From contig JBBISF010000004.1 of assembly GCA_037441425.1 (NCBI GenBank), positions 10,215-74,214 of the forward strand: DNA of 64,000 nucleotides, read 5' to 3'. The notes under the pieces were generated by a model. That model was given only the letters and a program-made list of their open reading frames with translations, was not told where the DNA came from and did no database searches. Below are positions 1 through 64,000 of the stretch, piece after piece. Made by a program: the position numbers and the translations under genes. Source of the stretch: Verrucomicrobiia bacterium (lineage in GTDB: Bacteria; Verrucomicrobiota; Verrucomicrobiia; Palsa-1439). The stretch's first letter is position 1. Every line of letters begins with the position of its first letter.

Positions 1-2
1 GC

Positions 3-353
3 ACCCAATGGGAGCCGACCGGTTTCCCCGACAAGTCCACCGCGGTGCCTTCCTCCCAGGACAAGCGGATGAATCTCTGCGCGTCGTTGCAGATTTATTT
101 CACCAACGTACCGGCGCAAGAGGTCGCGGCGCTCGGCGTGACGGCGGCCAACGCCCAGGCCCGGTTCGACGCGATCTCGGGTGCCCGGGATGCGGAGGCG
201 CTGAAAGATGAGGATCAGACCACCAGGAAGCAGGCGCGCCCTACCTTTGCTTCGTTCTCGGTGGTGAACTTCTTCCGGTTCGGCTGCGGCGCGCTGGGGC
301 TCGTGCTACGTAGCGGCCGACTTCGCAGAGTAGCAAGGCTCGCCCTCCAGTGA
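3..353 (+). CDS. C-terminal fragment of an unidentified protein entering from the left window edge (frame open from nt 3, stop at 351-353)
   Basis: Frame +3 has no stop from the edge to 353. It ends in a hydrophobic segment (FASFSVVNFFRFGCGALGLVL). No recognisable family. Confidence 0.2.
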   Translation, partial: TQWEPTGFPDKSTAVPSSQDKRMNLCASLQIYFTNVPAQEVAALGVTAANAQARFDAISGARDAEALKDEDQTTRKQARPTFASFSVVNFFRFGCGALGLVLRSGRLRRVARLALQ

Positions 354-367
354 CCACCTCCTGCCGG

Positions 368-1816
368 TCAATACGTCTTGCGCAGGTTGCTGGGGAGGAT
401 GTTCAGTTCGTTGCGGTACTTGGCCACGGTGCGGCGGGCGATGGGGATGCCGCGTTCTTTGAGGATGGCCACGATCTCCTGATCGGACATTGGCCGGGTG
501 GGGTCTTCGCGTTCGATGAGTTTGGCGATGGATTCTTTGACGCTGGTGTTGGACATCGCACCGCCGCCGGCGGTCTCGAAGCCGGGGGTGAAGAAGTATT
601 TCATCTCGAACAACCCCTGGGGCGTCTGCATGTATTTGTTGGCCACGGCGCGGCTGACGGTCGTTTCGTGGACGCCCACCACTTCCGCCACTTGGGCCAT
701 CGTCAGCGGTTTGAGATGGGCGATGCCTTTGTCGAGGAATTCGCGTTGCCGTTCGACGATGACTTTGGCGATGTTATGAATGGTTTGCTGGCGCTGGTGG
801 ATGCATTTGATGAGGAACTTGCCGGCGCGCACTTTGTCGCGGATGTAGTCGCGCGCGTCGGTGGCTTTGATCGGGTCCGCCATCAGTTCTTTGTAGGTGT
901 TGCTGATGCGGAGATGGGGAATCTGTTCGTCGTTGAGCAGGACGACGTACTCGCCGTTGACGCGCTGGATGACCACGTCGGCGGAAACGTATTGCTGTTG
1001 TTCGCTGCTGAACATCCGGCCCGGTTTGGGTTCGAGCGTGGAGACGAAATTGGCGAGGGCTTGAACTTCCGGGAGGCTGAGGTTGAGCACCCGGGCGATT
1101 TCGGGGTAGCGTTTCCGGCCGAGGTCTTCGAGGTGTTGGTTGACGAGAACGGATTCGACGGATTCCGCCTTGCCCAGCCGGTCGAGCTGGAGCAGCAGAC
1201 ATTCTTTGAGGTCGCGGGCACCGACGCCGACCGGGTGGAACGTCTGCACGACTTCGAGGACGTGCTGGAGTTTGTCCAGTGGCAACCCGGAACTGACCGC
1301 CATTTCCTCCAAAGGCGTGAGCAGATAGCCGTCGTCATTGATGCTGCCGATGATCAACTCGGCGATCTTGCGTTCGTCTTCCGGCAGGTTGGCGAAGGCG
1401 AGTTGTTCAAGCAGATGTTGCTGGAGGGATTTCTCGACGGTGATGGAATCGAAGAAATGCTGGCGTTGTTCCTCCTGATCGGGTGAGCGGCCGCGAAAGG
1501 AATTCGTTTGCGAGAAATACTCGCGCCATTCTTCGTCGAGTTTGGACAGGACCTCGAATTCCTGTTTGAAATCCGCTTCGTCCTTGCGATCCGCCTTCGC
1601 GGCGACCGGCTCGTCGCTGTCACCTTCGACTTCGACCTGCGGTTCATCCTTGGCGGATTCCTCGAGCAGGGGGTTCTGTTGGAGTTCTTCCCGGACCAGT
1701 GATTGCAGCTCCAAGGTGGAGACTTGCAGGAGATGCAGACTCTGCTGCAGTTGCGGCGCGAGAATCTGCTGCAACGATAGTTTCTGTACCTGATGTAATC
1801 CCGGTCCTTGTGCCAT
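368..1816 (-). CDS. rpoN: RNA polymerase sigma-54 factor
   Basis: 482 aa. N-terminal Gln/Leu-rich activator-interaction region (LAPQLQQSLHLLQVSTLELQ). C-terminal RpoN box ARRTVAKYR. Confidence 0.9.
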   Translation of the reverse strand: MAQGPGLHQVQKLSLQQILAPQLQQSLHLLQVSTLELQSLVREELQQNPLLEESAKDEPQVEVEGDSDEPVAAKADRKDEADFKQEFEVLSKLDEEWREYFSQTNSFRGRSPDQEEQRQHFFDSITVEKSLQQHLLEQLAFANLPEDERKIAELIIGSINDDGYLLTPLEEMAVSSGLPLDKLQHVLEVVQTFHPVGVGARDLKECLLLQLDRLGKAESVESVLVNQHLEDLGRKRYPEIARVLNLSLPEVQALANFVSTLEPKPGRMFSSEQQQYVSADVVIQRVNGEYVVLLNDEQIPHLRISNTYKELMADPIKATDARDYIRDKVRAGKFLIKCIHQRQQTIHNIAKVIVERQREFLDKGIAHLKPLTMAQVAEVVGVHETTVSRAVANKYMQTPQGLFEMKYFFTPGFETAGGGAMSNTSVKESIAKLIEREDPTRPMSDQEIVAILKERGIPIARRTVAKYRNELNILPSNLRKTY

Positions 1817-1876
1817 CGGCGGCCACTATAGCCGCAGTTGTGAACGAGATAAAGTGAAATCCTGTCCAACCTGCCG

Positions 1877-2761
1877 GTGAAGGTCTCGCGCCGAACATTT
1901 TTGCGGACGGCCGGCTGGGCCGGCTTGGGTTTGACGGCCGGCGGCCTCGTCGATGCGATGGTGATCGAGCCACACCGGCTGCAACTCAGTCGCCATAAAC
2001 TGTCGATTCCCGGTTTGCCGCGGGCGTGGGACGGTCTGCGCATCGTGCAACTCACCGACCTGCATTGCAGCCGGTTTGTCTCGCCCCAATTCATCGCCCA
2101 CGCCATCGAACTGGCCAACGCCTGCGCGCCGGACCTCGTGTTGTTTACCGGCGACTACATCACCTACAACAACCATTTCGGCCCGCCGGGCTGGCGGGTC
2201 ATCGGCAGTCGCGACGTGGTGGCGAAGTTTATGCGACAATGCGCCGCGGCGATGCGGAAGATTCGCGCCCGGTACGGCGTGTGGGCCAGCTTGGGGAATC
2301 ATGATGTTTGGTTCGATCCCGTCGTCGTGACACGGGAAATCGAAGCGGTCGGCATCCCGGTGGTGCGCAACGCCAACCAGTCCGTGCGCATCAACGGCGA
2401 AACCCTTCCGATTGTCGGCCTCGGCGATTTATGGACGGACGGCGTCTATCCCCATATTGCCTTTGCCGAGGTGGACGCGCCGTTTGCCATCGTCCTGATG
2501 CACAACCCGGACACGTTCGCGCATTGGTCGCGACCGGGCGCGCATCTGATTCTGGCCGGCCACACCCACGGCGGGCAGGTCAATTTGCCGCTCATCGGCC
2601 CGCCGATTGTGCCTTCGCAATACGGGGCGAAGTACGCGCAGGGGTTGTTCAAGCGCGGGGCGACCCAGATGTACGTGAATCGCGGCGTGGGCATGATCTT
2701 CCCGCCAGTCCGCTTCGACTGTCCGCCGGAAGTCGCGGTGTTCGAACTCCAATCTGCTTGA
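1877..2761 (+). CDS. Secreted (twin-arginine signal) calcineurin-like metallophosphoesterase
   Basis: GTG start. SRRTFLRTAGWAGLG is a TAT motif. Phosphoesterase motifs present: DLH, GDYITYNN, GNHDVW, GHTHGGQ. Confidence 0.7.
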   Translation: MKVSRRTFLRTAGWAGLGLTAGGLVDAMVIEPHRLQLSRHKLSIPGLPRAWDGLRIVQLTDLHCSRFVSPQFIAHAIELANACAPDLVLFTGDYITYNNHFGPPGWRVIGSRDVVAKFMRQCAAAMRKIRARYGVWASLGNHDVWFDPVVVTREIEAVGIPVVRNANQSVRINGETLPIVGLGDLWTDGVYPHIAFAEVDAPFAIVLMHNPDTFAHWSRPGAHLILAGHTHGGQVNLPLIGPPIVPSQYGAKYAQGLFKRGATQMYVNRGVGMIFPPVRFDCPPEVAVFELQSA

Positions 2762-2792
2762 GTCCGGTCGTCCTCGGAGTAAAATCCGCCGC

Positions 2793-3593
2793 GTGGGGGT
2801 ACAGGTCACCATTTTGGGGAGTGGCAGTGCCGGGAACTGCACGCTGATCGAATCCGATACCACGCGGCTGCTCGTGGATGCCGGGTTGAGTGCCCGGCAA
2901 ATCACCCAACGGTTGGCCGCCTGTGGCCGGAACGTTGAGCAGGTGGACGCCGTGCTGCTGACGCACGAACACCGCGATCACACCCGGGCGCTGGGCGTGT
3001 TGTGCAAGACCCGCACGCTTCCGGTCTACGCCAACCGGCTGACCGCCGAAGTCATCGCCGACGATCCGGACTGGAATGGGCGCGTGCACGTCTCGTGGCG
3101 GTTGTTCAATACCGGCACGCCGTTCGAGGTCGGCGATTTCGCGGTGGAATCGTTCAGCGTCCCGCACGACGCCTGCGATCCGGTGGGCTACGTTGTGCAC
3201 CATGCCGGTAGCGGCATGGCGGTGGGTGTGTTGACCGATCTTGGCCACGCCACCAAGTTGGTGACCGAACGGGTGCGCGCGACCGACCTGCTTGTGGTCG
3301 AAGCCAATCACGATTTGAAGATGCTGCAGGAAGATGCCGCCCGGCCGTGGGCCACGAAGCAACGCATCATGAGCCGGCATGGGCACCTCAGCAACGACGC
3401 GGCGGCGACGTTGACTGGTGAGATCGTCAGTGACCGGTTGCGGCATGTGTTCCTCGCGCACCTCAGCCGCGATTGTAACCGGCCTGAATTGGCCCAGCGA
3501 GTCGTGGCGGAAAAGCTCGGCAAGCTCGGCGCGCGGCATGTCCGGGTCGGCGTGTCGAGTCAGGACGCGCCGACACAAACGGTCACGCTTTGA
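2793..3593 (+). CDS. MBL-fold metallo-hydrolase (YycJ/PhnP-like)
   Basis: HEHRDHTRALG metal-binding motif of metallo-beta-lactamase fold. 266 aa. Confidence 0.7.
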   Translation: MGVQVTILGSGSAGNCTLIESDTTRLLVDAGLSARQITQRLAACGRNVEQVDAVLLTHEHRDHTRALGVLCKTRTLPVYANRLTAEVIADDPDWNGRVHVSWRLFNTGTPFEVGDFAVESFSVPHDACDPVGYVVHHAGSGMAVGVLTDLGHATKLVTERVRATDLLVVEANHDLKMLQEDAARPWATKQRIMSRHGHLSNDAAATLTGEIVSDRLRHVFLAHLSRDCNRPELAQRVVAEKLGKLGARHVRVGVSSQDAPTQTVTL

Positions 3594-3598
3594 TTGCC

Positions 3599-4714
3599 AT
3601 GATCATCGGCGTCCCGAAAGAGATTAAGAACCACGAGTACCGGGTGGGGTTGTTGCCGGTGCATTGCGAAGCGTTGCGCGAGGCCGGCCACACGGTGCTG
3701 GTGGAACGGCACGCGGGAGAGGGAAGTGGCGCGACGGACGCGGATTACCGGGAAGTCGGGGCGCGGTTGGTGAATTCCGCTCGAGAAGCCTACCGGCGCG
3801 CGGGCATGATCGTGAAAGTCAAAGAGCCGCAACTCGCGGAAATGCGCTTGGTTCATGCCGGGCAGATTATCTTTACCTATTTTCATTTTGCGGCGGAGCG
3901 CGAGTTGTTTCAGGCCGTCGTGCGGTCGCGGATCATCGCCATCGCGTACGAGACGATTCAGTTGCCGGATGGGACGCTGCCGTTGTTGACGCCGATGAGC
4001 GAGATTGCCGGGCGGATGGCGGTGCATGAAGGCGCGAAGTATCTGGAAGAACCGATGAAGGGGCGCGGACTGTTGTTGGCCGGCGTGCCGGGCGTGGCGC
4101 CCGCGAAGGTGGTGGTGCTCGGCGGCGGCGTGGTCGGCGCGAACGCGGCGAAGATGGCAGCCGGGTTGGGCGCGGACGTGTCGATCTTGGATGTGAGCCT
4201 GCCCCGGTTGCGTTATCTCGACGACGTGATGCCGAAGAATGTGAAGACGTTGATGAGCAACGCGCACAACATCCGTGAGCAGGTTCGGCAGGCGGATTTG
4301 TTGATCGGGGCGGTGTTGCGGCCGGGCGCGCGCGCGCCGCGGTTGGTGACGCGGAAGTTGGTGGGGCAGATGAAGCGCGGGGCGGTGATCGTGGACGTGG
4401 CGATTGATCAGGGCGGTTGCATCGAGACGTCACGCCCGACGACGCATGGCGATCCGACGTACGTGGTCGGCGGCGTGGTGCATTATTGCGTGACCAACAT
4501 GCCGGGCGCGGTGGCGCGCACGTCCACGTTGGCGTTGACGAATGCGACGTTTCCGTACGCACTGGAGATTGCCAACAAAGGTTACCGGCGGGCGGCGCAA
4601 GAGAATGCGGCGCTGGCACGGGGGTTCAACATCGTGAACGGCCAGATCGTGTATCCTGACCTGGCCGTTCAATACGACACACCACTCACGCCTCTATCAC
4701 GCGCGATTCAGTAG
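3599..4714 (+). CDS. ald: Alanine dehydrogenase
   Basis: MIIGVPKEIKNHEYRVGLLP N-terminus and Rossmann GGGVVG motif. ~371 aa from the ATG at 3599 (ORF track begins at an upstream TTG, 3590). Confidence 0.85.
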   Translation: MIIGVPKEIKNHEYRVGLLPVHCEALREAGHTVLVERHAGEGSGATDADYREVGARLVNSAREAYRRAGMIVKVKEPQLAEMRLVHAGQIIFTYFHFAAERELFQAVVRSRIIAIAYETIQLPDGTLPLLTPMSEIAGRMAVHEGAKYLEEPMKGRGLLLAGVPGVAPAKVVVLGGGVVGANAAKMAAGLGADVSILDVSLPRLRYLDDVMPKNVKTLMSNAHNIREQVRQADLLIGAVLRPGARAPRLVTRKLVGQMKRGAVIVDVAIDQGGCIETSRPTTHGDPTYVVGGVVHYCVTNMPGAVARTSTLALTNATFPYALEIANKGYRRAAQENAALARGFNIVNGQIVYPDLAVQYDTPLTPLSRAIQ

Positions 4715-5025
4715 CAGTAAAACGATCCGCCGCTGTAGTAGTACACGCGCGGGGGAGAGTAATAGCGGACGGGTGGCGGATTGTAGTAATACGCCGGCGG
4801 CGGGGCATAGTACGAATAAGAGAAGGCGAACGACGGGAAATACCAACCCCAATCGCCGCCCCAGTAGTCGTGTCCGCGGTACCCGTGATCGCCGTGCTGA
4901 TAATATCCGCGGTAATAACCGCCCCTGAATCCATGTCCGTCACGCGCCATCGCCACGGGTGACACCATCAATCCGCCCACCGTCACGACCGCGGCAATCG
5001 TCAAAACCTTCAACATCCGTTTCAT
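4708..5025 (-). CDS. Small secreted Tyr/Gly/Pro-rich low-complexity protein
   Basis: Signal peptide MKRMLKVLTIAAVVTVGGLMVSPVAMA, then a ~75-aa segment dominated by Y, G, P, R and W (YYRGYY, YYAPPPAYYYNPPP). Convergently overlaps ald by 7 nt. Confidence 0.5.
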   Translation of the reverse strand: MKRMLKVLTIAAVVTVGGLMVSPVAMARDGHGFRGGYYRGYYQHGDHGYRGHDYWGGDWGWYFPSFAFSYSYYAPPPAYYYNPPPVRYYSPPRVYYYSGGSFYCY

Positions 5026-5100
5026 TGTATACCTCCGCTATCAATCCCTCTGACGAACCCGCCGGAAATCTATTCAAAACGCGCCCGAACGCAACCTGGG

Positions 5101-6000
5101 TCACGTATGCTGGTGATGATGGAGATGGTCGGGGCAGTATTCTTCGTCGCCCTTGCAGTCGGTGCAGACCCGGAAATCCAGCGTGGGATCGTCGTGATCG
5201 GTCTTGCCGCAGACGGCGCACCGGTGAAAGGCGGTGGCGGCGTCTTCTTTTTGTCGGTCTTTGACCGCGCCGTAGAACGCGCGGCGGCGCCGGCCTCGTT
5301 GAAGGCGTTCCCGGATGGAAAACTGGTATGTGCCCGAGGCTTCGAACGCGAGCATCTGTTGTTCGCGCGAGGCTTCCCAGAAGATAAACAACGCCATGAA
5401 AATCAGCATGTACTGGCTGTTCAGGGCCGCCCACACCAGAGCGATGCCGGCAATGATGCGGCTGATCCAGACGGAGACCACTGTCGCCGTCTCGGCGCGC
5501 AGAAAATGCCACAGCGCATCCCGCAGGATGCGTCCCCCGTCCATGGGGAACGCGGGGATCAGATTAAAGAGCAAGAGCCGCAGGTTCCACCGCGAGAGTG
5601 AAGAACAAACGTCGAACATCGGCCCGGGCACGCCCGCCAGATTGCCGAGTAGATGCGTGAGGCCGGAGAAGATCAACCACAACACCAGTGTGACGAATGG
5701 TCCGGCAACTGTCGTGATCAAATGCGCGGTGGGATTGAAAGCCGGTCGCACGAACGCCAGCCCGCCCAGCGGCCAGAGCAAAATATCCGTGGCTTCACCG
5801 TCGCACCACCGGGCCGCGAGGGCGTGGCCAAATTCATGCAGGAGGATGCTGCCGAAAAACAGGAAGACGAATACGAGGCCGATCAGGAAATTGGAATACG
5901 CGGACGCCTCCCAGTAGGCGAAAATGAAGAAGGTGAAGTGGAGTCGGACCCGAATGTCCCAGTACGTGCCCACCGGAACGCCCATGTTGAAGAAATCCAT
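5101..6000 (-). CDS. M50-family (site-2 protease-like) membrane metalloprotease with C-terminal Cys-rich zinc-ribbon
   Basis: HEFGHAL zinc motif inside a TM helix, several TM segments. C-terminal CAVCGK...CTDCKGDEEYCPDHLHHHQH. Confidence 0.7.
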   Translation of the reverse strand: MDFFNMGVPVGTYWDIRVRLHFTFFIFAYWEASAYSNFLIGLVFVFLFFGSILLHEFGHALAARWCDGEATDILLWPLGGLAFVRPAFNPTAHLITTVAGPFVTLVLWLIFSGLTHLLGNLAGVPGPMFDVCSSLSRWNLRLLLFNLIPAFPMDGGRILRDALWHFLRAETATVVSVWISRIIAGIALVWAALNSQYMLIFMALFIFWEASREQQMLAFEASGTYQFSIRERLQRGRRRRAFYGAVKDRQKEDAATAFHRCAVCGKTDHDDPTLDFRVCTDCKGDEEYCPDHLHHHQHT

Positions 6001-6016
6001 CGAACTGATCCGGGGA

Positions 6017-6841
6017 CTAGCGTTTGGTTTTGCCCATTGCTTGGAGGGCGCGGAGCGGGAGAGTGCGGAGTTCTTCCATCTTGGCGGCGGCCACTTGCAT
6101 GACGCGATGGAAGCGGGCGGGCGTCATCAGGTCGGGCCGGCGTTGGGCGCGGCGAATGAGCAGTTCCATGCGCCGGGAATAACTTTCCAGTTGCCGGGCC
6201 ACCTGCTGGGTGGTTTTGTGCAGCAGTTCCAGTTGCCGGAAGGCATACAATTCCGTGCCCAACCCTTGCAGAAGTTGGTCAATGTCCTCGATGAAATCCG
6301 CGATGGTCTCACGGTCGAACGTGAAGAATCCCAAGCTGCGCGGGTTGTTGGCGCGCCGCGCGCCGGGCAGTTCCCGGCTGATGAACATGACCGGCGGCCG
6401 CTCGTCCCGCAACGCGATCCGGTAGGACAACAGCGGCGTGCCGGCAATCCGATGAAACCGCACGCCCGGCGGGAGCTTGGACATTTGCGCGGGCGGTTCG
6501 GGGGCCAGCACGCGGATGCCGTCCAGGCGCTGGGCCAGCCGCTGGAGTCGGTGAAGCGCGGCGCGGAGTTCGCCGTTGAATGTATAGCTCATGGTCAGTT
6601 CGCCACCGGGCCGCAACGTGGCCAGTTCCGCGACGGCATCGGCGAAGGCGTGGCCGGTGATTTCGTCGAAGATATAAAACGTGTCCGGTTGCAGTTCGTT
6701 GATCTTCACCCACACCAAATGCCGGTGTTCGGAAGTGAAGGCCTCCTGCAACAAGCGCACCCCGGCGGGCAGGCGGCGTTGCACCTCCCGCAACAGAACC
6801 TGTTGAGCGCGCATCGGTTTGATTGGCTTGGCTGCCGCCAT
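6017..6841 (-). CDS. Hypothetical protein
   Basis: 274-aa ORF, codon usage consistent with neighbours, same strand and 17 nt upstream of the M50 protease. No family recognised. Confidence 0.4.
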   Translation of the reverse strand: MAAAKPIKPMRAQQVLLREVQRRLPAGVRLLQEAFTSEHRHLVWVKINELQPDTFYIFDEITGHAFADAVAELATLRPGGELTMSYTFNGELRAALHRLQRLAQRLDGIRVLAPEPPAQMSKLPPGVRFHRIAGTPLLSYRIALRDERPPVMFISRELPGARRANNPRSLGFFTFDRETIADFIEDIDQLLQGLGTELYAFRQLELLHKTTQQVARQLESYSRRMELLIRRAQRRPDLMTPARFHRVMQVAAAKMEELRTLPLRALQAMGKTKR

Positions 6842-6958
6842 GATTTTCTCGCCGGCAATCGTTATAGCGGATTTCCCCCGGCGACGAAAGAAATAGTTTT
6901 GGCAGGCCGCCCCACCACGCCCCCGCGCATCATGATTCCGCTGCTGCGGTTGAGTTCG

Positions 6959-7402
6959 TCAGTTGGCGACGCGCACGGTGATGCCGACTTTGCCGCCGGT
7001 AAACATCTCGGCAAACGTTGTGGCCACGGGCCGCGGCTCGGTGCTCTTGTCAAACGGGTCCGGATAGCTGGCTTCGATGACGAAGTCCTTGCCGTCGGCT
7101 TTGATCCGGGCGCTGGCGGCGTCTTGGGTGACGATGAGGACGATCTGGTTGACCTGCACCACATCGCGGGAACTGGTGACCAGACCCTGCGGGGAACGGG
7201 TGATGTTGACGAGCAGTCGCATCTGGGGAATGCCGCGCACGACGGTGAAACTGTCGAGGATCACTTGGAAGTTGTAGGTGGCATCGTCGGTGGGCAACGC
7301 CGGTGGCGTGATGACCAACTGCACGGGTGGCGTTTTCAGCACCGCCCCCGCGTGGGTGGCGACAACCAGCAGCAGCGCGACTGCAACGGTCAAACGTTTC
7401 AT
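6959..7402 (-). CDS. Secreted hypothetical protein
   Basis: N-terminal signal peptide MKRLTVAVALLLVVATHAGA. 147 aa. Confidence 0.5.
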   Translation of the reverse strand: MKRLTVAVALLLVVATHAGAVLKTPPVQLVITPPALPTDDATYNFQVILDSFTVVRGIPQMRLLVNITRSPQGLVTSSRDVVQVNQIVLIVTQDAASARIKADGKDFVIEASYPDPFDKSTEPRPVATTFAEMFTGGKVGITVRVAN

Positions 7403-7532
7403 GACATAGTTCCTTCGCGGTCACAGTTAAGGACAGTCGGCGCGATCTGTCAACGCCGTTGAAATCTTGACGCGGGTGGCGGCGGTTCCATTCAAAAATA
7501 TTCTCGCTGTCTCCCGCCGCATCCGGTAAGCG

Positions 7533-9410
7533 TTGGCGAATTTTATGAAGACCACCGCGCGCGCGTGGCGCATCCGCGCCGTCCAACTTGATCTCGCCCG
7601 GCAACGCGAGACGTTGCCAGCCATCCGGCAATTCATCCGGTTTGCCCAAGATTGGAACTACAACACGCTGGTGCTCTACCTCGAAGGCGTGGTGCGGACG
7701 AAAAGCTTCCCTTACCGGCCCGCGAACCAGAGCTACACGCCGGATGAGATGTGCCGCATTGTCGCGATGGCGGGTGAGGCCGGACTGGAAGTGGTACCGT
7801 GCGTTTCCACGTTGGGACATGTGGAACACTTCACCCAATGCCGGCAACTGCATCACCTGCGGGAAGACGCCCGCCAAGCAGCGCACATGTTTTGTCCGTC
7901 TAACCCGGGTGTGTACGAGTTTCTCGAATGTTACCTCGGCGAAATCGCGGCTTTGTTTCCCAGCCGGAACTTCCACATTGGTTGCGACGAAGTGTGGGGA
8001 CTCGGTACCTGTCCAGCTTGCCGACAACGCGGGCTGGCCCGGGAAGATTTCCTGCTCGCCCACATTCAGCGGGTTCGGACGATCATGCAAACGCTCGGTA
8101 AACGCGTCTGGATTTGGGATGACATGTTGGAAAACGCTCCCGAGTCGAAACTGGCCGAATTGCCGCGCGACGTGTTGCTGTGCGCCTGGAACTACGGCGC
8201 GGAACAGATGGATTACGACGGTGTCCAAGGTCACTTCAACAATCTTGATCGTCGCGATTGGCTGGCGTTGTATGAGAAGTTGGGATTCGACGTGTTGATC
8301 TGTCCCTGGGGCCGGGAAATCGAAAACGCACTGGCCTATACCGAGATCGCCCGGCAACGCCACGTTCTCGGCGGGTTGCTCACGAACTGGGAACTCTCGA
8401 CCGGATTCCTGCCTTCGCTCCTACCGGGCACGGCGTTGGCCGGTGCCTTATGGTCGCAACCGCAACGCGATCCTGAACAAGTCCTGACCGCGACCTTGCA
8501 GCGTTTATTCCCCAGTTTGGACGCAACCGCTCGGGAGGCCGTCCGCGCGAGTCTGATCGGAGGGCTTTGGTGGGGAACGGCGGTGACAAACTCCCTGTGC
8601 GGGCGTCTCACCATGGAAGAAGGCCGGCAACTCCAGAATCTGATTGTCGTTGAGAAACTTCTCGCCGCCCAGTTACATTGCCGCCTCACCGGTTTGGAGC
8701 GAGACATCCTGGAGCAGTTGCACACGCAGGTGCGCCTGCAACTGCTGGCGGGCCGGCAACGCGCCACGCTACCGCGGCTGATTGATCCGCGCCTTCGACA
8801 ATTCGACCGCCGGGCGGTGCGGCGTCGCGCCACGGCGTGCGTACAGGAATGGCACGCGCTCGCGCGGCAAGGCGCCCAAGATTGGCGGCGCTACCGGCCG
8901 GGGATCCACCCTGACCACGCCGCAGCGTATTATCGGCAACAGGCGCGGCAATTGCAGGACTTTTTGCGGTCGGGAAGACCGCAAGCGATGTTGCAGGTCC
9001 GGCTATTTCTGTGGGATGCGTACTCCGCGCCGCGGCTCAAGATCGAACTGCGGGCGGCTGGAAAATGGAGTGCGGTCTACTGCGGCTGTTTCAAGCCAGT
9101 CGATCTTTCCAGCAAGCAATACATCCTTCAGGTGCCGGTAAGGAGGATTGATCGCCGACCCGACCGTGTCCGCTTCACGGTGTCCGGGTTTGGCGGGCAA
9201 GGGATCAGTTTCGCCGCGGTGCATTTCGCCGATGGTTCGCTGGTGCCGGCCGCCGTTAAACGCCAATGCGGGCAGGTGGTCAACCCCCGGGCCGTGCTCA
9301 AGGACGACTCCACCGTTTGTTACCTCGGTTCGCCGGATACCGTCCGTACGCTCCGGGAACACGGTGAAAGTGGGGAATCGTTGGTGGAATTGGCGTTGGC
9401 GAAGGTGTAG
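7533..9410 (+). CDS. Glycoside hydrolase family 20-like (beta-N-acetylhexosaminidase-like catalytic domain) protein
   Basis: FHIGCDEVW resembles the GH20 H-x-G-G-D-E catalytic motif. RVWIWDDML resembles the GH20 W-x-D motif. 625 aa. Confidence 0.5.
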   Translation: MANFMKTTARAWRIRAVQLDLARQRETLPAIRQFIRFAQDWNYNTLVLYLEGVVRTKSFPYRPANQSYTPDEMCRIVAMAGEAGLEVVPCVSTLGHVEHFTQCRQLHHLREDARQAAHMFCPSNPGVYEFLECYLGEIAALFPSRNFHIGCDEVWGLGTCPACRQRGLAREDFLLAHIQRVRTIMQTLGKRVWIWDDMLENAPESKLAELPRDVLLCAWNYGAEQMDYDGVQGHFNNLDRRDWLALYEKLGFDVLICPWGREIENALAYTEIARQRHVLGGLLTNWELSTGFLPSLLPGTALAGALWSQPQRDPEQVLTATLQRLFPSLDATAREAVRASLIGGLWWGTAVTNSLCGRLTMEEGRQLQNLIVVEKLLAAQLHCRLTGLERDILEQLHTQVRLQLLAGRQRATLPRLIDPRLRQFDRRAVRRRATACVQEWHALARQGAQDWRRYRPGIHPDHAAAYYRQQARQLQDFLRSGRPQAMLQVRLFLWDAYSAPRLKIELRAAGKWSAVYCGCFKPVDLSSKQYILQVPVRRIDRRPDRVRFTVSGFGGQGISFAAVHFADGSLVPAAVKRQCGQVVNPRAVLKDDSTVCYLGSPDTVRTLREHGESGESLVELALAKV

Positions 9411-9467
9411 CGGGCCGTCAAAATTCAGGTTGAAATCGTGGGGGAGTTCCGGTAGAAGACTCCCGCA

Positions 9468-9510
9468 CGAGGGCCGGGGGAGGCGAGTTGCTGCCCTCGC
9501 TTTTTTCGTC
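9468..9510 (+). terminator. Putative intrinsic terminator after the GH20-like gene
   Basis: 7-bp GC stem CGAGGGC...GCCCTCG followed by CTTTTTTCG. Confidence 0.4.
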
Positions 9511-9536
9511 TTGTGGTCAAAACTTGAGAAAGGTAT

Positions 9537-10505
9537 TTGGTTGTGTTGTCGAGTGAGTTAAAAATTTTGTCGGGCAATGCCAATCGCCCGCTCGCGCAAC
9601 GGATCGCCGACTCGGTCGGCGTCCGGCTGGGCGATGCGACGGTGACGGCCTTTCCCGATCAGGAGACATTCGTCAAGATCAACGAGAACATCCGTGGACG
9701 CGACGTGTTCATCGTGCAACCGACGAGTCCGCCGGCGAATCAGCATTTGATGGAGTTGCTGATCCTGATTGATGCCTGCCGGCGGGCGAGCGCGAACCGG
9801 ATCACGGCGGTGGTGCCGTTCTTCGGGTACGCCCGGCAGGATCGCAAAGACCAGCCGCGCGTGCCGATCACGGCCAAGCTGGTGGCCAATCTGATGGTCG
9901 CGGCGGGGGCCAACCGGTTGTTGACGATGGACCTGCACGCGCAACAGATCATGGGGTTCTTCGACATTCCCGTGGATCATTTGTACGCGGCCCCGGTGAT
10001 TTACCGGTACTTCAAGGACAAGCACCTGTCGGATCTGGTGGTGGTGTCGCCGGACGTGGGCGGCGTGAAAATGGTCAACGCATACGCCAACATGTTTCAC
10101 GCGCCGCTGGCCATTATCGCCAAGAAACGCAAGTCGGCCGACGATGTGGAAGTGCTGAACGTGGTCGGCGACGTGCGCGGCAAGAATGTGTTGGTGGTGG
10201 ACGATTTGACGGAGACGGCGGGCACATTGACGCGCGGGGCGGAAGTGTTGAAGAAGAAGGGCGCCAAGAAGGTGTTCGCCGCGGTCAGCCACGCGGTCCT
10301 CGGCGCGGCGGCGATGGATCGGCTGAAAAGCTCGGCTTTGGAAGAGTTGGTTTGCACGGATTCGGTGTTGCACGGCAAGATGAGCCGGTTCAAACTGGTG
10401 GAGTTGTCCATCGCCTCCCTGTTGGGCGAGGCGATCCAGCGGATTCATAATTCCGAATCGGTTTCCTCGTTGTTCGACATCAACGGGGCGCGCCCGGAAA
10501 GCTGA
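9537..10505 (+). CDS. prs: Ribose-phosphate pyrophosphokinase
   Basis: LKILSGNANRPLAQRIA, PFFGYARQDRK and the PRPP-binding loop are present. Exact start uncertain (TTG at 9537 or GTG at 9543). Confidence 0.9.
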   Translation: MVVLSSELKILSGNANRPLAQRIADSVGVRLGDATVTAFPDQETFVKINENIRGRDVFIVQPTSPPANQHLMELLILIDACRRASANRITAVVPFFGYARQDRKDQPRVPITAKLVANLMVAAGANRLLTMDLHAQQIMGFFDIPVDHLYAAPVIYRYFKDKHLSDLVVVSPDVGGVKMVNAYANMFHAPLAIIAKKRKSADDVEVLNVVGDVRGKNVLVVDDLTETAGTLTRGAEVLKKKGAKKVFAAVSHAVLGAAAMDRLKSSALEELVCTDSVLHGKMSRFKLVELSIASLLGEAIQRIHNSESVSSLFDINGARPES

Positions 10506-10531
10506 ACGATTTTTTATTTGGAGAACAAATC

Positions 10532-11353
10532 ATGGCGAAGCAAATGAAGTTAAAAGCGAATCTGCGCACCGAGTCCGGCAAGTCGCTGGTCAAACGGCTG
10601 CGCGCCAGCGGCGTGGTGCCGGCGGTCATTTACGGCCCGCACACCCAACCGGTGAGTGTGGGCGTCGGCGCCACGGAACTGGAAGACCTGTTGCATCATG
10701 CCAGCAGCGAGAACGTGCTGGTGGATTTGCAAATTGAGGAAGCCGGCCAAACCAAGAACCGATTGGCGCTGATTCAGGAAGTGCAACATCACCCGGTGAC
10801 CGACGCCGTGCTGCATGTGGATTTCCATGAATTGTCGGCGACCGAAAAATTCCGCACCGTCGTTCCCGTGCGCGCGCTGGGGGAACCGGAAGGCGTCAAA
10901 ACGGGCGGCGGTGTGTTGGAGTACGTCATGCGCGAATTGCACGTCGAATGTCTGCCGAAAGATTTGCCGGACATGGTGGAAGTCAACGTCGAAGCCCTGC
11001 AAATTGGCCAGTCCATTCACGTCCGCGACGTGAAACCGCCGGCGGGCGTGACGTTCCTCGATGATGCCGATCAACCGGTGTTCATCGTTGTCGCGCCGGT
11101 GGTGGAAGAAGAAGCCCCGGCCGAGGGAGCCGAATTGGCCGAGCCGGAAGTCATTGGCGCGAAGAAGGAAGAAGGTGAGGAAGGCGCCGAGGCCGAAGGC
11201 AAGAAAGGCGAAGCGAAACCGGCGGCTGCGGCCGGCAAGGCCGAAGCCGGCAAGCCCGCGGCTGGCGCGAAAGCCGAAGCGAAACCGGCGGCTGGCAAGG
11301 CGGCGGCCCCGGCCAAGCCCGCGGGCGGCGGCAAGCCCGAGGCGAAGAAGTAA
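10532..11353 (+). CDS. rplY: 50S ribosomal protein L25 / general stress protein Ctc with A/K/P/E-rich C-terminal extension
   Basis: MAKQMKLKANLRTESGKS...VIYG L25 N-terminus. ATG preceded by GGAGAA. ~90-aa low-complexity tail. Confidence 0.85.
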   Translation: MAKQMKLKANLRTESGKSLVKRLRASGVVPAVIYGPHTQPVSVGVGATELEDLLHHASSENVLVDLQIEEAGQTKNRLALIQEVQHHPVTDAVLHVDFHELSATEKFRTVVPVRALGEPEGVKTGGGVLEYVMRELHVECLPKDLPDMVEVNVEALQIGQSIHVRDVKPPAGVTFLDDADQPVFIVVAPVVEEEAPAEGAELAEPEVIGAKKEEGEEGAEAEGKKGEAKPAAAAGKAEAGKPAAGAKAEAKPAAGKAAAPAKPAGGGKPEAKK

Positions 11354-11368
11354 CCGGGCCAGGTTGTC

Positions 11369-11968
11369 GTGCCGGTTTGTCCCCAGTTGGTTGTGGGTCT
11401 CGGCAATCCCGGTCGGGAGTACGCCGGGACGCGGCACAACATCGGGTTCGAGGTTGTGGACCGGTTGGCGGAGAAGAGCGGTTGTTCTTTCAAACGGAAG
11501 TTGCGGTTCGCCGCGGATGTGGCGGAAGTGATGCGCCCGGCGGGCAAGATCATGTTCGCCAAGCCGCGAACGTTTATGAACCGGAGCGGTACAGCCGTGG
11601 CGGCGCTGGCGAAGTGGTTGAAGATTGCGCCGTCGGCGGTGCTGGTCGTCGTGGACGACGCGGATTTGCCGGCGGGCGAAATCCGTTTGCGTACCAGCGG
11701 CGGGAGTGGCGGCCACAACGGCCTGCAATCGGTGATCGAAGCGTTCGGCAATAGCGAAGAGTTTGCGCGATTGCGGGTGGGCATCGGTCGGAGCGGTCCA
11801 GTGGGAGCGGATATTACGGGCCATGTGTTGAGCCGGTTCGGCGCAGCCGAGCGGCCGGTCGTGGATGAAGCGGTGAAAAATGCCGTTGCGGCCATTGAAT
11901 GTTGTGTGGAGAATGGCTTGACGGCAGCGATGAATCAATTTAATCGGAAGAAGGAGAACAAAGTTTGA
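11369..11968 (+). CDS. pth: Peptidyl-tRNA hydrolase
   Basis: VVGLGNPGREYAGTRHNIGF motif. Confidence 0.85.
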   Translation: MPVCPQLVVGLGNPGREYAGTRHNIGFEVVDRLAEKSGCSFKRKLRFAADVAEVMRPAGKIMFAKPRTFMNRSGTAVAALAKWLKIAPSAVLVVVDDADLPAGEIRLRTSGGSGGHNGLQSVIEAFGNSEEFARLRVGIGRSGPVGADITGHVLSRFGAAERPVVDEAVKNAVAAIECCVENGLTAAMNQFNRKKENKV

Positions 11969-12321
11969 ACAAGTACGAAGGACTATTTATTTTGGACGGT
12001 ACGGCGTCGGAAGACGCGACCAAGGCGACAATCGACAAGATTCAGGCGGCGATCAAGCAGGCCAGCGGCACGGTGACCAACGTGCAGAAGATGGATCAAC
12101 GGCCGTTTGCCCGCTCCAGCGGCGGCCGGGACACCGGTTACTATGTGAACTTCATCTTCTCGTCGCCGGCCAAAACGATCGCGGAGCTGGACGCGAAGTT
12201 CCATTTGGAGACGGATCTCGTGCGGTGGCAGTTCACCAAGCACGAGGAAGTGGACGAGGAAATCGAAAAGAAGAGGCGCATCCGCCGGAAGAAAGCCGAA
12301 GAGGCCGCAGCCAAAGCATAG
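11965..12321 (+). CDS. rpsF: 30S ribosomal protein S6
   Basis: TTG start after AAGGAG. MNKYEGLFILDG. 4-nt overlap with pth. Confidence 0.85.
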   Translation: MNKYEGLFILDGTASEDATKATIDKIQAAIKQASGTVTNVQKMDQRPFARSSGGRDTGYYVNFIFSSPAKTIAELDAKFHLETDLVRWQFTKHEEVDEEIEKKRRIRRKKAEEAAAKA

Positions 12322-12327
12322 GCGCGC

Positions 12328-12804
12328 ATGGCGAATTTTAACAAAGTTTTGTTGATGGGTAATCTGACGCGCGACCCCGAGGTCCGCTACACGCCGAAGG
12401 GCACCGCGATCGCCACGATCACGTTGGCGGTCAACCGCGCGTGGAGCAGCGAGAGCGGTGAGAAGAAGGAAGAAGTGACGTTTGTGGACGTGGACGTGTG
12501 GGGGCGGCAGGCGGAGACCATTGGGCAGTACATGGCCAAAGGCCGTCCGTTGTTCATCGAGGGCCGGTTGAAATTGGATCAGTGGGATGACAAGGAAACC
12601 GGACAGAAACGCAGCCGGCTGAAGGTGGTTTGCGAGAACTTTCAGTTCATCGGCGCACCCAAGGGCGGCGGCGGCAGCAAAGAGGAGTTCAGCGACCAGC
12701 CGCCCGGCAAGCCTCAACGCGCGGCCCGTCCGGCCGCACCAGCCCCCGCGGCTGAACCGACGGATGACGCGCCGGCCGAGGGCGAAGACAACATTCCCTT
12801 TTAA
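12328..12804 (+). CDS. ssb: Single-stranded DNA-binding protein
   Basis: OB-fold N-terminus, Gly/Pro-rich linker, acidic C-terminal tip EDNIPF. Confidence 0.9.
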   Translation: MANFNKVLLMGNLTRDPEVRYTPKGTAIATITLAVNRAWSSESGEKKEEVTFVDVDVWGRQAETIGQYMAKGRPLFIEGRLKLDQWDDKETGQKRSRLKVVCENFQFIGAPKGGGGSKEEFSDQPPGKPQRAARPAAPAPAAEPTDDAPAEGEDNIPF

Positions 12805-12828
12805 CGCAGGAAGGAAACGATAAGAATT

Positions 12829-13086
12829 ATGCCGAGAAGGAATTCACCAAGTTCGACACGCGAACCCGGGATGCGCCGCAGCCGGCACGACGTGATCGTG
12901 AAGCGGGACTGCAAATTGTGCAAGGACGACATCGTCATTGATTACAAGCAGGCCGATTTGTTGAAAAAATTCATGACCGAGCGCGGCAAGATTCTGCCGC
13001 GGCGGATTTCGGGCAATTGCGCCTGGCATCAACGCGAACTGACCCGGGCGATCAAGCGCGCACGGGTGATGTTGCTGGTGCGGTAG
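12829..13086 (+). CDS. rpsR: 30S ribosomal protein S18
   Basis: Conserved S18 core [25 protein letters not shown]. Confidence 0.85.
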
Positions 13087-13102
13087 CGACGAGGAACGAT
13101 TT

Positions 13103-13657
13103 ATGGCAACTGAAGTGATTTTAACGGGCGAGGTCGAGAACCTCGGCGGACAGGGCGAGGCGGTTAAAGTGGCGGACGGCTACGCGCGGAATTTTCTGTT
13201 GCCGCGCGGCCTGGCGATCTTGGCGACGCCCGGCAACCTGAAGCGGATTGAGGCGTTGCGCAAGAGGCGCGAAGCGGAACTGGCGGCCAAACGCGAGGAG
13301 GCCCAGAAGTTGGCCGAGAAACTCGCGAAGATCGTTTGCACGATCAGCGTGCCAGTGGGCGCGGACGGCAAGTTGTTTGGCGCCGTGACCACGGCGGACA
13401 TTGCCGTGCAATTGAAGGCGCAAGGTGTGGAAGTGGATCGCAAGAAGGTGGTCTTGGAGCATCCGTTGCGGCAGATTGGTGAAACGGAAGTTGAAGTGAG
13501 GCTGCAACCGGAAGTGGTCGCCAAGATCAAGGTCAACGTGGTGGCCGGTGCGGCGGATACCAAGGCGCACACCGCAGCCCCGGCCGAAGCGGCCACCGCG
13601 CCGACGCGCCCGGCGACGCGGAAACCAAAGGACAAGGACAAAGCCAAAGCGAAGTAA
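13103..13657 (+). CDS. rplI: 50S ribosomal protein L9 with Ala/Pro/Lys-rich C-terminal extension
   Basis: MATEVILTGEVENLGGQGEAVKVADGYARNFLLPRGLA. Tail ...PATRKPKDKDKAKAK. Confidence 0.85.
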   Translation: MATEVILTGEVENLGGQGEAVKVADGYARNFLLPRGLAILATPGNLKRIEALRKRREAELAAKREEAQKLAEKLAKIVCTISVPVGADGKLFGAVTTADIAVQLKAQGVEVDRKKVVLEHPLRQIGETEVEVRLQPEVVAKIKVNVVAGAADTKAHTAAPAEAATAPTRPATRKPKDKDKAKAK

Positions 13658-13664
13658 ACGTTAA

Positions 13665-15179
13665 ATGGTGGGGAACGCAGTGCCAGCAACCAATTCTGTA
13701 CCGGTGGAAAACAGCATCCCGTCTAACGGCGGGAGCGTGCCCCGGACAGCCCGACGGTTGGGCGGGCCGGCCCGGCCGGGCGCGGCCCCGACGGCGTTGG
13801 CGATTGAGCGGATGTTGCCCAACAGTCTGGAAGCGGAGATCGCCGTGTTGGGAGCGATGCTGGTCAGTCCGCAGGAAATCGGGTCCCTCGTCCGCGAACG
13901 GCTCACCGACGAGCATTTTTACCACGCCAAGCATCAGGCCATTTTCCGCGAGATGTGCGGGATGCAGGACAAGTTGCACACGGTGGACTTGGTGACGTTG
14001 ACGCAGCGGCTGGCGGACAAGAACCTTCTCGAAGAAATCGGCGGCGGCGCCTATCTTTCGCAACTGATGATGAGCGTGCCGACGACGGCGCACACCGAGC
14101 ACTACGTTGAGATTCTCACGGACAAGTATCTGCTGCGCCGGTTGATTGGGACGGCGACGGACATTGTCGGGCGGGCGTTTGAAGATCAGGAAGACGTCCG
14201 GGAGTGGCTGGCCGAAGTCGAACAGCAAGTGTTCGATATTTCCGCCGAAAAGGCGGCGACGGGCGCGCGGGTCGTGAAAGACCTGATCAAGGACGCGATG
14301 GCCAGCATCGAGAAGTTGTACGACAACCGCGGGGCGCTGTCCGGGTTGGCCACGGGTTTCCGGGATTTGGATCGCATCACGTCGGGATTGCATCCGGCCA
14401 ACATGATCGTCATTGCGGCCCGGCCGTCGATGGGCAAGACGTCGTTGGCGATGAACATCGCGGAGAACGTGGCGATTGATCAGGGTAAGGCGGTGGGGGT
14501 GTTCAGTCTGGAAATGTCCGCGGAAGAACTCGTGAAACGAATGCTCTGCTCGCGGGCGAAGGTGAATCTCCGGTCGGTGAGCGACGGATTTTTGGGCGAG
14601 AAGGATTTTCATCCATTGACGGCGGCCGCGAGCCAGTTGATGAAAGCACCGCTCTACATTGACGATGTGGCCGGGTTGACGATTCAGCAGGTGCGCGCCC
14701 GGGCGCGGCGGATGAAACTGCAATACGGCATTCAGTTGGTGGTGATTGATTACTTGCAGTTGATGCGCGCGCCCTCCCGGCGGGCGGATCTGAGCCGGCA
14801 GGTGGAGATTTCCGATATTTCGTCCGGCATCAAGGGCTTGGCGAAAGAGTTGCAGATTCCGGTCATCGTGCTGAGCCAGTTGAACCGGCAGCCCGAGCAG
14901 CGCGAGGGTGGCAAACCGAAGTTGTCCGACCTCCGCGAGTCCGGCGCAATTGAGCAGGACGCCGATGTGGTGGGATTGCTCGTTCGCCCGGAGGTTTACG
15001 CGGACGAGGGCGACGAACGCGCGGCGGAGCGCGGCAAGGCCACGCTGATCATCGCGAAGCAACGCAATGGTCCAACGGGCGAAGTGCCGCTGACCTTTTT
15101 GCACGAATACACCAAGTTTGAAGACGCCGCCCGTGTCGAGGCGGGAGATGTTCCCGATTTTGAAGGGAGCGAGGCATGA
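13665..15179 (+). CDS. dnaB: Replicative DNA helicase DnaB
   Basis: LPNSLEAEIAVLGAML N-domain, Walker A AARPSMGKT, LQLM, QLNR motifs. The true start may be the ATG at 13812, which removes a 49-aa Pro/Ala-rich leader. Confidence 0.9.
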   Translation: MVGNAVPATNSVPVENSIPSNGGSVPRTARRLGGPARPGAAPTALAIERMLPNSLEAEIAVLGAMLVSPQEIGSLVRERLTDEHFYHAKHQAIFREMCGMQDKLHTVDLVTLTQRLADKNLLEEIGGGAYLSQLMMSVPTTAHTEHYVEILTDKYLLRRLIGTATDIVGRAFEDQEDVREWLAEVEQQVFDISAEKAATGARVVKDLIKDAMASIEKLYDNRGALSGLATGFRDLDRITSGLHPANMIVIAARPSMGKTSLAMNIAENVAIDQGKAVGVFSLEMSAEELVKRMLCSRAKVNLRSVSDGFLGEKDFHPLTAAASQLMKAPLYIDDVAGLTIQQVRARARRMKLQYGIQLVVIDYLQLMRAPSRRADLSRQVEISDISSGIKGLAKELQIPVIVLSQLNRQPEQREGGKPKLSDLRESGAIEQDADVVGLLVRPEVYADEGDERAAERGKATLIIAKQRNGPTGEVPLTFLHEYTKFEDAARVEAGDVPDFEGSEA

Positions 15180-17521
15180 GCGGCTGGCGGCGGATTGCCG
15201 GGCTGATCTGGTTGTTTCTATTACCTTGTGGGCTTTGGGCGCAGGACACCGCGCCCATCGTGCGCGAGATCGAGGTGCGTTTCGATGGACCGGCCACGGT
15301 AAACAAGGCCGTGGTGCTGGCCAACATTCAAACGGCTGTCGGTCGCCCCATCTCCGAGCAATTGATTCAGCAGGACGTGCGCGACCTGATTAATACCGGG
15401 TACTTCTTTGATGTGCGGGTGTCGCGGGAGACGGTGGCGAATGGGGTGAGCGTCATTTACGAAGTGACCGGCAAGGCGACGATCAAAGAGATGATCATCG
15501 AAGGGAACCAATACTTCAAGCAGGTGCGCGTGCAACGCGATCTGAAGCAGAAGGTTGGTGATATTTACGACGAGCGCAAGGCGCATGATGACGCCCAGAA
15601 GCTGGTCGAAACCTATCAAAAAGCGGGGTTCATGGATGCGAAAGTCGAGCCCGAAGCCAGCATTGATCGGGATACCGGCAAGGCGATTGTGCGGTTCAAG
15701 ATCACCGAAGGCCCGCGGGTGTTTCTCAAGCGGATTGTCTTCGACGGCGTGAAGGCGGTGCCGGTGAAGAAGCTGCTCAAGTTGATGAAGACCCGGCATC
15801 GATGGTGGGGTTCCTGGATGGCCGGCACCGGGGTGATCAAGAACGAGCAGTTGCAGGAGGATTTGGATTCGCTGCGGGATTACTACCGGTCGCAGGGGTA
15901 TCTGGACATGGCGATCAAGGGGACGCACATTGAGCGCGTCACGCCGAAGTGGATGATTCTGCACGTCTCCGTTTTTGAGGGGGTGCAGTATCGGGTTGGC
16001 ACGGTCACGATTGAAGGAAACAAACTGTTTCCGACGACGAGCCTGGAAAAACAGTTGAAGATGACGCACGATCACATCCTCACGCCGGCCGGGATGGAAG
16101 CGGACACGAAGGCGCTGCAGGATTACTACGGTGGCCGCGGCTACATTGACACCACAGTGCGGACCACGCGCACACCAAGCACGGAAGCCGGGCACATTGA
16201 TTTGACGTACTCCATTCACGAAGGCGAGTTGACGTACATTGAGAAGATTCAGATTCGGGGGAACACGAAGACCAAAGACAAGGTCATCCGCCGCGAGTTG
16301 GCGGTCGTGCCGGGACAGGTGTTCGACATGGTGCGCGTCGATAAAAGCGCGGAGCGGCTGCGGAATCTGGGGTACTTCTCCAAGGTGGAGACGACGCCGT
16401 ATCCCACGGACGTGCCGAACCGGAAAGATCTGGTGGTGACGGTGGAGGAGCAACGCACCGGCAGTGTCACGTTTGGCGCGGGCTTTAGCTCGGTGGACAG
16501 TTTGGTCGGGTTTGTCGAGGTCACGCAGGGCAACTTCGATCTGTTCAACTGGCCGAATTTCACCGGTGGCGGTCAGAAGCTGCGCATTCGCACACAGGTC
16601 GGGTTCAAACGGCAGGACTATATCCTGTCGTATACCGAGCCGTGGTTTATGGACCAGAAGTTGGCCTTGGGCGTGGATTTGTTCCATAACACCAGCAGCT
16701 ACTACAGCACCAAGTACAAAGAGCAACGTACGGGTGGCGATCTCCGCCTGGAAAAAGCATTGAGCGAATTCCTGCGGGGACAGGTCGAATACAGCATCCA
16801 GGATATTGGAGTGAACGTGGACAAGACAGCCTCGACCCAGTTGCGTATGGAAAACGGTTCGAAGATCCGCAGCGCTGTGGAAGTCAGTCTGACCTACGAC
16901 ACGCGCGACAGTGTGTTTCTGACAACGCGGGGCAACCGCACGGAACTGAGCGCGGAAGTGGCCGGCGGCGCTTTCGGCGGCGATGTGTCGGTGTATAAGC
17001 TCAATGCCAAGACGTCGTTCTTCTTCCCGCTGTTCAATGGGCACGTTCTGCAATTAATGGGCGCCACCGGTGTCGCCGAAGCCTATGGCGCCTCCAGCGT
17101 CGGCGATCAGCTGATCGTTGAACAAACCGACCTCTCCGTTTTTAAGCCGAACGGGGTGCCGATCTTTGACCGGTATTTCTTGGGCGGTCCGAACAGTCTG
17201 CGCGGGTTCGGTTACCAGGACGTCAGTCCGAAAGACGTCGATGGCGAATCGGTGGGGGGCAACACCTACGCCAACGGTACGGCGGAATACACGTTCCCGA
17301 TTGTGGAACGCATCCGGGGCGCGCTGTTTTTTGATGCGGGCAATGTGTGGCGGGATTCCTACCAATATGGACTGAAGGGTTTGAAGGCCGACGTTGGCAT
17401 CGGCGTCCGTTTAAACTTGCCGATTGGGCCGTTGCGATTGGATTATGGCTATCCGATTATGACGGATAAGACTTCCGGCCATAGCGGAAAAATTCAGTTT
17501 AGCGTTGGCTACCAGTTCTGA
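15176..17521 (+). CDS. bamA: Outer membrane protein assembly factor BamA
   Basis: Signal peptide, POTRA repeats, C-terminal beta-barrel ending ...GYQF. ATGA overlap with the dnaB stop. Confidence 0.9.
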   Translation: MSGWRRIAGLIWLFLLPCGLWAQDTAPIVREIEVRFDGPATVNKAVVLANIQTAVGRPISEQLIQQDVRDLINTGYFFDVRVSRETVANGVSVIYEVTGKATIKEMIIEGNQYFKQVRVQRDLKQKVGDIYDERKAHDDAQKLVETYQKAGFMDAKVEPEASIDRDTGKAIVRFKITEGPRVFLKRIVFDGVKAVPVKKLLKLMKTRHRWWGSWMAGTGVIKNEQLQEDLDSLRDYYRSQGYLDMAIKGTHIERVTPKWMILHVSVFEGVQYRVGTVTIEGNKLFPTTSLEKQLKMTHDHILTPAGMEADTKALQDYYGGRGYIDTTVRTTRTPSTEAGHIDLTYSIHEGELTYIEKIQIRGNTKTKDKVIRRELAVVPGQVFDMVRVDKSAERLRNLGYFSKVETTPYPTDVPNRKDLVVTVEEQRTGSVTFGAGFSSVDSLVGFVEVTQGNFDLFNWPNFTGGGQKLRIRTQVGFKRQDYILSYTEPWFMDQKLALGVDLFHNTSSYYSTKYKEQRTGGDLRLEKALSEFLRGQVEYSIQDIGVNVDKTASTQLRMENGSKIRSAVEVSLTYDTRDSVFLTTRGNRTELSAEVAGGAFGGDVSVYKLNAKTSFFFPLFNGHVLQLMGATGVAEAYGASSVGDQLIVEQTDLSVFKPNGVPIFDRYFLGGPNSLRGFGYQDVSPKDVDGESVGGNTYANGTAEYTFPIVERIRGALFFDAGNVWRDSYQYGLKGLKADVGIGVRLNLPIGPLRLDYGYPIMTDKTSGHSGKIQFSVGYQF

Positions 17522-17588
17522 TATAGTCAGCTATTAACAAGCGAAGACCAGAAACAAAGACCGAAACAAACACAAGGACATAACACTC

Positions 17589-18218
17589 ATGAATCGAACA
17601 AAACTCTATCTGAGCCTGATTGCCGGCATGGCGGGCCTCGTCGCGAGCAGCTTCGCCCAAACCGGTCGCATCGTCACGGCGGACATGCAAAAGATTTTTG
17701 ACACCTACTACAAGACGCCCATCGCCCGCGGTAAACTGGAAGAAACGCGCGACAGCTTCACCAAGGAGTTGCAGACCAAGCAGGACGCGCTGAAGAAGGC
17801 CGTGGACGAACTCAACAAGCTCAAGGAAGAACAGGATCGTCCCGAGTACACTCCCGAGGTGCGGGAACAGAAGAAAAAAGCCCTCAACGAGAAGCTGGCC
17901 GACTTGAACAACATGCAGCGTGACATGCAGGAGTACCAACGCAGCCACCAGCGCATCCTGGAAGAACAGAGCCTCCGCATGCGCCAAAGCATCCTCAAGG
18001 AAATTACCGACGTTGTCACCAAAGAAGCCAAGGATGCCGGCTACATGCTCGTGCTGGATAAATCCGGCAACACGTTGAACGGTCTGCCCAGTGTGGTCTA
18101 TTCCCAGGAACCGATGGACATCACGGCGGACATCATCAAGATTCTGAACAAGGACGCCCCGGCCACCCCAGCGGCCACGCCCGCTCCGGCTGCGCCCAAG
18201 CCTGAAGAAAAGAAATAA
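17589..18218 (+). CDS. skp: OmpH/Skp periplasmic chaperone
   Basis: Signal peptide, coiled-coil Lys/Glu-rich body. Sits in the usual bamA-skp-lpxD position. Confidence 0.8.
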   Translation: MNRTKLYLSLIAGMAGLVASSFAQTGRIVTADMQKIFDTYYKTPIARGKLEETRDSFTKELQTKQDALKKAVDELNKLKEEQDRPEYTPEVREQKKKALNEKLADLNNMQRDMQEYQRSHQRILEEQSLRMRQSILKEITDVVTKEAKDAGYMLVLDKSGNTLNGLPSVVYSQEPMDITADIIKILNKDAPATPAATPAPAAPKPEEKK

Positions 18219-18224
18219 GCGAGT

Positions 18225-19175
18225 GTGTCGCTTACTGCCCGTGACATTGCGGAGTTAATCGGCGGCCAACTCACCGGCAATCCCGGTGAGTTGGTTACCG
18301 GTGTCGCGGGAATTCGCGAAGCGCAGGCCGGCGATGTTACCTTCGTCGCCCAGCCCAAGTACTACCCGGCCGTACAAACGACGCGCGCGTCGGTGATCTT
18401 GGTTCCACTGGATGCCGCGCTGGAATCCCCGCAGACGCTCATCCGTGTGGAAAACCCCTCGGCGGCCTTCACCAAAGTTGTGGAACGCATCGTTCCGCCG
18501 CCAATCAAGTTTGCCCCCGGTATTCATCCGACGGCGGTGGTGGAAGCCGATGTTATTATCGGCGAGCGCACGCACATCGGTGCCGGTAGTTACATCGGGC
18601 ATGGCTGCCGGATCGGTAGCGACTGTCTGATCTATCCGCATGTCACGTTGCGGGAGCGCACGCAGGTGGGCGACCGGGTCATCTTGCATCCCGGCGTCGT
18701 GCTTGGCGCGGACGGTTTTGGTTTTGAAACCATCCGGGGTGAACATCAAAAAATTCCTCAAGTCGGCTTCGTGGCGATTGGCGATGACGTCGAGATTGGC
18801 GCCAACACCACCATTGATCGGGGTCGGTTTGGCAAGACCCGGATCGATCGGGGCACCAAGATCGACAACCTCGTGCAGATCGGCCACAACTGCGTCATCG
18901 GTGAACGCTGCGTGATCTGCGCGGGCACCGGCATCGCCGGCAGCGTCATCATCGGCAAGAACGTCACCATTGCCGGGCAAGTTGGCATCGCCGGCCACCT
19001 CACCATCGGCGATGGCGCGGTGCTCGGCGCGCAATGCGGCGTGGCGCAAGATGTTCCCGCCGGTGCCGTCGTTCTCGGCGCGCCGGCCGTGGATCACCGG
19101 CAATTCAAACGCGCCCACGTGGCCCTGCAACGCTTGCCGGACCTCCTTCCCAAACTGCGTAAACTGGACAAGTAG
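18225..19175 (+). CDS. lpxD: UDP-3-O-acylglucosamine N-acyltransferase
   Basis: N-terminal LpxD domain plus left-handed beta-helix hexapeptide repeats. Confidence 0.9.
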   Translation: MSLTARDIAELIGGQLTGNPGELVTGVAGIREAQAGDVTFVAQPKYYPAVQTTRASVILVPLDAALESPQTLIRVENPSAAFTKVVERIVPPPIKFAPGIHPTAVVEADVIIGERTHIGAGSYIGHGCRIGSDCLIYPHVTLRERTQVGDRVILHPGVVLGADGFGFETIRGEHQKIPQVGFVAIGDDVEIGANTTIDRGRFGKTRIDRGTKIDNLVQIGHNCVIGERCVICAGTGIAGSVIIGKNVTIAGQVGIAGHLTIGDGAVLGAQCGVAQDVPAGAVVLGAPAVDHRQFKRAHVALQRLPDLLPKLRKLDK

Positions 19176-19270
19176 CCGGTTGCGCCGCGCTGACCCACTG
19201 ACGTTGGTTTGTCACACTGCCGGCCAGGCAAGCTGACTCACTCTGTCGAATTTCGGCGGTTTTTGTCGTG

Positions 19271-19286
19271 CGGCACCGGTGGTGCT
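19271..19286 (+). promoter_or_regulatory. Possible sigma-54 -24/-12 element (cGGCAC-N5-gGTGCT) ~17 nt upstream of the clpB ATG
   Basis: GG-N10-GC spacing satisfied, 5/6 match at -24, partial match at -12. A TSS about 12 nt downstream of the -12 GC would leave a leader of only ~5-8 nt. Confidence 0.2.
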
Positions 19287-19302
19287 AAAGTAACGGAGAG
19301 TT

Positions 19303-21870
<2,568 letters not shown>

Positions 21871-21901
21871 ATAAGCGTTGTCGGGTCTGCGATCCCGCGC
21901 C

Positions 21902-22909
21902 CTATTTCTGGCCCGGTTTCCGCAAGATACGCTCGCCGCTGCCGGCTGCGGGCGGTTTACCCAAGACGCGATCTTTTTGTTGGCGTGGACCGGAGATGAG
22001 CTGTCGTTCGCCGGCAGCCGCAGGCGGCGCTTGTTTGATGGTTTGTTCGCCGGCGGGCGCGGGCGCAGTGGCAATCGGCTTGTCCTCGGCGACCGGTGCT
22101 GCTGGCTCGGGAACAGGCGCGGGTGGCGGCGGAGGCGGTGGGGCGACGACAACCGGTTCGGGCGCAGGTGGCGGTGGCGGCGGAGGCGGAGGAGGGGGCG
22201 GTGGTGGGGCGACGATGACAGGTGCCGGCGGTGGTGGTGGCGGTGCGACCGGTGCCGGTGGTGGAGTGGGCGCGGCAGGTGCCGGAGTTTCGTGTTTGAG
22301 GAGTTTCCGGAGCGCGCCGGTGGTGCGACTAATCGGACTGCTGGGCGGTGGCGGTTCGGCTCCGGGCAGGCGGACGAAGCTGCGTTTGACGGTCGGTTGT
22401 GGTGCGGCCGGGCGTTGCGCGATAGGCGCCGGCGCGACGGGTTTGGGTGCGCCCAAGCGGGGAATCGGGGGACGCACAGGCGCGGGTGGTTCGGGAGGTG
22501 GCGGCGGTGGAGGAACCTCTTGAGCGACCGGCGCGGGTTCGGGTGGCGGCGGCGCGACGGGAGTAACCGGTTGTGGAGCCGGGACGGCAACCGGCACTTG
22601 GGGTTGCGGTGGCGTTTGGACTTCGGGCAGATAGACCAGCATGAAGATGCCCATGTGAATCTGGTCACCGCTCTTCAGGGGATGAACCGTGATGGGGAGG
22701 CCGTTGACGAAGGTGCCGTTGGTGGCGTGCAGATCAACCAGCTTGTGCTCGTCGTCTTCGGTGACAATGATCGCGTGGTGCTTGGAGACGCTGCGGTCGT
22801 TGAGATGGATGGTGTTGTCGGGCGCGCGGCCAATGGAGCAGATGGTGCCGCTAAGATCGTGAGCGCGAGGTTGCGGCAGCCCCGCCAAAATGTGGAGTTT
22901 TGCCTTCAT
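21902..22909 (-). CDS. FHA-domain protein with long polyproline/PAPV-rich C-terminal tail
   Basis: N-terminal FHA fold (GRAPDNTIHLNDRSVSKHHAII...TNGTFVNG). ~220-aa Pro-rich tail including a run of 14 Pro. Start set at the ATG at 22909 (alternative 22924), because the longer ORF overlaps the tRNA-Gly. Confidence 0.7.
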   Translation of the reverse strand: MKAKLHILAGLPQPRAHDLSGTICSIGRAPDNTIHLNDRSVSKHHAIIVTEDDEHKLVDLHATNGTFVNGLPITVHPLKSGDQIHMGIFMLVYLPEVQTPPQPQVPVAVPAPQPVTPVAPPPPEPAPVAQEVPPPPPPPEPPAPVRPPIPRLGAPKPVAPAPIAQRPAAPQPTVKRSFVRLPGAEPPPPSSPISRTTGALRKLLKHETPAPAAPTPPPAPVAPPPPPPAPVIVAPPPPPPPPPPPPPPAPEPVVVAPPPPPPPAPVPEPAAPVAEDKPIATAPAPAGEQTIKQAPPAAAGERQLISGPRQQKDRVLGKPPAAGSGERILRKPGQK

Positions 22910-23403
22910 TTCGCATTCCACCATAACAACACCCCGGGATGCTTGCAAACTCAAAGCGGGTGATGAGTGGGCGCAGCTTGACGCTGCCACCATAATGGAG
23001 GTGGGAACGGTTTCCCACCCACGGCTCACGAACACCCCACCGTGGGAGGCCCATGGAACCATCTCGCTCACTGTGGGAATTGGAAGAGGAGGTGCTGGCA
23101 GGTGCGCCAGCGTGGTCTCGGCTGGGGCCGTCGGAAACCCAAACCGGCGCGCGGAAATCGAACAGGTTACGCTCCGCCTCCAAAAGTTTCTCGATTCGTT
23201 TCTCGACGCATCATTGACCGCAATGACTACACCGCCGAGAAGGCGAAATTGATGAGGCGGAAGAAGATATTGGAGGAACAAAAAGCCGCCTGCGCAGCAG
23301 GCCGGGCCGATTGGCTCGAACCTTGTCCTCGACTGTAAAAAAGCCCGTGGTTCTTGCGTGAAACCGTGGTCACTACTTCTCGAAAACTCGTCGAGTTGCG
23401 TGG

Positions 23404-23477
23404 TGGAGCGGGCGATGGGAATCGAACCCACCTCACCAGCTTGGAAGGCTGGCGCATTACCACTATGCTACGCCCGC
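23404..23477 (-). tRNA. tRNA-Gly (anticodon UCC)
   Basis: Manual fold: acceptor GCGGGCG/CGCCCGC, D arm GCAT/ATGC, anticodon stem CCAGC/GCTGG with loop CTTCCAA, T arm GTGGG-TTCGATT-CCCAT, discriminator U, encoded CCA. Confidence 0.8.
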
Positions 23478-23566
23478 ATCCTTGGCGCGACGTGCGCAAG
23501 CTACATCACGCCGCCCACAAGCGTCAAGACGGGAAACCGCTTGTGCCCGCGGTGTTCCGGTTGTAC

Positions 23567-25237
23567 ATGTTACGAGCAATGGCGATGCGCATGATCCGGT
23601 GTTGGCTTTTGTTCGGCCTGCTCGCGTGGGGCTTGACCGACGCGGTCCACGCCCAGACTTCCGGCACCGGGTTCGTCGTCAACGAACACGGCTACATCGT
23701 CACCTGCGCCCACGTCATCCGCAACGGGCGCAAAATCGAAGTCGTGCTCGGTGACCGGGTGTACGACGCCACCGTGGTGGAAGCGGATCAAATCTTCGAC
23801 CTCGCCCTGTTGCGCGTCAACGCCGATAACTTGATCCCGCTGCCGTTGATTGATTCCGACCGGGTAGAGGTCGGCGAAGAAGTGCGCGCGTTCGGATTTC
23901 CGTTGGCGACAATGCTGGGTGACAGCGTCAAGATCACGCGCGGCACAATTTCCGGCATTGAGACCAGAGACACGTACAAATACTTTCAGGTGGATGCCGT
24001 GCTCAATCCCGGCAACAGCGGCGGCCCGTTGGTGGACGACCGCGGCCAGGTCGTGGCCATCAACAACGCCAAGCTGAGCGGCCCGGCGGTCAGCGGCATT
24101 GGGTTGGCCGTGCCGATCAACTACATCAAGGATTTGTTGCGTCGGCAAGACGTGTCGTTTTCCACCGTGGCGGTGCCCCCGCGCATGGAAGGCCCCATGC
24201 TCGTGCGGAAAGTGTCGCCCTCGGTCGCGCTGATCAACGTCACGATGCGCGCGGCGGCGGTGAACACCGGCGCGCCAACCGCCACGCCGATTCCACCGCC
24301 CGAACCGCTGGAGTTGGTGCCGACGATGGCGAAGTATAACCGGCTGGTCTATAGCCTCGCGTTTGCGCCGGACGGCAAGGTGCTTGCCAGCGGCGCCGGT
24401 GACGGTTTGGTGGGCATCTGGGATGCCCATACCGGCGAACTGAAGCGGCCGCTCATCATTCACAAAGGCGCGGTTACTTCCGTTGCCTTTGCGAAGGACG
24501 GTCAATGGCTGGCCAGCGGCAGCTTGGACAAAACCATTCAACTCTGGGACGCCCACACCGGCGAATTGCGGCGCACAATGGCGTGGAACTCCGGTCCCGT
24601 GTACGCCATCGCCCCTTCGCCGGATGGAGAAACCTTGGCGGCGGCGACGGGGCGGCCGGGGGAAGCCGGTTTCATTCGACTCTGGGAAGTGAAGACCGGC
24701 AAGGTCCGCCGCAATCTCACTGGCCATCGCGCCGAAGTGACGGCGGTCGCGTATTCGCCCGACGGCAAGTTCCTCGCCAGCGCGAGCAAAGACAAAACCA
24801 TCCGCCTCTGGGACGGTGACACCGGCAAACTCCTGCGCATTCTCAAAGGACATTTCGACGAGGTGTATGCGCTTGCGTTTTCACCGGATGGCCGGTGGCT
24901 CGCCAGCGCCGGCAAGGATTACACGGTGCGACTTTGGGATCCCGAGACCGGCGGGAACAAACACACGTTCACCGGCCAACTCGATGAAGTGGATGCGGTC
25001 GCGTTCTCGCCCGATGGCAAAACGCTGGCCAGCGGCAGTCTCGACAACACGATCAAATTCTGGGATGTGGCCACCGGCAAATTAGAGCGCACACTCGACG
25101 GTCCGGGTGAAGGCGTGGTGGCGCTGGCGTATGCGCCCGACGGCAAGACACTCGCCGTTGCCGGCAAGAACAAGACGCTCAAGCTCTACGATCTCACGGC
25201 ACCGGCAGGGGAGGCGGCTGCCCAGCCGGCCCCTTAA
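23567..25237 (+). CDS. Secreted trypsin-like serine protease (S1C/HtrA-like) fused to a 7-bladed WD40 beta-propeller
   Basis: Signal peptide MRMIRCWLLFGLLAWGLTDAVHA. Catalytic triad context TCAHV...D...GNSGGPL. Seven WD repeats (GxVLASGxxDxTIxLWD). The ORF track starts at TTG 23354 inside the tRNA, so the start was moved to an in-frame ATG (23567/23579/23585). Confidence 0.8.
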   Translation: MLRAMAMRMIRCWLLFGLLAWGLTDAVHAQTSGTGFVVNEHGYIVTCAHVIRNGRKIEVVLGDRVYDATVVEADQIFDLALLRVNADNLIPLPLIDSDRVEVGEEVRAFGFPLATMLGDSVKITRGTISGIETRDTYKYFQVDAVLNPGNSGGPLVDDRGQVVAINNAKLSGPAVSGIGLAVPINYIKDLLRRQDVSFSTVAVPPRMEGPMLVRKVSPSVALINVTMRAAAVNTGAPTATPIPPPEPLELVPTMAKYNRLVYSLAFAPDGKVLASGAGDGLVGIWDAHTGELKRPLIIHKGAVTSVAFAKDGQWLASGSLDKTIQLWDAHTGELRRTMAWNSGPVYAIAPSPDGETLAAATGRPGEAGFIRLWEVKTGKVRRNLTGHRAEVTAVAYSPDGKFLASASKDKTIRLWDGDTGKLLRILKGHFDEVYALAFSPDGRWLASAGKDYTVRLWDPETGGNKHTFTGQLDEVDAVAFSPDGKTLASGSLDNTIKFWDVATGKLERTLDGPGEGVVALAYAPDGKTLAVAGKNKTLKLYDLTAPAGEAAAQPAP

Positions 25238-27728
25238 ATTTTTCCACGCCCAGTTGCCCCAGCGCCGTTGCCGCCGCAAAACGCACATCCCAAAATTCGT
25301 CGTGCAACACCGGTAGTAGCCGGGGGATTGCGCGCCGGTCACCGATTCGGCCCAGCGTTTGCGCGGCGCGGAGACGAATCAACTCCCGGTCATCGCGCAA
25401 GAAACGGATGGCAGGTCCGAAGGCGGCGTGGGCGCGCAGATGGCCCAGCGTGTAAAGCGCGGTGGTCTGGGTCTTCTCCCGGTGGAGCAGGGGCAGGATG
25501 ACCGGAATGGCGTTCGTGGCCGACTCAAATCGGGCGAGGAAATAACAGCACACCCGCGCCGCTTCGTCATCGGGCGCGTGACGAACACCGTCGATTAGTG
25601 CCGGGACCGCATTTGTTCCCAGGTAATCAATCAGCGCTTCCGCCTTCACCTGCACCATGACGTCGGGGCTGTCCATGCGTGTCAACCAGTAGGGAAGCAC
25701 TTCCAAGCCGCGGCGTTTCAATTCAGCCCACGCCTGATCGGCGTCGGCGTGATCGGAGATCGCGACGCGGATCAGGTGTTCGAGGGGATTGTGGACATCC
25801 ACGTGCCGGGTGTGAATGTGGACGCGCCCTTCCGAGCGTGATCCCCATAAGAGCAACGGCACCGGTCGCGCCGGGAAGGGCGCGCCCCCGTGCGGCGTTG
25901 CTTCCGTATCAATGCCGCAGCCATACCACGGTTTTACCCAGACGGTGTTGTTCGTCTGGCCTTGCGAGTACGTGTCTTGGCCGGCGAGGTCGAGCAGCAC
26001 GGCGATTGAACCGTATTCCCGTTTGTCGCCGTCTTGGCCAGCGGCTTGCGATTGTTTCGGGTCTTTGCCGATGTACACATCGTTACCGGCGTGATCGAGC
26101 AGCAGCGCGAAGGAGTTGTAGAGCGCCGCGCCTTGGGCCGTGGTGTCGCCTTCGTAATGGTCATTGCCGGCACGGTCAATCAGGATGCCCACCGAGTAGT
26201 CGTGGGCCGCGCCTTGGCAGATGTGACCGGCGGTGTAGGTGTCGTTGCCGCTCCAGTCAATCAGCGCGCCACTGCTGAGATGGATGCCGGCGCCCTGACA
26301 ATATTGATAGGCTTGATAGGTGTCATTTCCCGCCGCATCAAGAAGCAACCCAAGCGAATACCAGTAGCTGGCCCCTTGTCCGTACACGTCGGCGACGTAA
26401 TGATCGTCGCCCTGCAAATCGCACAAGATGCCGACGCCGCCGCCGGCAAACGGGCGCAGCCCATAGCCGAATCCTTGGGAGAGGGTGAACCTGTGCCCCG
26501 GCAACCACGGACACGGTTGGTTGCCGGTGGCGACGTACGAGTCGTTGCCCTCCACATCCAGCAATAACCCCACGCCACTCGTGCCGCCATATCCTTGCGA
26601 TTCCGCCGTTGCCCGGTAAGACGTATCGCCACCGCGCTGCCACAGAATGCCGGCGCCGAAAGTTGCCGCGCCTTGGGCATGTGTGTCCGCCACGAACTTG
26701 TCGCGCCCGCCGCCGTCCACCAGCATTCCGCAGCCGAAGAACCCGGCGCCCTGCGACAGATGTTTGGCTTCGTAAACGTCATCGCCACCGCAGTCTACCA
26801 GAATGCCGATGCCGAAAATACCGGCGCCTTGAGAGTAACTCTTGCGCGAGATGTATTGATCATTGCCGGCCAGATCGATGACGATCGAAATCGGTCGCCC
26901 TTCTAATCCATTCGCGCCGCCGGCGGAGTTCTCGTACACATCGTCGCCGCCGAGGTCGATGATCAGAAAGGCTTCCTCCTTGTACACGTTCCGGCCCACG
27001 CCACCGATGATGATCTTCCCGAGCGGGGTGTCAGTCGAGACCTCGAATTCTTCCGTGTAGTGATGCTGGCGCAGTTCCCGGACGGCTTCGTCCACGGCGC
27101 GCGTCAGTTCCGCGAACGCCTGAAAGAGGTGGGCGTGATTCAACCGGTTGCTGGCGGCGAGGATGAGATTGACCGGTTCGTCGTCTTGGAATTCCAGATT
27201 CTTGTCGCGCCGCAGGAGATCGGGATCAATGCCGGCCTTGTCGGCGTCGTCTTGGACAGTCTGGAGCAGGAAAGCTTCGAAGGCTGGTTTGTCGGGCTTC
27301 GGCAGGAGCGGCCGGACGCGGAGGGCGGCATCGTAGATCAATTGCACCGCGGAAGCGACACCCGGCGGAACAGCCGGCAGGTGTAACGGGTGGGTTGGCG
27401 GTTGCCAGTGCGGATGCGCGCCAGTCAACGCCGTGACGATGTCCGTGAGATTGGTGGCGCGGCTCAGCTTCGCGCGTACCTCGTCGGCAACGACCGACAG
27501 TGTGAGCGGTTCTTGCAGGGTCATGCGCACGACCGGCAGGATGAGGTTGGACTCGGCATTGGTTTTGGAAAAGGACAAATCGTGCGGCGTCATCTTCAAG
27601 GTGCGCAGCGCTTGTGCGAGATAGTACTCGTCGGTGGCGTCAAAGGCCGGCGGGATTTCACCGCCACGACATAGCGGGCACAGAGCTAGGAGTGCCGCGC
27701 CGAGGAGGAATAGTGGTCGTCGGTTCAT
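25194..27728 (-). CDS. Secreted 844-aa protein: ~12 tandem ~26-aa Gly/Asp-rich beta-solenoid-type repeats plus C-terminal PBS-lyase HEAT-like repeats
   Basis: Signal peptide MNRRPLFLLGAALLALCPLCRG. Repeats of consensus [LIV]-D-x-x-G-[ND]-D-x-Y-x(6)-Q-G-A-x(5)-G-[IL]-L. C-terminal AIPRLLPVLHD...VRxAAAxALGQLG HEAT units. Confidence 0.7.
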   Translation of the reverse strand: MNRRPLFLLGAALLALCPLCRGGEIPPAFDATDEYYLAQALRTLKMTPHDLSFSKTNAESNLILPVVRMTLQEPLTLSVVADEVRAKLSRATNLTDIVTALTGAHPHWQPPTHPLHLPAVPPGVASAVQLIYDAALRVRPLLPKPDKPAFEAFLLQTVQDDADKAGIDPDLLRRDKNLEFQDDEPVNLILAASNRLNHAHLFQAFAELTRAVDEAVRELRQHHYTEEFEVSTDTPLGKIIIGGVGRNVYKEEAFLIIDLGGDDVYENSAGGANGLEGRPISIVIDLAGNDQYISRKSYSQGAGIFGIGILVDCGGDDVYEAKHLSQGAGFFGCGMLVDGGGRDKFVADTHAQGAATFGAGILWQRGGDTSYRATAESQGYGGTSGVGLLLDVEGNDSYVATGNQPCPWLPGHRFTLSQGFGYGLRPFAGGGVGILCDLQGDDHYVADVYGQGASYWYSLGLLLDAAGNDTYQAYQYCQGAGIHLSSGALIDWSGNDTYTAGHICQGAAHDYSVGILIDRAGNDHYEGDTTAQGAALYNSFALLLDHAGNDVYIGKDPKQSQAAGQDGDKREYGSIAVLLDLAGQDTYSQGQTNNTVWVKPWYGCGIDTEATPHGGAPFPARPVPLLLWGSRSEGRVHIHTRHVDVHNPLEHLIRVAISDHADADQAWAELKRRGLEVLPYWLTRMDSPDVMVQVKAEALIDYLGTNAVPALIDGVRHAPDDEAARVCCYFLARFESATNAIPVILPLLHREKTQTTALYTLGHLRAHAAFGPAIRFLRDDRELIRLRAAQTLGRIGDRRAIPRLLPVLHDEFWDVRFAAATALGQLGVEKFKGPAGQPPPLPVP

Positions 27729-27803
27729 GGATCAGCGGTATTGGAATAACCGCGAAGCTCCCAAAAGCCAAGCCGCCAGCTTGTCGTTGATTTCGTCCAG
27801 TGA

Positions 27804-28685
27804 TCAACCGCCGGTTTCGAAGCCGGGGTAGAGCGTCATGCCGCCGTCAATGTAGATGTTGGTGCCGGTAATGTAATCAGCATAATCGCTCGCCAGCCAG
27901 ACGGCGGCTTGGCCAATGTCTTCCGGTTCGCCGATGCGTTTGTAGGGAACGAGCTTCATCAGGTTTTTGTAGGCTTCGGGAGTGTCCCAAGCGGCGGTGT
28001 TAATTGGGGTCCGGATCGCGCCGGGGCAGATGCTCAGGACGCGGATGCGGAACGGGGCGACTTCTTGGGCGATGCTTTTCATCATCATCATGACGCCGCC
28101 TTTCGAGGCCGCGTAGTTGACGTGGCCGGCCCACGGAATGACATCGTGCACCGAACTGATGCAGATGATCTTGCCGGCGGCGCAGGAGATTTCCTTCTTG
28201 ATGCCGCGGCGCTTGAACTCGCGTACCGCTTCGCGCGCACAGAGGAACTGGCCGGTCAGATTCGTGCCGATGACCTTGTTCCATTTGTCGAGGGTCATCT
28301 CCTCGAACCGGGAATCGCTTTGGAGGCCGGCGTTATTGATGAGAATATCAATCGTGCCAAATTCCTGGCACATCTTGGCGAACATCGCTTGCACCTCGGC
28401 TTCCTTGGAGACGTCGGCTTGATGCGCGTAGCACCGGCTCCCGCTCTGGCTGGCGGCGGCCACGACTTCATCTGCGGCAGCCGGGTTCGCGTAGTAGTTG
28501 ACCACCACGTCCGCGCCGGCTTCGCCGAGGGCGATGGCGACGGCTTTGCCGATGCCGCTGTTGGCGCCAGTGACCAGCGCTTTTTGGCCTTTGAGAATTT
28601 TGACGGTTGGGCAAGCCGGCAGGACGACGCTCGGCAACTGATCCATCTCCACATCGCGGACGAACTGACTCATGGTCGTAGCCAT
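27804..28685 (-). CDS. SDR-family NAD(P)-dependent oxidoreductase (glucose 1-dehydrogenase-like)
   Basis: TGANSGIGKA glycine-rich loop, NNAG, catalytic YAASK. Start at ATG 28685, preceded by AAGGAG. Confidence 0.8.
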   Translation of the reverse strand: MATTMSQFVRDVEMDQLPSVVLPACPTVKILKGQKALVTGANSGIGKAVAIALGEAGADVVVNYYANPAAADEVVAAASQSGSRCYAHQADVSKEAEVQAMFAKMCQEFGTIDILINNAGLQSDSRFEEMTLDKWNKVIGTNLTGQFLCAREAVREFKRRGIKKEISCAAGKIICISSVHDVIPWAGHVNYAASKGGVMMMMKSIAQEVAPFRIRVLSICPGAIRTPINTAAWDTPEAYKNLMKLVPYKRIGEPEDIGQAAVWLASDYADYITGTNIYIDGGMTLYPGFETGG

Positions 28686-28765
28686 GGATGATTTCTCCTT
28701 TTTAGTTAAGGGCTTGAGAAGCGTGACGACTCGCCGGACTTGGACAGCGCCAGGCTCCGGAAGGT

Positions 28766-29293
28766 TCACTGCGGGGGCGACGGCGTCTTTTCGAACGTCA
28801 ACGCCGCGGAGTTGATGCAGTAGCGCAGGCCGGTCGGTTGGGGGCCGTCGTCAAACACGTGCCCCAGATGCGCGCCGCACCGCCGACACAAGATTTCGGT
28901 GCGGTGCATGCCGAAGGAATTGTCGGGTCGGCGCTCGATGTTGTCCTCGGCTGCCGGCTGAAAGAAACTGGGCCAGCCCGTGCCGGATGCGAATTTGGCG
29001 GCGGATTTGAACAACACGGTTCCGCAACACACGCAGCGGTAAAGACCGTTCTCGTGGTTGTTCCAATAGCCGGACGAACACTGGCGTTCCGTCCCCGCCT
29101 GACGCGTGACCCGGTACTGTTCGGGGGTGAGTTGTTGGCGCCATTCGGCGTCGGTCTTGACGATCTTCTCCACGGTGACGACTCCTTTCCGGACACCGGC
29201 ATCGGTGAACTCAACGATTTTTACTTTCTGCGCGAATGAACCGGTCGTGCCCAGAAGGGCGCTCCCACAAATTAGTGCGAAGCAAATCTTCAT
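28766..29293 (-). CDS. msrB: Peptide methionine-R-sulfoxide reductase MsrB (secreted)
   Basis: SelR domain with CxxC...CxxC zinc site and the RYCINSAAL motif. Signal peptide. Confidence 0.85.
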
Positions 29294-29865
29294 TCCGTCA
29301 CCACATGGCAACTTGGCAAGTCATGCTTGTGGAAATAATCCTGATGATATTCTTCCGCCCGCCAAAATTGCTGCGCGGGCACAATCGCGGTGACGATGGG
29401 CCGGTGGAACTTGCCGGACTTGTCGAGGCGGTCTTTCACCGCGCGCGCGATCTTCTCCTGTTCCGGCGTGTGGTAGAAGATGACCGACCGGTATTGCGTG
29501 CCGACATCCGGGCCTTGCCGGTTGAGGGTCGTTGGGTTGTGAAGTTTGAAGAAGTACTCGACCACCTTTTCGTAGCTGACCACGGACGGATCGAACGTGA
29601 TCTGGCACACCTCGGCGTGTCCGGTGCGATCCGTGCACACCTGTTGGTACGTCGGATTCTTCAGATTCCCGCCCATGTAACCAACCACGGTCGAGGTGAC
29701 GCCCCGCAGTTGCTGAAACGCGGACTCCACGCCCCAGAAACAACCCGCGGCAAATGTCGCTTTTTCCATTGGAGGTTCTCCTTGCGCGCTAAACGCCGTC
29801 ACCGCGCCGACGCCGAGCAGGCAGCACCACGATCGCAATCTGTCAGCCATCGCGGTATGTGTCAT
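29290..29865 (-). CDS. msrA: Peptide methionine-S-sulfoxide reductase MsrA (secreted)
   Basis: GCFWG active-site motif. 4-nt overlap with msrB. Confidence 0.85.
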
Positions 29866-29920
29866 CCGGATTCCAGCGGTTGTCAAATGGCGACCGCGCA
29901 CTTGCGCGGGCGCCGCGGGA

Positions 29921-32692
29921 ATGGTATCGGTGAGCAGCGATGGGCCGGTTCTTCAGGCAATACACATGATCTCCGAACTTATACGTCTCAACGAAGACGC
30001 GCGGCGCGAGAAAAACTGGAAGCGGTGGGGACCGTACCTTGCGGAGCGCCAGTGGGGCACGGTGCGCGAAGATTATTCGGAGTGGGGGAATTGCTGGGAT
30101 TATTTTCCGCATGATCAGGCACGCAGTCGTGCTTACCGTTGGGGCGAAGATGGCTTGCTCGGCATCACCGACCGCGAATGCCGGCTGTGTTTGGCCCTCG
30201 CCTTGTGGAACGGCAAGGATCCGATTTTGAAGGAGCGGTTGTTTGGATTGACCGGCCCCGAAGGTAATCACGGCGAGGACGTGAAGGAGTGTTATTACTA
30301 CCTCGATTCAACGCCGACGCACTCCTACCTGAAGGCGCTCTACAAATATCCGCAGGCGGCCTACCCCTATACCCGGTTGGTGGACGAGAACCGCCGCCGG
30401 GGCCGGGGTGACCCGGAATTTGAACTGCTTGATACCGGGGTGTTCGACGACAACCGGTACTTCGATGTCGTTGCCGAATATGCCAAAGCCTCGCCTGATG
30501 ACATCTTGATGCGCATCACGGTCGCCAATCGCGGGGCGGCGAAGGCGACGATCCATTTATTGCCGACGTTGTGGTACCGGAACACGTGGGTGTGGGGCTG
30601 CAAGCACGAAGGCTGCTGGATCCGGCCGACGCTGGAACTGCAGAACGACGGCACGGTCGTTGGCAGCCATGTTGGTTTCGGCAAACATGTGTTTGTGGCG
30701 GACGGCGCGCCGCAGTGGTTGTTCACCGAAAACGAAACCAACACCCAAAAACTGTTCGGCACCGATAACTGGACGAAGTTCTCCAAAGACGCATTCCATG
30801 ACTACGTTATCGGCGGCAAGACCGCCGCGGTGAACCCCAAGCGGACCGGCACCAAGGTGGCGGCGTATTACCAGTTCGAGATACCCGCCGGGCAGGAAGT
30901 TGTTGTGAAGGCGCGCTTGTCGGCTGTAGCCGTGGGCGATGACCGCGGCGGATCGAAGGGGATGCCGCGCTCAGCGAGCGCGGCGACAGGTTTGGGCAAA
31001 GACTTCGACCAAATTTTCGCCGACCGGATCCGCGAAGCCGATGAGTTCTACGCGGCGAGACTGCCGGCCAACTTGAGCGCCGAGGAAAGGCGTGTCGCCC
31101 GGCAGGGCTATGCCGGGTTGCTCTGGTCGAAACAGTTTTATCACTACATCGTCCGTGACTGGCTCGACGGCGATCCGCAGCAACCACCGCCGCCGGAAAG
31201 TCGGAAGCATGGGCGCAACAGTGACTGGCCGCATCTCTACAACCGCGATGTGATTTCGATGCCGGACAAGTGGGAGTATCCGTGGTACGCCGCGTGGGAC
31301 TTGGCGTTCCACATGATCCCGTTCGCGAAGGTGGATCCGCAATTTGCCAAGGAGCAGCTCGTCCTCTTCCTGCGCGAGTGGTACCTGCACCCGAACGGGC
31401 AATTGCCGGCCTACGAGTTTGCGTTCGGCGACGTGAATCCGCCCGTCCACGCGTGGTCGTGCTGGCGCGTTTATAAGATGACCGCGCCACCAGGGAAGCG
31501 CGACCGGGAGTTTTTGTCGCGCACGTTTCAAAAGCTTATCATCAACTTCACCTGGTGGGTCAACCGCAAGGATGCCGGGGGCCGGAACATCTTCGGCGGC
31601 GGCTTTCTCGGTCTGGATAACATCGGCGTATTCGACCGCTCAAAGCCGTTGCCCACCGGCGGGCATCTGGAACAGGCGGACGGCACGGCGTGGATGGCGT
31701 TTTTCTGCAACACGATGCTCGCCATGGCGCTGGAATTGGCGCGCGACAATCCGGCCACGGAAGACATGGCTTCAAAATTCTTCGAGCATTTCGTGGCCAT
31801 CGCCGATGCGATCAACACGCTGGGCGGCACCGGCTTGTGGGACGAAGAAGACGGGTTTTACTACGACCAACTGCACGTGGACGGCCAGGTGATTCCGCTC
31901 CGGGTGCGGTCGCTGGTTGGGTTGCTGCCGTTGATTGCGGTGGAAGTGTTGGAGGAAGAGATCATCGCCAAGCTGCCCGGCTTTCGCAAACGGATGAACT
32001 GGTTTCTCGAACACCGGAAAGACCTCGCCCAGCACATCGCGTACATGGAAACCGAAGGCGCGGAGGCGCAACACGGTCACCGCTTGCTGGCCATTCCCTG
32101 CCGCGACCGACTGGAGCGCGTGTTGCGCTACCTGCTCGACGAAAACGAGTTTCTGTCACCGTATGGCATCCGCTCGGTTTCCAAGTATCACGCGCAACAT
32201 CCGTACGTCCTGCCGGTGAACGGCCAGGAATTTCGGGTGGACTACGAGCCGGGGGAATCCGCAACCGGCCTTTTCGGCGGCAACTCCAACTGGCGCGGCC
32301 CGATCTGGTTTCCGATCAACTACCTGCTCGTCGAAGCGCTGGAGCGCTACCATCATTTCTACGGCGATGCGCTGAAAACCGAATGCCCCACCGGTTCCGG
32401 CAATTGGCTGAACCTCCAACAGGTTGCTGATGAATTGCGTGCCCGGCTGGCGCGCATCTTCCTGCCGGATGCCCAAGGCCGTCGCCCCTGCCACGGCGAC
32501 GAACCCCGGTACGTCAGCGACCCATACTGGAAAGACCTCGCCTTGTTCTACGAGTACTTCCACGGCGAGACCGGTCGTGGCGTCGGGGCGAGCCACCAAA
32601 CCGGCTGGACCGCGCTCGCAACGCGTTGCATCGAGGACGCGGCAACGGCTGGCGATGCGCGAGCGGGATGCCGGCGATGTTATCCGTTTTGA
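29921..32692 (+). CDS. GH63-like (alpha/alpha)6-barrel glucosidase family protein
   Basis: 923 aa. WEYPWYAAWDLAFH and surrounding motifs are typical of GH63/MGH-like glucosidases. Confidence 0.5.
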   Translation: MVSVSSDGPVLQAIHMISELIRLNEDARREKNWKRWGPYLAERQWGTVREDYSEWGNCWDYFPHDQARSRAYRWGEDGLLGITDRECRLCLALALWNGKDPILKERLFGLTGPEGNHGEDVKECYYYLDSTPTHSYLKALYKYPQAAYPYTRLVDENRRRGRGDPEFELLDTGVFDDNRYFDVVAEYAKASPDDILMRITVANRGAAKATIHLLPTLWYRNTWVWGCKHEGCWIRPTLELQNDGTVVGSHVGFGKHVFVADGAPQWLFTENETNTQKLFGTDNWTKFSKDAFHDYVIGGKTAAVNPKRTGTKVAAYYQFEIPAGQEVVVKARLSAVAVGDDRGGSKGMPRSASAATGLGKDFDQIFADRIREADEFYAARLPANLSAEERRVARQGYAGLLWSKQFYHYIVRDWLDGDPQQPPPPESRKHGRNSDWPHLYNRDVISMPDKWEYPWYAAWDLAFHMIPFAKVDPQFAKEQLVLFLREWYLHPNGQLPAYEFAFGDVNPPVHAWSCWRVYKMTAPPGKRDREFLSRTFQKLIINFTWWVNRKDAGGRNIFGGGFLGLDNIGVFDRSKPLPTGGHLEQADGTAWMAFFCNTMLAMALELARDNPATEDMASKFFEHFVAIADAINTLGGTGLWDEEDGFYYDQLHVDGQVIPLRVRSLVGLLPLIAVEVLEEEIIAKLPGFRKRMNWFLEHRKDLAQHIAYMETEGAEAQHGHRLLAIPCRDRLERVLRYLLDENEFLSPYGIRSVSKYHAQHPYVLPVNGQEFRVDYEPGESATGLFGGNSNWRGPIWFPINYLLVEALERYHHFYGDALKTECPTGSGNWLNLQQVADELRARLARIFLPDAQGRRPCHGDEPRYVSDPYWKDLALFYEYFHGETGRGVGASHQTGWTALATRCIEDAATAGDARAGCRRCYPF

Positions 32693-32896
32693 CGGTGACA
32701 GGTGGAAGCGCATTGTGCGCGACTGACGGACTGGTCACGACTTGGAGAGAGACAACATGTTCGATGGCGAGCTTGATCTTACCGAAGGAAGTCTCCAGTT
32801 CCACGCGGTGTGACAGGACTCGGCCCTGTAGCCGATTCCCATTGAGAAACAGCAGGCTGCGCTGCATCGATGCAAGTCCGGGTTGGAGAACGATAG

Positions 32897-33835
32897 TTGC
32901 CGAATATGGGTGGATGGCGTATGCTGGCCGCCGTCTTGTTCGACATGGAAACCGCAGGACACTTTGCCAGCACCGCCGTCGCCACACCGCCGTTCGCCAA
33001 GCGAGCCATGCGCGCGATCTGGTCGGTGTTGCCGCGGTGTGCTCTCAGTTACAACTTGGGCAAGCTGGTGACCCGGACGTTACTCCGGCCATCCGCGACT
33101 ACATGGCCGGTGTTGGAACGATTTGGTGGGAAGTGCCCCATGGTGTTGGACCTCGGCAGCTTTGTCGCGAATGATCTTTATTGTCTGGATGATCATTATG
33201 AGGCGGTGACGCTCCGTTTGTGGCGCCGTTTGGCCCGACAATCCCGGACGATCCTCGATGTCGGCAGTCACATCGGGACTTTCGCGTTGGTTGCGGCTGC
33301 GGAAAACCAAGCGGCACGCATCATCGCCGTGGAAGCAACGAGTGGACACTTCACAAGTCTCCGGCACCATAGTGCCGCGTTTCCCAACGTCATTCCTGTG
33401 CAGGCTGCTATCGCCGACCGGGCGACGGAAATGTGGTTTTGCGCTGACGGAAGCAATGATGGTGGTGGCTATCTGAGTGTTGAACGCCCCCCGGGTGTCG
33501 AATGCCAGCCGGTTGCCACGCGCACGCTGGAGCAGCTTTGCGCCGAGTACGACATCGGCCAGTTGGATTTGATGAAGTTGGATGTGGAAGGGTTTGAGCA
33601 CAAGCTCTTGGCGGAGGACCGTGAATTTTGGCGTCGGCACGCCCCGACGCACCTGATTGTGGAGATCACCAGCGACCGCCGCAATTGTGGCCCGACGAAT
33701 GAATTGTTCCGCGCGATGGCGCGTCGTGGCTATCGCGCCCAGCGCGTTCAAGGATTGTATACGGTCCCATGGGGTAAGCCCGAGGCGCTGGCCAACTGGC
33801 ATTTTACGCGTGGGGAGGCGGCCAGCGCGCGTTGA
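32897..33835 (+). CDS. FkbM-family SAM-dependent methyltransferase
   Basis: ILDVGSHIGTFAL...LMKLDVEGFEHKLL matches the FkbM domain signature. Confidence 0.7.
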   Translation: MPNMGGWRMLAAVLFDMETAGHFASTAVATPPFAKRAMRAIWSVLPRCALSYNLGKLVTRTLLRPSATTWPVLERFGGKCPMVLDLGSFVANDLYCLDDHYEAVTLRLWRRLARQSRTILDVGSHIGTFALVAAAENQAARIIAVEATSGHFTSLRHHSAAFPNVIPVQAAIADRATEMWFCADGSNDGGGYLSVERPPGVECQPVATRTLEQLCAEYDIGQLDLMKLDVEGFEHKLLAEDREFWRRHAPTHLIVEITSDRRNCGPTNELFRAMARRGYRAQRVQGLYTVPWGKPEALANWHFTRGEAASAR

Positions 33836-34956
33836 TGCCAGAGCTACGGCCCAAGCGGATCATGGTGTTTTGTCTCTCGGGTTTGGGAGATGCCATCCTG
33901 GCGTCGGCGGCGCTGGCGGCGCTGGCCGCGCGTCCCGATCAGTTCCGCCTGACGCTCTTGACGATGTTTAGAAGTGTTAAGGAGTATCTGGACGACCAAC
34001 AGTTCACACCGGATGTTCGCTTGATCCAGTTTCTCGGAATGTCCAAGTGGAATATCTTCCACCATGCTTGGCCATTACGAAAAGAGCAGTTTGACGTCAG
34101 CGTGTTGCCATATGCAATGAACCGGCTGGGATATAATCTGATGAGTCGGGTCGTGGGGGCACGTTACCGGATCGGTTTCCGGTATCAACGGCAGTTCATC
34201 ATCAATGCCCCAGCGCTCAATCAGTGTGTAATTGATGAAGATCCGTCGTTGCACGCGGTGCAAGAGAACCTGCGTTGGGCATCGGTGCTCTGCAACACGG
34301 GAGTTGACGCGTTGCCGGATGAGTTTTCATACCGGATTCATCCGTCCGCAGTGACCGCTGCGGATGCGTATCTCAAGGAACATAAATTAGATCAGGCAGC
34401 GCCGCTTATCGGCATCCATGCCGCCTGCAATTCACTCAAGAACCAACACTGCCGCTGCTGGCCACCGATTCGTCTCGGCGAGTTCATCCGGCGGTTTCGC
34501 GAGCAAACGCCGGGGGCGCGCTTTATCTTGTTCGAGGGGCCAAGCGACCAACAGATGAACGAAGCCGTGGTCGTGGCTGCCGGTCCGGCATCAGGGGATA
34601 TTGTCGTCGCCAAGATGTTACCCCTGCGTTTGGTTGCGGCGCTCGTAAAGCGTTGTCACCTTTTTCTGAGCAACGATTCCGGTATGATGCACACGGCGGC
34701 GGCCTGTAAAGTGCCTTGTGCGTCCATCTTTGGGCCGACGAATCCAGCTTGGGTGCGGCCTTGGAAGACCCAGAACATTATCGTTAGCCGACAACTGCCG
34801 TGCAGCCCTTGTTTTTACTACTCCAGCCGGCCCTTGGTGTGTCCGGCTCACCTGGATTTTGCCTGTGTGCGTGACATCGCTGTGGACGACGTTCTCAACG
34901 CCGTCCAACAACTGCTCGCTCAAACTCATGTCCACGCAATCCCCGTCCAAACCTGA
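33832..34956 (+). CDS. Glycosyltransferase family 9 (heptosyltransferase-like)
   Basis: LSGLGDAIL...LFLSNDSGMMHTAAACKVPCASIFGPTNP are GT9 hallmarks. 4-nt overlap with the FkbM gene. Confidence 0.75.
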   Translation: MMPELRPKRIMVFCLSGLGDAILASAALAALAARPDQFRLTLLTMFRSVKEYLDDQQFTPDVRLIQFLGMSKWNIFHHAWPLRKEQFDVSVLPYAMNRLGYNLMSRVVGARYRIGFRYQRQFIINAPALNQCVIDEDPSLHAVQENLRWASVLCNTGVDALPDEFSYRIHPSAVTAADAYLKEHKLDQAAPLIGIHAACNSLKNQHCRCWPPIRLGEFIRRFREQTPGARFILFEGPSDQQMNEAVVVAAGPASGDIVVAKMLPLRLVAALVKRCHLFLSNDSGMMHTAAACKVPCASIFGPTNPAWVRPWKTQNIIVSRQLPCSPCFYYSSRPLVCPAHLDFACVRDIAVDDVLNAVQQLLAQTHVHAIPVQT

Positions 34957-37357
34957 GCTGCGTCAGGTCGGTCTTTGGATTACGCTGACAGCGGCGCTGG
35001 TGTATTGCGGGTGGCTGGGGTGGCACTGGTTGTCGCTGGGGTATAGCGACAAGGAACTGGCGGGATTTGTCTCCCGGGTCTGGGACATCCAACGGTCGCT
35101 GGCCGGGCATCACGGGCTGCCGTGGTGGACGCCGTGGTTCATGGGCGGAGCCAGCTACGGATTGGATTACTCCCATGGACTGTACCTGATTCCCTGGCTG
35201 CTGCTGGCGACGATGTTCAGCTTGCCGGTGGCGGGCAAGCTTTGCGCCTTGATCGCCATCTTTGCGGGAACGGTGGCGATGTACTGCTGCGCCCGGTATT
35301 TTCTTAAGAACGACTGGGCGGCAACTTTGGCGGCACTGGTGTTTCTGTTGCATCCCGAGCAAATCATCCGTGCCGCCGGGGTCGAGCAAATGACGGTCAT
35401 CATGTGCTTGCCGTTCATCCCGCTGACATGGTGGTGGTTCGCGCGGGTGCTGGATACCGGCAAACTGCGGGACTCGTTTTGGTGCAGTGTCAGCGCGGTC
35501 TGCCTGTTGGGAATGGACCACCAACAGGCGCTCATCCAGTACATGTTTCTGGCCTGCTATTTCGTTTATTGGCTTTGGAGCAATGGGGCTGTGCGACGGG
35601 TCTCAGCCATCCGGATGTGCGGACTCATCGCCATCTTCACCGTGGGCCTTGGCGCGTTCTTCATCGTCACCAGATTTGTGGAGTCGCATTACATCAAACA
35701 GTCTTACGATGAGCCGGTGACGGATTTGCAGCGCAATTACGCGTTCAAGAGTCTGTTGGCGCTGGTGGACCGGGATGGCACGATCACCCGGCAAGCCATC
35801 CGCGGCGCGGTCGATGCCGTCAACGCCCGCGGCGGTGTGCGCAGCCAAGCCGAATTGACCCAACTGCAACGGCTGGCTGGTCTCCAGATTGATTCGCCGG
35901 AGAAGTACGCGGGCCTCGTGTTGTTGGCGGTGTTGACGATCACGATGTTGTTCAACCGGGATCGGGTGAACCGCCGGTTATTCTGGTTTTTCGTGGGCAT
36001 GTTGTTGGTGACGGTGATGCTGGCCAGCGGACGCAGCAGTGTGTTCAGCGCCAACTGGCAAACCTGGCAGGCGCTCACGTCGCTCGCCGGGGTGCCGGGA
36101 TTGGTCACGCGCGCGATCTGGTTGGCGTTGCTGACGATGGCGACGTTTCTCGTATTGTTCATCCATCGCAAGCTCACGACCACCCGGAAACGCATCTTTG
36201 CCGGCGGGGCGTTGCTGGTGTTTCTCTTTCTGCCAGCGTTCCACATCCTCGCCGTCGTGCCGTTCTTCAAGGAGTGGCGCGCGCCGTTTGTGTTTTATGA
36301 TTTGCCGGCGGTATTCTTCGGCGCACTGCTGGCCGGGTTTTTCGTGACGGATGGATTGCCGTCTGCATCGCCGGCGAAAGTGGTGGCCGGTCTCGGGTTG
36401 TTGCTGGTGGTGGATTACTGGCCGTATCAGCAACCGATGAAAATCAATGACGTGCCCGGACACACGTTCCAAAACTTGCGCGCCACCTACACAGCACTGG
36501 CCGATGATCGGGACTGGGTTAAGACCTATGCATTTTCAGGACGACCATTCCATTTGCTCGGTCCCCGGTGGAGCGATAAACCACAGGTATCGGAGACGTT
36601 TGACAGCCAAGCGTACCCGCCCGGAATGGGGTTGCTCATCCCGAACATGGGTGGCGAATTATTCAATCTGGTCGGCGCGCGCTATGTCGTCTTCGACAAG
36701 ACCGATCCCGGCGGCAACGCTCAACTCGCCAGCCAATTGCGGCAAGCGGATCCGGTGGTGACCGAGAACGAAGATTTTGTCGTCTTTCGCAACGCCGGCG
36801 CGCGACCATATCTGACGGCGTACCTGCGCGCCTGCGCATACTTGGGCGATTTCCGGCAATCGTCGCGGCTAGCGCTTACCTTGTCGAACAAGGGCTGGCC
36901 ATTGGTGCAAATCAATTCGCCCCAAGAAGCCGCCAGTTACGAACGGGTGTACGCCCCGCCGGCCGAAGCGCTCCGGTTCAGCGGCATCCCGAATCTATAT
37001 GAACTCCATCCCGATTCGCTGCCGCTGTTGCCGGCAACGTCGAGTGAGCCAGTCACCCTGACCAGTGTCCAGTTGCGCCGGGAGAGCAATTACCGGATCC
37101 ACATGGAACTGACTGTGCTGAGTCCCTGCACCCTGGTCATTGCCGAGAGTTACTATCCTTTCTGGCAGGCGACGGTGGATGGGAAACCCTCCGCAGTGCT
37201 GCGGGTTAACTGCGGTTTGATGGGCCTGTCATTGCCGGCAGGACAGCACAGCATCGAGATGCTCTTTCGGCCGCCGCGCGCCTACGCGGTGGCGGCTGGG
37301 GTCAGTGTGCTGACATTGGTGGCGGGGTTGATCCTTTCACGGCGCGGATCTCCATAA
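34928..37357 (+). CDS. Large polytopic membrane protein, YfhO-like GT-C glycosyltransferase candidate (copy 1)
   Basis: ~810 aa. More than 12 N-terminal TM helices, ~300-aa extracytoplasmic domain, terminal TM helix. Start taken at ATG 34928, overlapping the GT9 end. Confidence 0.45.
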   Translation: MSTQSPSKPELRQVGLWITLTAALVYCGWLGWHWLSLGYSDKELAGFVSRVWDIQRSLAGHHGLPWWTPWFMGGASYGLDYSHGLYLIPWLLLATMFSLPVAGKLCALIAIFAGTVAMYCCARYFLKNDWAATLAALVFLLHPEQIIRAAGVEQMTVIMCLPFIPLTWWWFARVLDTGKLRDSFWCSVSAVCLLGMDHQQALIQYMFLACYFVYWLWSNGAVRRVSAIRMCGLIAIFTVGLGAFFIVTRFVESHYIKQSYDEPVTDLQRNYAFKSLLALVDRDGTITRQAIRGAVDAVNARGGVRSQAELTQLQRLAGLQIDSPEKYAGLVLLAVLTITMLFNRDRVNRRLFWFFVGMLLVTVMLASGRSSVFSANWQTWQALTSLAGVPGLVTRAIWLALLTMATFLVLFIHRKLTTTRKRIFAGGALLVFLFLPAFHILAVVPFFKEWRAPFVFYDLPAVFFGALLAGFFVTDGLPSASPAKVVAGLGLLLVVDYWPYQQPMKINDVPGHTFQNLRATYTALADDRDWVKTYAFSGRPFHLLGPRWSDKPQVSETFDSQAYPPGMGLLIPNMGGELFNLVGARYVVFDKTDPGGNAQLASQLRQADPVVTENEDFVVFRNAGARPYLTAYLRACAYLGDFRQSSRLALTLSNKGWPLVQINSPQEAASYERVYAPPAEALRFSGIPNLYELHPDSLPLLPATSSEPVTLTSVQLRRESNYRIHMELTVLSPCTLVIAESYYPFWQATVDGKPSAVLRVNCGLMGLSLPAGQHSIEMLFRPPRAYAVAAGVSVLTLVAGLILSRRGSP

Positions 37358-38243
37358 TCGCCCCGGCACCGGCGAGCCAACTCAACAGGGCGAGCAATAA
37401 ACCGGGAACGGCCAGCACGGCAGCAAGCAAGATCATCACAATGCCCGATGGAGTCCAGATGTGTTCACGATCAGCGCCGGACAGCCAGTGCTGCAACAAA
37501 TAAGGCGGGAAGCCCAGCCGGTTCAGCGCGCTCTGCACCCAGCCGAAGGGATCGTATTCCCAGCTCACGGTTCGCAGTGTTTCGGCCCGCAACCCGGCTC
37601 GTTCCAACGCGCCCCGCAACGCGTCCGGCGTGAAGTGGCCGAGATGCCGGGGGACATCGAGATGTTGCCAGTGTTGCCGGGAAAAACGGAACTGCCAACT
37701 CGCCAGATTCGGCACGCCAATCACCAACCGCCCGCCGGGCTTGAGCAGCCGGGCGCAGGCTGCCAAGCGTTCCCGCGGATCCGGCAGGTGTTCCAGGACT
37801 TGGTTCATCACGATTAGATCGAATTGTGGTTCGTCGCCTAGAGTGCCAAGTGCGCCCACCCGGACGTCCAACCCATGCTGGTCGCGCGCAAACGCGGCGC
37901 TTTCCTCCGTGCGCTCCAAGCCGGTGACCTGCCAACCGTGATCGCGCAGCGCGGCGAGCATCCAGCCGTGGCCGCAGCCGATTTCCAAAGCCTGGCCGGT
38001 ACCGCGTTCGCGCGTCCAAGCCCGGACACGCCGGCGGTGGATGAACCGAAAGAAACGCAGGATCAACGGATGATAGGCCCGGTAAGAGGCGGGGTAATAC
38101 GCATCAAGACTCGCGGGTGGCGGCCACACGAAAACAAATCCGCACGGCTGGCACCGGTGGAGGGCGAACGATTGACCGGTTACGTGATCGCGGGCATCGA
38201 GGAAATGCCCGGTCTCCTCCGCATGACAAAGCGGGCAGGTCAT
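37302..38243 (-). CDS. Class I SAM-dependent methyltransferase with N-terminal Cys4 zinc-ribbon
   Basis: CPLCHA...CQPCG ribbon, then LEIGCGHGW methyltransferase motif I. ATGA overlap with the upstream GT2. Confidence 0.7.
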   Translation of the reverse strand: MTCPLCHAEETGHFLDARDHVTGQSFALHRCQPCGFVFVWPPPASLDAYYPASYRAYHPLILRFFRFIHRRRVRAWTRERGTGQALEIGCGHGWMLAALRDHGWQVTGLERTEESAAFARDQHGLDVRVGALGTLGDEPQFDLIVMNQVLEHLPDPRERLAACARLLKPGGRLVIGVPNLASWQFRFSRQHWQHLDVPRHLGHFTPDALRGALERAGLRAETLRTVSWEYDPFGWVQSALNRLGFPPYLLQHWLSGADREHIWTPSGIVMILLAAVLAVPGLLLALLSWLAGAGAIMEIRAVKGSTPPPMSAH

Positions 38244-39151
38244 GGTCGCGGATGATTGTAGTGCGACAGTTTCCAATCCACCACGCTGAGCGGCCGGGCG
38301 ACCTGATCCTTGTAGGTCCGCGCCAGATAAATGCAAATGACCATCAGGAAGAACGCGACGTAGATAAAATCGAGCGCCACCAACCAGTGGAACTTGTCAT
38401 TGATGACCAACGCGATGTTCAGCGCGATCAGCAACGGGAACGCGTACACCGACAACCGCAGCGGGAACGTGGATGAGCTGAGGATGCCGGCCACGGCAAA
38501 GACGATGGCGCGCCAAAGATTGTAGTGGGTCTGGCCGATGATGCGTTTCTGCCGGGAGTAGGGGATGCCTTTGCGTTGGAACCCAACGTGGGCGACTTCG
38601 GTGCGCAGAAACGGGAACGTGGAATGGTTCGCCAAAATCGCGTCGCGCACCGGGGCGGAGACGAGAAAGAACTCCGCCATGTCGAGGACAATATCGCTGT
38701 CGGCGACCAGGCGGTTCAACCGGTAGAACGCCTTGCGCGCGAGTTGCCAGGGAAGCGGTTCAGGACGCTCGTCGCGCCGCCCATAGACGATGTCGTGGCC
38801 GGCTTCCCATTCGGCGATGAACTGGGGAATCATTTCCGGCGGGTCTTCGCAGTCCACGTCAATGATCGCCACCGCCGCGCCGCGCGCGTGGCGCAGACCG
38901 GTGGCGACGCTGGCTTCGTAGCCGAAATTGCGCGAGAGCGTCAGCACCTGCACCTGCGGGTTCTGCTCTCGGAGTTTGAGAATCGCCGACAACGTCCGGT
39001 CGGCGGAGCGGTTGTTGGTGAAGATCAACTCGAAGTCATACCGGTTGGCCAGCGGCGCGAGGGCCTTCTGCAACCGCTCATAAAACAACGGGATGGCTGT
39101 CTCTTCGTTGAACACCGGACAGACGATCGAAATCAACTGACGCTCGCTCAT
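38240..39151 (-). CDS. GtrB/ArnC-like GT2 polyprenol-phosphate glycosyltransferase (two C-terminal TM helices)
   Basis: ISIVCPVFNEE, DVDCEDPPE (DxD). Two TM helices at the C-terminus as in GtrB. ~304 aa. Confidence 0.75.
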   Translation of the reverse strand: MSERQLISIVCPVFNEETAIPLFYERLQKALAPLANRYDFELIFTNNRSADRTLSAILKLREQNPQVQVLTLSRNFGYEASVATGLRHARGAAVAIIDVDCEDPPEMIPQFIAEWEAGHDIVYGRRDERPEPLPWQLARKAFYRLNRLVADSDIVLDMAEFFLVSAPVRDAILANHSTFPFLRTEVAHVGFQRKGIPYSRQKRIIGQTHYNLWRAIVFAVAGILSSSTFPLRLSVYAFPLLIALNIALVINDKFHWLVALDFIYVAFFLMVICIYLARTYKDQVARPLSVVDWKLSHYNHPRP

Positions 39152-39930
39152 GATAGGTGTTGCCGCCACCAGTTTATCGTTTCGCGCAAGCCGGTGTCGA
39201 GATTGTAGCGAGGCCGCCAACCGGTGGCGAGCAACCGGGTGTTATCAGCCACGATAGGCAGCGGGTCGCCGGGAGCGTAGGGGCGCGCGCCAAACTTGAG
39301 CAGTTCCGGTCGTCCGATGATCGCGCCAATCTGACCGGCCAGCGCGCGGACGGTGATCGGCTGGCCGCTGCCGATGTTCACGGCCCCGGTGAGATTGCTT
39401 TCCGCGACGGCGACGATGGCCCGCGCAACATCCTCCACGTGCAAGAAGTCGCGGACCTGTTCGCCGGGGGTTAGTTCTGCCGGTTGGCCGCGCAGGAGTG
39501 ATTGAATGATGTACGGCACCAGCCGTCGCGGGTCTTCGCGCGGACCATATTGGTAGAACAACCGCGGCCAGGCAACTGGCGTGTCGAGTTGCTGGAGCTT
39601 CTCAAAGAGTTCCAGTTTGCATTGCGCGTAGAGCGTGGTGGATTCACGCTCGATACAGGTGCCAATGGCAACAAAACGTTGGGTGTTGACTTCCTGGGCC
39701 AAGCGAAGACTGGCGGTAACCCATTGCTGGTTCAGTGGTGAGTCGAGGTACTTACCGGGTTCGGCGTACCACGCGAGGTGAAGGCAGATATCGAACTGCG
39801 AACGCGGAAAACGGAAACCAGGCGAGAGCAGATCGCGGCCGAGGGTGGTCACTTCGTGACCGGCCTGTTCCAGTACAGCGGCGACGTGGAAACCGATAAA
39901 GCCGGTGGCGCCGGTGAGCAGGACTTTCAT
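39148..39930 (-). CDS. NAD(P)-dependent sugar epimerase/reductase (short RmlD-like 4-ketoreductase candidate)
   Basis: MKVLLTGATGFIGFHV Rossmann N-terminus. 260 aa. Coupled between the RmlC-like gene and the GT2 gene. Confidence 0.65.
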   Translation of the reverse strand: MKVLLTGATGFIGFHVAAVLEQAGHEVTTLGRDLLSPGFRFPRSQFDICLHLAWYAEPGKYLDSPLNQQWVTASLRLAQEVNTQRFVAIGTCIERESTTLYAQCKLELFEKLQQLDTPVAWPRLFYQYGPREDPRRLVPYIIQSLLRGQPAELTPGEQVRDFLHVEDVARAIVAVAESNLTGAVNIGSGQPITVRALAGQIGAIIGRPELLKFGARPYAPGDPLPIVADNTRLLATGWRPRYNLDTGLRETINWWRQHLS

Positions 39931-40436
39931 AGCAACGGCAGAGCTTGATCACGGGCAGAGACAGTCGGGTGGGGGATGGGCCACGGGATGGCCAGCTTGG
40001 GATCGTTCCAGCGGATGCCGCGCGCCAGTTCTGGGAAGTAGAAATTGGACATTTGGTAGAACACCTCGCAGTTGTCGGTGAGACATTGAAAACCATGCGC
40101 GTAGCCGGCCGGCGCGTAGAGTTGGCGGGGAGAATTGGCGGACAATTCAAACGCCTCCCATTTACCGGAGCGCACGTCCGCGATGACGTCCCAGATCGTG
40201 CCGGCAACGCAGCGGATCAGTTTGGTCTCGGGATGCGGCTCGGCTTGGAAGTGCAACCCGCGAATGGCGCCGCGCTGTTTGGTGAGCGTGGTGTTGCACT
40301 GCGGCCAATGGATGTTCAAGTTGTGCTCGGCGAATTCGCGTTCGCAATAGGTCCGGGCGAGGAAACCGCGTTCGTCAGCACGCGGTTCCAGATCAATCAG
40401 CCAGACACCCGGTAGTGACGTGGTGTGAAACTTCAT
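39927..40436 (-). CDS. dTDP/CDP-4-keto-6-deoxyhexose 3,5-epimerase (RmlC-like cupin)
   Basis: [30 protein letters not shown]...GLHFQ...HGF motifs. 169 aa. The ORF-track N-terminal extension is not credible (Arg/Pro-rich). Confidence 0.8.
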   Translation of the reverse strand: MKFHTTSLPGVWLIDLEPRADERGFLARTYCEREFAEHNLNIHWPQCNTTLTKQRGAIRGLHFQAEPHPETKLIRCVAGTIWDVIADVRSGKWEAFELSANSPRQLYAPAGYAHGFQCLTDNCEVFYQMSNFYFPELARGIRWNDPKLAIPWPIPHPTVSARDQALPLL

Positions 40437-41665
40437 ACAACCCGCGGCTCCGGAACGGGGATGATGAACTTGCCGCCGCGTTGTCGGTAGGCGGCTTGTT
40501 GCTGAAGAATCTCGTCGGCAAAGTTCCACGTGAGCAACAGGGTGTGGTCCGGCATCTGCGCCAACAACTGATCGGGGGCGAGGATGGGGATCCGGACACC
40601 CGGCATGTAACGGCCCTGTTTGTGTGGGCTGCGATCCACGACGAACTCGATGGTTTCGCGGCTGATGCCGCAGTAGTTGAGGAGCGTGCTGCCTTTGGCG
40701 GCGGCGCCGTAGGCGGCCAGCCGTTTGCCTTGGTGGCGGAGATCGGCGAGAAACCGGACGAGTTGGGCGCGGAGTTGTTCCACCCGGCGGGCGAAGTCGG
40801 CGAGGGAGTCCAGTCGGTTCACACGCCAAGCCGTTTCCTCGCGCAACAGGAGCGGGACGGATTCCCGGGTGCGTTGGTGGGATTCGCTGTGGACGAATTG
40901 GACGCGAAGTGAACCGCCGTGAATAGGGAGGCGTTCCACATCCAGCAGACGTAATCCGTGGCGCTGGGATAACCGGTCGAGCGCCGTCAGGGAGAAATAG
41001 CAGAGGTGTTCGTGGTAGATGGTGTCGAATTCAACGCGGTCAATGAGGTCTTTGAGGTAGGGAACTTCAAACTGGGCGACGCCTTCGTCTTTGAGCAGGA
41101 GCGCGACACCGCGCATGAGACCGTTGAGGTCGGCGACGTGGGCGAGCACGTTGTTGCCGATGATGACATCGGCCTGCCGGCGTTCGTTGCGCAGCTTGCG
41201 GGCGAGCGGTTCGCCAAAGAATTCGGCCAGGGTGGGGACGCCGCGTTCGGTCGCGACTTGGGCGATGTTGGTGGCCGGCTCAATGCCGAGCACGGGGATA
41301 CCGGCCGCGACAAAATTCTTCAGCAAGTAGCCGTCGTTGCTGGCGATTTCGATGACGAGGCTTTGAGGAGTCAGTTGCCGGGTGGCGATGAGTTTGGCGG
41401 CGCTGTCTTGGGCGTGCGCCAACATGGCGGCGGACGTGGAGGAGAAATAGAGGTATTCGCGAAACAGGATTTCCGGCGGCACGATCTCGGTGATTTGGAC
41501 AAGCGTGCAGTCGGGGCAAAACGCGAGGTCGAGAGGATAAACCGGCTCCGGGCGCGTCAGTTGGGCGGGGGTGAGATAGGAATTGGCGAGCGGCGTTTTG
41601 CCGAGTGACAGAACAACTTGTAGATTCTGTTTGCCGCAGGAACGACAGGTGTGACCGGTGGTCAT
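40433..41665 (-). CDS. NDP-hexose C-methyltransferase (TylC3-like: zinc-ribbon + class I MTase + C-methyltransferase C-terminal domain)
   Basis: CRSCG...CPDC zinc-binding N-domain, SAM-binding core, ~410 aa. ATGA overlaps on both sides. Confidence 0.7.
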
Positions 41666-42642
41666 GCGGTCGTCCCCAAGAACTGCCGGTACCAATCAAT
41701 CGTGCGCCGCAATCCGTCGTCGAGGGTGAACAATGGTTTCCAGTCGAGCACCCGGCGCGCCTTCGCCGCGCTGAGGTATTGCTGGCGGATTTCATGGATC
41801 GCTTCGTTGCGAACCTCCGGCTGAAGCGGGGAATTCATCAGGCCGAGGATGCGTTTCACGAGGTCCAGCACGGTGATCTGGATTTCGTTGGAGAAGTTGA
41901 ATGCCTGGCCGCGGAGCTTCGGGTTCTCGCCCAATTGTTCGGCCAACAACATATAGGCCGCCGCGCCGTCCTCGATGTAGAAGTAGTCGCGCACGAACTG
42001 ACCATCGGAGCGGATGAGGGGGCGTTCGCCGCGCAACACCGAGCGGATGGTGCCGGGTACAATGCGGTTCCAATTGAGATCGCCGCCGCCGAAGAAGTTC
42101 CCGCAGCGTGTGACGGCTACCGGCAAGTTGTAGGTAACGGCGTACGCCTGGGCGATGAGATCGCTGCAGGACTTGCTCACGTCGTAGGGATGCCGGCCTT
42201 GCAACGGCGTGTTCTCATCGTAGGGAAGTTTTTCCTGATCGCCATACGCTTTGTCGGATGACGCAAGCACGATCTGTTGGACGGTCGGGCTGCGCCGGCA
42301 AGCCTCCAGCAGCGACCATGTGCCGCCGATGTTGGTTTCAAAGGTGGAGACCGGATTGCGGTTGGCAATGGTGACGATTGTCTGCGCCGCGAGATGGATG
42401 ACCGTGGCGATTTCATATTCGCCAAGGATGCGTTCCAACAAGGTCTGATCCGTGATGTCGCCCCGGACGGTTTTCACTTGGTGAATGAGACCGGAGCGGA
42501 CGAGTTCGCTCTGCGGCACCCAGTCCCGGACGAGACAGACGACATCGGCACCGGCTTTCTGGAGGCGCGGTACGAGCCAACTCCCGACGAGACCGGTGGC
42601 ACCGGTGACAAACGTAGGACGATCACGCCAGAAGTTGTTCAT
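41662..42642 (-). CDS. rfbG: CDP-glucose 4,6-dehydratase
   Basis: [23 protein letters not shown] is a characteristic RfbG N-terminus. SDR-extended fold with YDVSK catalytic motif. Confidence 0.8.
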
Positions 42643-42645
42643 GGT

Positions 42646-43416
42646 TCAGCTCCACACCTTCCACGGGGCTTGGCTGCTTTGCCAGAGTGATTCGAGCGTC
42701 CGGGTGTCGCGCAACGTGTCCATGCACTGCCAGAAGTCATTGTGCCGGTAGGCGACGAGTTGCCGGTCGGCAGCCAATTTTTCCAACGGCTCGCGTTCAA
42801 AGACGGTCTGATCGCCGGCAATGTAGTCGAGCACTTGGGGTTCGAGGACGAAGTAACCACCGTTGATCCAGCCTTCGCCGATCTGCGGTTTTTCGGTGAA
42901 CTCTTTGACGAAATCGCCGTCGAATGTCAGCCCGCCAAACCGGGCGGGTGGCCGGACGGCGGTAATGGTCGCAAGTTTGCCGTGGCGACGATGGAATTCG
43001 AATAACCGGCGGAGATCAACGTTGGTCACGCCGTCGCCATAGGTCATGAGGAACGTTTCCTTACCGAGCAAACCGGCGAGACATTTGAGGCGGCCACCGG
43101 TTTGGGTTTGGTCGCCGGTATCCAGCAGGTGCACGAGCCAGTCTTCGCGTTCCTGAGCGTGCGTTTCCACGCGGCCTTTGCCGAGGTGGACAGTGAGATT
43201 ACTCTCCAGTTGATAGGACTCAATAAAGTAGCGTTTGATATGTTCGCCCTTATAGCCGAGCGCGAGAGCAAACTCTTTGAATCCGTGGTGGGCGTAGCTT
43301 TTCATGATATGCCACAGGATCGGCCGACCGCCGATCTCCACCATGGGTTTGGGTTTGATTTCGGTCTGTTCGGCCAAGCGCGTACCCAACCCACCGCATA
43401 GAATGACGACCTTCAT
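42646..43416 (-). CDS. rfbF: Glucose-1-phosphate cytidylyltransferase
   Basis: MKVVILCGGLGTRL...KPKPMVEIGGRPILWHIM. ~257 aa from ATG 43416. Confidence 0.85.
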   Translation of the reverse strand: MKVVILCGGLGTRLAEQTEIKPKPMVEIGGRPILWHIMKSYAHHGFKEFALALGYKGEHIKRYFIESYQLESNLTVHLGKGRVETHAQEREDWLVHLLDTGDQTQTGGRLKCLAGLLGKETFLMTYGDGVTNVDLRRLFEFHRRHGKLATITAVRPPARFGGLTFDGDFVKEFTEKPQIGEGWINGGYFVLEPQVLDYIAGDQTVFEREPLEKLAADRQLVAYRHNDFWQCMDTLRDTRTLESLWQSSQAPWKVWS

Positions 43417-43560
43417 TGGCAAATTAAGAAAGCCGGAGGCGCGGCGTCTTTGTTGATGTGGGTGCCACAACGAAGTTGGTAACCAGTTCTCACGGTTTTG
43501 CCAGCAGGTTTCTAGCATTCGGCTGGCGCTCGGTCAAGAATGGGACGCTTTACGATTTAA

Positions 43561-43651
43561 TTTTGATGTAGGGACAATGCTCTGCATCAAAATCTCTGTT
43601 TGTGATGTCCCGCGTCGACCAAGGTTTGGAGGTTTGACGCGCGTTGGTCGA
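43561..43651. promoter_or_regulatory. Two 8-bp inverted repeats plus a GTTTGGAG triple direct repeat in the divergent rfbF/lipoprotein control region
   Basis: TTTTGATG-N16-CATCAAAA and TCGACCAA-N21-TTGGTCGA. The region is lower in GC than the flanks. Confidence 0.25.
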
Positions 43652-43806
43652 GTTTGGAGCCTTTTTTGTAATTCTCCTCTGAACAGGTTCCAGGTAACGA
43701 GGTCAAGTCAAGGAAGGATCTGCCGATTTGTCTTTACAGGCACCGAGGGAGGATTTATCGGTCGGCCCGGTGGAGAGCCGTAATCCAACCCAGAGGAACA
43801 ATCATC

Positions 43807-44307
43807 ATGACTAATGGCTCTAAAGTTTTTAATTGTGTCTGCATCCTGTCACTGAGCCTAGCATTGACTGGATGTCAGACAATCCGTAGCCCCGGCACAG
43901 CAAGCCAGTTTGCGGACAGCGTTAGGGAGACTCCCGTAGACGTGGTACGGGCCCATCTGTTGGCGATGCACGATCCGACGGTGTTTGAGTCGCTCGCCGC
44001 GCCGGTGGTGGGCATCTCAGGCGGTGAAGGTGCGGATCGTATTTGGTATCGCAACGCCGAGTTTACGGTCCGGCAACGTCAGGAAAATCCCGCGCCGCCG
44101 CACCGAGTGATCGACTTGCAGACACACTTCCTTGATAAGGCGCTGGCTGCCGTCATCGCGAGGTATACCACGGCGGATCGTTCGGTGACCTGTCGGGCTA
44201 TCTATACGCTCTCGCGTGAAAGTGGCGAATGGCGAATCGTGTCCCTTGTGTTTGAGACGCAGCTCACTCAGTTCCTCCACCGGGACCAATGCCGCGCGCG
44301 CGATTAA
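43807..44307 (+). CDS. Lipoprotein, hypothetical
   Basis: ATG after GAGGAACAATC. Lipobox LALTGC. Confidence 0.5.
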   Translation: MTNGSKVFNCVCILSLSLALTGCQTIRSPGTASQFADSVRETPVDVVRAHLLAMHDPTVFESLAAPVVGISGGEGADRIWYRNAEFTVRQRQENPAPPHRVIDLQTHFLDKALAAVIARYTTADRSVTCRAIYTLSRESGEWRIVSLVFETQLTQFLHRDQCRARD

Positions 44308-44428
44308 TGCCTTGGGATGGGGCTGGGGAGACAGGAGGATTTCTATAGGGCCAAAACAAACAAAACTACCCGGCGAATTAGGGCGCTTTGCGGTTGAATT
44401 TTGAACGAAGGGCAACTAACTTGCGCGC

Positions 44429-45097
44429 GTGTCCAGCATCCTCACAACAGCAACTTTGCAGGTGCGGGTCCTTGAGGTGCGCCCGCTGACCGAAGCGACC
44501 TATGTGCTGCGATTGGAACGGCAGGGTGTGGCGTTTCGGGCCGGGCAATCCATCACGCTGGGTGTCAGCCGGATGCGAGTCAATCGCGAATACACAATTT
44601 ATTCGGGGGAACAGGACGATTACATCGACGTGCTGATCCGAGAGATTCAAGGCGGCACGGTTTCAGTAGCCTTACGCCGCTGTCCCCCGGGTGAACTGCT
44701 GGAGTGCAACGGCCCGTTCGGTTCATTTGTCATTCCAGAGCCATCAGATCGGTTGCGAAAATACCTTTTTATCGCTTCCGGCACTGGCATTGCCCCATAC
44801 CATTCAATGGTCCGGACCCATCCTGAGCTTGATTACCGGATCATCCACGGGATTCGCAATGCGCGGGAACAGTATGACCTTGCGGACTACGACCATGCCC
44901 GTTATGTCGCTTGTGTGACCGGTGAACCCGGTGGCGATTTTTCCGGGCGCGTCACCGCCTATCTCCACCAACACCCGGTCGATCCCGGCAGCCACTGCTA
45001 TTTGTGCGGCAACGGTCGCATGTTGACGGCCGGCTACGAACTGCTCCGCGAACAAGGCGTGCCCAGCGACCAGATTCATCTGGAGGCGTTTTTCTGA
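44429..45097 (+). CDS. Ferredoxin-NADP reductase-like FAD/NAD(P)-binding oxidoreductase
   Basis: REYTIYS (RxYS FAD motif), FIASGTGIAP NAD(P) motif. 222 aa. GTG start. Confidence 0.65.
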   Translation: MSSILTTATLQVRVLEVRPLTEATYVLRLERQGVAFRAGQSITLGVSRMRVNREYTIYSGEQDDYIDVLIREIQGGTVSVALRRCPPGELLECNGPFGSFVIPEPSDRLRKYLFIASGTGIAPYHSMVRTHPELDYRIIHGIRNAREQYDLADYDHARYVACVTGEPGGDFSGRVTAYLHQHPVDPGSHCYLCGNGRMLTAGYELLREQGVPSDQIHLEAFF

Positions 45098-46653
45098 TGC
45101 GCGTGGCCATTTCGTATCCGCCGATAGTTAACGAGCTGGGCCAGAAGGCCATGGTCTCGCAGAACCGCAACGTCCAGTATTTCAAGACGCCGACGTATCT
45201 GTTGCCGGTGGTGCATGCGCAAGCGGCCACCTGGTTGCGTGATCTCGGTCACGAGGTGTACTGGGACGACGGCAATGCTCAATTGAAAACCTTTGCGCAG
45301 TGGTACCGCGATTTGCTGGCATGGCAACCGGACCTAGTGGTGTTCGAGAGCACAACCCCGGTCATGAAGTTTTACTGGCGGCTGATCCAGCGGCTCAAAC
45401 AAGACCGACCGGATATCATGATCGTTATGACCGGCTATCACTCGATGCGGATGCCGTTCGAGACGATGAACAAGTGTCCTGTGGACATTGTCTTGCGCAG
45501 TAATCACGTCGATTTCGTGCTCAGCAAATTGGTGCCGTTTATTACCACGCACCCGGACTGGCGCACCACCTGCGCTCTTGAAGGATTGTTTATTCGCACG
45601 GCCAACGGTGAGCAACGGCAGACCGGCAGTTTCAAGCAGATTGAGCCGCTCGACAATTCGCCTGATGTGGATCGTGACCTGGTCCAATGGCAGCGGTACG
45701 CGTACGAGAACGGCAATTTTCTGCGAACGCCCGGCACCTACGCCACGAGCGTTGTCCGCGATTGCACATTCGGTAAGTGCACCTTCTGCCGCTATAACGG
45801 TCCTGATCTTACGTTTTCGATGCGATCGGTCCAGCGCAGTCTCGACGAATACCAGCGACTCATCGAGCAATACGGCGTCCGCGAAATCTTTGATGATTCT
45901 GGCGTGTGGTACCGCGGCAAGGAAGCCCGCGAGTTTTGCGAGGGACTCATCGCCCGCGGGCTGCACCGAAAGGGTTGCTACTTCGGCCTGAACACACGGT
46001 TTGCCTACCTCGATGAGGAAACCATCCAGCTCATGGGCCAGGCGAATTTCCGGTTCGTGTTGCTTGGCTTGGAAGCGTGCGACGACGAGACGCTCAGCCG
46101 GTTGAACAAGGGGTATCAAGTTGTGGACGTTGAACAGAATCTGCGCTGGTTCACCAAGTACGGTCTGCATCCGCACCTGACCGTCATGGTCGGTTACTAT
46201 TGGCAGACGCAGCAACAACTGGATCAGACCGTCCAGACGGTCCGGCAATTTATGTTCCAGGGCCTCGCGCGGACGCTCCAAGTCACCATCTGTACCCCGC
46301 TGGATTTCACCCCTTACCACCAAGAATGCTTGGACCAGGGCGTTCTGCTCACGGACGACTACGACGACTTCGACATGAGCAAAGTCATCGTGAAAACGCC
46401 GATCCCACACGAGCGGCATTACGAGGCCATCCGTCAGATGTACGGGATTGCCTTTCATCCGAAATTTCTCGCACGGCAAATTGCTTTCCTTGCCTCAGGT
46501 CGCATTCGGGATTGGGAATTCTTGTTCACTTACGGTTGGCGAGCTTTACGCCGCGTGCGCCAACACATCTTCAACTTGACTCAGGCCCGCCAACTTCAAA
46601 AACCGGCCAGCGGTGATGCTCACCACGCCGACGAACCCGCGTTGAACTCGTGA
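45097..46653 (+). CDS. B12-binding (class B) radical SAM protein
   Basis: N-terminal cobalamin-binding-like domain. Cys cluster CTFGKCTFC (Cx4Cx2C variant). ~518 aa. TGATG overlap with the reductase gene. Confidence 0.7.
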   Translation: MRVAISYPPIVNELGQKAMVSQNRNVQYFKTPTYLLPVVHAQAATWLRDLGHEVYWDDGNAQLKTFAQWYRDLLAWQPDLVVFESTTPVMKFYWRLIQRLKQDRPDIMIVMTGYHSMRMPFETMNKCPVDIVLRSNHVDFVLSKLVPFITTHPDWRTTCALEGLFIRTANGEQRQTGSFKQIEPLDNSPDVDRDLVQWQRYAYENGNFLRTPGTYATSVVRDCTFGKCTFCRYNGPDLTFSMRSVQRSLDEYQRLIEQYGVREIFDDSGVWYRGKEAREFCEGLIARGLHRKGCYFGLNTRFAYLDEETIQLMGQANFRFVLLGLEACDDETLSRLNKGYQVVDVEQNLRWFTKYGLHPHLTVMVGYYWQTQQQLDQTVQTVRQFMFQGLARTLQVTICTPLDFTPYHQECLDQGVLLTDDYDDFDMSKVIVKTPIPHERHYEAIRQMYGIAFHPKFLARQIAFLASGRIRDWEFLFTYGWRALRRVRQHIFNLTQARQLQKPASGDAHHADEPALNS

Positions 46654-47663
46654 CGTCGTCCGGGGCATCCATCCTCATCGCCCTGCCGGCCGCGACGCGC
46701 TATTTGGACGAGTCCCTCGCCGCGCTCGAGCGCCAGACGGTTCGCGATTTTGAAGTCATCCTCTTGCCGGACGCGCCTTCGGGTCGGTCGTGGCCCGCGT
46801 GGTGCCGGGAAGTCCCCACCGGTCGGCGGCGCCCGGCCGAAAAACGCAATCGGGGTATCGCGGAAGCGCACGGGGCCATCATTGCGTTTCTCGATGACGA
46901 CGCGTGGCCGGTTGACCGGTGGCTGGAAGCGGCGCTGCCGCACTTCAATGATCCCGGCGTTGTCGGCGTCGGTGGTCCCGGCGCGACGCCGGCGCATGAT
47001 CCCTTCTGGGCACAACTCAGCGGGCGGGTATATGAAAATGTACTGGTTTCAGGTGGATACCGGTGTCGGTACCGGGCCGGCTCGGCGCGGGACGTGGACG
47101 ATTGGCCAAGCTGCAATTTCTTTGTGCGCACGGCAGTCGTCCGGCGGCTCCACGGTTTCCGCACCGACTATTGGCCCGGCGAAGACACCTACCTGTGTTT
47201 GGAACTGACGCAGACCCTCCGCCGGCGCATCGTCTATGAACCGCAGGCGCTGGTTTATCATCACCGGCGGGCGCTGTTTCTGCCGCATCTCCGGCAGATC
47301 GGCCGGTACGGACTGCATCGCGGCTATTTTGCCCGGCATTTTCCCAGTACCTCGCGGCGACTGAGTTACCTGATGCCTTCGCTATTGGTGTTGGGATTGG
47401 CGGGGGGCGCACTCGGCAGCGCGTTCCTGCCGGGGCTGCGCGGGCCCTATGTTACCGGGGTGGGATGTTACCTGTTGGCCACACTGGGCGCGGCGGTCTC
47501 GTCACGCCCGCACGTTTGGCTCTTCACCTGGTTCGGCATCATGGCGACGCATGTGGTGTACGGCGTGCGGTTCCTGATGGGGTATTTCTCCACCCGACTG
47601 CCCGGCAGCGTGCAGCGATTTGATCACCCATCAGAAGACGACCCGAATTTCGACCGTAAATAG
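46650..47663 (+). CDS. GT2-family glycosyltransferase with C-terminal membrane anchor
   Basis: ILLPD, FLDDDAWP (DxD), C-terminal TM helices. GTGA overlap with the radical SAM gene. Confidence 0.7.
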   Translation: MTSSGASILIALPAATRYLDESLAALERQTVRDFEVILLPDAPSGRSWPAWCREVPTGRRRPAEKRNRGIAEAHGAIIAFLDDDAWPVDRWLEAALPHFNDPGVVGVGGPGATPAHDPFWAQLSGRVYENVLVSGGYRCRYRAGSARDVDDWPSCNFFVRTAVVRRLHGFRTDYWPGEDTYLCLELTQTLRRRIVYEPQALVYHHRRALFLPHLRQIGRYGLHRGYFARHFPSTSRRLSYLMPSLLVLGLAGGALGSAFLPGLRGPYVTGVGCYLLATLGAAVSSRPHVWLFTWFGIMATHVVYGVRFLMGYFSTRLPGSVQRFDHPSEDDPNFDRK

Positions 47664-48457
47664 ACTATGCCGACGGCGAACCGCAGGCAGTACAACGCCA
47701 GCACGTGGATTGGACGGGAGAGGAAACGCTTCCATTTTCCCTGTTCGAGAAACACTCCAAAGTAACGGTACCAAAGCCCAAATTGTTTCTTAGTAATCGC
47801 GTCGCGCCCCCACTTGGTAAAGTACGTCGCGAAGTTCTGCGCGTAGTAAGCTTTCTTGCGGATGTACCGGCGAAAATCAAACTTGCCTTCGTTGTGCAGT
47901 AGATGTGTGTCGGCCAACGCAAATCGCCCCCTTACAGCCAGTCGCCGGTCGAGATCCCAGTCTTCCGGCCCACACAGGTTGGGGTCATAACCGCCGATCT
48001 CAACGAATGTTGCCCGGTGGATGAAGCGCACGGCGTCAATCGGCGTCGTGTTATAAAACGACCGTTCAAAATTCTGCACGCTGATCCAGAAGCTTGTGCC
48101 CACGATCTTTTCCGGGATGAACGCGGCGATTACATCCGGTACCGCCACGACGGCTAGGCATGCGCGTACTAGCGTTGGCGCAACCATCATGTCGGCGTCG
48201 AGAAACAGCAGAAACTCCCCGGTGGCTTGTGCCGCGCCAAAATTGCGCTGCGCCGAGCGTTCGGGACCGATCTGATAGAAGCGAACACCATATTTGCTAG
48301 CGACGGCAGACGTGTCGTCGGTGGAGAAGTTGTCCACGACGATGATTTCCAGTTGTTCCTGTGGGTAATCCAGAGCGCGAACTGCGGCGAGGCAGTCGTC
48401 GAGAAACCGTCCCGCATTGCGCGTGGGAACAATGATGCCAACCCGCGGTTCAGCCAT
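47624..48457 (-). CDS. GT2-family glycosyltransferase
   Basis: VGIIVPTRNAGRFL, VVDNFSTDDT, LFLDADMM motifs. Confidence 0.7.
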   Translation of the reverse strand: MAEPRVGIIVPTRNAGRFLDDCLAAVRALDYPQEQLEIIVVDNFSTDDTSAVASKYGVRFYQIGPERSAQRNFGAAQATGEFLLFLDADMMVAPTLVRACLAVVAVPDVIAAFIPEKIVGTSFWISVQNFERSFYNTTPIDAVRFIHRATFVEIGGYDPNLCGPEDWDLDRRLAVRGRFALADTHLLHNEGKFDFRRYIRKKAYYAQNFATYFTKWGRDAITKKQFGLWYRYFGVFLEQGKWKRFLSRPIHVLALYCLRFAVGIVYLRSKFGSSSDG

Positions 48458-48484
48458 GAACACAGCGAATACAATCCCGAGGCC

Positions 48485-49732
48485 ATGCTGGCAATCATTT
48501 TATCGCATGGCCTTGGTCGGCCTGCTCTGGTACAAAGTTTATCTATGCACAAAGAGGGGGCGCAGAGCTTGCAAGAAGTGCGTGTGGTGATAGTGCTGCA
48601 CTACTACGCCACGGGGCCCGGTCAGGAACTACATGGGTGGCTGGTTGGAAAGCGAATCGCCGAAGCAGCGCTGTTGGAACACCCGTTCCCTTATTCCGAT
48701 CGCTCGTTCGCCCGTTGGGAGCGCTGCTCTCCTGACGGCAAGCTCGCCGGGCAAAATTTTCCGAGGTGGGTTCGACCCATGTTTCTGCGCTACACGTTGG
48801 ATTTTATCCGCACGCTGCGTCTGGTTCTGCGCGCCGGCGTCCGGTATGACTATTATGTTGGAAATGGTGCGTTTAACACTGCACCCGGTATCATTCTGCG
48901 GTGGCTCGGCAAAGTTCACCACGTGGTTCTCTACACGATTGACTACGCGCCTCAGGCGGGTGGCAATCGCCTCTACGAAATGGCGTACCGGTGGATCGAT
49001 CGTTTTTGTTGCCGGCGAGCGGATGTGATTTGGAATCTATCGCCGCGGATGCAAGAGGCCCGACAGAGAGACGGTTTGCAGGTGCGATTCTGTGCACCGG
49101 TAGTGATCGTGCCCCACGGTACCCATGCGACAGCACTGGCCTGTCTATTGCCTGGAAACCCTGACCCGTTGCGGGTTGCTTTCATGGGGCACGTACAAGA
49201 GAAGTCCGGTTTGCAACTTTTCCTCGAAGTCATGCCGGAGTTAGCGCAGGAACTTCCCGGGTTACGGCTCGAGGTGTTTGGTGATGGCCCTTATCTGCCC
49301 CGATTGCGTGAGCAGGTGATCATGCGAGGGCTCACTTCGTCCGTTGCCTTTCATGGGTTTATTCCAGACCACGTCGAATTGGAACGTCAATTGGCACGTT
49401 GTGGGGTGGGGTTGGCGCTCTACCATCCCGAGACGGCCGGGTTTTCTTGGTTGGCTGATCCCGGTAAACCGAAGGTTTACCTCGCTTGCGGATTGCCGGT
49501 CATCATCACGAATGTTCCGTCCGTTGCCGAGGAAATCGAGCGTCGCAAAGCCGGGATCTCGATCCGGTTCGATGTTGCCGAGCTGCGAATGGCCCTGCAT
49601 GCCGCGATCTGCAACCACGGTATGTACCGAGCCAACGCTTTGGCGATGGCCAAGGAATTCAATTGGGACTGCGTCTTTGATCGAGCCTGGCAGGAGACGC
49701 AGGCACTAGTCAAACGGGAGCAGGAACGATGA
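48485..49732 (+). CDS. GT4-family glycosyltransferase
   Basis: C-terminal Glycos_transf_1-like region (E-x7-E context, GLPVIITNV). Start ATG 48485 after GAGG; alternative 48548. Confidence 0.7.
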   Translation: MLAIILSHGLGRPALVQSLSMHKEGAQSLQEVRVVIVLHYYATGPGQELHGWLVGKRIAEAALLEHPFPYSDRSFARWERCSPDGKLAGQNFPRWVRPMFLRYTLDFIRTLRLVLRAGVRYDYYVGNGAFNTAPGIILRWLGKVHHVVLYTIDYAPQAGGNRLYEMAYRWIDRFCCRRADVIWNLSPRMQEARQRDGLQVRFCAPVVIVPHGTHATALACLLPGNPDPLRVAFMGHVQEKSGLQLFLEVMPELAQELPGLRLEVFGDGPYLPRLREQVIMRGLTSSVAFHGFIPDHVELERQLARCGVGLALYHPETAGFSWLADPGKPKVYLACGLPVIITNVPSVAEEIERRKAGISIRFDVAELRMALHAAICNHGMYRANALAMAKEFNWDCVFDRAWQETQALVKREQER

Positions 49733-50526
49733 AACGAATTGCCCGCTGCTTCGCATTACAAGTTAACGGTTTGTTGCCGTTTCTCTATCCGTTGTGCCAT
49801 GTGGTTCGACGGGGTAATTGGTTCCGTGGCGTGTATCGTTACGGTCGTGACTATCGGCGTTACCGGATGGCAGAGCGCTCCGGCGACCCATTTCCGTTAC
49901 GTTTTTTCAATACCTACCCGCAACTATTTGACCGGTTTGAGCCGGCGGGCAATGTTCCGCGCCACTATTTCCTGCAGGATCTGTGGGCTGCGCAAAAAGT
50001 ATTTGCGTCGCGCGTGCCGGTTCATTACGACATTGGTAGCCGGGTGGATGGCTTTATTGGGCATTGCGCGATATTTTGTCAGGTGGTCATGCTCGACATC
50101 CGTCCCCTCGCACTCAAAGTTCCCAACGTCGAGTTCCATCACGCCGACGCCACGGACATGAGTGATATTCCGAACGGAAGTATTCCTTCGTTGTCTTCGT
50201 TGCATGCCGTCGAACACTTCGGTTTGGGTCGGTACTGCGACCTGGTGGAGCCGGGAGCGCATGAAAAGGCGCTGCGGGAGATGATGAGGGTGTTAGCTCC
50301 AGGCGGTAACCTGTATTTGTCGGTTCCTGTCGGGCGGCAACGTCTGGAGTTTAACGCACATCGGGTATTTGATCCGGTTGGGATTCTCGAACTCTTGCCC
50401 AGCCTGAACCTGCAAGAGTTTTCGGTGATCGATGACGCCGGTGTATTGCGAGAGAACGTGCGGCCCGCAGAATACCGACAAGCCGGATACGCTTGTGGCT
50501 TGTTCTGGTTCTGCAAGTCTGTGTAA
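49729..50526 (+). CDS. SAM-dependent methyltransferase (DUF268-like)
   Basis: SLSSLHAVEHFGLGRY motif. ATGA overlap with the GT4 gene. Confidence 0.55.
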   Translation: MKRIARCFALQVNGLLPFLYPLCHVVRRGNWFRGVYRYGRDYRRYRMAERSGDPFPLRFFNTYPQLFDRFEPAGNVPRHYFLQDLWAAQKVFASRVPVHYDIGSRVDGFIGHCAIFCQVVMLDIRPLALKVPNVEFHHADATDMSDIPNGSIPSLSSLHAVEHFGLGRYCDLVEPGAHEKALREMMRVLAPGGNLYLSVPVGRQRLEFNAHRVFDPVGILELLPSLNLQEFSVIDDAGVLRENVRPAEYRQAGYACGLFWFCKSV

Positions 50527-50537
50527 GTTGCGAATAA

Positions 50538-51377
50538 TTGATGAACCGGACCGATTTCTTTGCCAGCGCCGAAGCCGTGATTCGAGAGACGATTGCTACA
50601 GTCAGTACTGTATACGGCAAATCGGGAAGCCACATTGATATTAGTTCTCCATCCTACCGGCGGCCGATCTTGGAGAGAATTTGGCGCGTGCTGTACGCAA
50701 ACGCGTGGCGCCCAGATGTAGGAAAACTCACGGTTCTTGATATAGGGGTGGGCAAGGGATGGAGTTCGTACTTGCTGGCTGCGCATTGCCGTCGGGTATT
50801 GGCATGTGATCTCTCCACTACCATTTCCGAGCAGATGGAATTGAATGACCAACCGCAGTGGCAACGCCTTCTCTGGAAGCACTTTGTTGCTGGTCGTCCA
50901 AATTTGGCTTACGTTTTTTTCGACGGGACAGCTTTGCCGGTGACGACCGAGTCAGTGGATCTCGCCGTTGCGGTGGCAGTCTTCGAGCATGTCGGCAACA
51001 ATACACTCGACCACACCGCCCGACGTGCTTGGTTGCGAGAGGTATCTCGCGTGCTCAAACCCGGCGGGCGGCTACTGATTGTCGCGTGTCCCAACCGTCA
51101 TTCCTATGCCGAAGCTCTCGCCCGCCTGCTGGGGTTGCCGCATCATACCAAGACGTTTTCCGGCAACGAAATGCGAATGCTCATCGAAGAGGCCGGGTTG
51201 GCAATCGAGGAGATTCAGTTTACCCACCCGTTTATTGATTTCTATCCGCTTCGCCTGATGCAACGACTGTGGTCGGTGTGCTACGGCTGTGGGATTCGCT
51301 TTGTTGAACCAGTTCTTGGGGTGCTACCGCTTCGCTACGTGTGGCATCACCATTGCGTAATTGCAGTTCGCAAGTGA
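50538..51377 (+). CDS. Class I SAM-dependent methyltransferase
   Basis: VLDIGVGKGW motif I, LKPGGRLLI motif. Confidence 0.65.
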   Translation: MMNRTDFFASAEAVIRETIATVSTVYGKSGSHIDISSPSYRRPILERIWRVLYANAWRPDVGKLTVLDIGVGKGWSSYLLAAHCRRVLACDLSTTISEQMELNDQPQWQRLLWKHFVAGRPNLAYVFFDGTALPVTTESVDLAVAVAVFEHVGNNTLDHTARRAWLREVSRVLKPGGRLLIVACPNRHSYAEALARLLGLPHHTKTFSGNEMRMLIEEAGLAIEEIQFTHPFIDFYPLRLMQRLWSVCYGCGIRFVEPVLGVLPLRYVWHHHCVIAVRK

Positions 51378-51387
51378 CGACAGCCGG

Positions 51388-53835
51388 TCAGGCGGACCGT
51401 CGCTTGTCGGCTACGGCTTGTAGCCCAGCAACACCAACGATGACCGATGCGAAACCGAGCGCAACCAAGTGGATGTAGATTGCCGTGGCTGGGCTTTGGT
51501 AACGAACCACTACTTCAGAGTGTCCGGCGGGAACAGGGACCGCATAAAGAATCAGGTCGGCGCGCACGGGCGCGACCGGGTGTCCGTTGACCGCTGCGTG
51601 CCAGTTTGCGTCGTAGCGGTCGTTGATCAATAGATAACCGGGCGTGGGGGCTTCGACCGCGGCTTCGATCCGGTTACCGGAGTAGCGTTGCAGATGAACG
51701 GTTCCCACCGCGTTGCCGGTCCCGCTCGGGGCGGTTGGGTGGTCGAGTAACAGCGTGCGGCGCGGGTCCCAATCGGCGGACGCTAGTCGGCGACTCAGTT
51801 CAGACTGATTATCGAAAACTTCGATTCCCGGCACAAATGTCGCCTTGGACAGGTAGTTCTTCAGAGTCACCACCGCGTGGGTCGCCTGCCAGGTATCGGT
51901 AACAGCGATCACCGTCAGGTCGTCTAATTTCGTGCCTTGCGCCTGGAAGAGCGCCACGCCGGTGATGTTGGTCTGCAATTCGGTCACGCGCTGAAGCTGG
52001 CTTAAGCCGGCAGCCGGTAGTGCCAGATACTTGACGCCGGCCAGTTGCCAGAGACGGATCGGATTGCTCTCCAACGCACTGAAGAACGCGAGGTAGTTGT
52101 CGGGCATTCGCGACGAGGCGGGAATATCAAGGGATGCAATCCGGTAGTACGGAAACACCGCGCTCAGGTAGTAGTGCAACAGACCATCTTGCGCGAGGAG
52201 TTTGACGCGCGCCGGTTCTGGATCGGCGCGGAGGGTTTCGATCAGCGGGTTGCTCCGGTACGCCGCGCGGAAGTTGAACGGTTCCAGATAGTGCGTGTGC
52301 ACCCAAAACATCTGGGCGACAACCAAGCCCGCCAACACGGGAATGCGGGCTGACGGTTTCGCCGCCACAAACCAGAGCAGCCCCACGACCGCCACAGTCA
52401 CCCCGGCGGCAAGACGGACAACACCCAGCGCGGCGGCAATTTCCGCCCGGCTATACCCTTGCGGCGCCAGCGTCTGCGGCAACCACGAATCCGCTCCCAG
52501 TGCCGCCAACAACACCAGGCCCGCCGCCGCGCTGACACCGGTCAGCAACCAGCGCCACCGTTGATTGGGTGAACCGTCCAGCCACATCTGCACACCATAG
52601 GCCGCCAGCACGGTCAGACAAAATCCGCCCGGCACCATGAATTTCAGCGGATTGCGCCACGTACCCATGTACGGGAGTTTGTAGAACAACCAGTAGAATG
52701 GCGCATACCGACCCAGCGCCAACAGGTAGCAGATGACCAAAGCCACGGTGAAGAACCGACCGTAGAACCGGCTATCGGTGTCGAGTAACTCCTCTGTGGT
52801 TGCATCCTTTTGGGCGGGCCGATTTCTGCGCCATAGCATCCACGCCCCGGCCAAGGCGAACACCAAAGCCACGGTGCCGAAGCTGTTGGCACTGATGGAA
52901 AAATTGCGGAATCCTTGATGGTCTTGCGCCCAGCCGGCTTGTCGGCCAATCCGTCCCCAGTACGGCCCATCCGGATCACCGCTGCGCCAGCCGAAAAAGC
53001 CGGGCACGAGATAATCCAAAGTCTCCGCGAACGGCAGACTCCACTGCGTCGCCCAATTCCAATGCTCTTGAGGGTTATCGCTGGCCACCTGTTTGACGCC
53101 GGTGATTTGCGTTTCAAGCATCGTTTGGAGCGTCGGCAACGCCACCAGTGCTGACATTCCGATAACCGCCAGCAACCGGCCGCCAAGCATCAGACTTTCC
53201 CGTCGCTCCCGCCGTAGCGCACGACCGATACCGGCCAGGAACAACGCGCCGACCAGCAAGGCCACCAACATTCCATGGTCGGGCTGGAGACAGATGTTCA
53301 TCCCTAAAATTGCGCCACAGACAATCGCCGCCCACCAATTCCGACTACGGATCGCCCGCAGCGCGGCACCGACGGCCAACGGCATCAGAACTAGCAGCGC
53401 CATGGGGCCAAAATGACCTGAGTAGATATTGCTAAGCAACGGTCCCTGCCACCCGTAGATCAACCCGCCGATGACGGCTGCCGGGCGCGCCAGTTTCAAT
53501 TCGCGCAACAGCCAATAGGCCGTCCCGACAGCCAGTGCGCCGCAGAGCGGATAAAATAGCGTGAAAAACCACCACACCGGCAAGTGCGCGAGGAGTGAAG
53601 TCGGCGTCAACGGTACCGGCAAATTCGGAAACCCGAGCCAATAATCATAACTCATGAACCCTTGCGGCGGGAACTGAAACCGCATCGCGCGATAGCTGCC
53701 CGGTGTGACGTCATTGGTCAGCGGAACGAATTGGCCGCCGGAGAAAAAGTAGCAGAGCCACAACTGCAACAGAAGCGTTCCGCCAGCAGCCAGTAACAGC
53801 CAGCGATTATTATGTTGCCCAACCGGTTTCTTCAC
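51388..53835 (-). CDS. Large polytopic membrane protein, YfhO-like GT-C glycosyltransferase candidate (copy 2)
   Basis: 815 aa. Many N-terminal TM helices, large soluble domain, terminal TM. 4-nt overlap with the upstream GT2. Confidence 0.45.
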   Translation of the reverse strand: MKKPVGQHNNRWLLLAAGGTLLLQLWLCYFFSGGQFVPLTNDVTPGSYRAMRFQFPPQGFMSYDYWLGFPNLPVPLTPTSLLAHLPVWWFFTLFYPLCGALAVGTAYWLLRELKLARPAAVIGGLIYGWQGPLLSNIYSGHFGPMALLVLMPLAVGAALRAIRSRNWWAAIVCGAILGMNICLQPDHGMLVALLVGALFLAGIGRALRRERRESLMLGGRLLAVIGMSALVALPTLQTMLETQITGVKQVASDNPQEHWNWATQWSLPFAETLDYLVPGFFGWRSGDPDGPYWGRIGRQAGWAQDHQGFRNFSISANSFGTVALVFALAGAWMLWRRNRPAQKDATTEELLDTDSRFYGRFFTVALVICYLLALGRYAPFYWLFYKLPYMGTWRNPLKFMVPGGFCLTVLAAYGVQMWLDGSPNQRWRWLLTGVSAAAGLVLLAALGADSWLPQTLAPQGYSRAEIAAALGVVRLAAGVTVAVVGLLWFVAAKPSARIPVLAGLVVAQMFWVHTHYLEPFNFRAAYRSNPLIETLRADPEPARVKLLAQDGLLHYYLSAVFPYYRIASLDIPASSRMPDNYLAFFSALESNPIRLWQLAGVKYLALPAAGLSQLQRVTELQTNITGVALFQAQGTKLDDLTVIAVTDTWQATHAVVTLKNYLSKATFVPGIEVFDNQSELSRRLASADWDPRRTLLLDHPTAPSGTGNAVGTVHLQRYSGNRIEAAVEAPTPGYLLINDRYDANWHAAVNGHPVAPVRADLILYAVPVPAGHSEVVVRYQSPATAIYIHLVALGFASVIVGVAGLQAVADKRRSA

Positions 53836-54545
53836 TTGTTAACCTCGCTCCGTCGAACCGCGCGCCACGTGCGCCAGGTGTCGCGGAAAATCTCGGCAAT
53901 CGCGCGCCAGCCCACGGCGCTGCCAAATTTCATCGTGTGATTGACCACCACCGGCGCCTCGGCCATGCGGGCGCCCAGTTTCACCAAGTGGACCAGCAAT
54001 TCAAGATCGAAGGCAAAGCCGGTCAGCTTGGTGTTGGCCAGCGCTTCGGTCAATAGTTCGCGCCGGACCAGTTTCAGACCCGTCTGCGTGTCGCGGACCG
54101 GCAACCCGAACAGACATTTCACCAGCCGGTAGTAGCCCCAACTGTATAGCCGCCGCAGCGCGGGATACTCGACGTTGCTGTCCGGGTGCATCTTGCTGCC
54201 GATGACGGCGTCGGCGTTGTGGGTTTTCTGCAGAATCAGGAACAACTCGATTTGCTCCGGTGGCAGGTCTAAGTCGGCGTCGAGAAAGATCACAAACTCG
54301 CCCCGCGCGGCGCGGGTGCCCTGGCGCAACGCCTCGCCCTTGCCGGCGTGCGGCAGATGCAGCACCCGGACTTCGGGAAGCTCGGCCGCCGCCGCGTCCA
54401 GCGCGGCCGGTGCGTCGTCCGTGCTGCCGTCGTCCACCGCCAGAATCTCAAATGGCCCCAAGGGACGTAACACGCCGGCCGTGTGCCGGAGATTCACCAA
54501 CACGTTCGGGCCTTCATTATAGACGGGCATGACGACGGACAACAT
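53832..54545 (-). CDS. GT2 polyprenol-phosphate sugar synthase (DPM1/CsbB-like, soluble)
   Basis: LSVVMPVYNEG, AVDDGSTDD, IFLDADLD motifs. 237 aa. Confidence 0.75.
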   Translation of the reverse strand: MLSVVMPVYNEGPNVLVNLRHTAGVLRPLGPFEILAVDDGSTDDAPAALDAAAAELPEVRVLHLPHAGKGEALRQGTRAARGEFVIFLDADLDLPPEQIELFLILQKTHNADAVIGSKMHPDSNVEYPALRRLYSWGYYRLVKCLFGLPVRDTQTGLKLVRRELLTEALANTKLTGFAFDLELLVHLVKLGARMAEAPVVVNHTMKFGSAVGWRAIAEIFRDTWRTWRAVRRSEVNK

Positions 54546-54558
54546 GGCTGTACCTATT

Positions 54559-55815
54559 CTATGAACCAGTCTTGACGGTTGCTGTCAACTGCCGCGTTGA
54601 ACGGGTCAACAAAGCCAACCCCGCCAACAGAGTCACTGCGCCGCAACCCCCAAGCTGGATCAGCCGCACTAATTCCGTGGCGGTTCCGCCGTACCACATC
54701 AGGACGCTGCTGTAGATGATCGCAAGCACGCCATAGCCGAGGCTCAACCCCAACCGGCGCGAGGCCAGCGCGTACGCGCCGGCGGCTTGCAGCAGTCCGA
54801 TGCCGAACATGGCCCGCGCAAATGCCGGCAACAACGCCGTCACCGGCTCTTCCACGCGTCCCAGCAACAGCCGGCACAGGAACGCATCGCTGTGTATCAC
54901 CGCCACCGCGCCCACCGCCAGCAGGCCCACGTAGAGCAACAACAACAGTTGCGCCGTCCGATCAGTGCGTTGTCGACCGGAACGCGCCGTGAACCAGACC
55001 ACCAGAACGGGGCTTGCCAGATACACCACCGCGCGACCGAACAACCCGGCCGCGCTGTACACGCCCAGCGCCGGCCCGTCCAAATGACGTTGCGCAATCA
55101 GCAGGTCCGATTGGAGGAACAGGAACTGCCCGCCCACGACCGCGAAGGCCGCCACCAGGAACAACAGAAACTCCCGTTCCATAACCGGCTGGATTGAGCC
55201 GGACAACCGGACCTGACCCCCATCGCGGCGCAACACCAAGCCCACCGCCAAAAGACTGCCCAGCAGCGAAGCCACGATGCCGCTTTCCGCCCGGGGCCAA
55301 ACCGCCACGATGCTGACGCCCAGCAAACGCATGGCGACGTTGGCCAGGCCCAGCCCGGCCAGAAAAGTGAATTGCCCCAGGCCCGCGCACCAGGCATTCA
55401 TCAAGCCGCCCCAGATTCCGGCCAAGGCCATCGCCAAAACCAACCCGGCCACCGTCACGCGTGGCACCTGAAAGAACCGCGCGGCCGGGTAGAGCACCAC
55501 CAACGCGAGCAGTGACACCACCACCGTGACGCGCAGCAAAAACGCGGCGCTGGCGGTCTTCAATTCGGCAACCCGCGGTTGGTCATCCACCGCTTGATGC
55601 CGGGCCAGATAATGGGTCACGGCCTGATTGGCGGCGGCCATCCCCAGCGACAACATGGCGGCCAGACTGAGCGCGGCGTTGAGGTACCCGAATTCGGCGA
55701 GCGGCAACAGGCGGCCCATCAACGCCTGAAACACATAATTGCCAAGCGCGCCCAACAAACTGGCCGCCGTCAGCACCGCGCTGCTGCGCCACCAGAATCG
55801 TTGTTCCCCAGCCAT
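54559..55815 (-). CDS. MOP-superfamily (Wzx-like) polysaccharide/lipid-linked oligosaccharide flippase
   Basis: ~12 TM helices throughout. Start taken at M46 (55815) of the track ORF. Confidence 0.65.
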   Translation of the reverse strand: MAGEQRFWWRSSAVLTAASLLGALGNYVFQALMGRLLPLAEFGYLNAALSLAAMLSLGMAAANQAVTHYLARHQAVDDQPRVAELKTASAAFLLRVTVVVSLLALVVLYPAARFFQVPRVTVAGLVLAMALAGIWGGLMNAWCAGLGQFTFLAGLGLANVAMRLLGVSIVAVWPRAESGIVASLLGSLLAVGLVLRRDGGQVRLSGSIQPVMEREFLLFLVAAFAVVGGQFLFLQSDLLIAQRHLDGPALGVYSAAGLFGRAVVYLASPVLVVWFTARSGRQRTDRTAQLLLLLYVGLLAVGAVAVIHSDAFLCRLLLGRVEEPVTALLPAFARAMFGIGLLQAAGAYALASRRLGLSLGYGVLAIIYSSVLMWYGGTATELVRLIQLGGCGAVTLLAGLALLTRSTRQLTATVKTGS

Positions 55816-55882
55816 ATCGGCCTGACTGTGTAAGCCAAAACCATTGCCGCCGCCAGAGTTTTCGTGTACAAGCTGGCCCACC

Positions 55883-57112
55883 ATGAAAATTGTTGTGGCG
55901 TACTCCGGCGGGTTGGATACCTCGGTCATTTTGCGATGGTTGAAGGACACCTATCAATGTGAAGTCGTCGCGTTTTGCGCCGACATCGGGCAGGAAGAAG
56001 AACTGACCGGCCTCGATAAGAAAGCGTTGGCCACCGGCGCGAGCCGGTTCTTTGCGCTCAACCTCGTGGAGGAATTCGCCCGCGATTTCATTTTCCCGAT
56101 GATCCAAGCCGGCGCGATCTACGAGAGCCAATACTTCCTCGGCACGAGCATTGCCCGCCCGCTCATCGCCAAGGCGCAGGTCGAGATCGCCCGGAAAGAG
56201 AAAGCGGACACCGTGGCGCACGGCGCCACCGGCAAGGGCAACGACCAATGCCGGTTCGAGTTGACCTATGCCGCGCTCGCGCCCGATCTCAAGATCATTG
56301 CGCCGTGGCGCTTGCCGGAATATCACAACCGCTTCAAGGGCCGGGCGGAGATGCTCGCGTATTGTCAGGAGCAGGGGATCAAGGTGGAAGCTAGCGCCAA
56401 GAAGCCGTACTCGATGGACCGCAATCTTCTGCACATTTCGTTTGAGTCCGGCATCCTCGAAGATCCGTGGAGCGAACCGCCAAAAGACATGTTCAAGCTC
56501 AGCGTGTCGCCCGAAGACGCCCCGAACCAACCGGAGTACGTCGAACTCGATTTCGAGTCTGGCATTTGCGTCGCCGTCAACGGCAAGAAACTCTCGCCCG
56601 GCAACGTCATGCGGATGTTGAATAAGCTCGGCGGCAAACACGGCATCGGCCGGGTGGACCTCGTCGAGAACCGGTTCGTGGGCATGAAAAGCCGGGGTGT
56701 GTACGAAACACCCGGCGGCACGATCCTGCATTTTGCCCACCGTCAGATGGAAACGCTGACGATGGACCGGGAAGTCATGCACCTGCGCGACTCGCTCATC
56801 CCGAAATACAGCGAACTGGTGTACTACGGCTTCTGGTTCAGTCCGGAACGGGAAGCGTTGCAGGCCCTCGTCACCGAGAGCCAGAAGAATGTCACCGGCA
56901 CCGTTCGCCTCAAGCTCTACAAAGGCAACGTCGTCACCGCCGGCCGCAAATCGCCGGTCTCGCTCTACAACCCGTACGTCGCCACGATGGAAGCCGACAA
57001 AGGCGCGTTCGATCAGACCGACGCCACCGGCTTCATCCGCCTCAACGCCCTCCGGTTGCGGACCCGCGCGGGCGTCTTGAAGTCGGGCAAAAAGACGCAG
57101 CCCTCCGCCTGA
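55883..57112 (+). CDS. argG: Argininosuccinate synthase
   Basis: [18 protein letters not shown]-PPase motif. Confidence 0.9.
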
Positions 57113-57490
57113 CCGGGTTCGGAATCGAGTATCTTCGGCGGAATTTCCGGCCGGGGATGCCAGCCTGCACTTTTCTCACCCGTGAGACGGGAACTCTGCC
57201 ATTCTGCATGGCATGAAGATGATTGAGCTGCGCCTGCAAACCATCCGGGGCGCGCAATTTCTGGAGACGCTCGGCCGGCTCAGCTTTCTCCCCGTGCCAA
57301 GTCCTCAGCCTGAAATGCCCGTGCCGGAAGGGCGGCCGGAGTGATGAACCACCCCGCGCCGTCATCCCCGTCTGGGTCGGCACCAAGCCTGCCGGCAATG
57401 ATCCCGTCGGCCAGTACACCAAGCTTGCCGGCTGCGATCCGCTGGCGAGCCTCACCGTCGAACCGCAGACATGATCCTCACGCACGCGGA

Positions 57491-57538
57491 CGGAACGGTG
57501 CCCCGTTCCGCTCCGGAGCGGAATCGGTCACGATTCCG
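57491..57538. other. Three consecutive GC-rich palindromes (two 8-bp-stem hairpins flanking GCTCCGGAGC)
   Basis: CGGAACGG-tgcc-CCGTTCCG; GCTCCGGAGC; CGGAATCG-gtca-CGATTCCG. No U-tract on either strand. Confidence 0.4.
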
Positions 57539-57718
57539 TTGGTCGTCGGTAAAGCTCTGTGCCCTCACCGCGCCGCGTCTTTGCTTCTGTCTTTACATCT
57601 GGCTTCGCGCGCGTGATGCTACGACACGGAAGATTGGCCTGCAATGAAGTGTGCGCCGGTAAGCTCGAATCGCGCCGTCCGGAATAGGCTGCAAAAACGC
57701 AGTTCACCATAAGGCTAG

Positions 57719-58147
57719 GTGATGATGCTGAAATTCCTGTCAGGGCTTAGCATGATAGTAGCAGTCTTCCTTGTGTTCAGTTCGTTCGCTGCTGCACAAA
57801 ACGCAGTCCCGCCTGCGGATCTATCAGCAATTTCAGATTTCTTTCGTAAGTATGTTTCGATAATCAACGCCGGTGATACGAACGCTTACTTACGGCTTGT
57901 ACATCCGAAGTATCTGGCGTGCAGGACGGCTAAGACAGGACCCTTTTACAGGCATTGGTTGAATTCAGAATTCAAATACCGGATTCCACCCGATTATACT
58001 GTGCACACGGAAATTATAGCCAATTGGACAGGGGGGGCGGACTTGCCGATATATTTGAGTTTCCGGTTCCGCCGACGCATTTTGTCAGTTTTGGTTTTCG
58101 GACCAAAGAGGTCTCACTGGGTGCGTGCCGGTACGTCATCTGCGTGA
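57719..58147 (+). CDS. Secreted hypothetical protein in low-GC islet; reading frame shifts at an internal G7 tract (alternative C-terminus to 58227)
   Basis: Signal peptide MMMLKFLSGLSMIVAVFLVFSSFAAAQ. GC ~48% against ~62% genome-wide. See repeat at 58031-58037. Confidence 0.45.
   Translation: MMMLKFLSGLSMIVAVFLVFSSFAAAQNAVPPADLSAISDFFRKYVSIINAGDTNAYLRLVHPKYLACRTAKTGPFYRHWLNSEFKYRIPPDYTVHTEIIANWTGGADLPIYLSFRFRRRILSVLVFGPKRSHWVRAGTSSA
58031..58037 (+). repeat. Homopolymeric G7 tract inside the CDS
   Basis: Directly visible run of 7 G. Confidence 0.6.
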
Positions 58148-58438
58148 CCAACACTGTGTTTCTTGTCATTCCATGTCCGAAGCCTCGGATCGTCGAGTAC
58201 TACCGCAAGCTAGAGACACGTCCTTGAAGGCCACATGCAAGAAATCACTTCGCTTCAGCGAACGGCGATCCGCGCGTTCGCTGGGTGTTCGCGTTCTGCT
58301 CCCACATCGCGTCTCCATAATCCTCGGCCGTTTCGCTAACTTGCTGTCTGCTGCTCCTATCCGGCGTGAGCGGCCAGCACGTCCGGCTTTACAGGCGGGG
58401 CGGGGCGCGCGAATCTGCCGGTAGGAGAAGGAGCAGCA

Positions 58439-59047
58439 GTGGCGCATACATTCGGCAGCAGTATGAAACGCTGGCACAAGGCCGTCTTCTTGATTCTCGG
58501 TATTGTGCTACTGTTTCGGCTCGGACAGTTCGCTTGGGTTAAAGCAACGCCGAGGTTGACACCGAGCCAACAAAGGTACATCGCGTTGCCCTGCGGTTAC
58601 TGGCTGTCCATCTTCCCGAAGAATGGGAGTCTGTATACAATCTGCGGAGTCACGCTGTGGGTATCTGCACCGGGCTGTTATGTCGCATTGATTGGGCCGA
58701 ATTGTTTTCGTGACCAGGCGCTCATCGGATGTGTCGCCTTGGCTTTCGCGGGGCTGACTCCTCTCGTCGGCTGGCGTCGAAAATCGTGGAAGCTATTGGG
58801 GATTGGACTGGGGCTTTCGGCCGCGTATGGTTGGTATTTCCGACCATGGCGGGTATTTGAGAGAATCATGTTGAACCCCAGTGCACCTTCTGAATCGCTG
58901 TCCCGATTTTATCGGGAGGCGTTGCCCTGGATTTGGTGTATGCGGTGCGTTGTGGTGGCTTGGATGGTCGCGCTCTTATTGACCGTTTTGGTGGTTTCAA
59001 GGCGGTACTGGCAACATCCAGCCAGCGCTTGGCTACGCCCCCGATGA
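58439..59047 (+). CDS. Hypothetical membrane protein (4 predicted TM helices) in low-GC islet
   Basis: Hydrophobic helices at AVFLILGIVLLFRLGQFAW, LIGCVALAFAGLTPLVGW, LLGIGLGLSAAYGWYF and VVVAWMVALLLTVLVV. Confidence 0.4.
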   Translation: MAHTFGSSMKRWHKAVFLILGIVLLFRLGQFAWVKATPRLTPSQQRYIALPCGYWLSIFPKNGSLYTICGVTLWVSAPGCYVALIGPNCFRDQALIGCVALAFAGLTPLVGWRRKSWKLLGIGLGLSAAYGWYFRPWRVFERIMLNPSAPSESLSRFYREALPWIWCMRCVVVAWMVALLLTVLVVSRRYWQHPASAWLRPR

Positions 59048-59057
59048 GGCGGTCGGG

Positions 59058-59204
59058 TTGATCTTTGTCGGTGGTCTTGAGGCTCTTGCGAATCTGCTTG
59101 CCGTCACGCTTGAATAAGGCATAGTACACGCCCGATGTTTCGGATCAATACAGGTTTTTCCCGACGTGATGCAGGGCGTGATTTACGATTGGCGTCGTTT
59201 TCAT
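59058..59204 (-). pseudogene. Decayed tyrosine-integrase N-terminal (arm DNA-binding) remnant with in-frame TGA
   Basis: Minus-strand translation MKTTPIVNHALHHVGKNLY*SETSGVYYALFKRDGKQIRKSLKTTDKDQ matches the phage-integrase N-terminal pattern LPxNLY...GVYYxRxRxxGKxxRxSLGTxDKxxA. Similarity is lost after ~45 aa. Confidence 0.45.
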
Positions 59205-59297
59205 GCCTTGTATCACACAGGGTGACAACTTGGGGTCATAAGTGCAAAATTGCAGTTTGTACGGAAACGGAGTTTGACCGCATAAACATTGATTGAT

Positions 59298-59373
59298 GAG
59301 CCGGTAGCTCAGTTGGTAGAGCAACGGCCTTTTAAGCCGTGGGTCGTGGGTTCGAATCCCACCCGGCTCACCA
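59298..59373 (+). tRNA. tRNA-Lys (anticodon UUU)
   Basis: GAGCCGG acceptor, anticodon loop CTTTTAA, TTCGAAT T-loop, encoded CCA. Confidence 0.85.
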
Positions 59374-59539
59374 ATCTTTTCCCGCCGCGTTCAGCGGTCG
59401 AAGAATTCCCGGGCCCGTTGAAAGTCGGCCGGGATTTCAGGGGCGGCGACGCTGAGTCGCCTCAGACCGGCGTGTTCGCTCTGTTGACTTTTTGGCAAAT
59501 CTTCCGCTAGGTTCGTGACCATCCGTGGGATGCGCGATG

Positions 59540-59626
59540 GCCCGGGTGGCGGAACGGCAGACGCATCGGACTTAAAATCCGAAGGTGGGTTAAACCACCG
59601 TGGGGGTTCGAATCCCCCCCCGGGCA
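59540..59626 (+). tRNA. tRNA-Leu (anticodon UAA)
   Basis: GCCCGGG acceptor, anticodon loop CTTAAAA, long variable arm, GGGGG-TTCGAAT-CCCCC T arm, no encoded CCA. Confidence 0.85.
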
Positions 59627-59706
59627 CTTCGGCTGGGGCAGGGGCGTCCTGCGGTTTTCTGCCTTTCCATTTGTCAGGGCCGGGTGCTTGCTTTATTTTG
59701 GTCGTC

Positions 59707-60552
59707 ATGCGCCGTGTGTGGGATCAATCCAGTTTGGCCGGGTCAATCCGGGCGTGGTTCAGCCGTTTCCGTTCGGTCACGCAATTCCTGTTGGTGGCGA
59801 ACTGCGCCGTGTTCATCGTCCAACTGCTGTTCCGGTTTGCCAACAGCGGATGGTTTGACGAGACCTTTTCCTTGAGCGGCGCGGGCTTGCGGCACGGGTT
59901 TGTCTGGCAGCCGGTGACGTACATGTTTTTGCACGGCGGCGTGCTGCACATCCTGATCAACATGCTCGTGTTGTGGTTCATTGGTCGGGAGGTGGAGTTC
60001 TTCATTGGCGCGAAACATTACATGCGGCTGTATTTCCTCGGCGGAATTGCCGGGGCGGCGCTCTGGCTGGCATTCAACTGGCACGAGGGCGCGGTCCTGG
60101 GCGCGTCGGCCGCGATATTGGGGTGTGTCATTGCGTTCGCGACGTTGTTCCCGGAACGGGAGATCACCTTTCTGCTGTGGTTCATCATCCCGATTTCGAT
60201 CAAGGCCAAGTATCTGGCGTGGATTTGCGTGGCGCTCGACGTGGTGCCGCTGCTCGAACACGAGCCGGGGAACGTGGCGCATCTGGCGCATCTGGGCGGG
60301 GCGCTGCTGGGATACGTTTACGTGAAACAACTCGGCTACGGGCCGCCGCCGTTTTGGATGCGGTGGGTGGGGGCGCTCGAGGGCGGGTTGCGCCCGCGCC
60401 GGTCGGAGAACGTTTCGGCGGCGGAGTATATCCGGGAGCAGGTGGATCCGATCCTCGACAAGATCAGCCGGGAAGGGATGCAGAGTTTGACGCGGGAAGA
60501 ACGAGCCATCCTGGATCGGGCGCGCGATTTGATGGAGAAGAAGAAGCGGTGA
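59707..60552 (+). CDS. Rhomboid-family intramembrane serine protease
   Basis: 6 TM core. GASAAILG (GxSG) and AHLGGALLG (catalytic His) motifs. Start moved to ATG 59707 because the track ORF overlaps tRNA-Leu. Confidence 0.75.
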   Translation: MRRVWDQSSLAGSIRAWFSRFRSVTQFLLVANCAVFIVQLLFRFANSGWFDETFSLSGAGLRHGFVWQPVTYMFLHGGVLHILINMLVLWFIGREVEFFIGAKHYMRLYFLGGIAGAALWLAFNWHEGAVLGASAAILGCVIAFATLFPEREITFLLWFIIPISIKAKYLAWICVALDVVPLLEHEPGNVAHLAHLGGALLGYVYVKQLGYGPPPFWMRWVGALEGGLRPRRSENVSAAEYIREQVDPILDKISREGMQSLTREERAILDRARDLMEKKKR

Positions 60553-60587
60553 CCCGGCGAAAAAGAACCCAGACGGTCGCGACAGGA

Positions 60588-63512
60588 ATGTCGCTCCTAC
60601 GACAACCCGGCCTGTCGAAGGCGAGTGCGGAAAAGCTTTTGCGAAATCTCGGTTTCCGCGAGCCGGCCCGGATGCGGGGGGCAATCGGGCGGCTACATGC
60701 GGATGAAATTCAGCGGCGCAGTCTGCGCCGGATCTTCCGGCATCTGCTCGACGCTTGCACCCAGTCAGCCGACCCGGACCGCGCGCTGGTGAACTTCGAG
60801 CGGCTGGTGGCGGCGTTGCCCAACGCGAACATGTTGTATCACTACCTGCACGAGGTGCCGGAAACGCTGGATTTGCTGGTGACGATCTTCGCGCATTCGC
60901 AGGCGCTGGCGGACACGTTGACGCGGGACGCGAAGTTTTTCCATTTTTTGATCTCCCCGGAAATGCTGGCCCAGCCGCGGGAGAAAGGCTGGCTCGATGC
61001 GGAGTTGGCGCGGCTGGTGGCGGGATTGCGGACGCCGACACAGCGGTACGACGCGGTCCGGCGGTTCCGGCGGCGGGAGACGTTGCGGATCGGGGCGCGC
61101 GATCTGGTGGGCCGGGCCACGGTGGCGGAGACGACCCGGGAATTGTCGAACCTCGCGGATGTATGTTTGCAGGCGGTATTTGAGGTTGCGACGGAGAAAC
61201 TAGGGAAGGAGTTCAAGGTTGAACCGGCCGCCGGGTTCGCGGTGATCGGGATGGGGAAACTGGGCGGGCAGGAGTTGAACTACTCGTCGGACGTGGACGT
61301 GATTTTCGTGTACGACGAGGAAGGCGAGTTCAATCCCCGGCTGAGCTATCATGAGTTCTACACGAAACTGGCGGAGGAAATCATCCACGCGGTCGCGGCG
61401 CCGAGCGAGCAGGGGAACATCTTCCGGATTGATTTGCGGTTGCGGCCGGAAGGCAAGAGCGGGCCGTTGGCGCGGTCGCTGGAGAGTTGCGAGAATTATT
61501 ACGCCGAGCACGGTGAGACGTGGGAACGGATGGCGTTGATCAAGGCGCGGTGCGTGGCCGGCGACGCGACGGTGGGGGAGAGTTTCATCCGGATGGTGCA
61601 GCCGTTCATTTACCGGCGGCATACGGGCGAGAACATCATCCGCCAGATGGCGGCACTGAAACAGCGGATCGAACAGGAAATTGTCCGCGACGCACGGCTC
61701 ACCCGGCATGTGAAGCTGGGGATTGGCGGGATCCGCGAGATTGAGTTCATCGTGCAGGCATTTCAGGTGTTGCGCGGCGCGGCGGTGCCGGCGTTGCGGG
61801 AACGCGGCACATTGCGGGCGCTGGAACGGTTGGTGGCGGCGAAGGTGTTGACCGCCGCGGAGGCCCGGCGGTTGGCGGACGCCTACCGGTTTCTGCGGAA
61901 CGTAGAGCACCGGTTGCAGATGGAGATGGAGTTGCAGACGCACACCATCCCGGATGAGGCACAGGCGTTGTACCGGTTGGCGCGCAGTTTGGGGTTCGAG
62001 TCGGTCGAACAATTTCAGGCGGCGCAGCAACAGCACACCGCGGCGGTCCGGCAGATTTACGCGGGCGTGTTGGCCCACGCCGAGACGAGCGCCGCGCCGA
62101 TGCCGGAAGTGACGATTGCGTCGGCGGGATTTGCCGACCCGGTGGCCGCGACGAAGATTCTGGAGAGTTTGGAAAACGGGCCGGGGTTTGTGCATGTGTC
62201 GGCGCGCACGAAGGAATCGTTCCGGCGGTTGTGGCCGACGGTGTTGGCGGTGTGCGGGCGGTTGGCCAACCCGGATGCGGCGTTGGTGAGTTTCGAGAAG
62301 TTCGTGACGGCGTACGGTTCCCGCGGGCTGCTGTATGAGTTGCTGCTGGGAACGCCGAAGTTGCCGGAGATGTTGTTGCGGTTGGGCGACGCGAGCCGGT
62401 TTTTGGCGGAGACGCTGGCGCACCGGCCGGAGTTGTTCGATGAGATTTGCCGGGGCGCGACGCTCAGCGAGCCGAAGAACCGGGAGCGCATGGCGGCGGA
62501 GTTGCAGAGCGTGGTTGGGACACCGGCCGACGCGGCGCGAGTGTGGAAACGCGGGGAGTTGTTGCGGATCGGGATCGAAGACGTGATGGGGTTGGTGGAC
62601 GTCGAACGCGTGCATCAGGAGATGACGCAAGTGGCGGAAGTGTGTCTGGAGTTTGCGGTGGGGAAACAGAAGAAGGGGTTCGCGATCATCGGCCTGGGCA
62701 AGTTCGGCGGACAGGAACTGGGGTACGGCGCGGACCTGGATGTGTTGTTTGTGAGCCGGCAGGACGGGCCGGCGGCGATCAAATTGGCGGCCGAGGTGAT
62801 GGCCTTCATGGAACGTTCGACGGCGGTGGGGACATTGTTCAAGGTTGATCCCCGCCTGCGACCGGATGGGGAGAAAGGGCCGTTGGCGGGTTCGCTGGCG
62901 GCGCATCGGGAGTATTACCGGCAACGGGCACAGTTGTGGGAACGACAGGCGTTGACGAAGGCGCGGTTCGTGGCGGGGGACGAGCGGTTGGGGCGGGAGT
63001 TTATGGAGATGGCGCGCGGTTATGTGTACGGTCAGCCACTGAATCCGGCGGAATGGGAGCAGATCCGGCACATGCGGCGGCGGATTGAGATGGAGCGGGG
63101 TGATCCACAGCACCGGGAATTTGAATTTAAGACGGGGCCGGGCGGGCTGATTGATGTGGAATTTCTGGTGCAGGCCTTGCAGTTGCAGCAGGGGACACGC
63201 TATCAGCAGTTGCAGACGGCGCACACGCTGGCCGCGCTCAATCGGCTCACCGCCCTGAGCGTTTTGGACGACGAGCAGAGTTATCAGTTGCGGCGCGGGT
63301 ATCTGTTTTTGCGGCGTGTGGAATCGGTGTTGCGCCGGGTGGAGAATACGAGCGTGTCGAAAATTTCCAGTGAGCCGCGCGAACAGGAGGTCTTGGCCAA
63401 ACGATTGGGATATATGAACGCAAAGGAGTTTTTGGGAGTCTATCAGCAGATGACGCAACAGATTCGTGCGGTTTACACAGCCATGATGGATCGTTCCGGG
63501 GAGGATGCGTGA
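60588..63512 (+). CDS. glnE: Bifunctional glutamine synthetase adenylyltransferase/adenylyl-removing enzyme
   Basis: Two nucleotidyltransferase modules (GMGKLGGQELNYSSDVDV and GLGKFGGQELGYGADLDV) with GlnE linker regions. ~974 aa from ATG 60588. Confidence 0.85.
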   Translation: MSLLRQPGLSKASAEKLLRNLGFREPARMRGAIGRLHADEIQRRSLRRIFRHLLDACTQSADPDRALVNFERLVAALPNANMLYHYLHEVPETLDLLVTIFAHSQALADTLTRDAKFFHFLISPEMLAQPREKGWLDAELARLVAGLRTPTQRYDAVRRFRRRETLRIGARDLVGRATVAETTRELSNLADVCLQAVFEVATEKLGKEFKVEPAAGFAVIGMGKLGGQELNYSSDVDVIFVYDEEGEFNPRLSYHEFYTKLAEEIIHAVAAPSEQGNIFRIDLRLRPEGKSGPLARSLESCENYYAEHGETWERMALIKARCVAGDATVGESFIRMVQPFIYRRHTGENIIRQMAALKQRIEQEIVRDARLTRHVKLGIGGIREIEFIVQAFQVLRGAAVPALRERGTLRALERLVAAKVLTAAEARRLADAYRFLRNVEHRLQMEMELQTHTIPDEAQALYRLARSLGFESVEQFQAAQQQHTAAVRQIYAGVLAHAETSAAPMPEVTIASAGFADPVAATKILESLENGPGFVHVSARTKESFRRLWPTVLAVCGRLANPDAALVSFEKFVTAYGSRGLLYELLLGTPKLPEMLLRLGDASRFLAETLAHRPELFDEICRGATLSEPKNRERMAAELQSVVGTPADAARVWKRGELLRIGIEDVMGLVDVERVHQEMTQVAEVCLEFAVGKQKKGFAIIGLGKFGGQELGYGADLDVLFVSRQDGPAAIKLAAEVMAFMERSTAVGTLFKVDPRLRPDGEKGPLAGSLAAHREYYRQRAQLWERQALTKARFVAGDERLGREFMEMARGYVYGQPLNPAEWEQIRHMRRRIEMERGDPQHREFEFKTGPGGLIDVEFLVQALQLQQGTRYQQLQTAHTLAALNRLTALSVLDDEQSYQLRRGYLFLRRVESVLRRVENTSVSKISSEPREQEVLAKRLGYMNAKEFLGVYQQMTQQIRAVYTAMMDRSGEDA

Positions 63513-63928
63513 GTCCGCCACCCGCGCCGGGTCGGAAACTGCGGGTCATCGTGGTGGATGACCAGCCGGCTGTGTGTGAAGTCGTGGCGGATTGCGTCAA
63601 ATACGCCGGCCATGACGTCGTCGCCACGGCGCGCGACGGCCTCGAAGCCGTGGCGGGCGCGCAGCAGCACCGGCCCGAACTGGTCATCATGGATGTGGTG
63701 ATGCCGCAGTTGGACGGCGTGGCGGCGATGGAAGCCATCTTGAAAGCCGGCACGGCGCGGTGGGTGGTGTTGATGTCGGGGGAATACCGGTCGCACGGAT
63801 ATACAAAGGCCGGGATGACCCAGCGCGGCGCGACGGCGTTCCTGGAAAAACCATTTGATGTGTCGCAGTTGTTCTCGCTCCTGGATGATTTAGCGGGTCA
63901 AACCGGCCCGGCCCCGGCGGCGTCATGA
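63509..63928 (+). CDS. Single-domain response regulator receiver (CheY-like)
   Basis: VVDD acidic pocket, phospho-acceptor Asp in VIMDVVMP, conserved K in FLEKPF. GTGA overlap with the glnE stop. Confidence 0.7.
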   Translation: MSPPPAPGRKLRVIVVDDQPAVCEVVADCVKYAGHDVVATARDGLEAVAGAQQHRPELVIMDVVMPQLDGVAAMEAILKAGTARWVVLMSGEYRSHGYTKAGMTQRGATAFLEKPFDVSQLFSLLDDLAGQTGPAPAAS

Positions 63929-64000
63929 TCCAGGGTTCCGACGCGCGTTTTTGTCGTGCGCTCCGTGGGTGGGGCTGGTAGTATTCTCCGTTGAAGGTAA

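Follow-up and report, generated by a model that had tools for sequence, protein, structure and literature searches.

Features of the locus

The window, the whole 64-kb stretch of DNA analysed here, contains a low-GC islet (57719-59290) in which two damaged protein genes are followed by a fragment of a tyrosine integrase gene (int) and, directly beyond it, by two tRNA genes (Table 1). The GC content of the islet is 53.2% compared with 60.2% for the whole window, and among 1572-nt windows taken in 50-nt steps it represents the minimum. An earlier note, made from the sequence alone, had described a fall to ~48-52% GC; the low GC is borne out, while its uniformity is not, as the composition is patchy (48.5% at 57719-58147, 59.5% at 58148-58438, 55.3% at 58439-59047 and 48.4% at 59048-59297). 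An Rfam scan of 56900-59800 (E <= 1) returned the two tRNAs and nothing else, and the 606-bp stretch at 57113-57718 has no Pfam match, no significant tblastx match and no repeat elsewhere in the window.

Table 1. Features of the islet and the adjoining tRNA genes, in window coordinates
Feature	Position	Strand	Basis
Frameshifted gene for a small secreted protein with signal peptide, 169 aa when repaired	57719..58227	+	phmmer and repaired alignment
G7 homopolymer, frameshift site	58031..58037	+	sequence read directly, compared with P0006
Membrane-protein gene, C-terminus truncated and replaced	58463..59047 (ORF opens 58439)	+	P0004 alignment
Tyrosine-integrase pseudogene remnant	58974..59204	-	tblastn, protein alignments
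In-frame TGA, integrase codon 20 (Arg in homologs)	59145..59147	-	translation and alignments
93-nt int-tRNA spacer, conserved in the family	59205..59297		blastn and spacer alignment
tRNA-Lys(UUU), intact, probable target gene of the element	59298..59373	+	ARAGORN; Rfam 79.6 bits
tRNA-Leu(UAA)	59540-59627	+	tRNA detection

The integrase remnant

Similarity searches, which the earlier note had suggested for 58.9-59.3 kb as a check, returned strong integrase matches and not the absence of similarity that it had named as counter-evidence; its claim of an integrase N-terminus on the minus strand beside tRNA-Lys therefore holds. The remnant corresponds to the N-terminal 110 residues of the full-length PF00589 integrase of the related locus L088 (48% identity; E 5e-25 in tblastn with the full-length query), and comparable matches were obtained with the L082 integrase (E 9e-24) and with P0001 and P0002 (46-48% identity; E 1e-21 and 2e-19). 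Similarity had been said to be lost after ~45 residues, but it runs from codon 1 to codon ~52 and resumes past an in-frame gap of 33-37 codons with a second block of ~25 codons (LIGGVAKRWLDVASTALKP), which forms the start of the core-binding domain. The interrupting TGA is likewise present, at codon 20.

The remnant is cut at codon ~110 of ~395, so that ~77 codons of the N-terminal region are left, and tblastn finds no trace of the other ~280 codons, which include the catalytic domain, in any frame of the window. The remnant lacks the R...HxxR...H/W...Y catalytic feature of PF00589, and its only Pfam match is a weak one to DUF6538 (E 0.13). Judged from its sequence, the window integrase is a non-functional pseudogene of a PF00589 family member and cannot be active.

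Two damaged genes of low GC content

The signal-peptide ORF noted earlier at 57719-58147 belongs to a real gene, of which it is merely the front; the frameshifted gene of 169 codons continues to 58227. A phmmer search of 1.84 billion representative sequences gave 16 matches to the 142-aa ORF, the best being P0005 and P0006 (E 1e-24). Similarity to the homologs ends at residue ~110-119, and the continuation in the +1 frame resembles their C-termini. The frameshift site is one of only three runs of at least 7 nt in the 64 kb; restoring one G (G8) gives ...NWTGGGGLADIFEFP..., for which the P0006 counterpart is NWNGGGGLATIFDFP, and the glycine run of the homologs is encoded by mixed codons without a homopolymer. 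Once repaired, the protein can be aligned over its full length with P0005 (49%) and P0006 (55%). The top PDB matches found by Foldseek with an AlphaFold model of P0006 (pLDDT 84) were NTF2-like/SnoaL-like proteins, all weak (E 0.02-0.5, TM 0.3-0.6), and the secreted protein may well adopt an NTF2-like fold. Neither the secreted-protein ORF nor the membrane-protein ORF, nor the homologs of either, matched a family in Pfam, NCBIfam or PHROGs.

The proposed 4-TM protein is also encoded by a genuine ORF, whose likely start is the ATG at 58463 and whose product has four strong hydrophobic segments. Its sole homolog, P0004 (221 aa), shows 50% identity and 71% positives over residues 9-185, ending at ~58993, and the C-terminal hydrophobic segment of P0004 (191-221) has no counterpart in the window protein. 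Over its final ~18-24 codons the ORF runs antisense to the integrase remnant. A sequence identical to the membrane-protein gene is found on an independent Logan contig (L119, from SRR11582168).

The earlier note took both genes for retained cargo of a mobile element. They exist, and they may have been cargo, although such a status is doubtful, and both are damaged, one by a frameshift and the other by C-terminal truncation. Low GC is no proof of cargo origin because the secreted-protein homologs are also low-GC at home (52% compared with 60-62%) in ordinary chromosomal settings that have neither int nor a tRNA close by (TPR protein, aconitase, suf operon). The occurrence of such equally low-GC homologs among core genes would suit a rather unlikely alternative, in which the two genes are native and were brought next to the int stub when the whole element body was deleted together with its far att site and part of the host DNA. 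Neither gene is found on any related element, and the GC3 of the membrane-protein gene (0.63) lies inside the range of the window reference genes (minimum 0.595), which would both be expected of native genes. The secreted-protein gene, the lowest-GC part of the islet, is however 3-4 SD below the window genes in GC3 (0.50-0.56 compared with 0.73 +/- 0.06 for 35 reference ORFs). The extreme rarity of both genes (16 and 1 homologs in billions of sequences), their absence from the vicinity of argG or tRNA-Lys in relatives and their decay together with int also speak against native origin.

Related loci and the geometry of the family

A metagenome scan with the N-terminus of the window integrase gave 37 related loci, of which 35 were assessable, and L001 was considered in addition; gathered by N-terminal integrase patterns, this set cannot tell how often stubs retain the N-terminus. 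An intact int of 364-411 aa is present in 21 related loci, and about a third of the copies are pseudogenes. The full-length homologs match PF00589 (E 4e-12 to 1e-21) and the phrog_1 integrase (E 8e-49), whereas matches to Xer-type NCBIfam models fall under the model cut-offs. Of the conserved R..HxxR..H..Y columns, R205, R320, H344 and Y355 are invariant and H317 is near-invariant. A scan of viral contigs found distant integrases alone (<= 37% identity), none with a nearby tRNA.

In every assessable locus (35/35) and in L001, int is directly preceded by a divergently oriented tRNA gene, the two 5' ends facing each other about 80-100 bp apart. The identity of the tRNA follows the int clade, and includes Thr-CGU, Lys-UUU, Met-CAU, Arg-CCU/CCG, Ser and Val. 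The tRNA-to-ATG spacer measures 93 nt in the window, L088 and L095, and blastn alignments of the window with L088, L092, L001 and L082 are unbroken through tRNA, spacer and int at 74-77% identity. Most loci, whatever their tRNA type, have two TTGT(A/C)ACCC repeats with a spacing of 13 nt, which lie at ~-36 and ~-23 relative to the ATG, and the window spacer holds two degenerate copies of the family tandem TTGTAACCC repeat (59233-59241 and 59220-59227, minus-strand sense). These repeats could be the int promoter or Int-binding sites.

The position of the remnant 5' of the plus-strand tRNAs had been called atypical and taken to require rearrangement. The 5'-side orientation is instead native for this integrase family, and rearrangement is unneeded, because the tRNA stands upstream of int in all assessable loci. 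A conventional 3'-end island whose remnant was later shifted to the 5' side by inversion or rearrangement is hardly credible as an explanation: it has in its favour that 3760 of 3919 Islander tDNA islands lie 3' of the tRNA (PMC4383910) and that synteny is broken at the junction in the ArgG-based relatives, but it would demand that identical rearrangements arose independently, which is implausible for a geometry that spans six tRNA isotypes, with a recurring 93-nt spacer and continuous alignment to other genomes. The ArgG-based search itself, covering 80 genomes, was uninformative for an empty site, as argG in the closest genomes (87-91% aa) is not accompanied by a tRNA, rhomboid or glnE.

Five loci (L088 and L091-L094) share the window's host flank on the tRNA 3' side, with rhomboid at 54-57% and glnE at 62-66% aa identity, and from this shared rhomboid-glnE flank the tRNA is judged to be host-resident. 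The tRNA-int block is mobile: loci with 73-78% identity in their host flanks reach ~95% within the block. The DNA to the right of int is either wholly different or better conserved (94%) than the left flank (78%), and carries genes typical of mobile elements, namely those for a ParE toxin, DUF4926, HTH_17-like, Toprim/AAA_25 and a 1494-aa helicase/ResIII-like protein; tblastx found no genes in common between these right flanks and the window. It is very improbable that the recombinase gene belongs to the host rather than to a mobile element, having been domesticated and passed on vertically beside the tRNA, and has simply decayed here. The tRNA-int pair does occur with the same rhomboid-glnE flank in several distantly related genomes, as such a gene would, but vertical inheritance is contradicted by the excess identity of the int block over its flanks, the variable genes to its right, the share of pseudogenes, the switches of target among tRNA isotypes and the bracketing repeat in L082.

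The tRNA gene and the element boundary

The bracketing 5' repeat is known from L082 alone; the other loci, with flanks limited to 6 kb, end inside the element. Among these, L092 and L094 come from contigs of 115 kb (Ga0182027_10000136) and 209 kb (Ga0335085_10000173). In L082, the 5' half and anticodon loop of tRNA-Thr recur 2.55 kb away as a 38-nt direct repeat (36/38), which brackets int, DUF4926 and ParE and is followed by a glutamine synthetase gene. In the window, a search for direct copies of four parts of tRNA-Lys (3' end, 5' half, 3' half, anticodon arm) gave background matches only, both in 54-59.3 kb and in the window as a whole; the best 5'-half match was 22/38 (background in 36 other loci 19-22/38) and the best 3'-half match, 23/38, was also at background level. 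The att remnant predicted by the earlier note, a repeat of the tRNA 3' end within 57.1-57.8 kb, was thus not found above chance, and the 5' half expected from the family is likewise absent. The far boundary of the element in the window is undefined because no tRNA-Lys fragment survives there. A 12/15 match at 57275-57289, inside the interval named by the earlier note, was rejected as an att remnant, having an 8-nt seed, many similar families and the wrong tRNA end for this integrase family.

Comparison of the related Lys loci gives 98-100% identity for tRNA positions 1-43 and 82-88% for positions 44-76 between host lineages; past the tRNA 3' end the DNA is unalignable, with identity falling to noise. 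The tRNA 5' part, the spacer and int remain at 89-100% across these loci, whereas the tRNA 3' part diverges with host lineage. This identity step inside the tRNA is suggestive rather than proof, because tRNA 5' halves are conserved anyway.

A different mechanism, which appears improbable here, would have the element bring a complete tRNA, so that a short anticodon-loop core splits the host tRNA and the element copy complements the loss. This is documented in mycobacteriophages, including a tRNA-Lys-UUU case (PMC10865867), and the arrangement in L082 resembles it, with a 3'-half-like copy at 1-40 (34/38) on one side, a 5'-half copy at 2726-2763 on the other and a complete tRNA inside. However, the left copy in L082 is no clean half, continuing into a hairpin and a degenerate D-arm, and comparable contiguous pseudo-tRNAs occur in L083, L096 and L101. 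Furthermore, no fragment of the 3' half separates the tRNA from the host flank in the window or in the 8 Lys loci (best 18-21/38, background), and variation of the tRNA 3' part with host lineage, next to a 5' part, spacer and int at such high identity, also argues against an element-borne complete tRNA. Host halves flanking on both sides, the mark of tRNA-dependent integration, are not seen in the window or the 8 Lys loci, and L082 is ambiguous in this respect.

As a separate observation, hairpin-bearing pseudo-tRNAs and GIY-YIG cassettes lie directly 3' of the same tRNAs in related loci. They could mark a second kind of tRNA-targeting element or an att site.

Proposed origin of the islet and its implications

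The islet is probably the eroded end of an integrative element that formerly resided at tRNA-Lys(UUU), belonging to a 5'-side integrase clade and to the 5' tDNA fragment type. The proposal in the earlier note of a fossil of a tRNA-associated mobile element is supported in this by the strong integrase similarity beside tRNA-Lys. The clade consists of heterobivalent-type tyrosine integrases whose elements sit 5' of the target tRNA gene, with int as the first element gene, which lies ~90 nt from the tRNA 5' end with its transcription directed away from the tRNA. Crossover would most likely take place in or near the anticodon loop, the attP carrying a tRNA 5' half and promoter. The complete tRNA beside int would consequently combine a 5' part from the element with a 3' part from the host, and the 5' half that the host site originally had would have moved to the far end of the element. 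Decay in the window probably took three steps, namely the gain of a nonsense codon by int, an internal in-frame deletion of 33-37 int codons, and a larger deletion reaching from the remaining ~280 int codons to the 3' end of the convergent membrane-protein gene, which would thereby have come to end within antisense int sequence.

For the host genome this amounts to ordinary decay, leaving a dead integrative element and two damaged genes. More widely, rearrangement need not be invoked for an integrase stub lying on the "wrong" side of a tRNA when a whole clade works from the 5' side, and elements of this sort in Verrucomicrobia will escape island finders or annotators that look for 3' fragments. 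Should the tRNA promoter come from the element, expression of the host tRNA would depend on element DNA, which could stabilise fossils; where the lineage supplies the tRNA 5' half and promoter, a stub driving an essential tRNA would explain why N-terminal int fossils persist. A bolder and more tentative extension is that a dedicated, undescribed Verrucomicrobial lineage always enters tRNA genes from the 5' side, that the int stub and spacer are kept by selection, and that the pseudo-tRNAs and GIY-YIG cassettes belong to a second element.

Comparison with known systems

A literature text search, not exhaustive, found no published description of this Verrucomicrobial integrase clade. The nearest described class is that of the Islander 5'-fragment islands, a rare but known type (5' fragment in 159 of 3919 tDNA islands; PMC4383910). 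These share with the present family a tyrosine integrase, a tRNA target, an island lying 5' of the intact tRNA and, as proposed here, crossover in the anticodon sublocation, and the displaced direct 5' tRNA fragment at their far end is matched in L082. Measured against the features used by Islander, the window has an intact tRNA, tRNA-Lys(UUU), at one end of the island, but only a truncated pseudogene as the integrase gene inside it, and the displaced tRNA fragment expected as a direct copy on the proper side of the island, present in L082 (36/38), is absent. The window keeps the int-proximal end only, and would fail the Islander filters because the fragment and an intact int are missing and a far end cannot be defined.

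The Fionnbharth mycobacteriophage similarly has a tyrosine integrase, uses the anticodon region of tRNA-Lys-UUU and has a complete tRNA near int (PMC10865867). Integration of that phage leaves the host tRNA unrestored, with one half at each end of the prophage (PMC10865867), whereas the Lys loci and the window have no 3' half beside the tRNA, and the tRNA 3' part tracks the host lineage.

The Lambda/P4-type heterobivalent integrases (PF00589, phrog_1) possess an arm-binding N-terminal domain and a SAM-like core-binding domain. Unlike these, the window copy comprises ~77 N-terminal codons only and cannot be active. Its full-length relatives, like the Lambda/P4-type enzymes, combine a catalytic domain with a SAM-like N domain and a small domain at the N-terminus (weak DUF6538 match); in both, int stands at the element end beside att, and the tandem short repeats near int are placed like arm-type sites.

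The islet and its integrase

The interval 57719-59290 represents a tRNA-targeting island in decay, of a type that is known but uncommon. Its GC content (53.2%, against 60.2% for the window) lies below that of all other 1572-nt windows sampled every 50 nt across the 64 kb; the decrease is patchy rather than even (Table), and native GC is regained at about 57650-57719. The minus strand immediately left of tRNA-Lys translates as MKTTPIVNHALHHVGKNLY*SETSGVYYALFKRDGKQIRKSLKTTDKDQPDRLIGGVAKRWLDVASTALKPP, and positions 59204 down to 58974 align to full-length integrases (E 5e-25), confirming the low-GC islet with a decayed integrase described in an earlier note. Two other stretches of the window, 42750-46500 and 48000-51750, also have reduced GC (about 55-57%; GC3 down to 0.60) and contain long ORFs.

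Among 5.8 billion proteins searched by word index, the integrase fragment had two short relatives, P0001 and P0002 (E 1e-21 and 2e-19). The gene for P0002 lies on a 1.4-kb contig, L001, where a divergent tRNA-Lys(UUU) gene precedes it and the integrase continues in a shifted frame. Scanning metagenomes with the N-terminal alignment of the integrase gave 37 loci, with intact integrase ORFs of 364-411 aa in 21. The intact ORFs match Pfam Phage_integrase (E 4e-12 to 1e-21), SAM-like N-terminal domains and phrog_1 "integrase" (E 8e-49), as well as Xer-type NCBIfam models at scores below the models' cut-offs, and when they are aligned the catalytic Arg, HxxR, His and Tyr positions are conserved. 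In the window, codon 20, which is Arg in homologs, is TGA (59147-59145); past codon ~52 there is an in-frame gap of 33-37 codons, followed by about 25 more codons before similarity ends, and full-length proteins located no further integrase pieces in the window. The earlier outline of about 45 residues, a TGA and then loss of similarity was essentially right but understated the remnant's extent.

Features of the islet and of related integrase loci (window positions unless a locus is named)
Feature	Location	Strand	Value or support
GC interval	57719-58147		48.5%
GC interval	58148-58438		59.5%
GC interval	58439-59047		55.3%
GC interval	59048-59297		48.4%
tRNA-Lys(UUU)	59298-59373	+	ARAGORN and Rfam
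tRNA-Leu(UAA)	59540-59627	+	ARAGORN and Rfam
int-linked tRNA, Thr-CGU	L082-L086, L105, L118
int-linked tRNA, Lys-UUU	L088, L091-L094, L097, L102, L104, L001, window
int-linked tRNA, Met-CAU	L090, L095, L096, L098-L101, L106
int-linked tRNA, Arg-CCU/CCG	L103, L107, L109, L110, L113, L115-L117
int-linked tRNA, Ser	L108, L114
int-linked tRNA, Val	L111, L112
Pseudo-tRNA	L082:1-97
Pseudo-tRNA	L083:1304-1360
Pseudo-tRNA	L096:308-400 (= L095:5738-5830)
Pseudo-tRNA	L101:783-850, ~1100-1165, 1184-1284
Small GIY-YIG nuclease ORF	L083:1366-1605	-	PF01541, E 7e-12
Small GIY-YIG nuclease ORF	L101:855-1085	-	tblastn to L083 copy, 46% identity, E 1e-12

Two damaged genes and the argG side

The islet's two other ORFs are real, but damage to both genes, and the possibility that they are native, cast doubt on their reading as retained cargo. 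Apart from itself, the 202-aa membrane-protein ORF matched a single homolog, P0004 (50% identity over residues 9-185), which extends into a further hydrophobic segment, absent from the window protein. The final ~18-24 codons of the window ORF are antisense of the integrase remnant. On the simplest reading, the rest of int and the 3' end of this gene would have been lost to a deletion whose ends met near 58975-58995.

The 142-aa signal-peptide ORF had zero matches in the word-indexed search and 16 relatives in a full phmmer scan. Similarity stops around residue 110, at seven consecutive Gs (G7, 58031-58037); the 64 kb has just three homopolymers of at least 7 nt, this one included. One added G fuses the ORF with the next frame into a 169-aa protein aligning end to end with the homologs P0005 (49%) and P0006 (55%). 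The run could reflect slippage or phase variation, a fixed mutation or an assembly error; an independent Logan contig identical to the window (L119) starts at 58174, past the run. The 35 reference ORFs have a GC3 of 0.73 +/- 0.06; that of the secreted-protein gene is 0.50-0.56 and that of the membrane-protein gene 0.63. Homologs of the secreted protein sit among core genes with a GC of 52% against 60-62% in their flanks, which makes this family's composition unusual in every setting where it occurs. Two of them (L122:8832-9326 and L120:86-673) are single 52% GC genes amid 59-62% GC core genes, including a TPR protein, aconitase and the suf operon. The AlphaFold model of P0006 (pLDDT 84) most nearly resembles NTF2-like proteins, with weak matches.

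Between argG and the islet lie 606 bp of native GC (57113-57718; 62%) with no recognisable gene, ORF with homologs or RNA/Rfam match; they hold an imperfect 25-nt palindrome (57490-57539, arms 80% complementary) and a 24-nt tandem-like repeat (57381-57404 and 57417-57440). The att remnant suggested earlier for the islet's far end was sought as a tRNA-Lys fragment, and none was found in the window. Relatives of ArgG at 87-91% identity (L002-L012) have other neighbours, and since no tRNA, rhomboid or glnE lies within 8 kb of their argG (compared with window 55844-57112), the argG/tRNA-Lys junction is a synteny breakpoint in the window's lineage.

Geometry of tRNA and integrase

A tRNA gene and int diverge in 35 of the 37 loci, with the tRNA immediately upstream of int and its 5' end toward the int start; the other two contigs end short of the tRNA position. 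The identity of the tRNA varies with integrase clade. The tRNA-int spacer measures 93 nt in the window, L088 and L095 and 90-91 nt in Thr loci, and nearly all loci carry two TTGT(A/C)ACCC repeats, 13 nt apart, immediately upstream of the ATG, with degenerate copies in the window at 59233-59241 and 59220-59227. In blastn, the window aligns unbroken from tRNA through spacer to int with L088, L092, L001 and the Thr locus L082 (74-77% identity). Given this shared geometry and continuity, rearrangement is unnecessary to explain the window, and the earlier claim that it must have occurred is refuted.

The layout of the spacer in ~20 loci (e.g. L088:5920-6012; window 59205-59297) is conserved, with, in order, ATTTTG, two TTGTAACCC repeats 13 nt apart and TGTATAnT about 8 nt ahead of the int ATG. 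This layout suggests a promoter that would give an int mRNA almost without leader and that putative Int-binding repeats would overlap. A further TTGTAA motif often adjoins the tRNA 5' end.

Tabulated pseudo-tRNAs stand immediately 3' of the integrase-linked tRNA in L082, L083, L095/L096 and L101. Their predicted fold is tRNA-like (z as low as -4.2), with no Rfam tRNA call, and a perfect longer hairpin replaces the anticodon arm (CTCCGAA..TTCGGAG in Thr loci; CCCCGAC-ATCCGGT-GTCGGGG in Met loci, the latter laid out like a recombinase core site). In L083 and L101 a GIY-YIG ORF is positioned between pseudo-tRNA and real tRNA and may be a separate tRNA-associated cassette; the window contains neither a pseudo-tRNA nor a cassette of this kind.

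Position of the element and crossover

Rhomboid (54-57% aa identity) and glnE (62-66%) genes occupy the tRNA 3' side in L088 and L091-L094 as in the window, which makes tRNA-Lys a resident of the chromosome, in a conserved place. In L088 (3116-5239) and L093 (~3656-5843), rhomboid and tRNA-Lys are separated by a recQ-like helicase gene and a small ORF, a slot that tRNA-Leu takes in the window, so the tRNA 3' side is variable too.

Several lines of evidence locate the element 5' of the tRNA, on the int side. L088 and L092 share about 75% identity in the host flank but 95% in the tRNA-spacer-int block, and their DNA past the int stop is unrelated; for L093 and L094 the left flank reaches 78%, against 94% for int and at least 3.5 kb rightward. 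Genes characteristic of mobile elements follow int on its right in related loci. The tRNA-Thr 5' half, through the anticodon loop, recurs in L082 as a 38-nt direct repeat (36/38) at 2.55 kb from the tRNA; tRNA and repeat bracket int and the genes for a DUF4926 protein and a ParE toxin, and a glutamine synthetase gene lies beyond the repeat. The earlier view of the islet as the fossil of a tRNA-associated mobile element is supported. L082:98-2763 is a candidate island, very small at about 2.6 kb, that ends at the 5' tRNA-Thr fragment and also contains a tRNA-Thr hybrid and a possible antitoxin ORF.

Comparison of the Lys loci gives 98-100% identity for tRNA positions 1-43 and 89-98% for the spacer; for positions 44-76 it drops to 82-88% between host lineages, and DNA past the tRNA is unalignable. 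In the preferred reading, attP would carry the tRNA 5' half and promoter, and crossover would fall within the anticodon region. A tRNA-dependent style of integration, as in mycobacteriophages (PMC10865867), would fit the extra 3'-half-like copy in L082 at 1-40; however, that copy belongs to the contiguous pseudo-tRNA class, and no 3'-half copy was found in the Lys loci or the window. Crossover with an attP bearing the 5' half remains the favoured account, and displaced 5' fragments have a known, if uncommon, precedent in Islander, in 159 of 3919 islands (PMC4383910).
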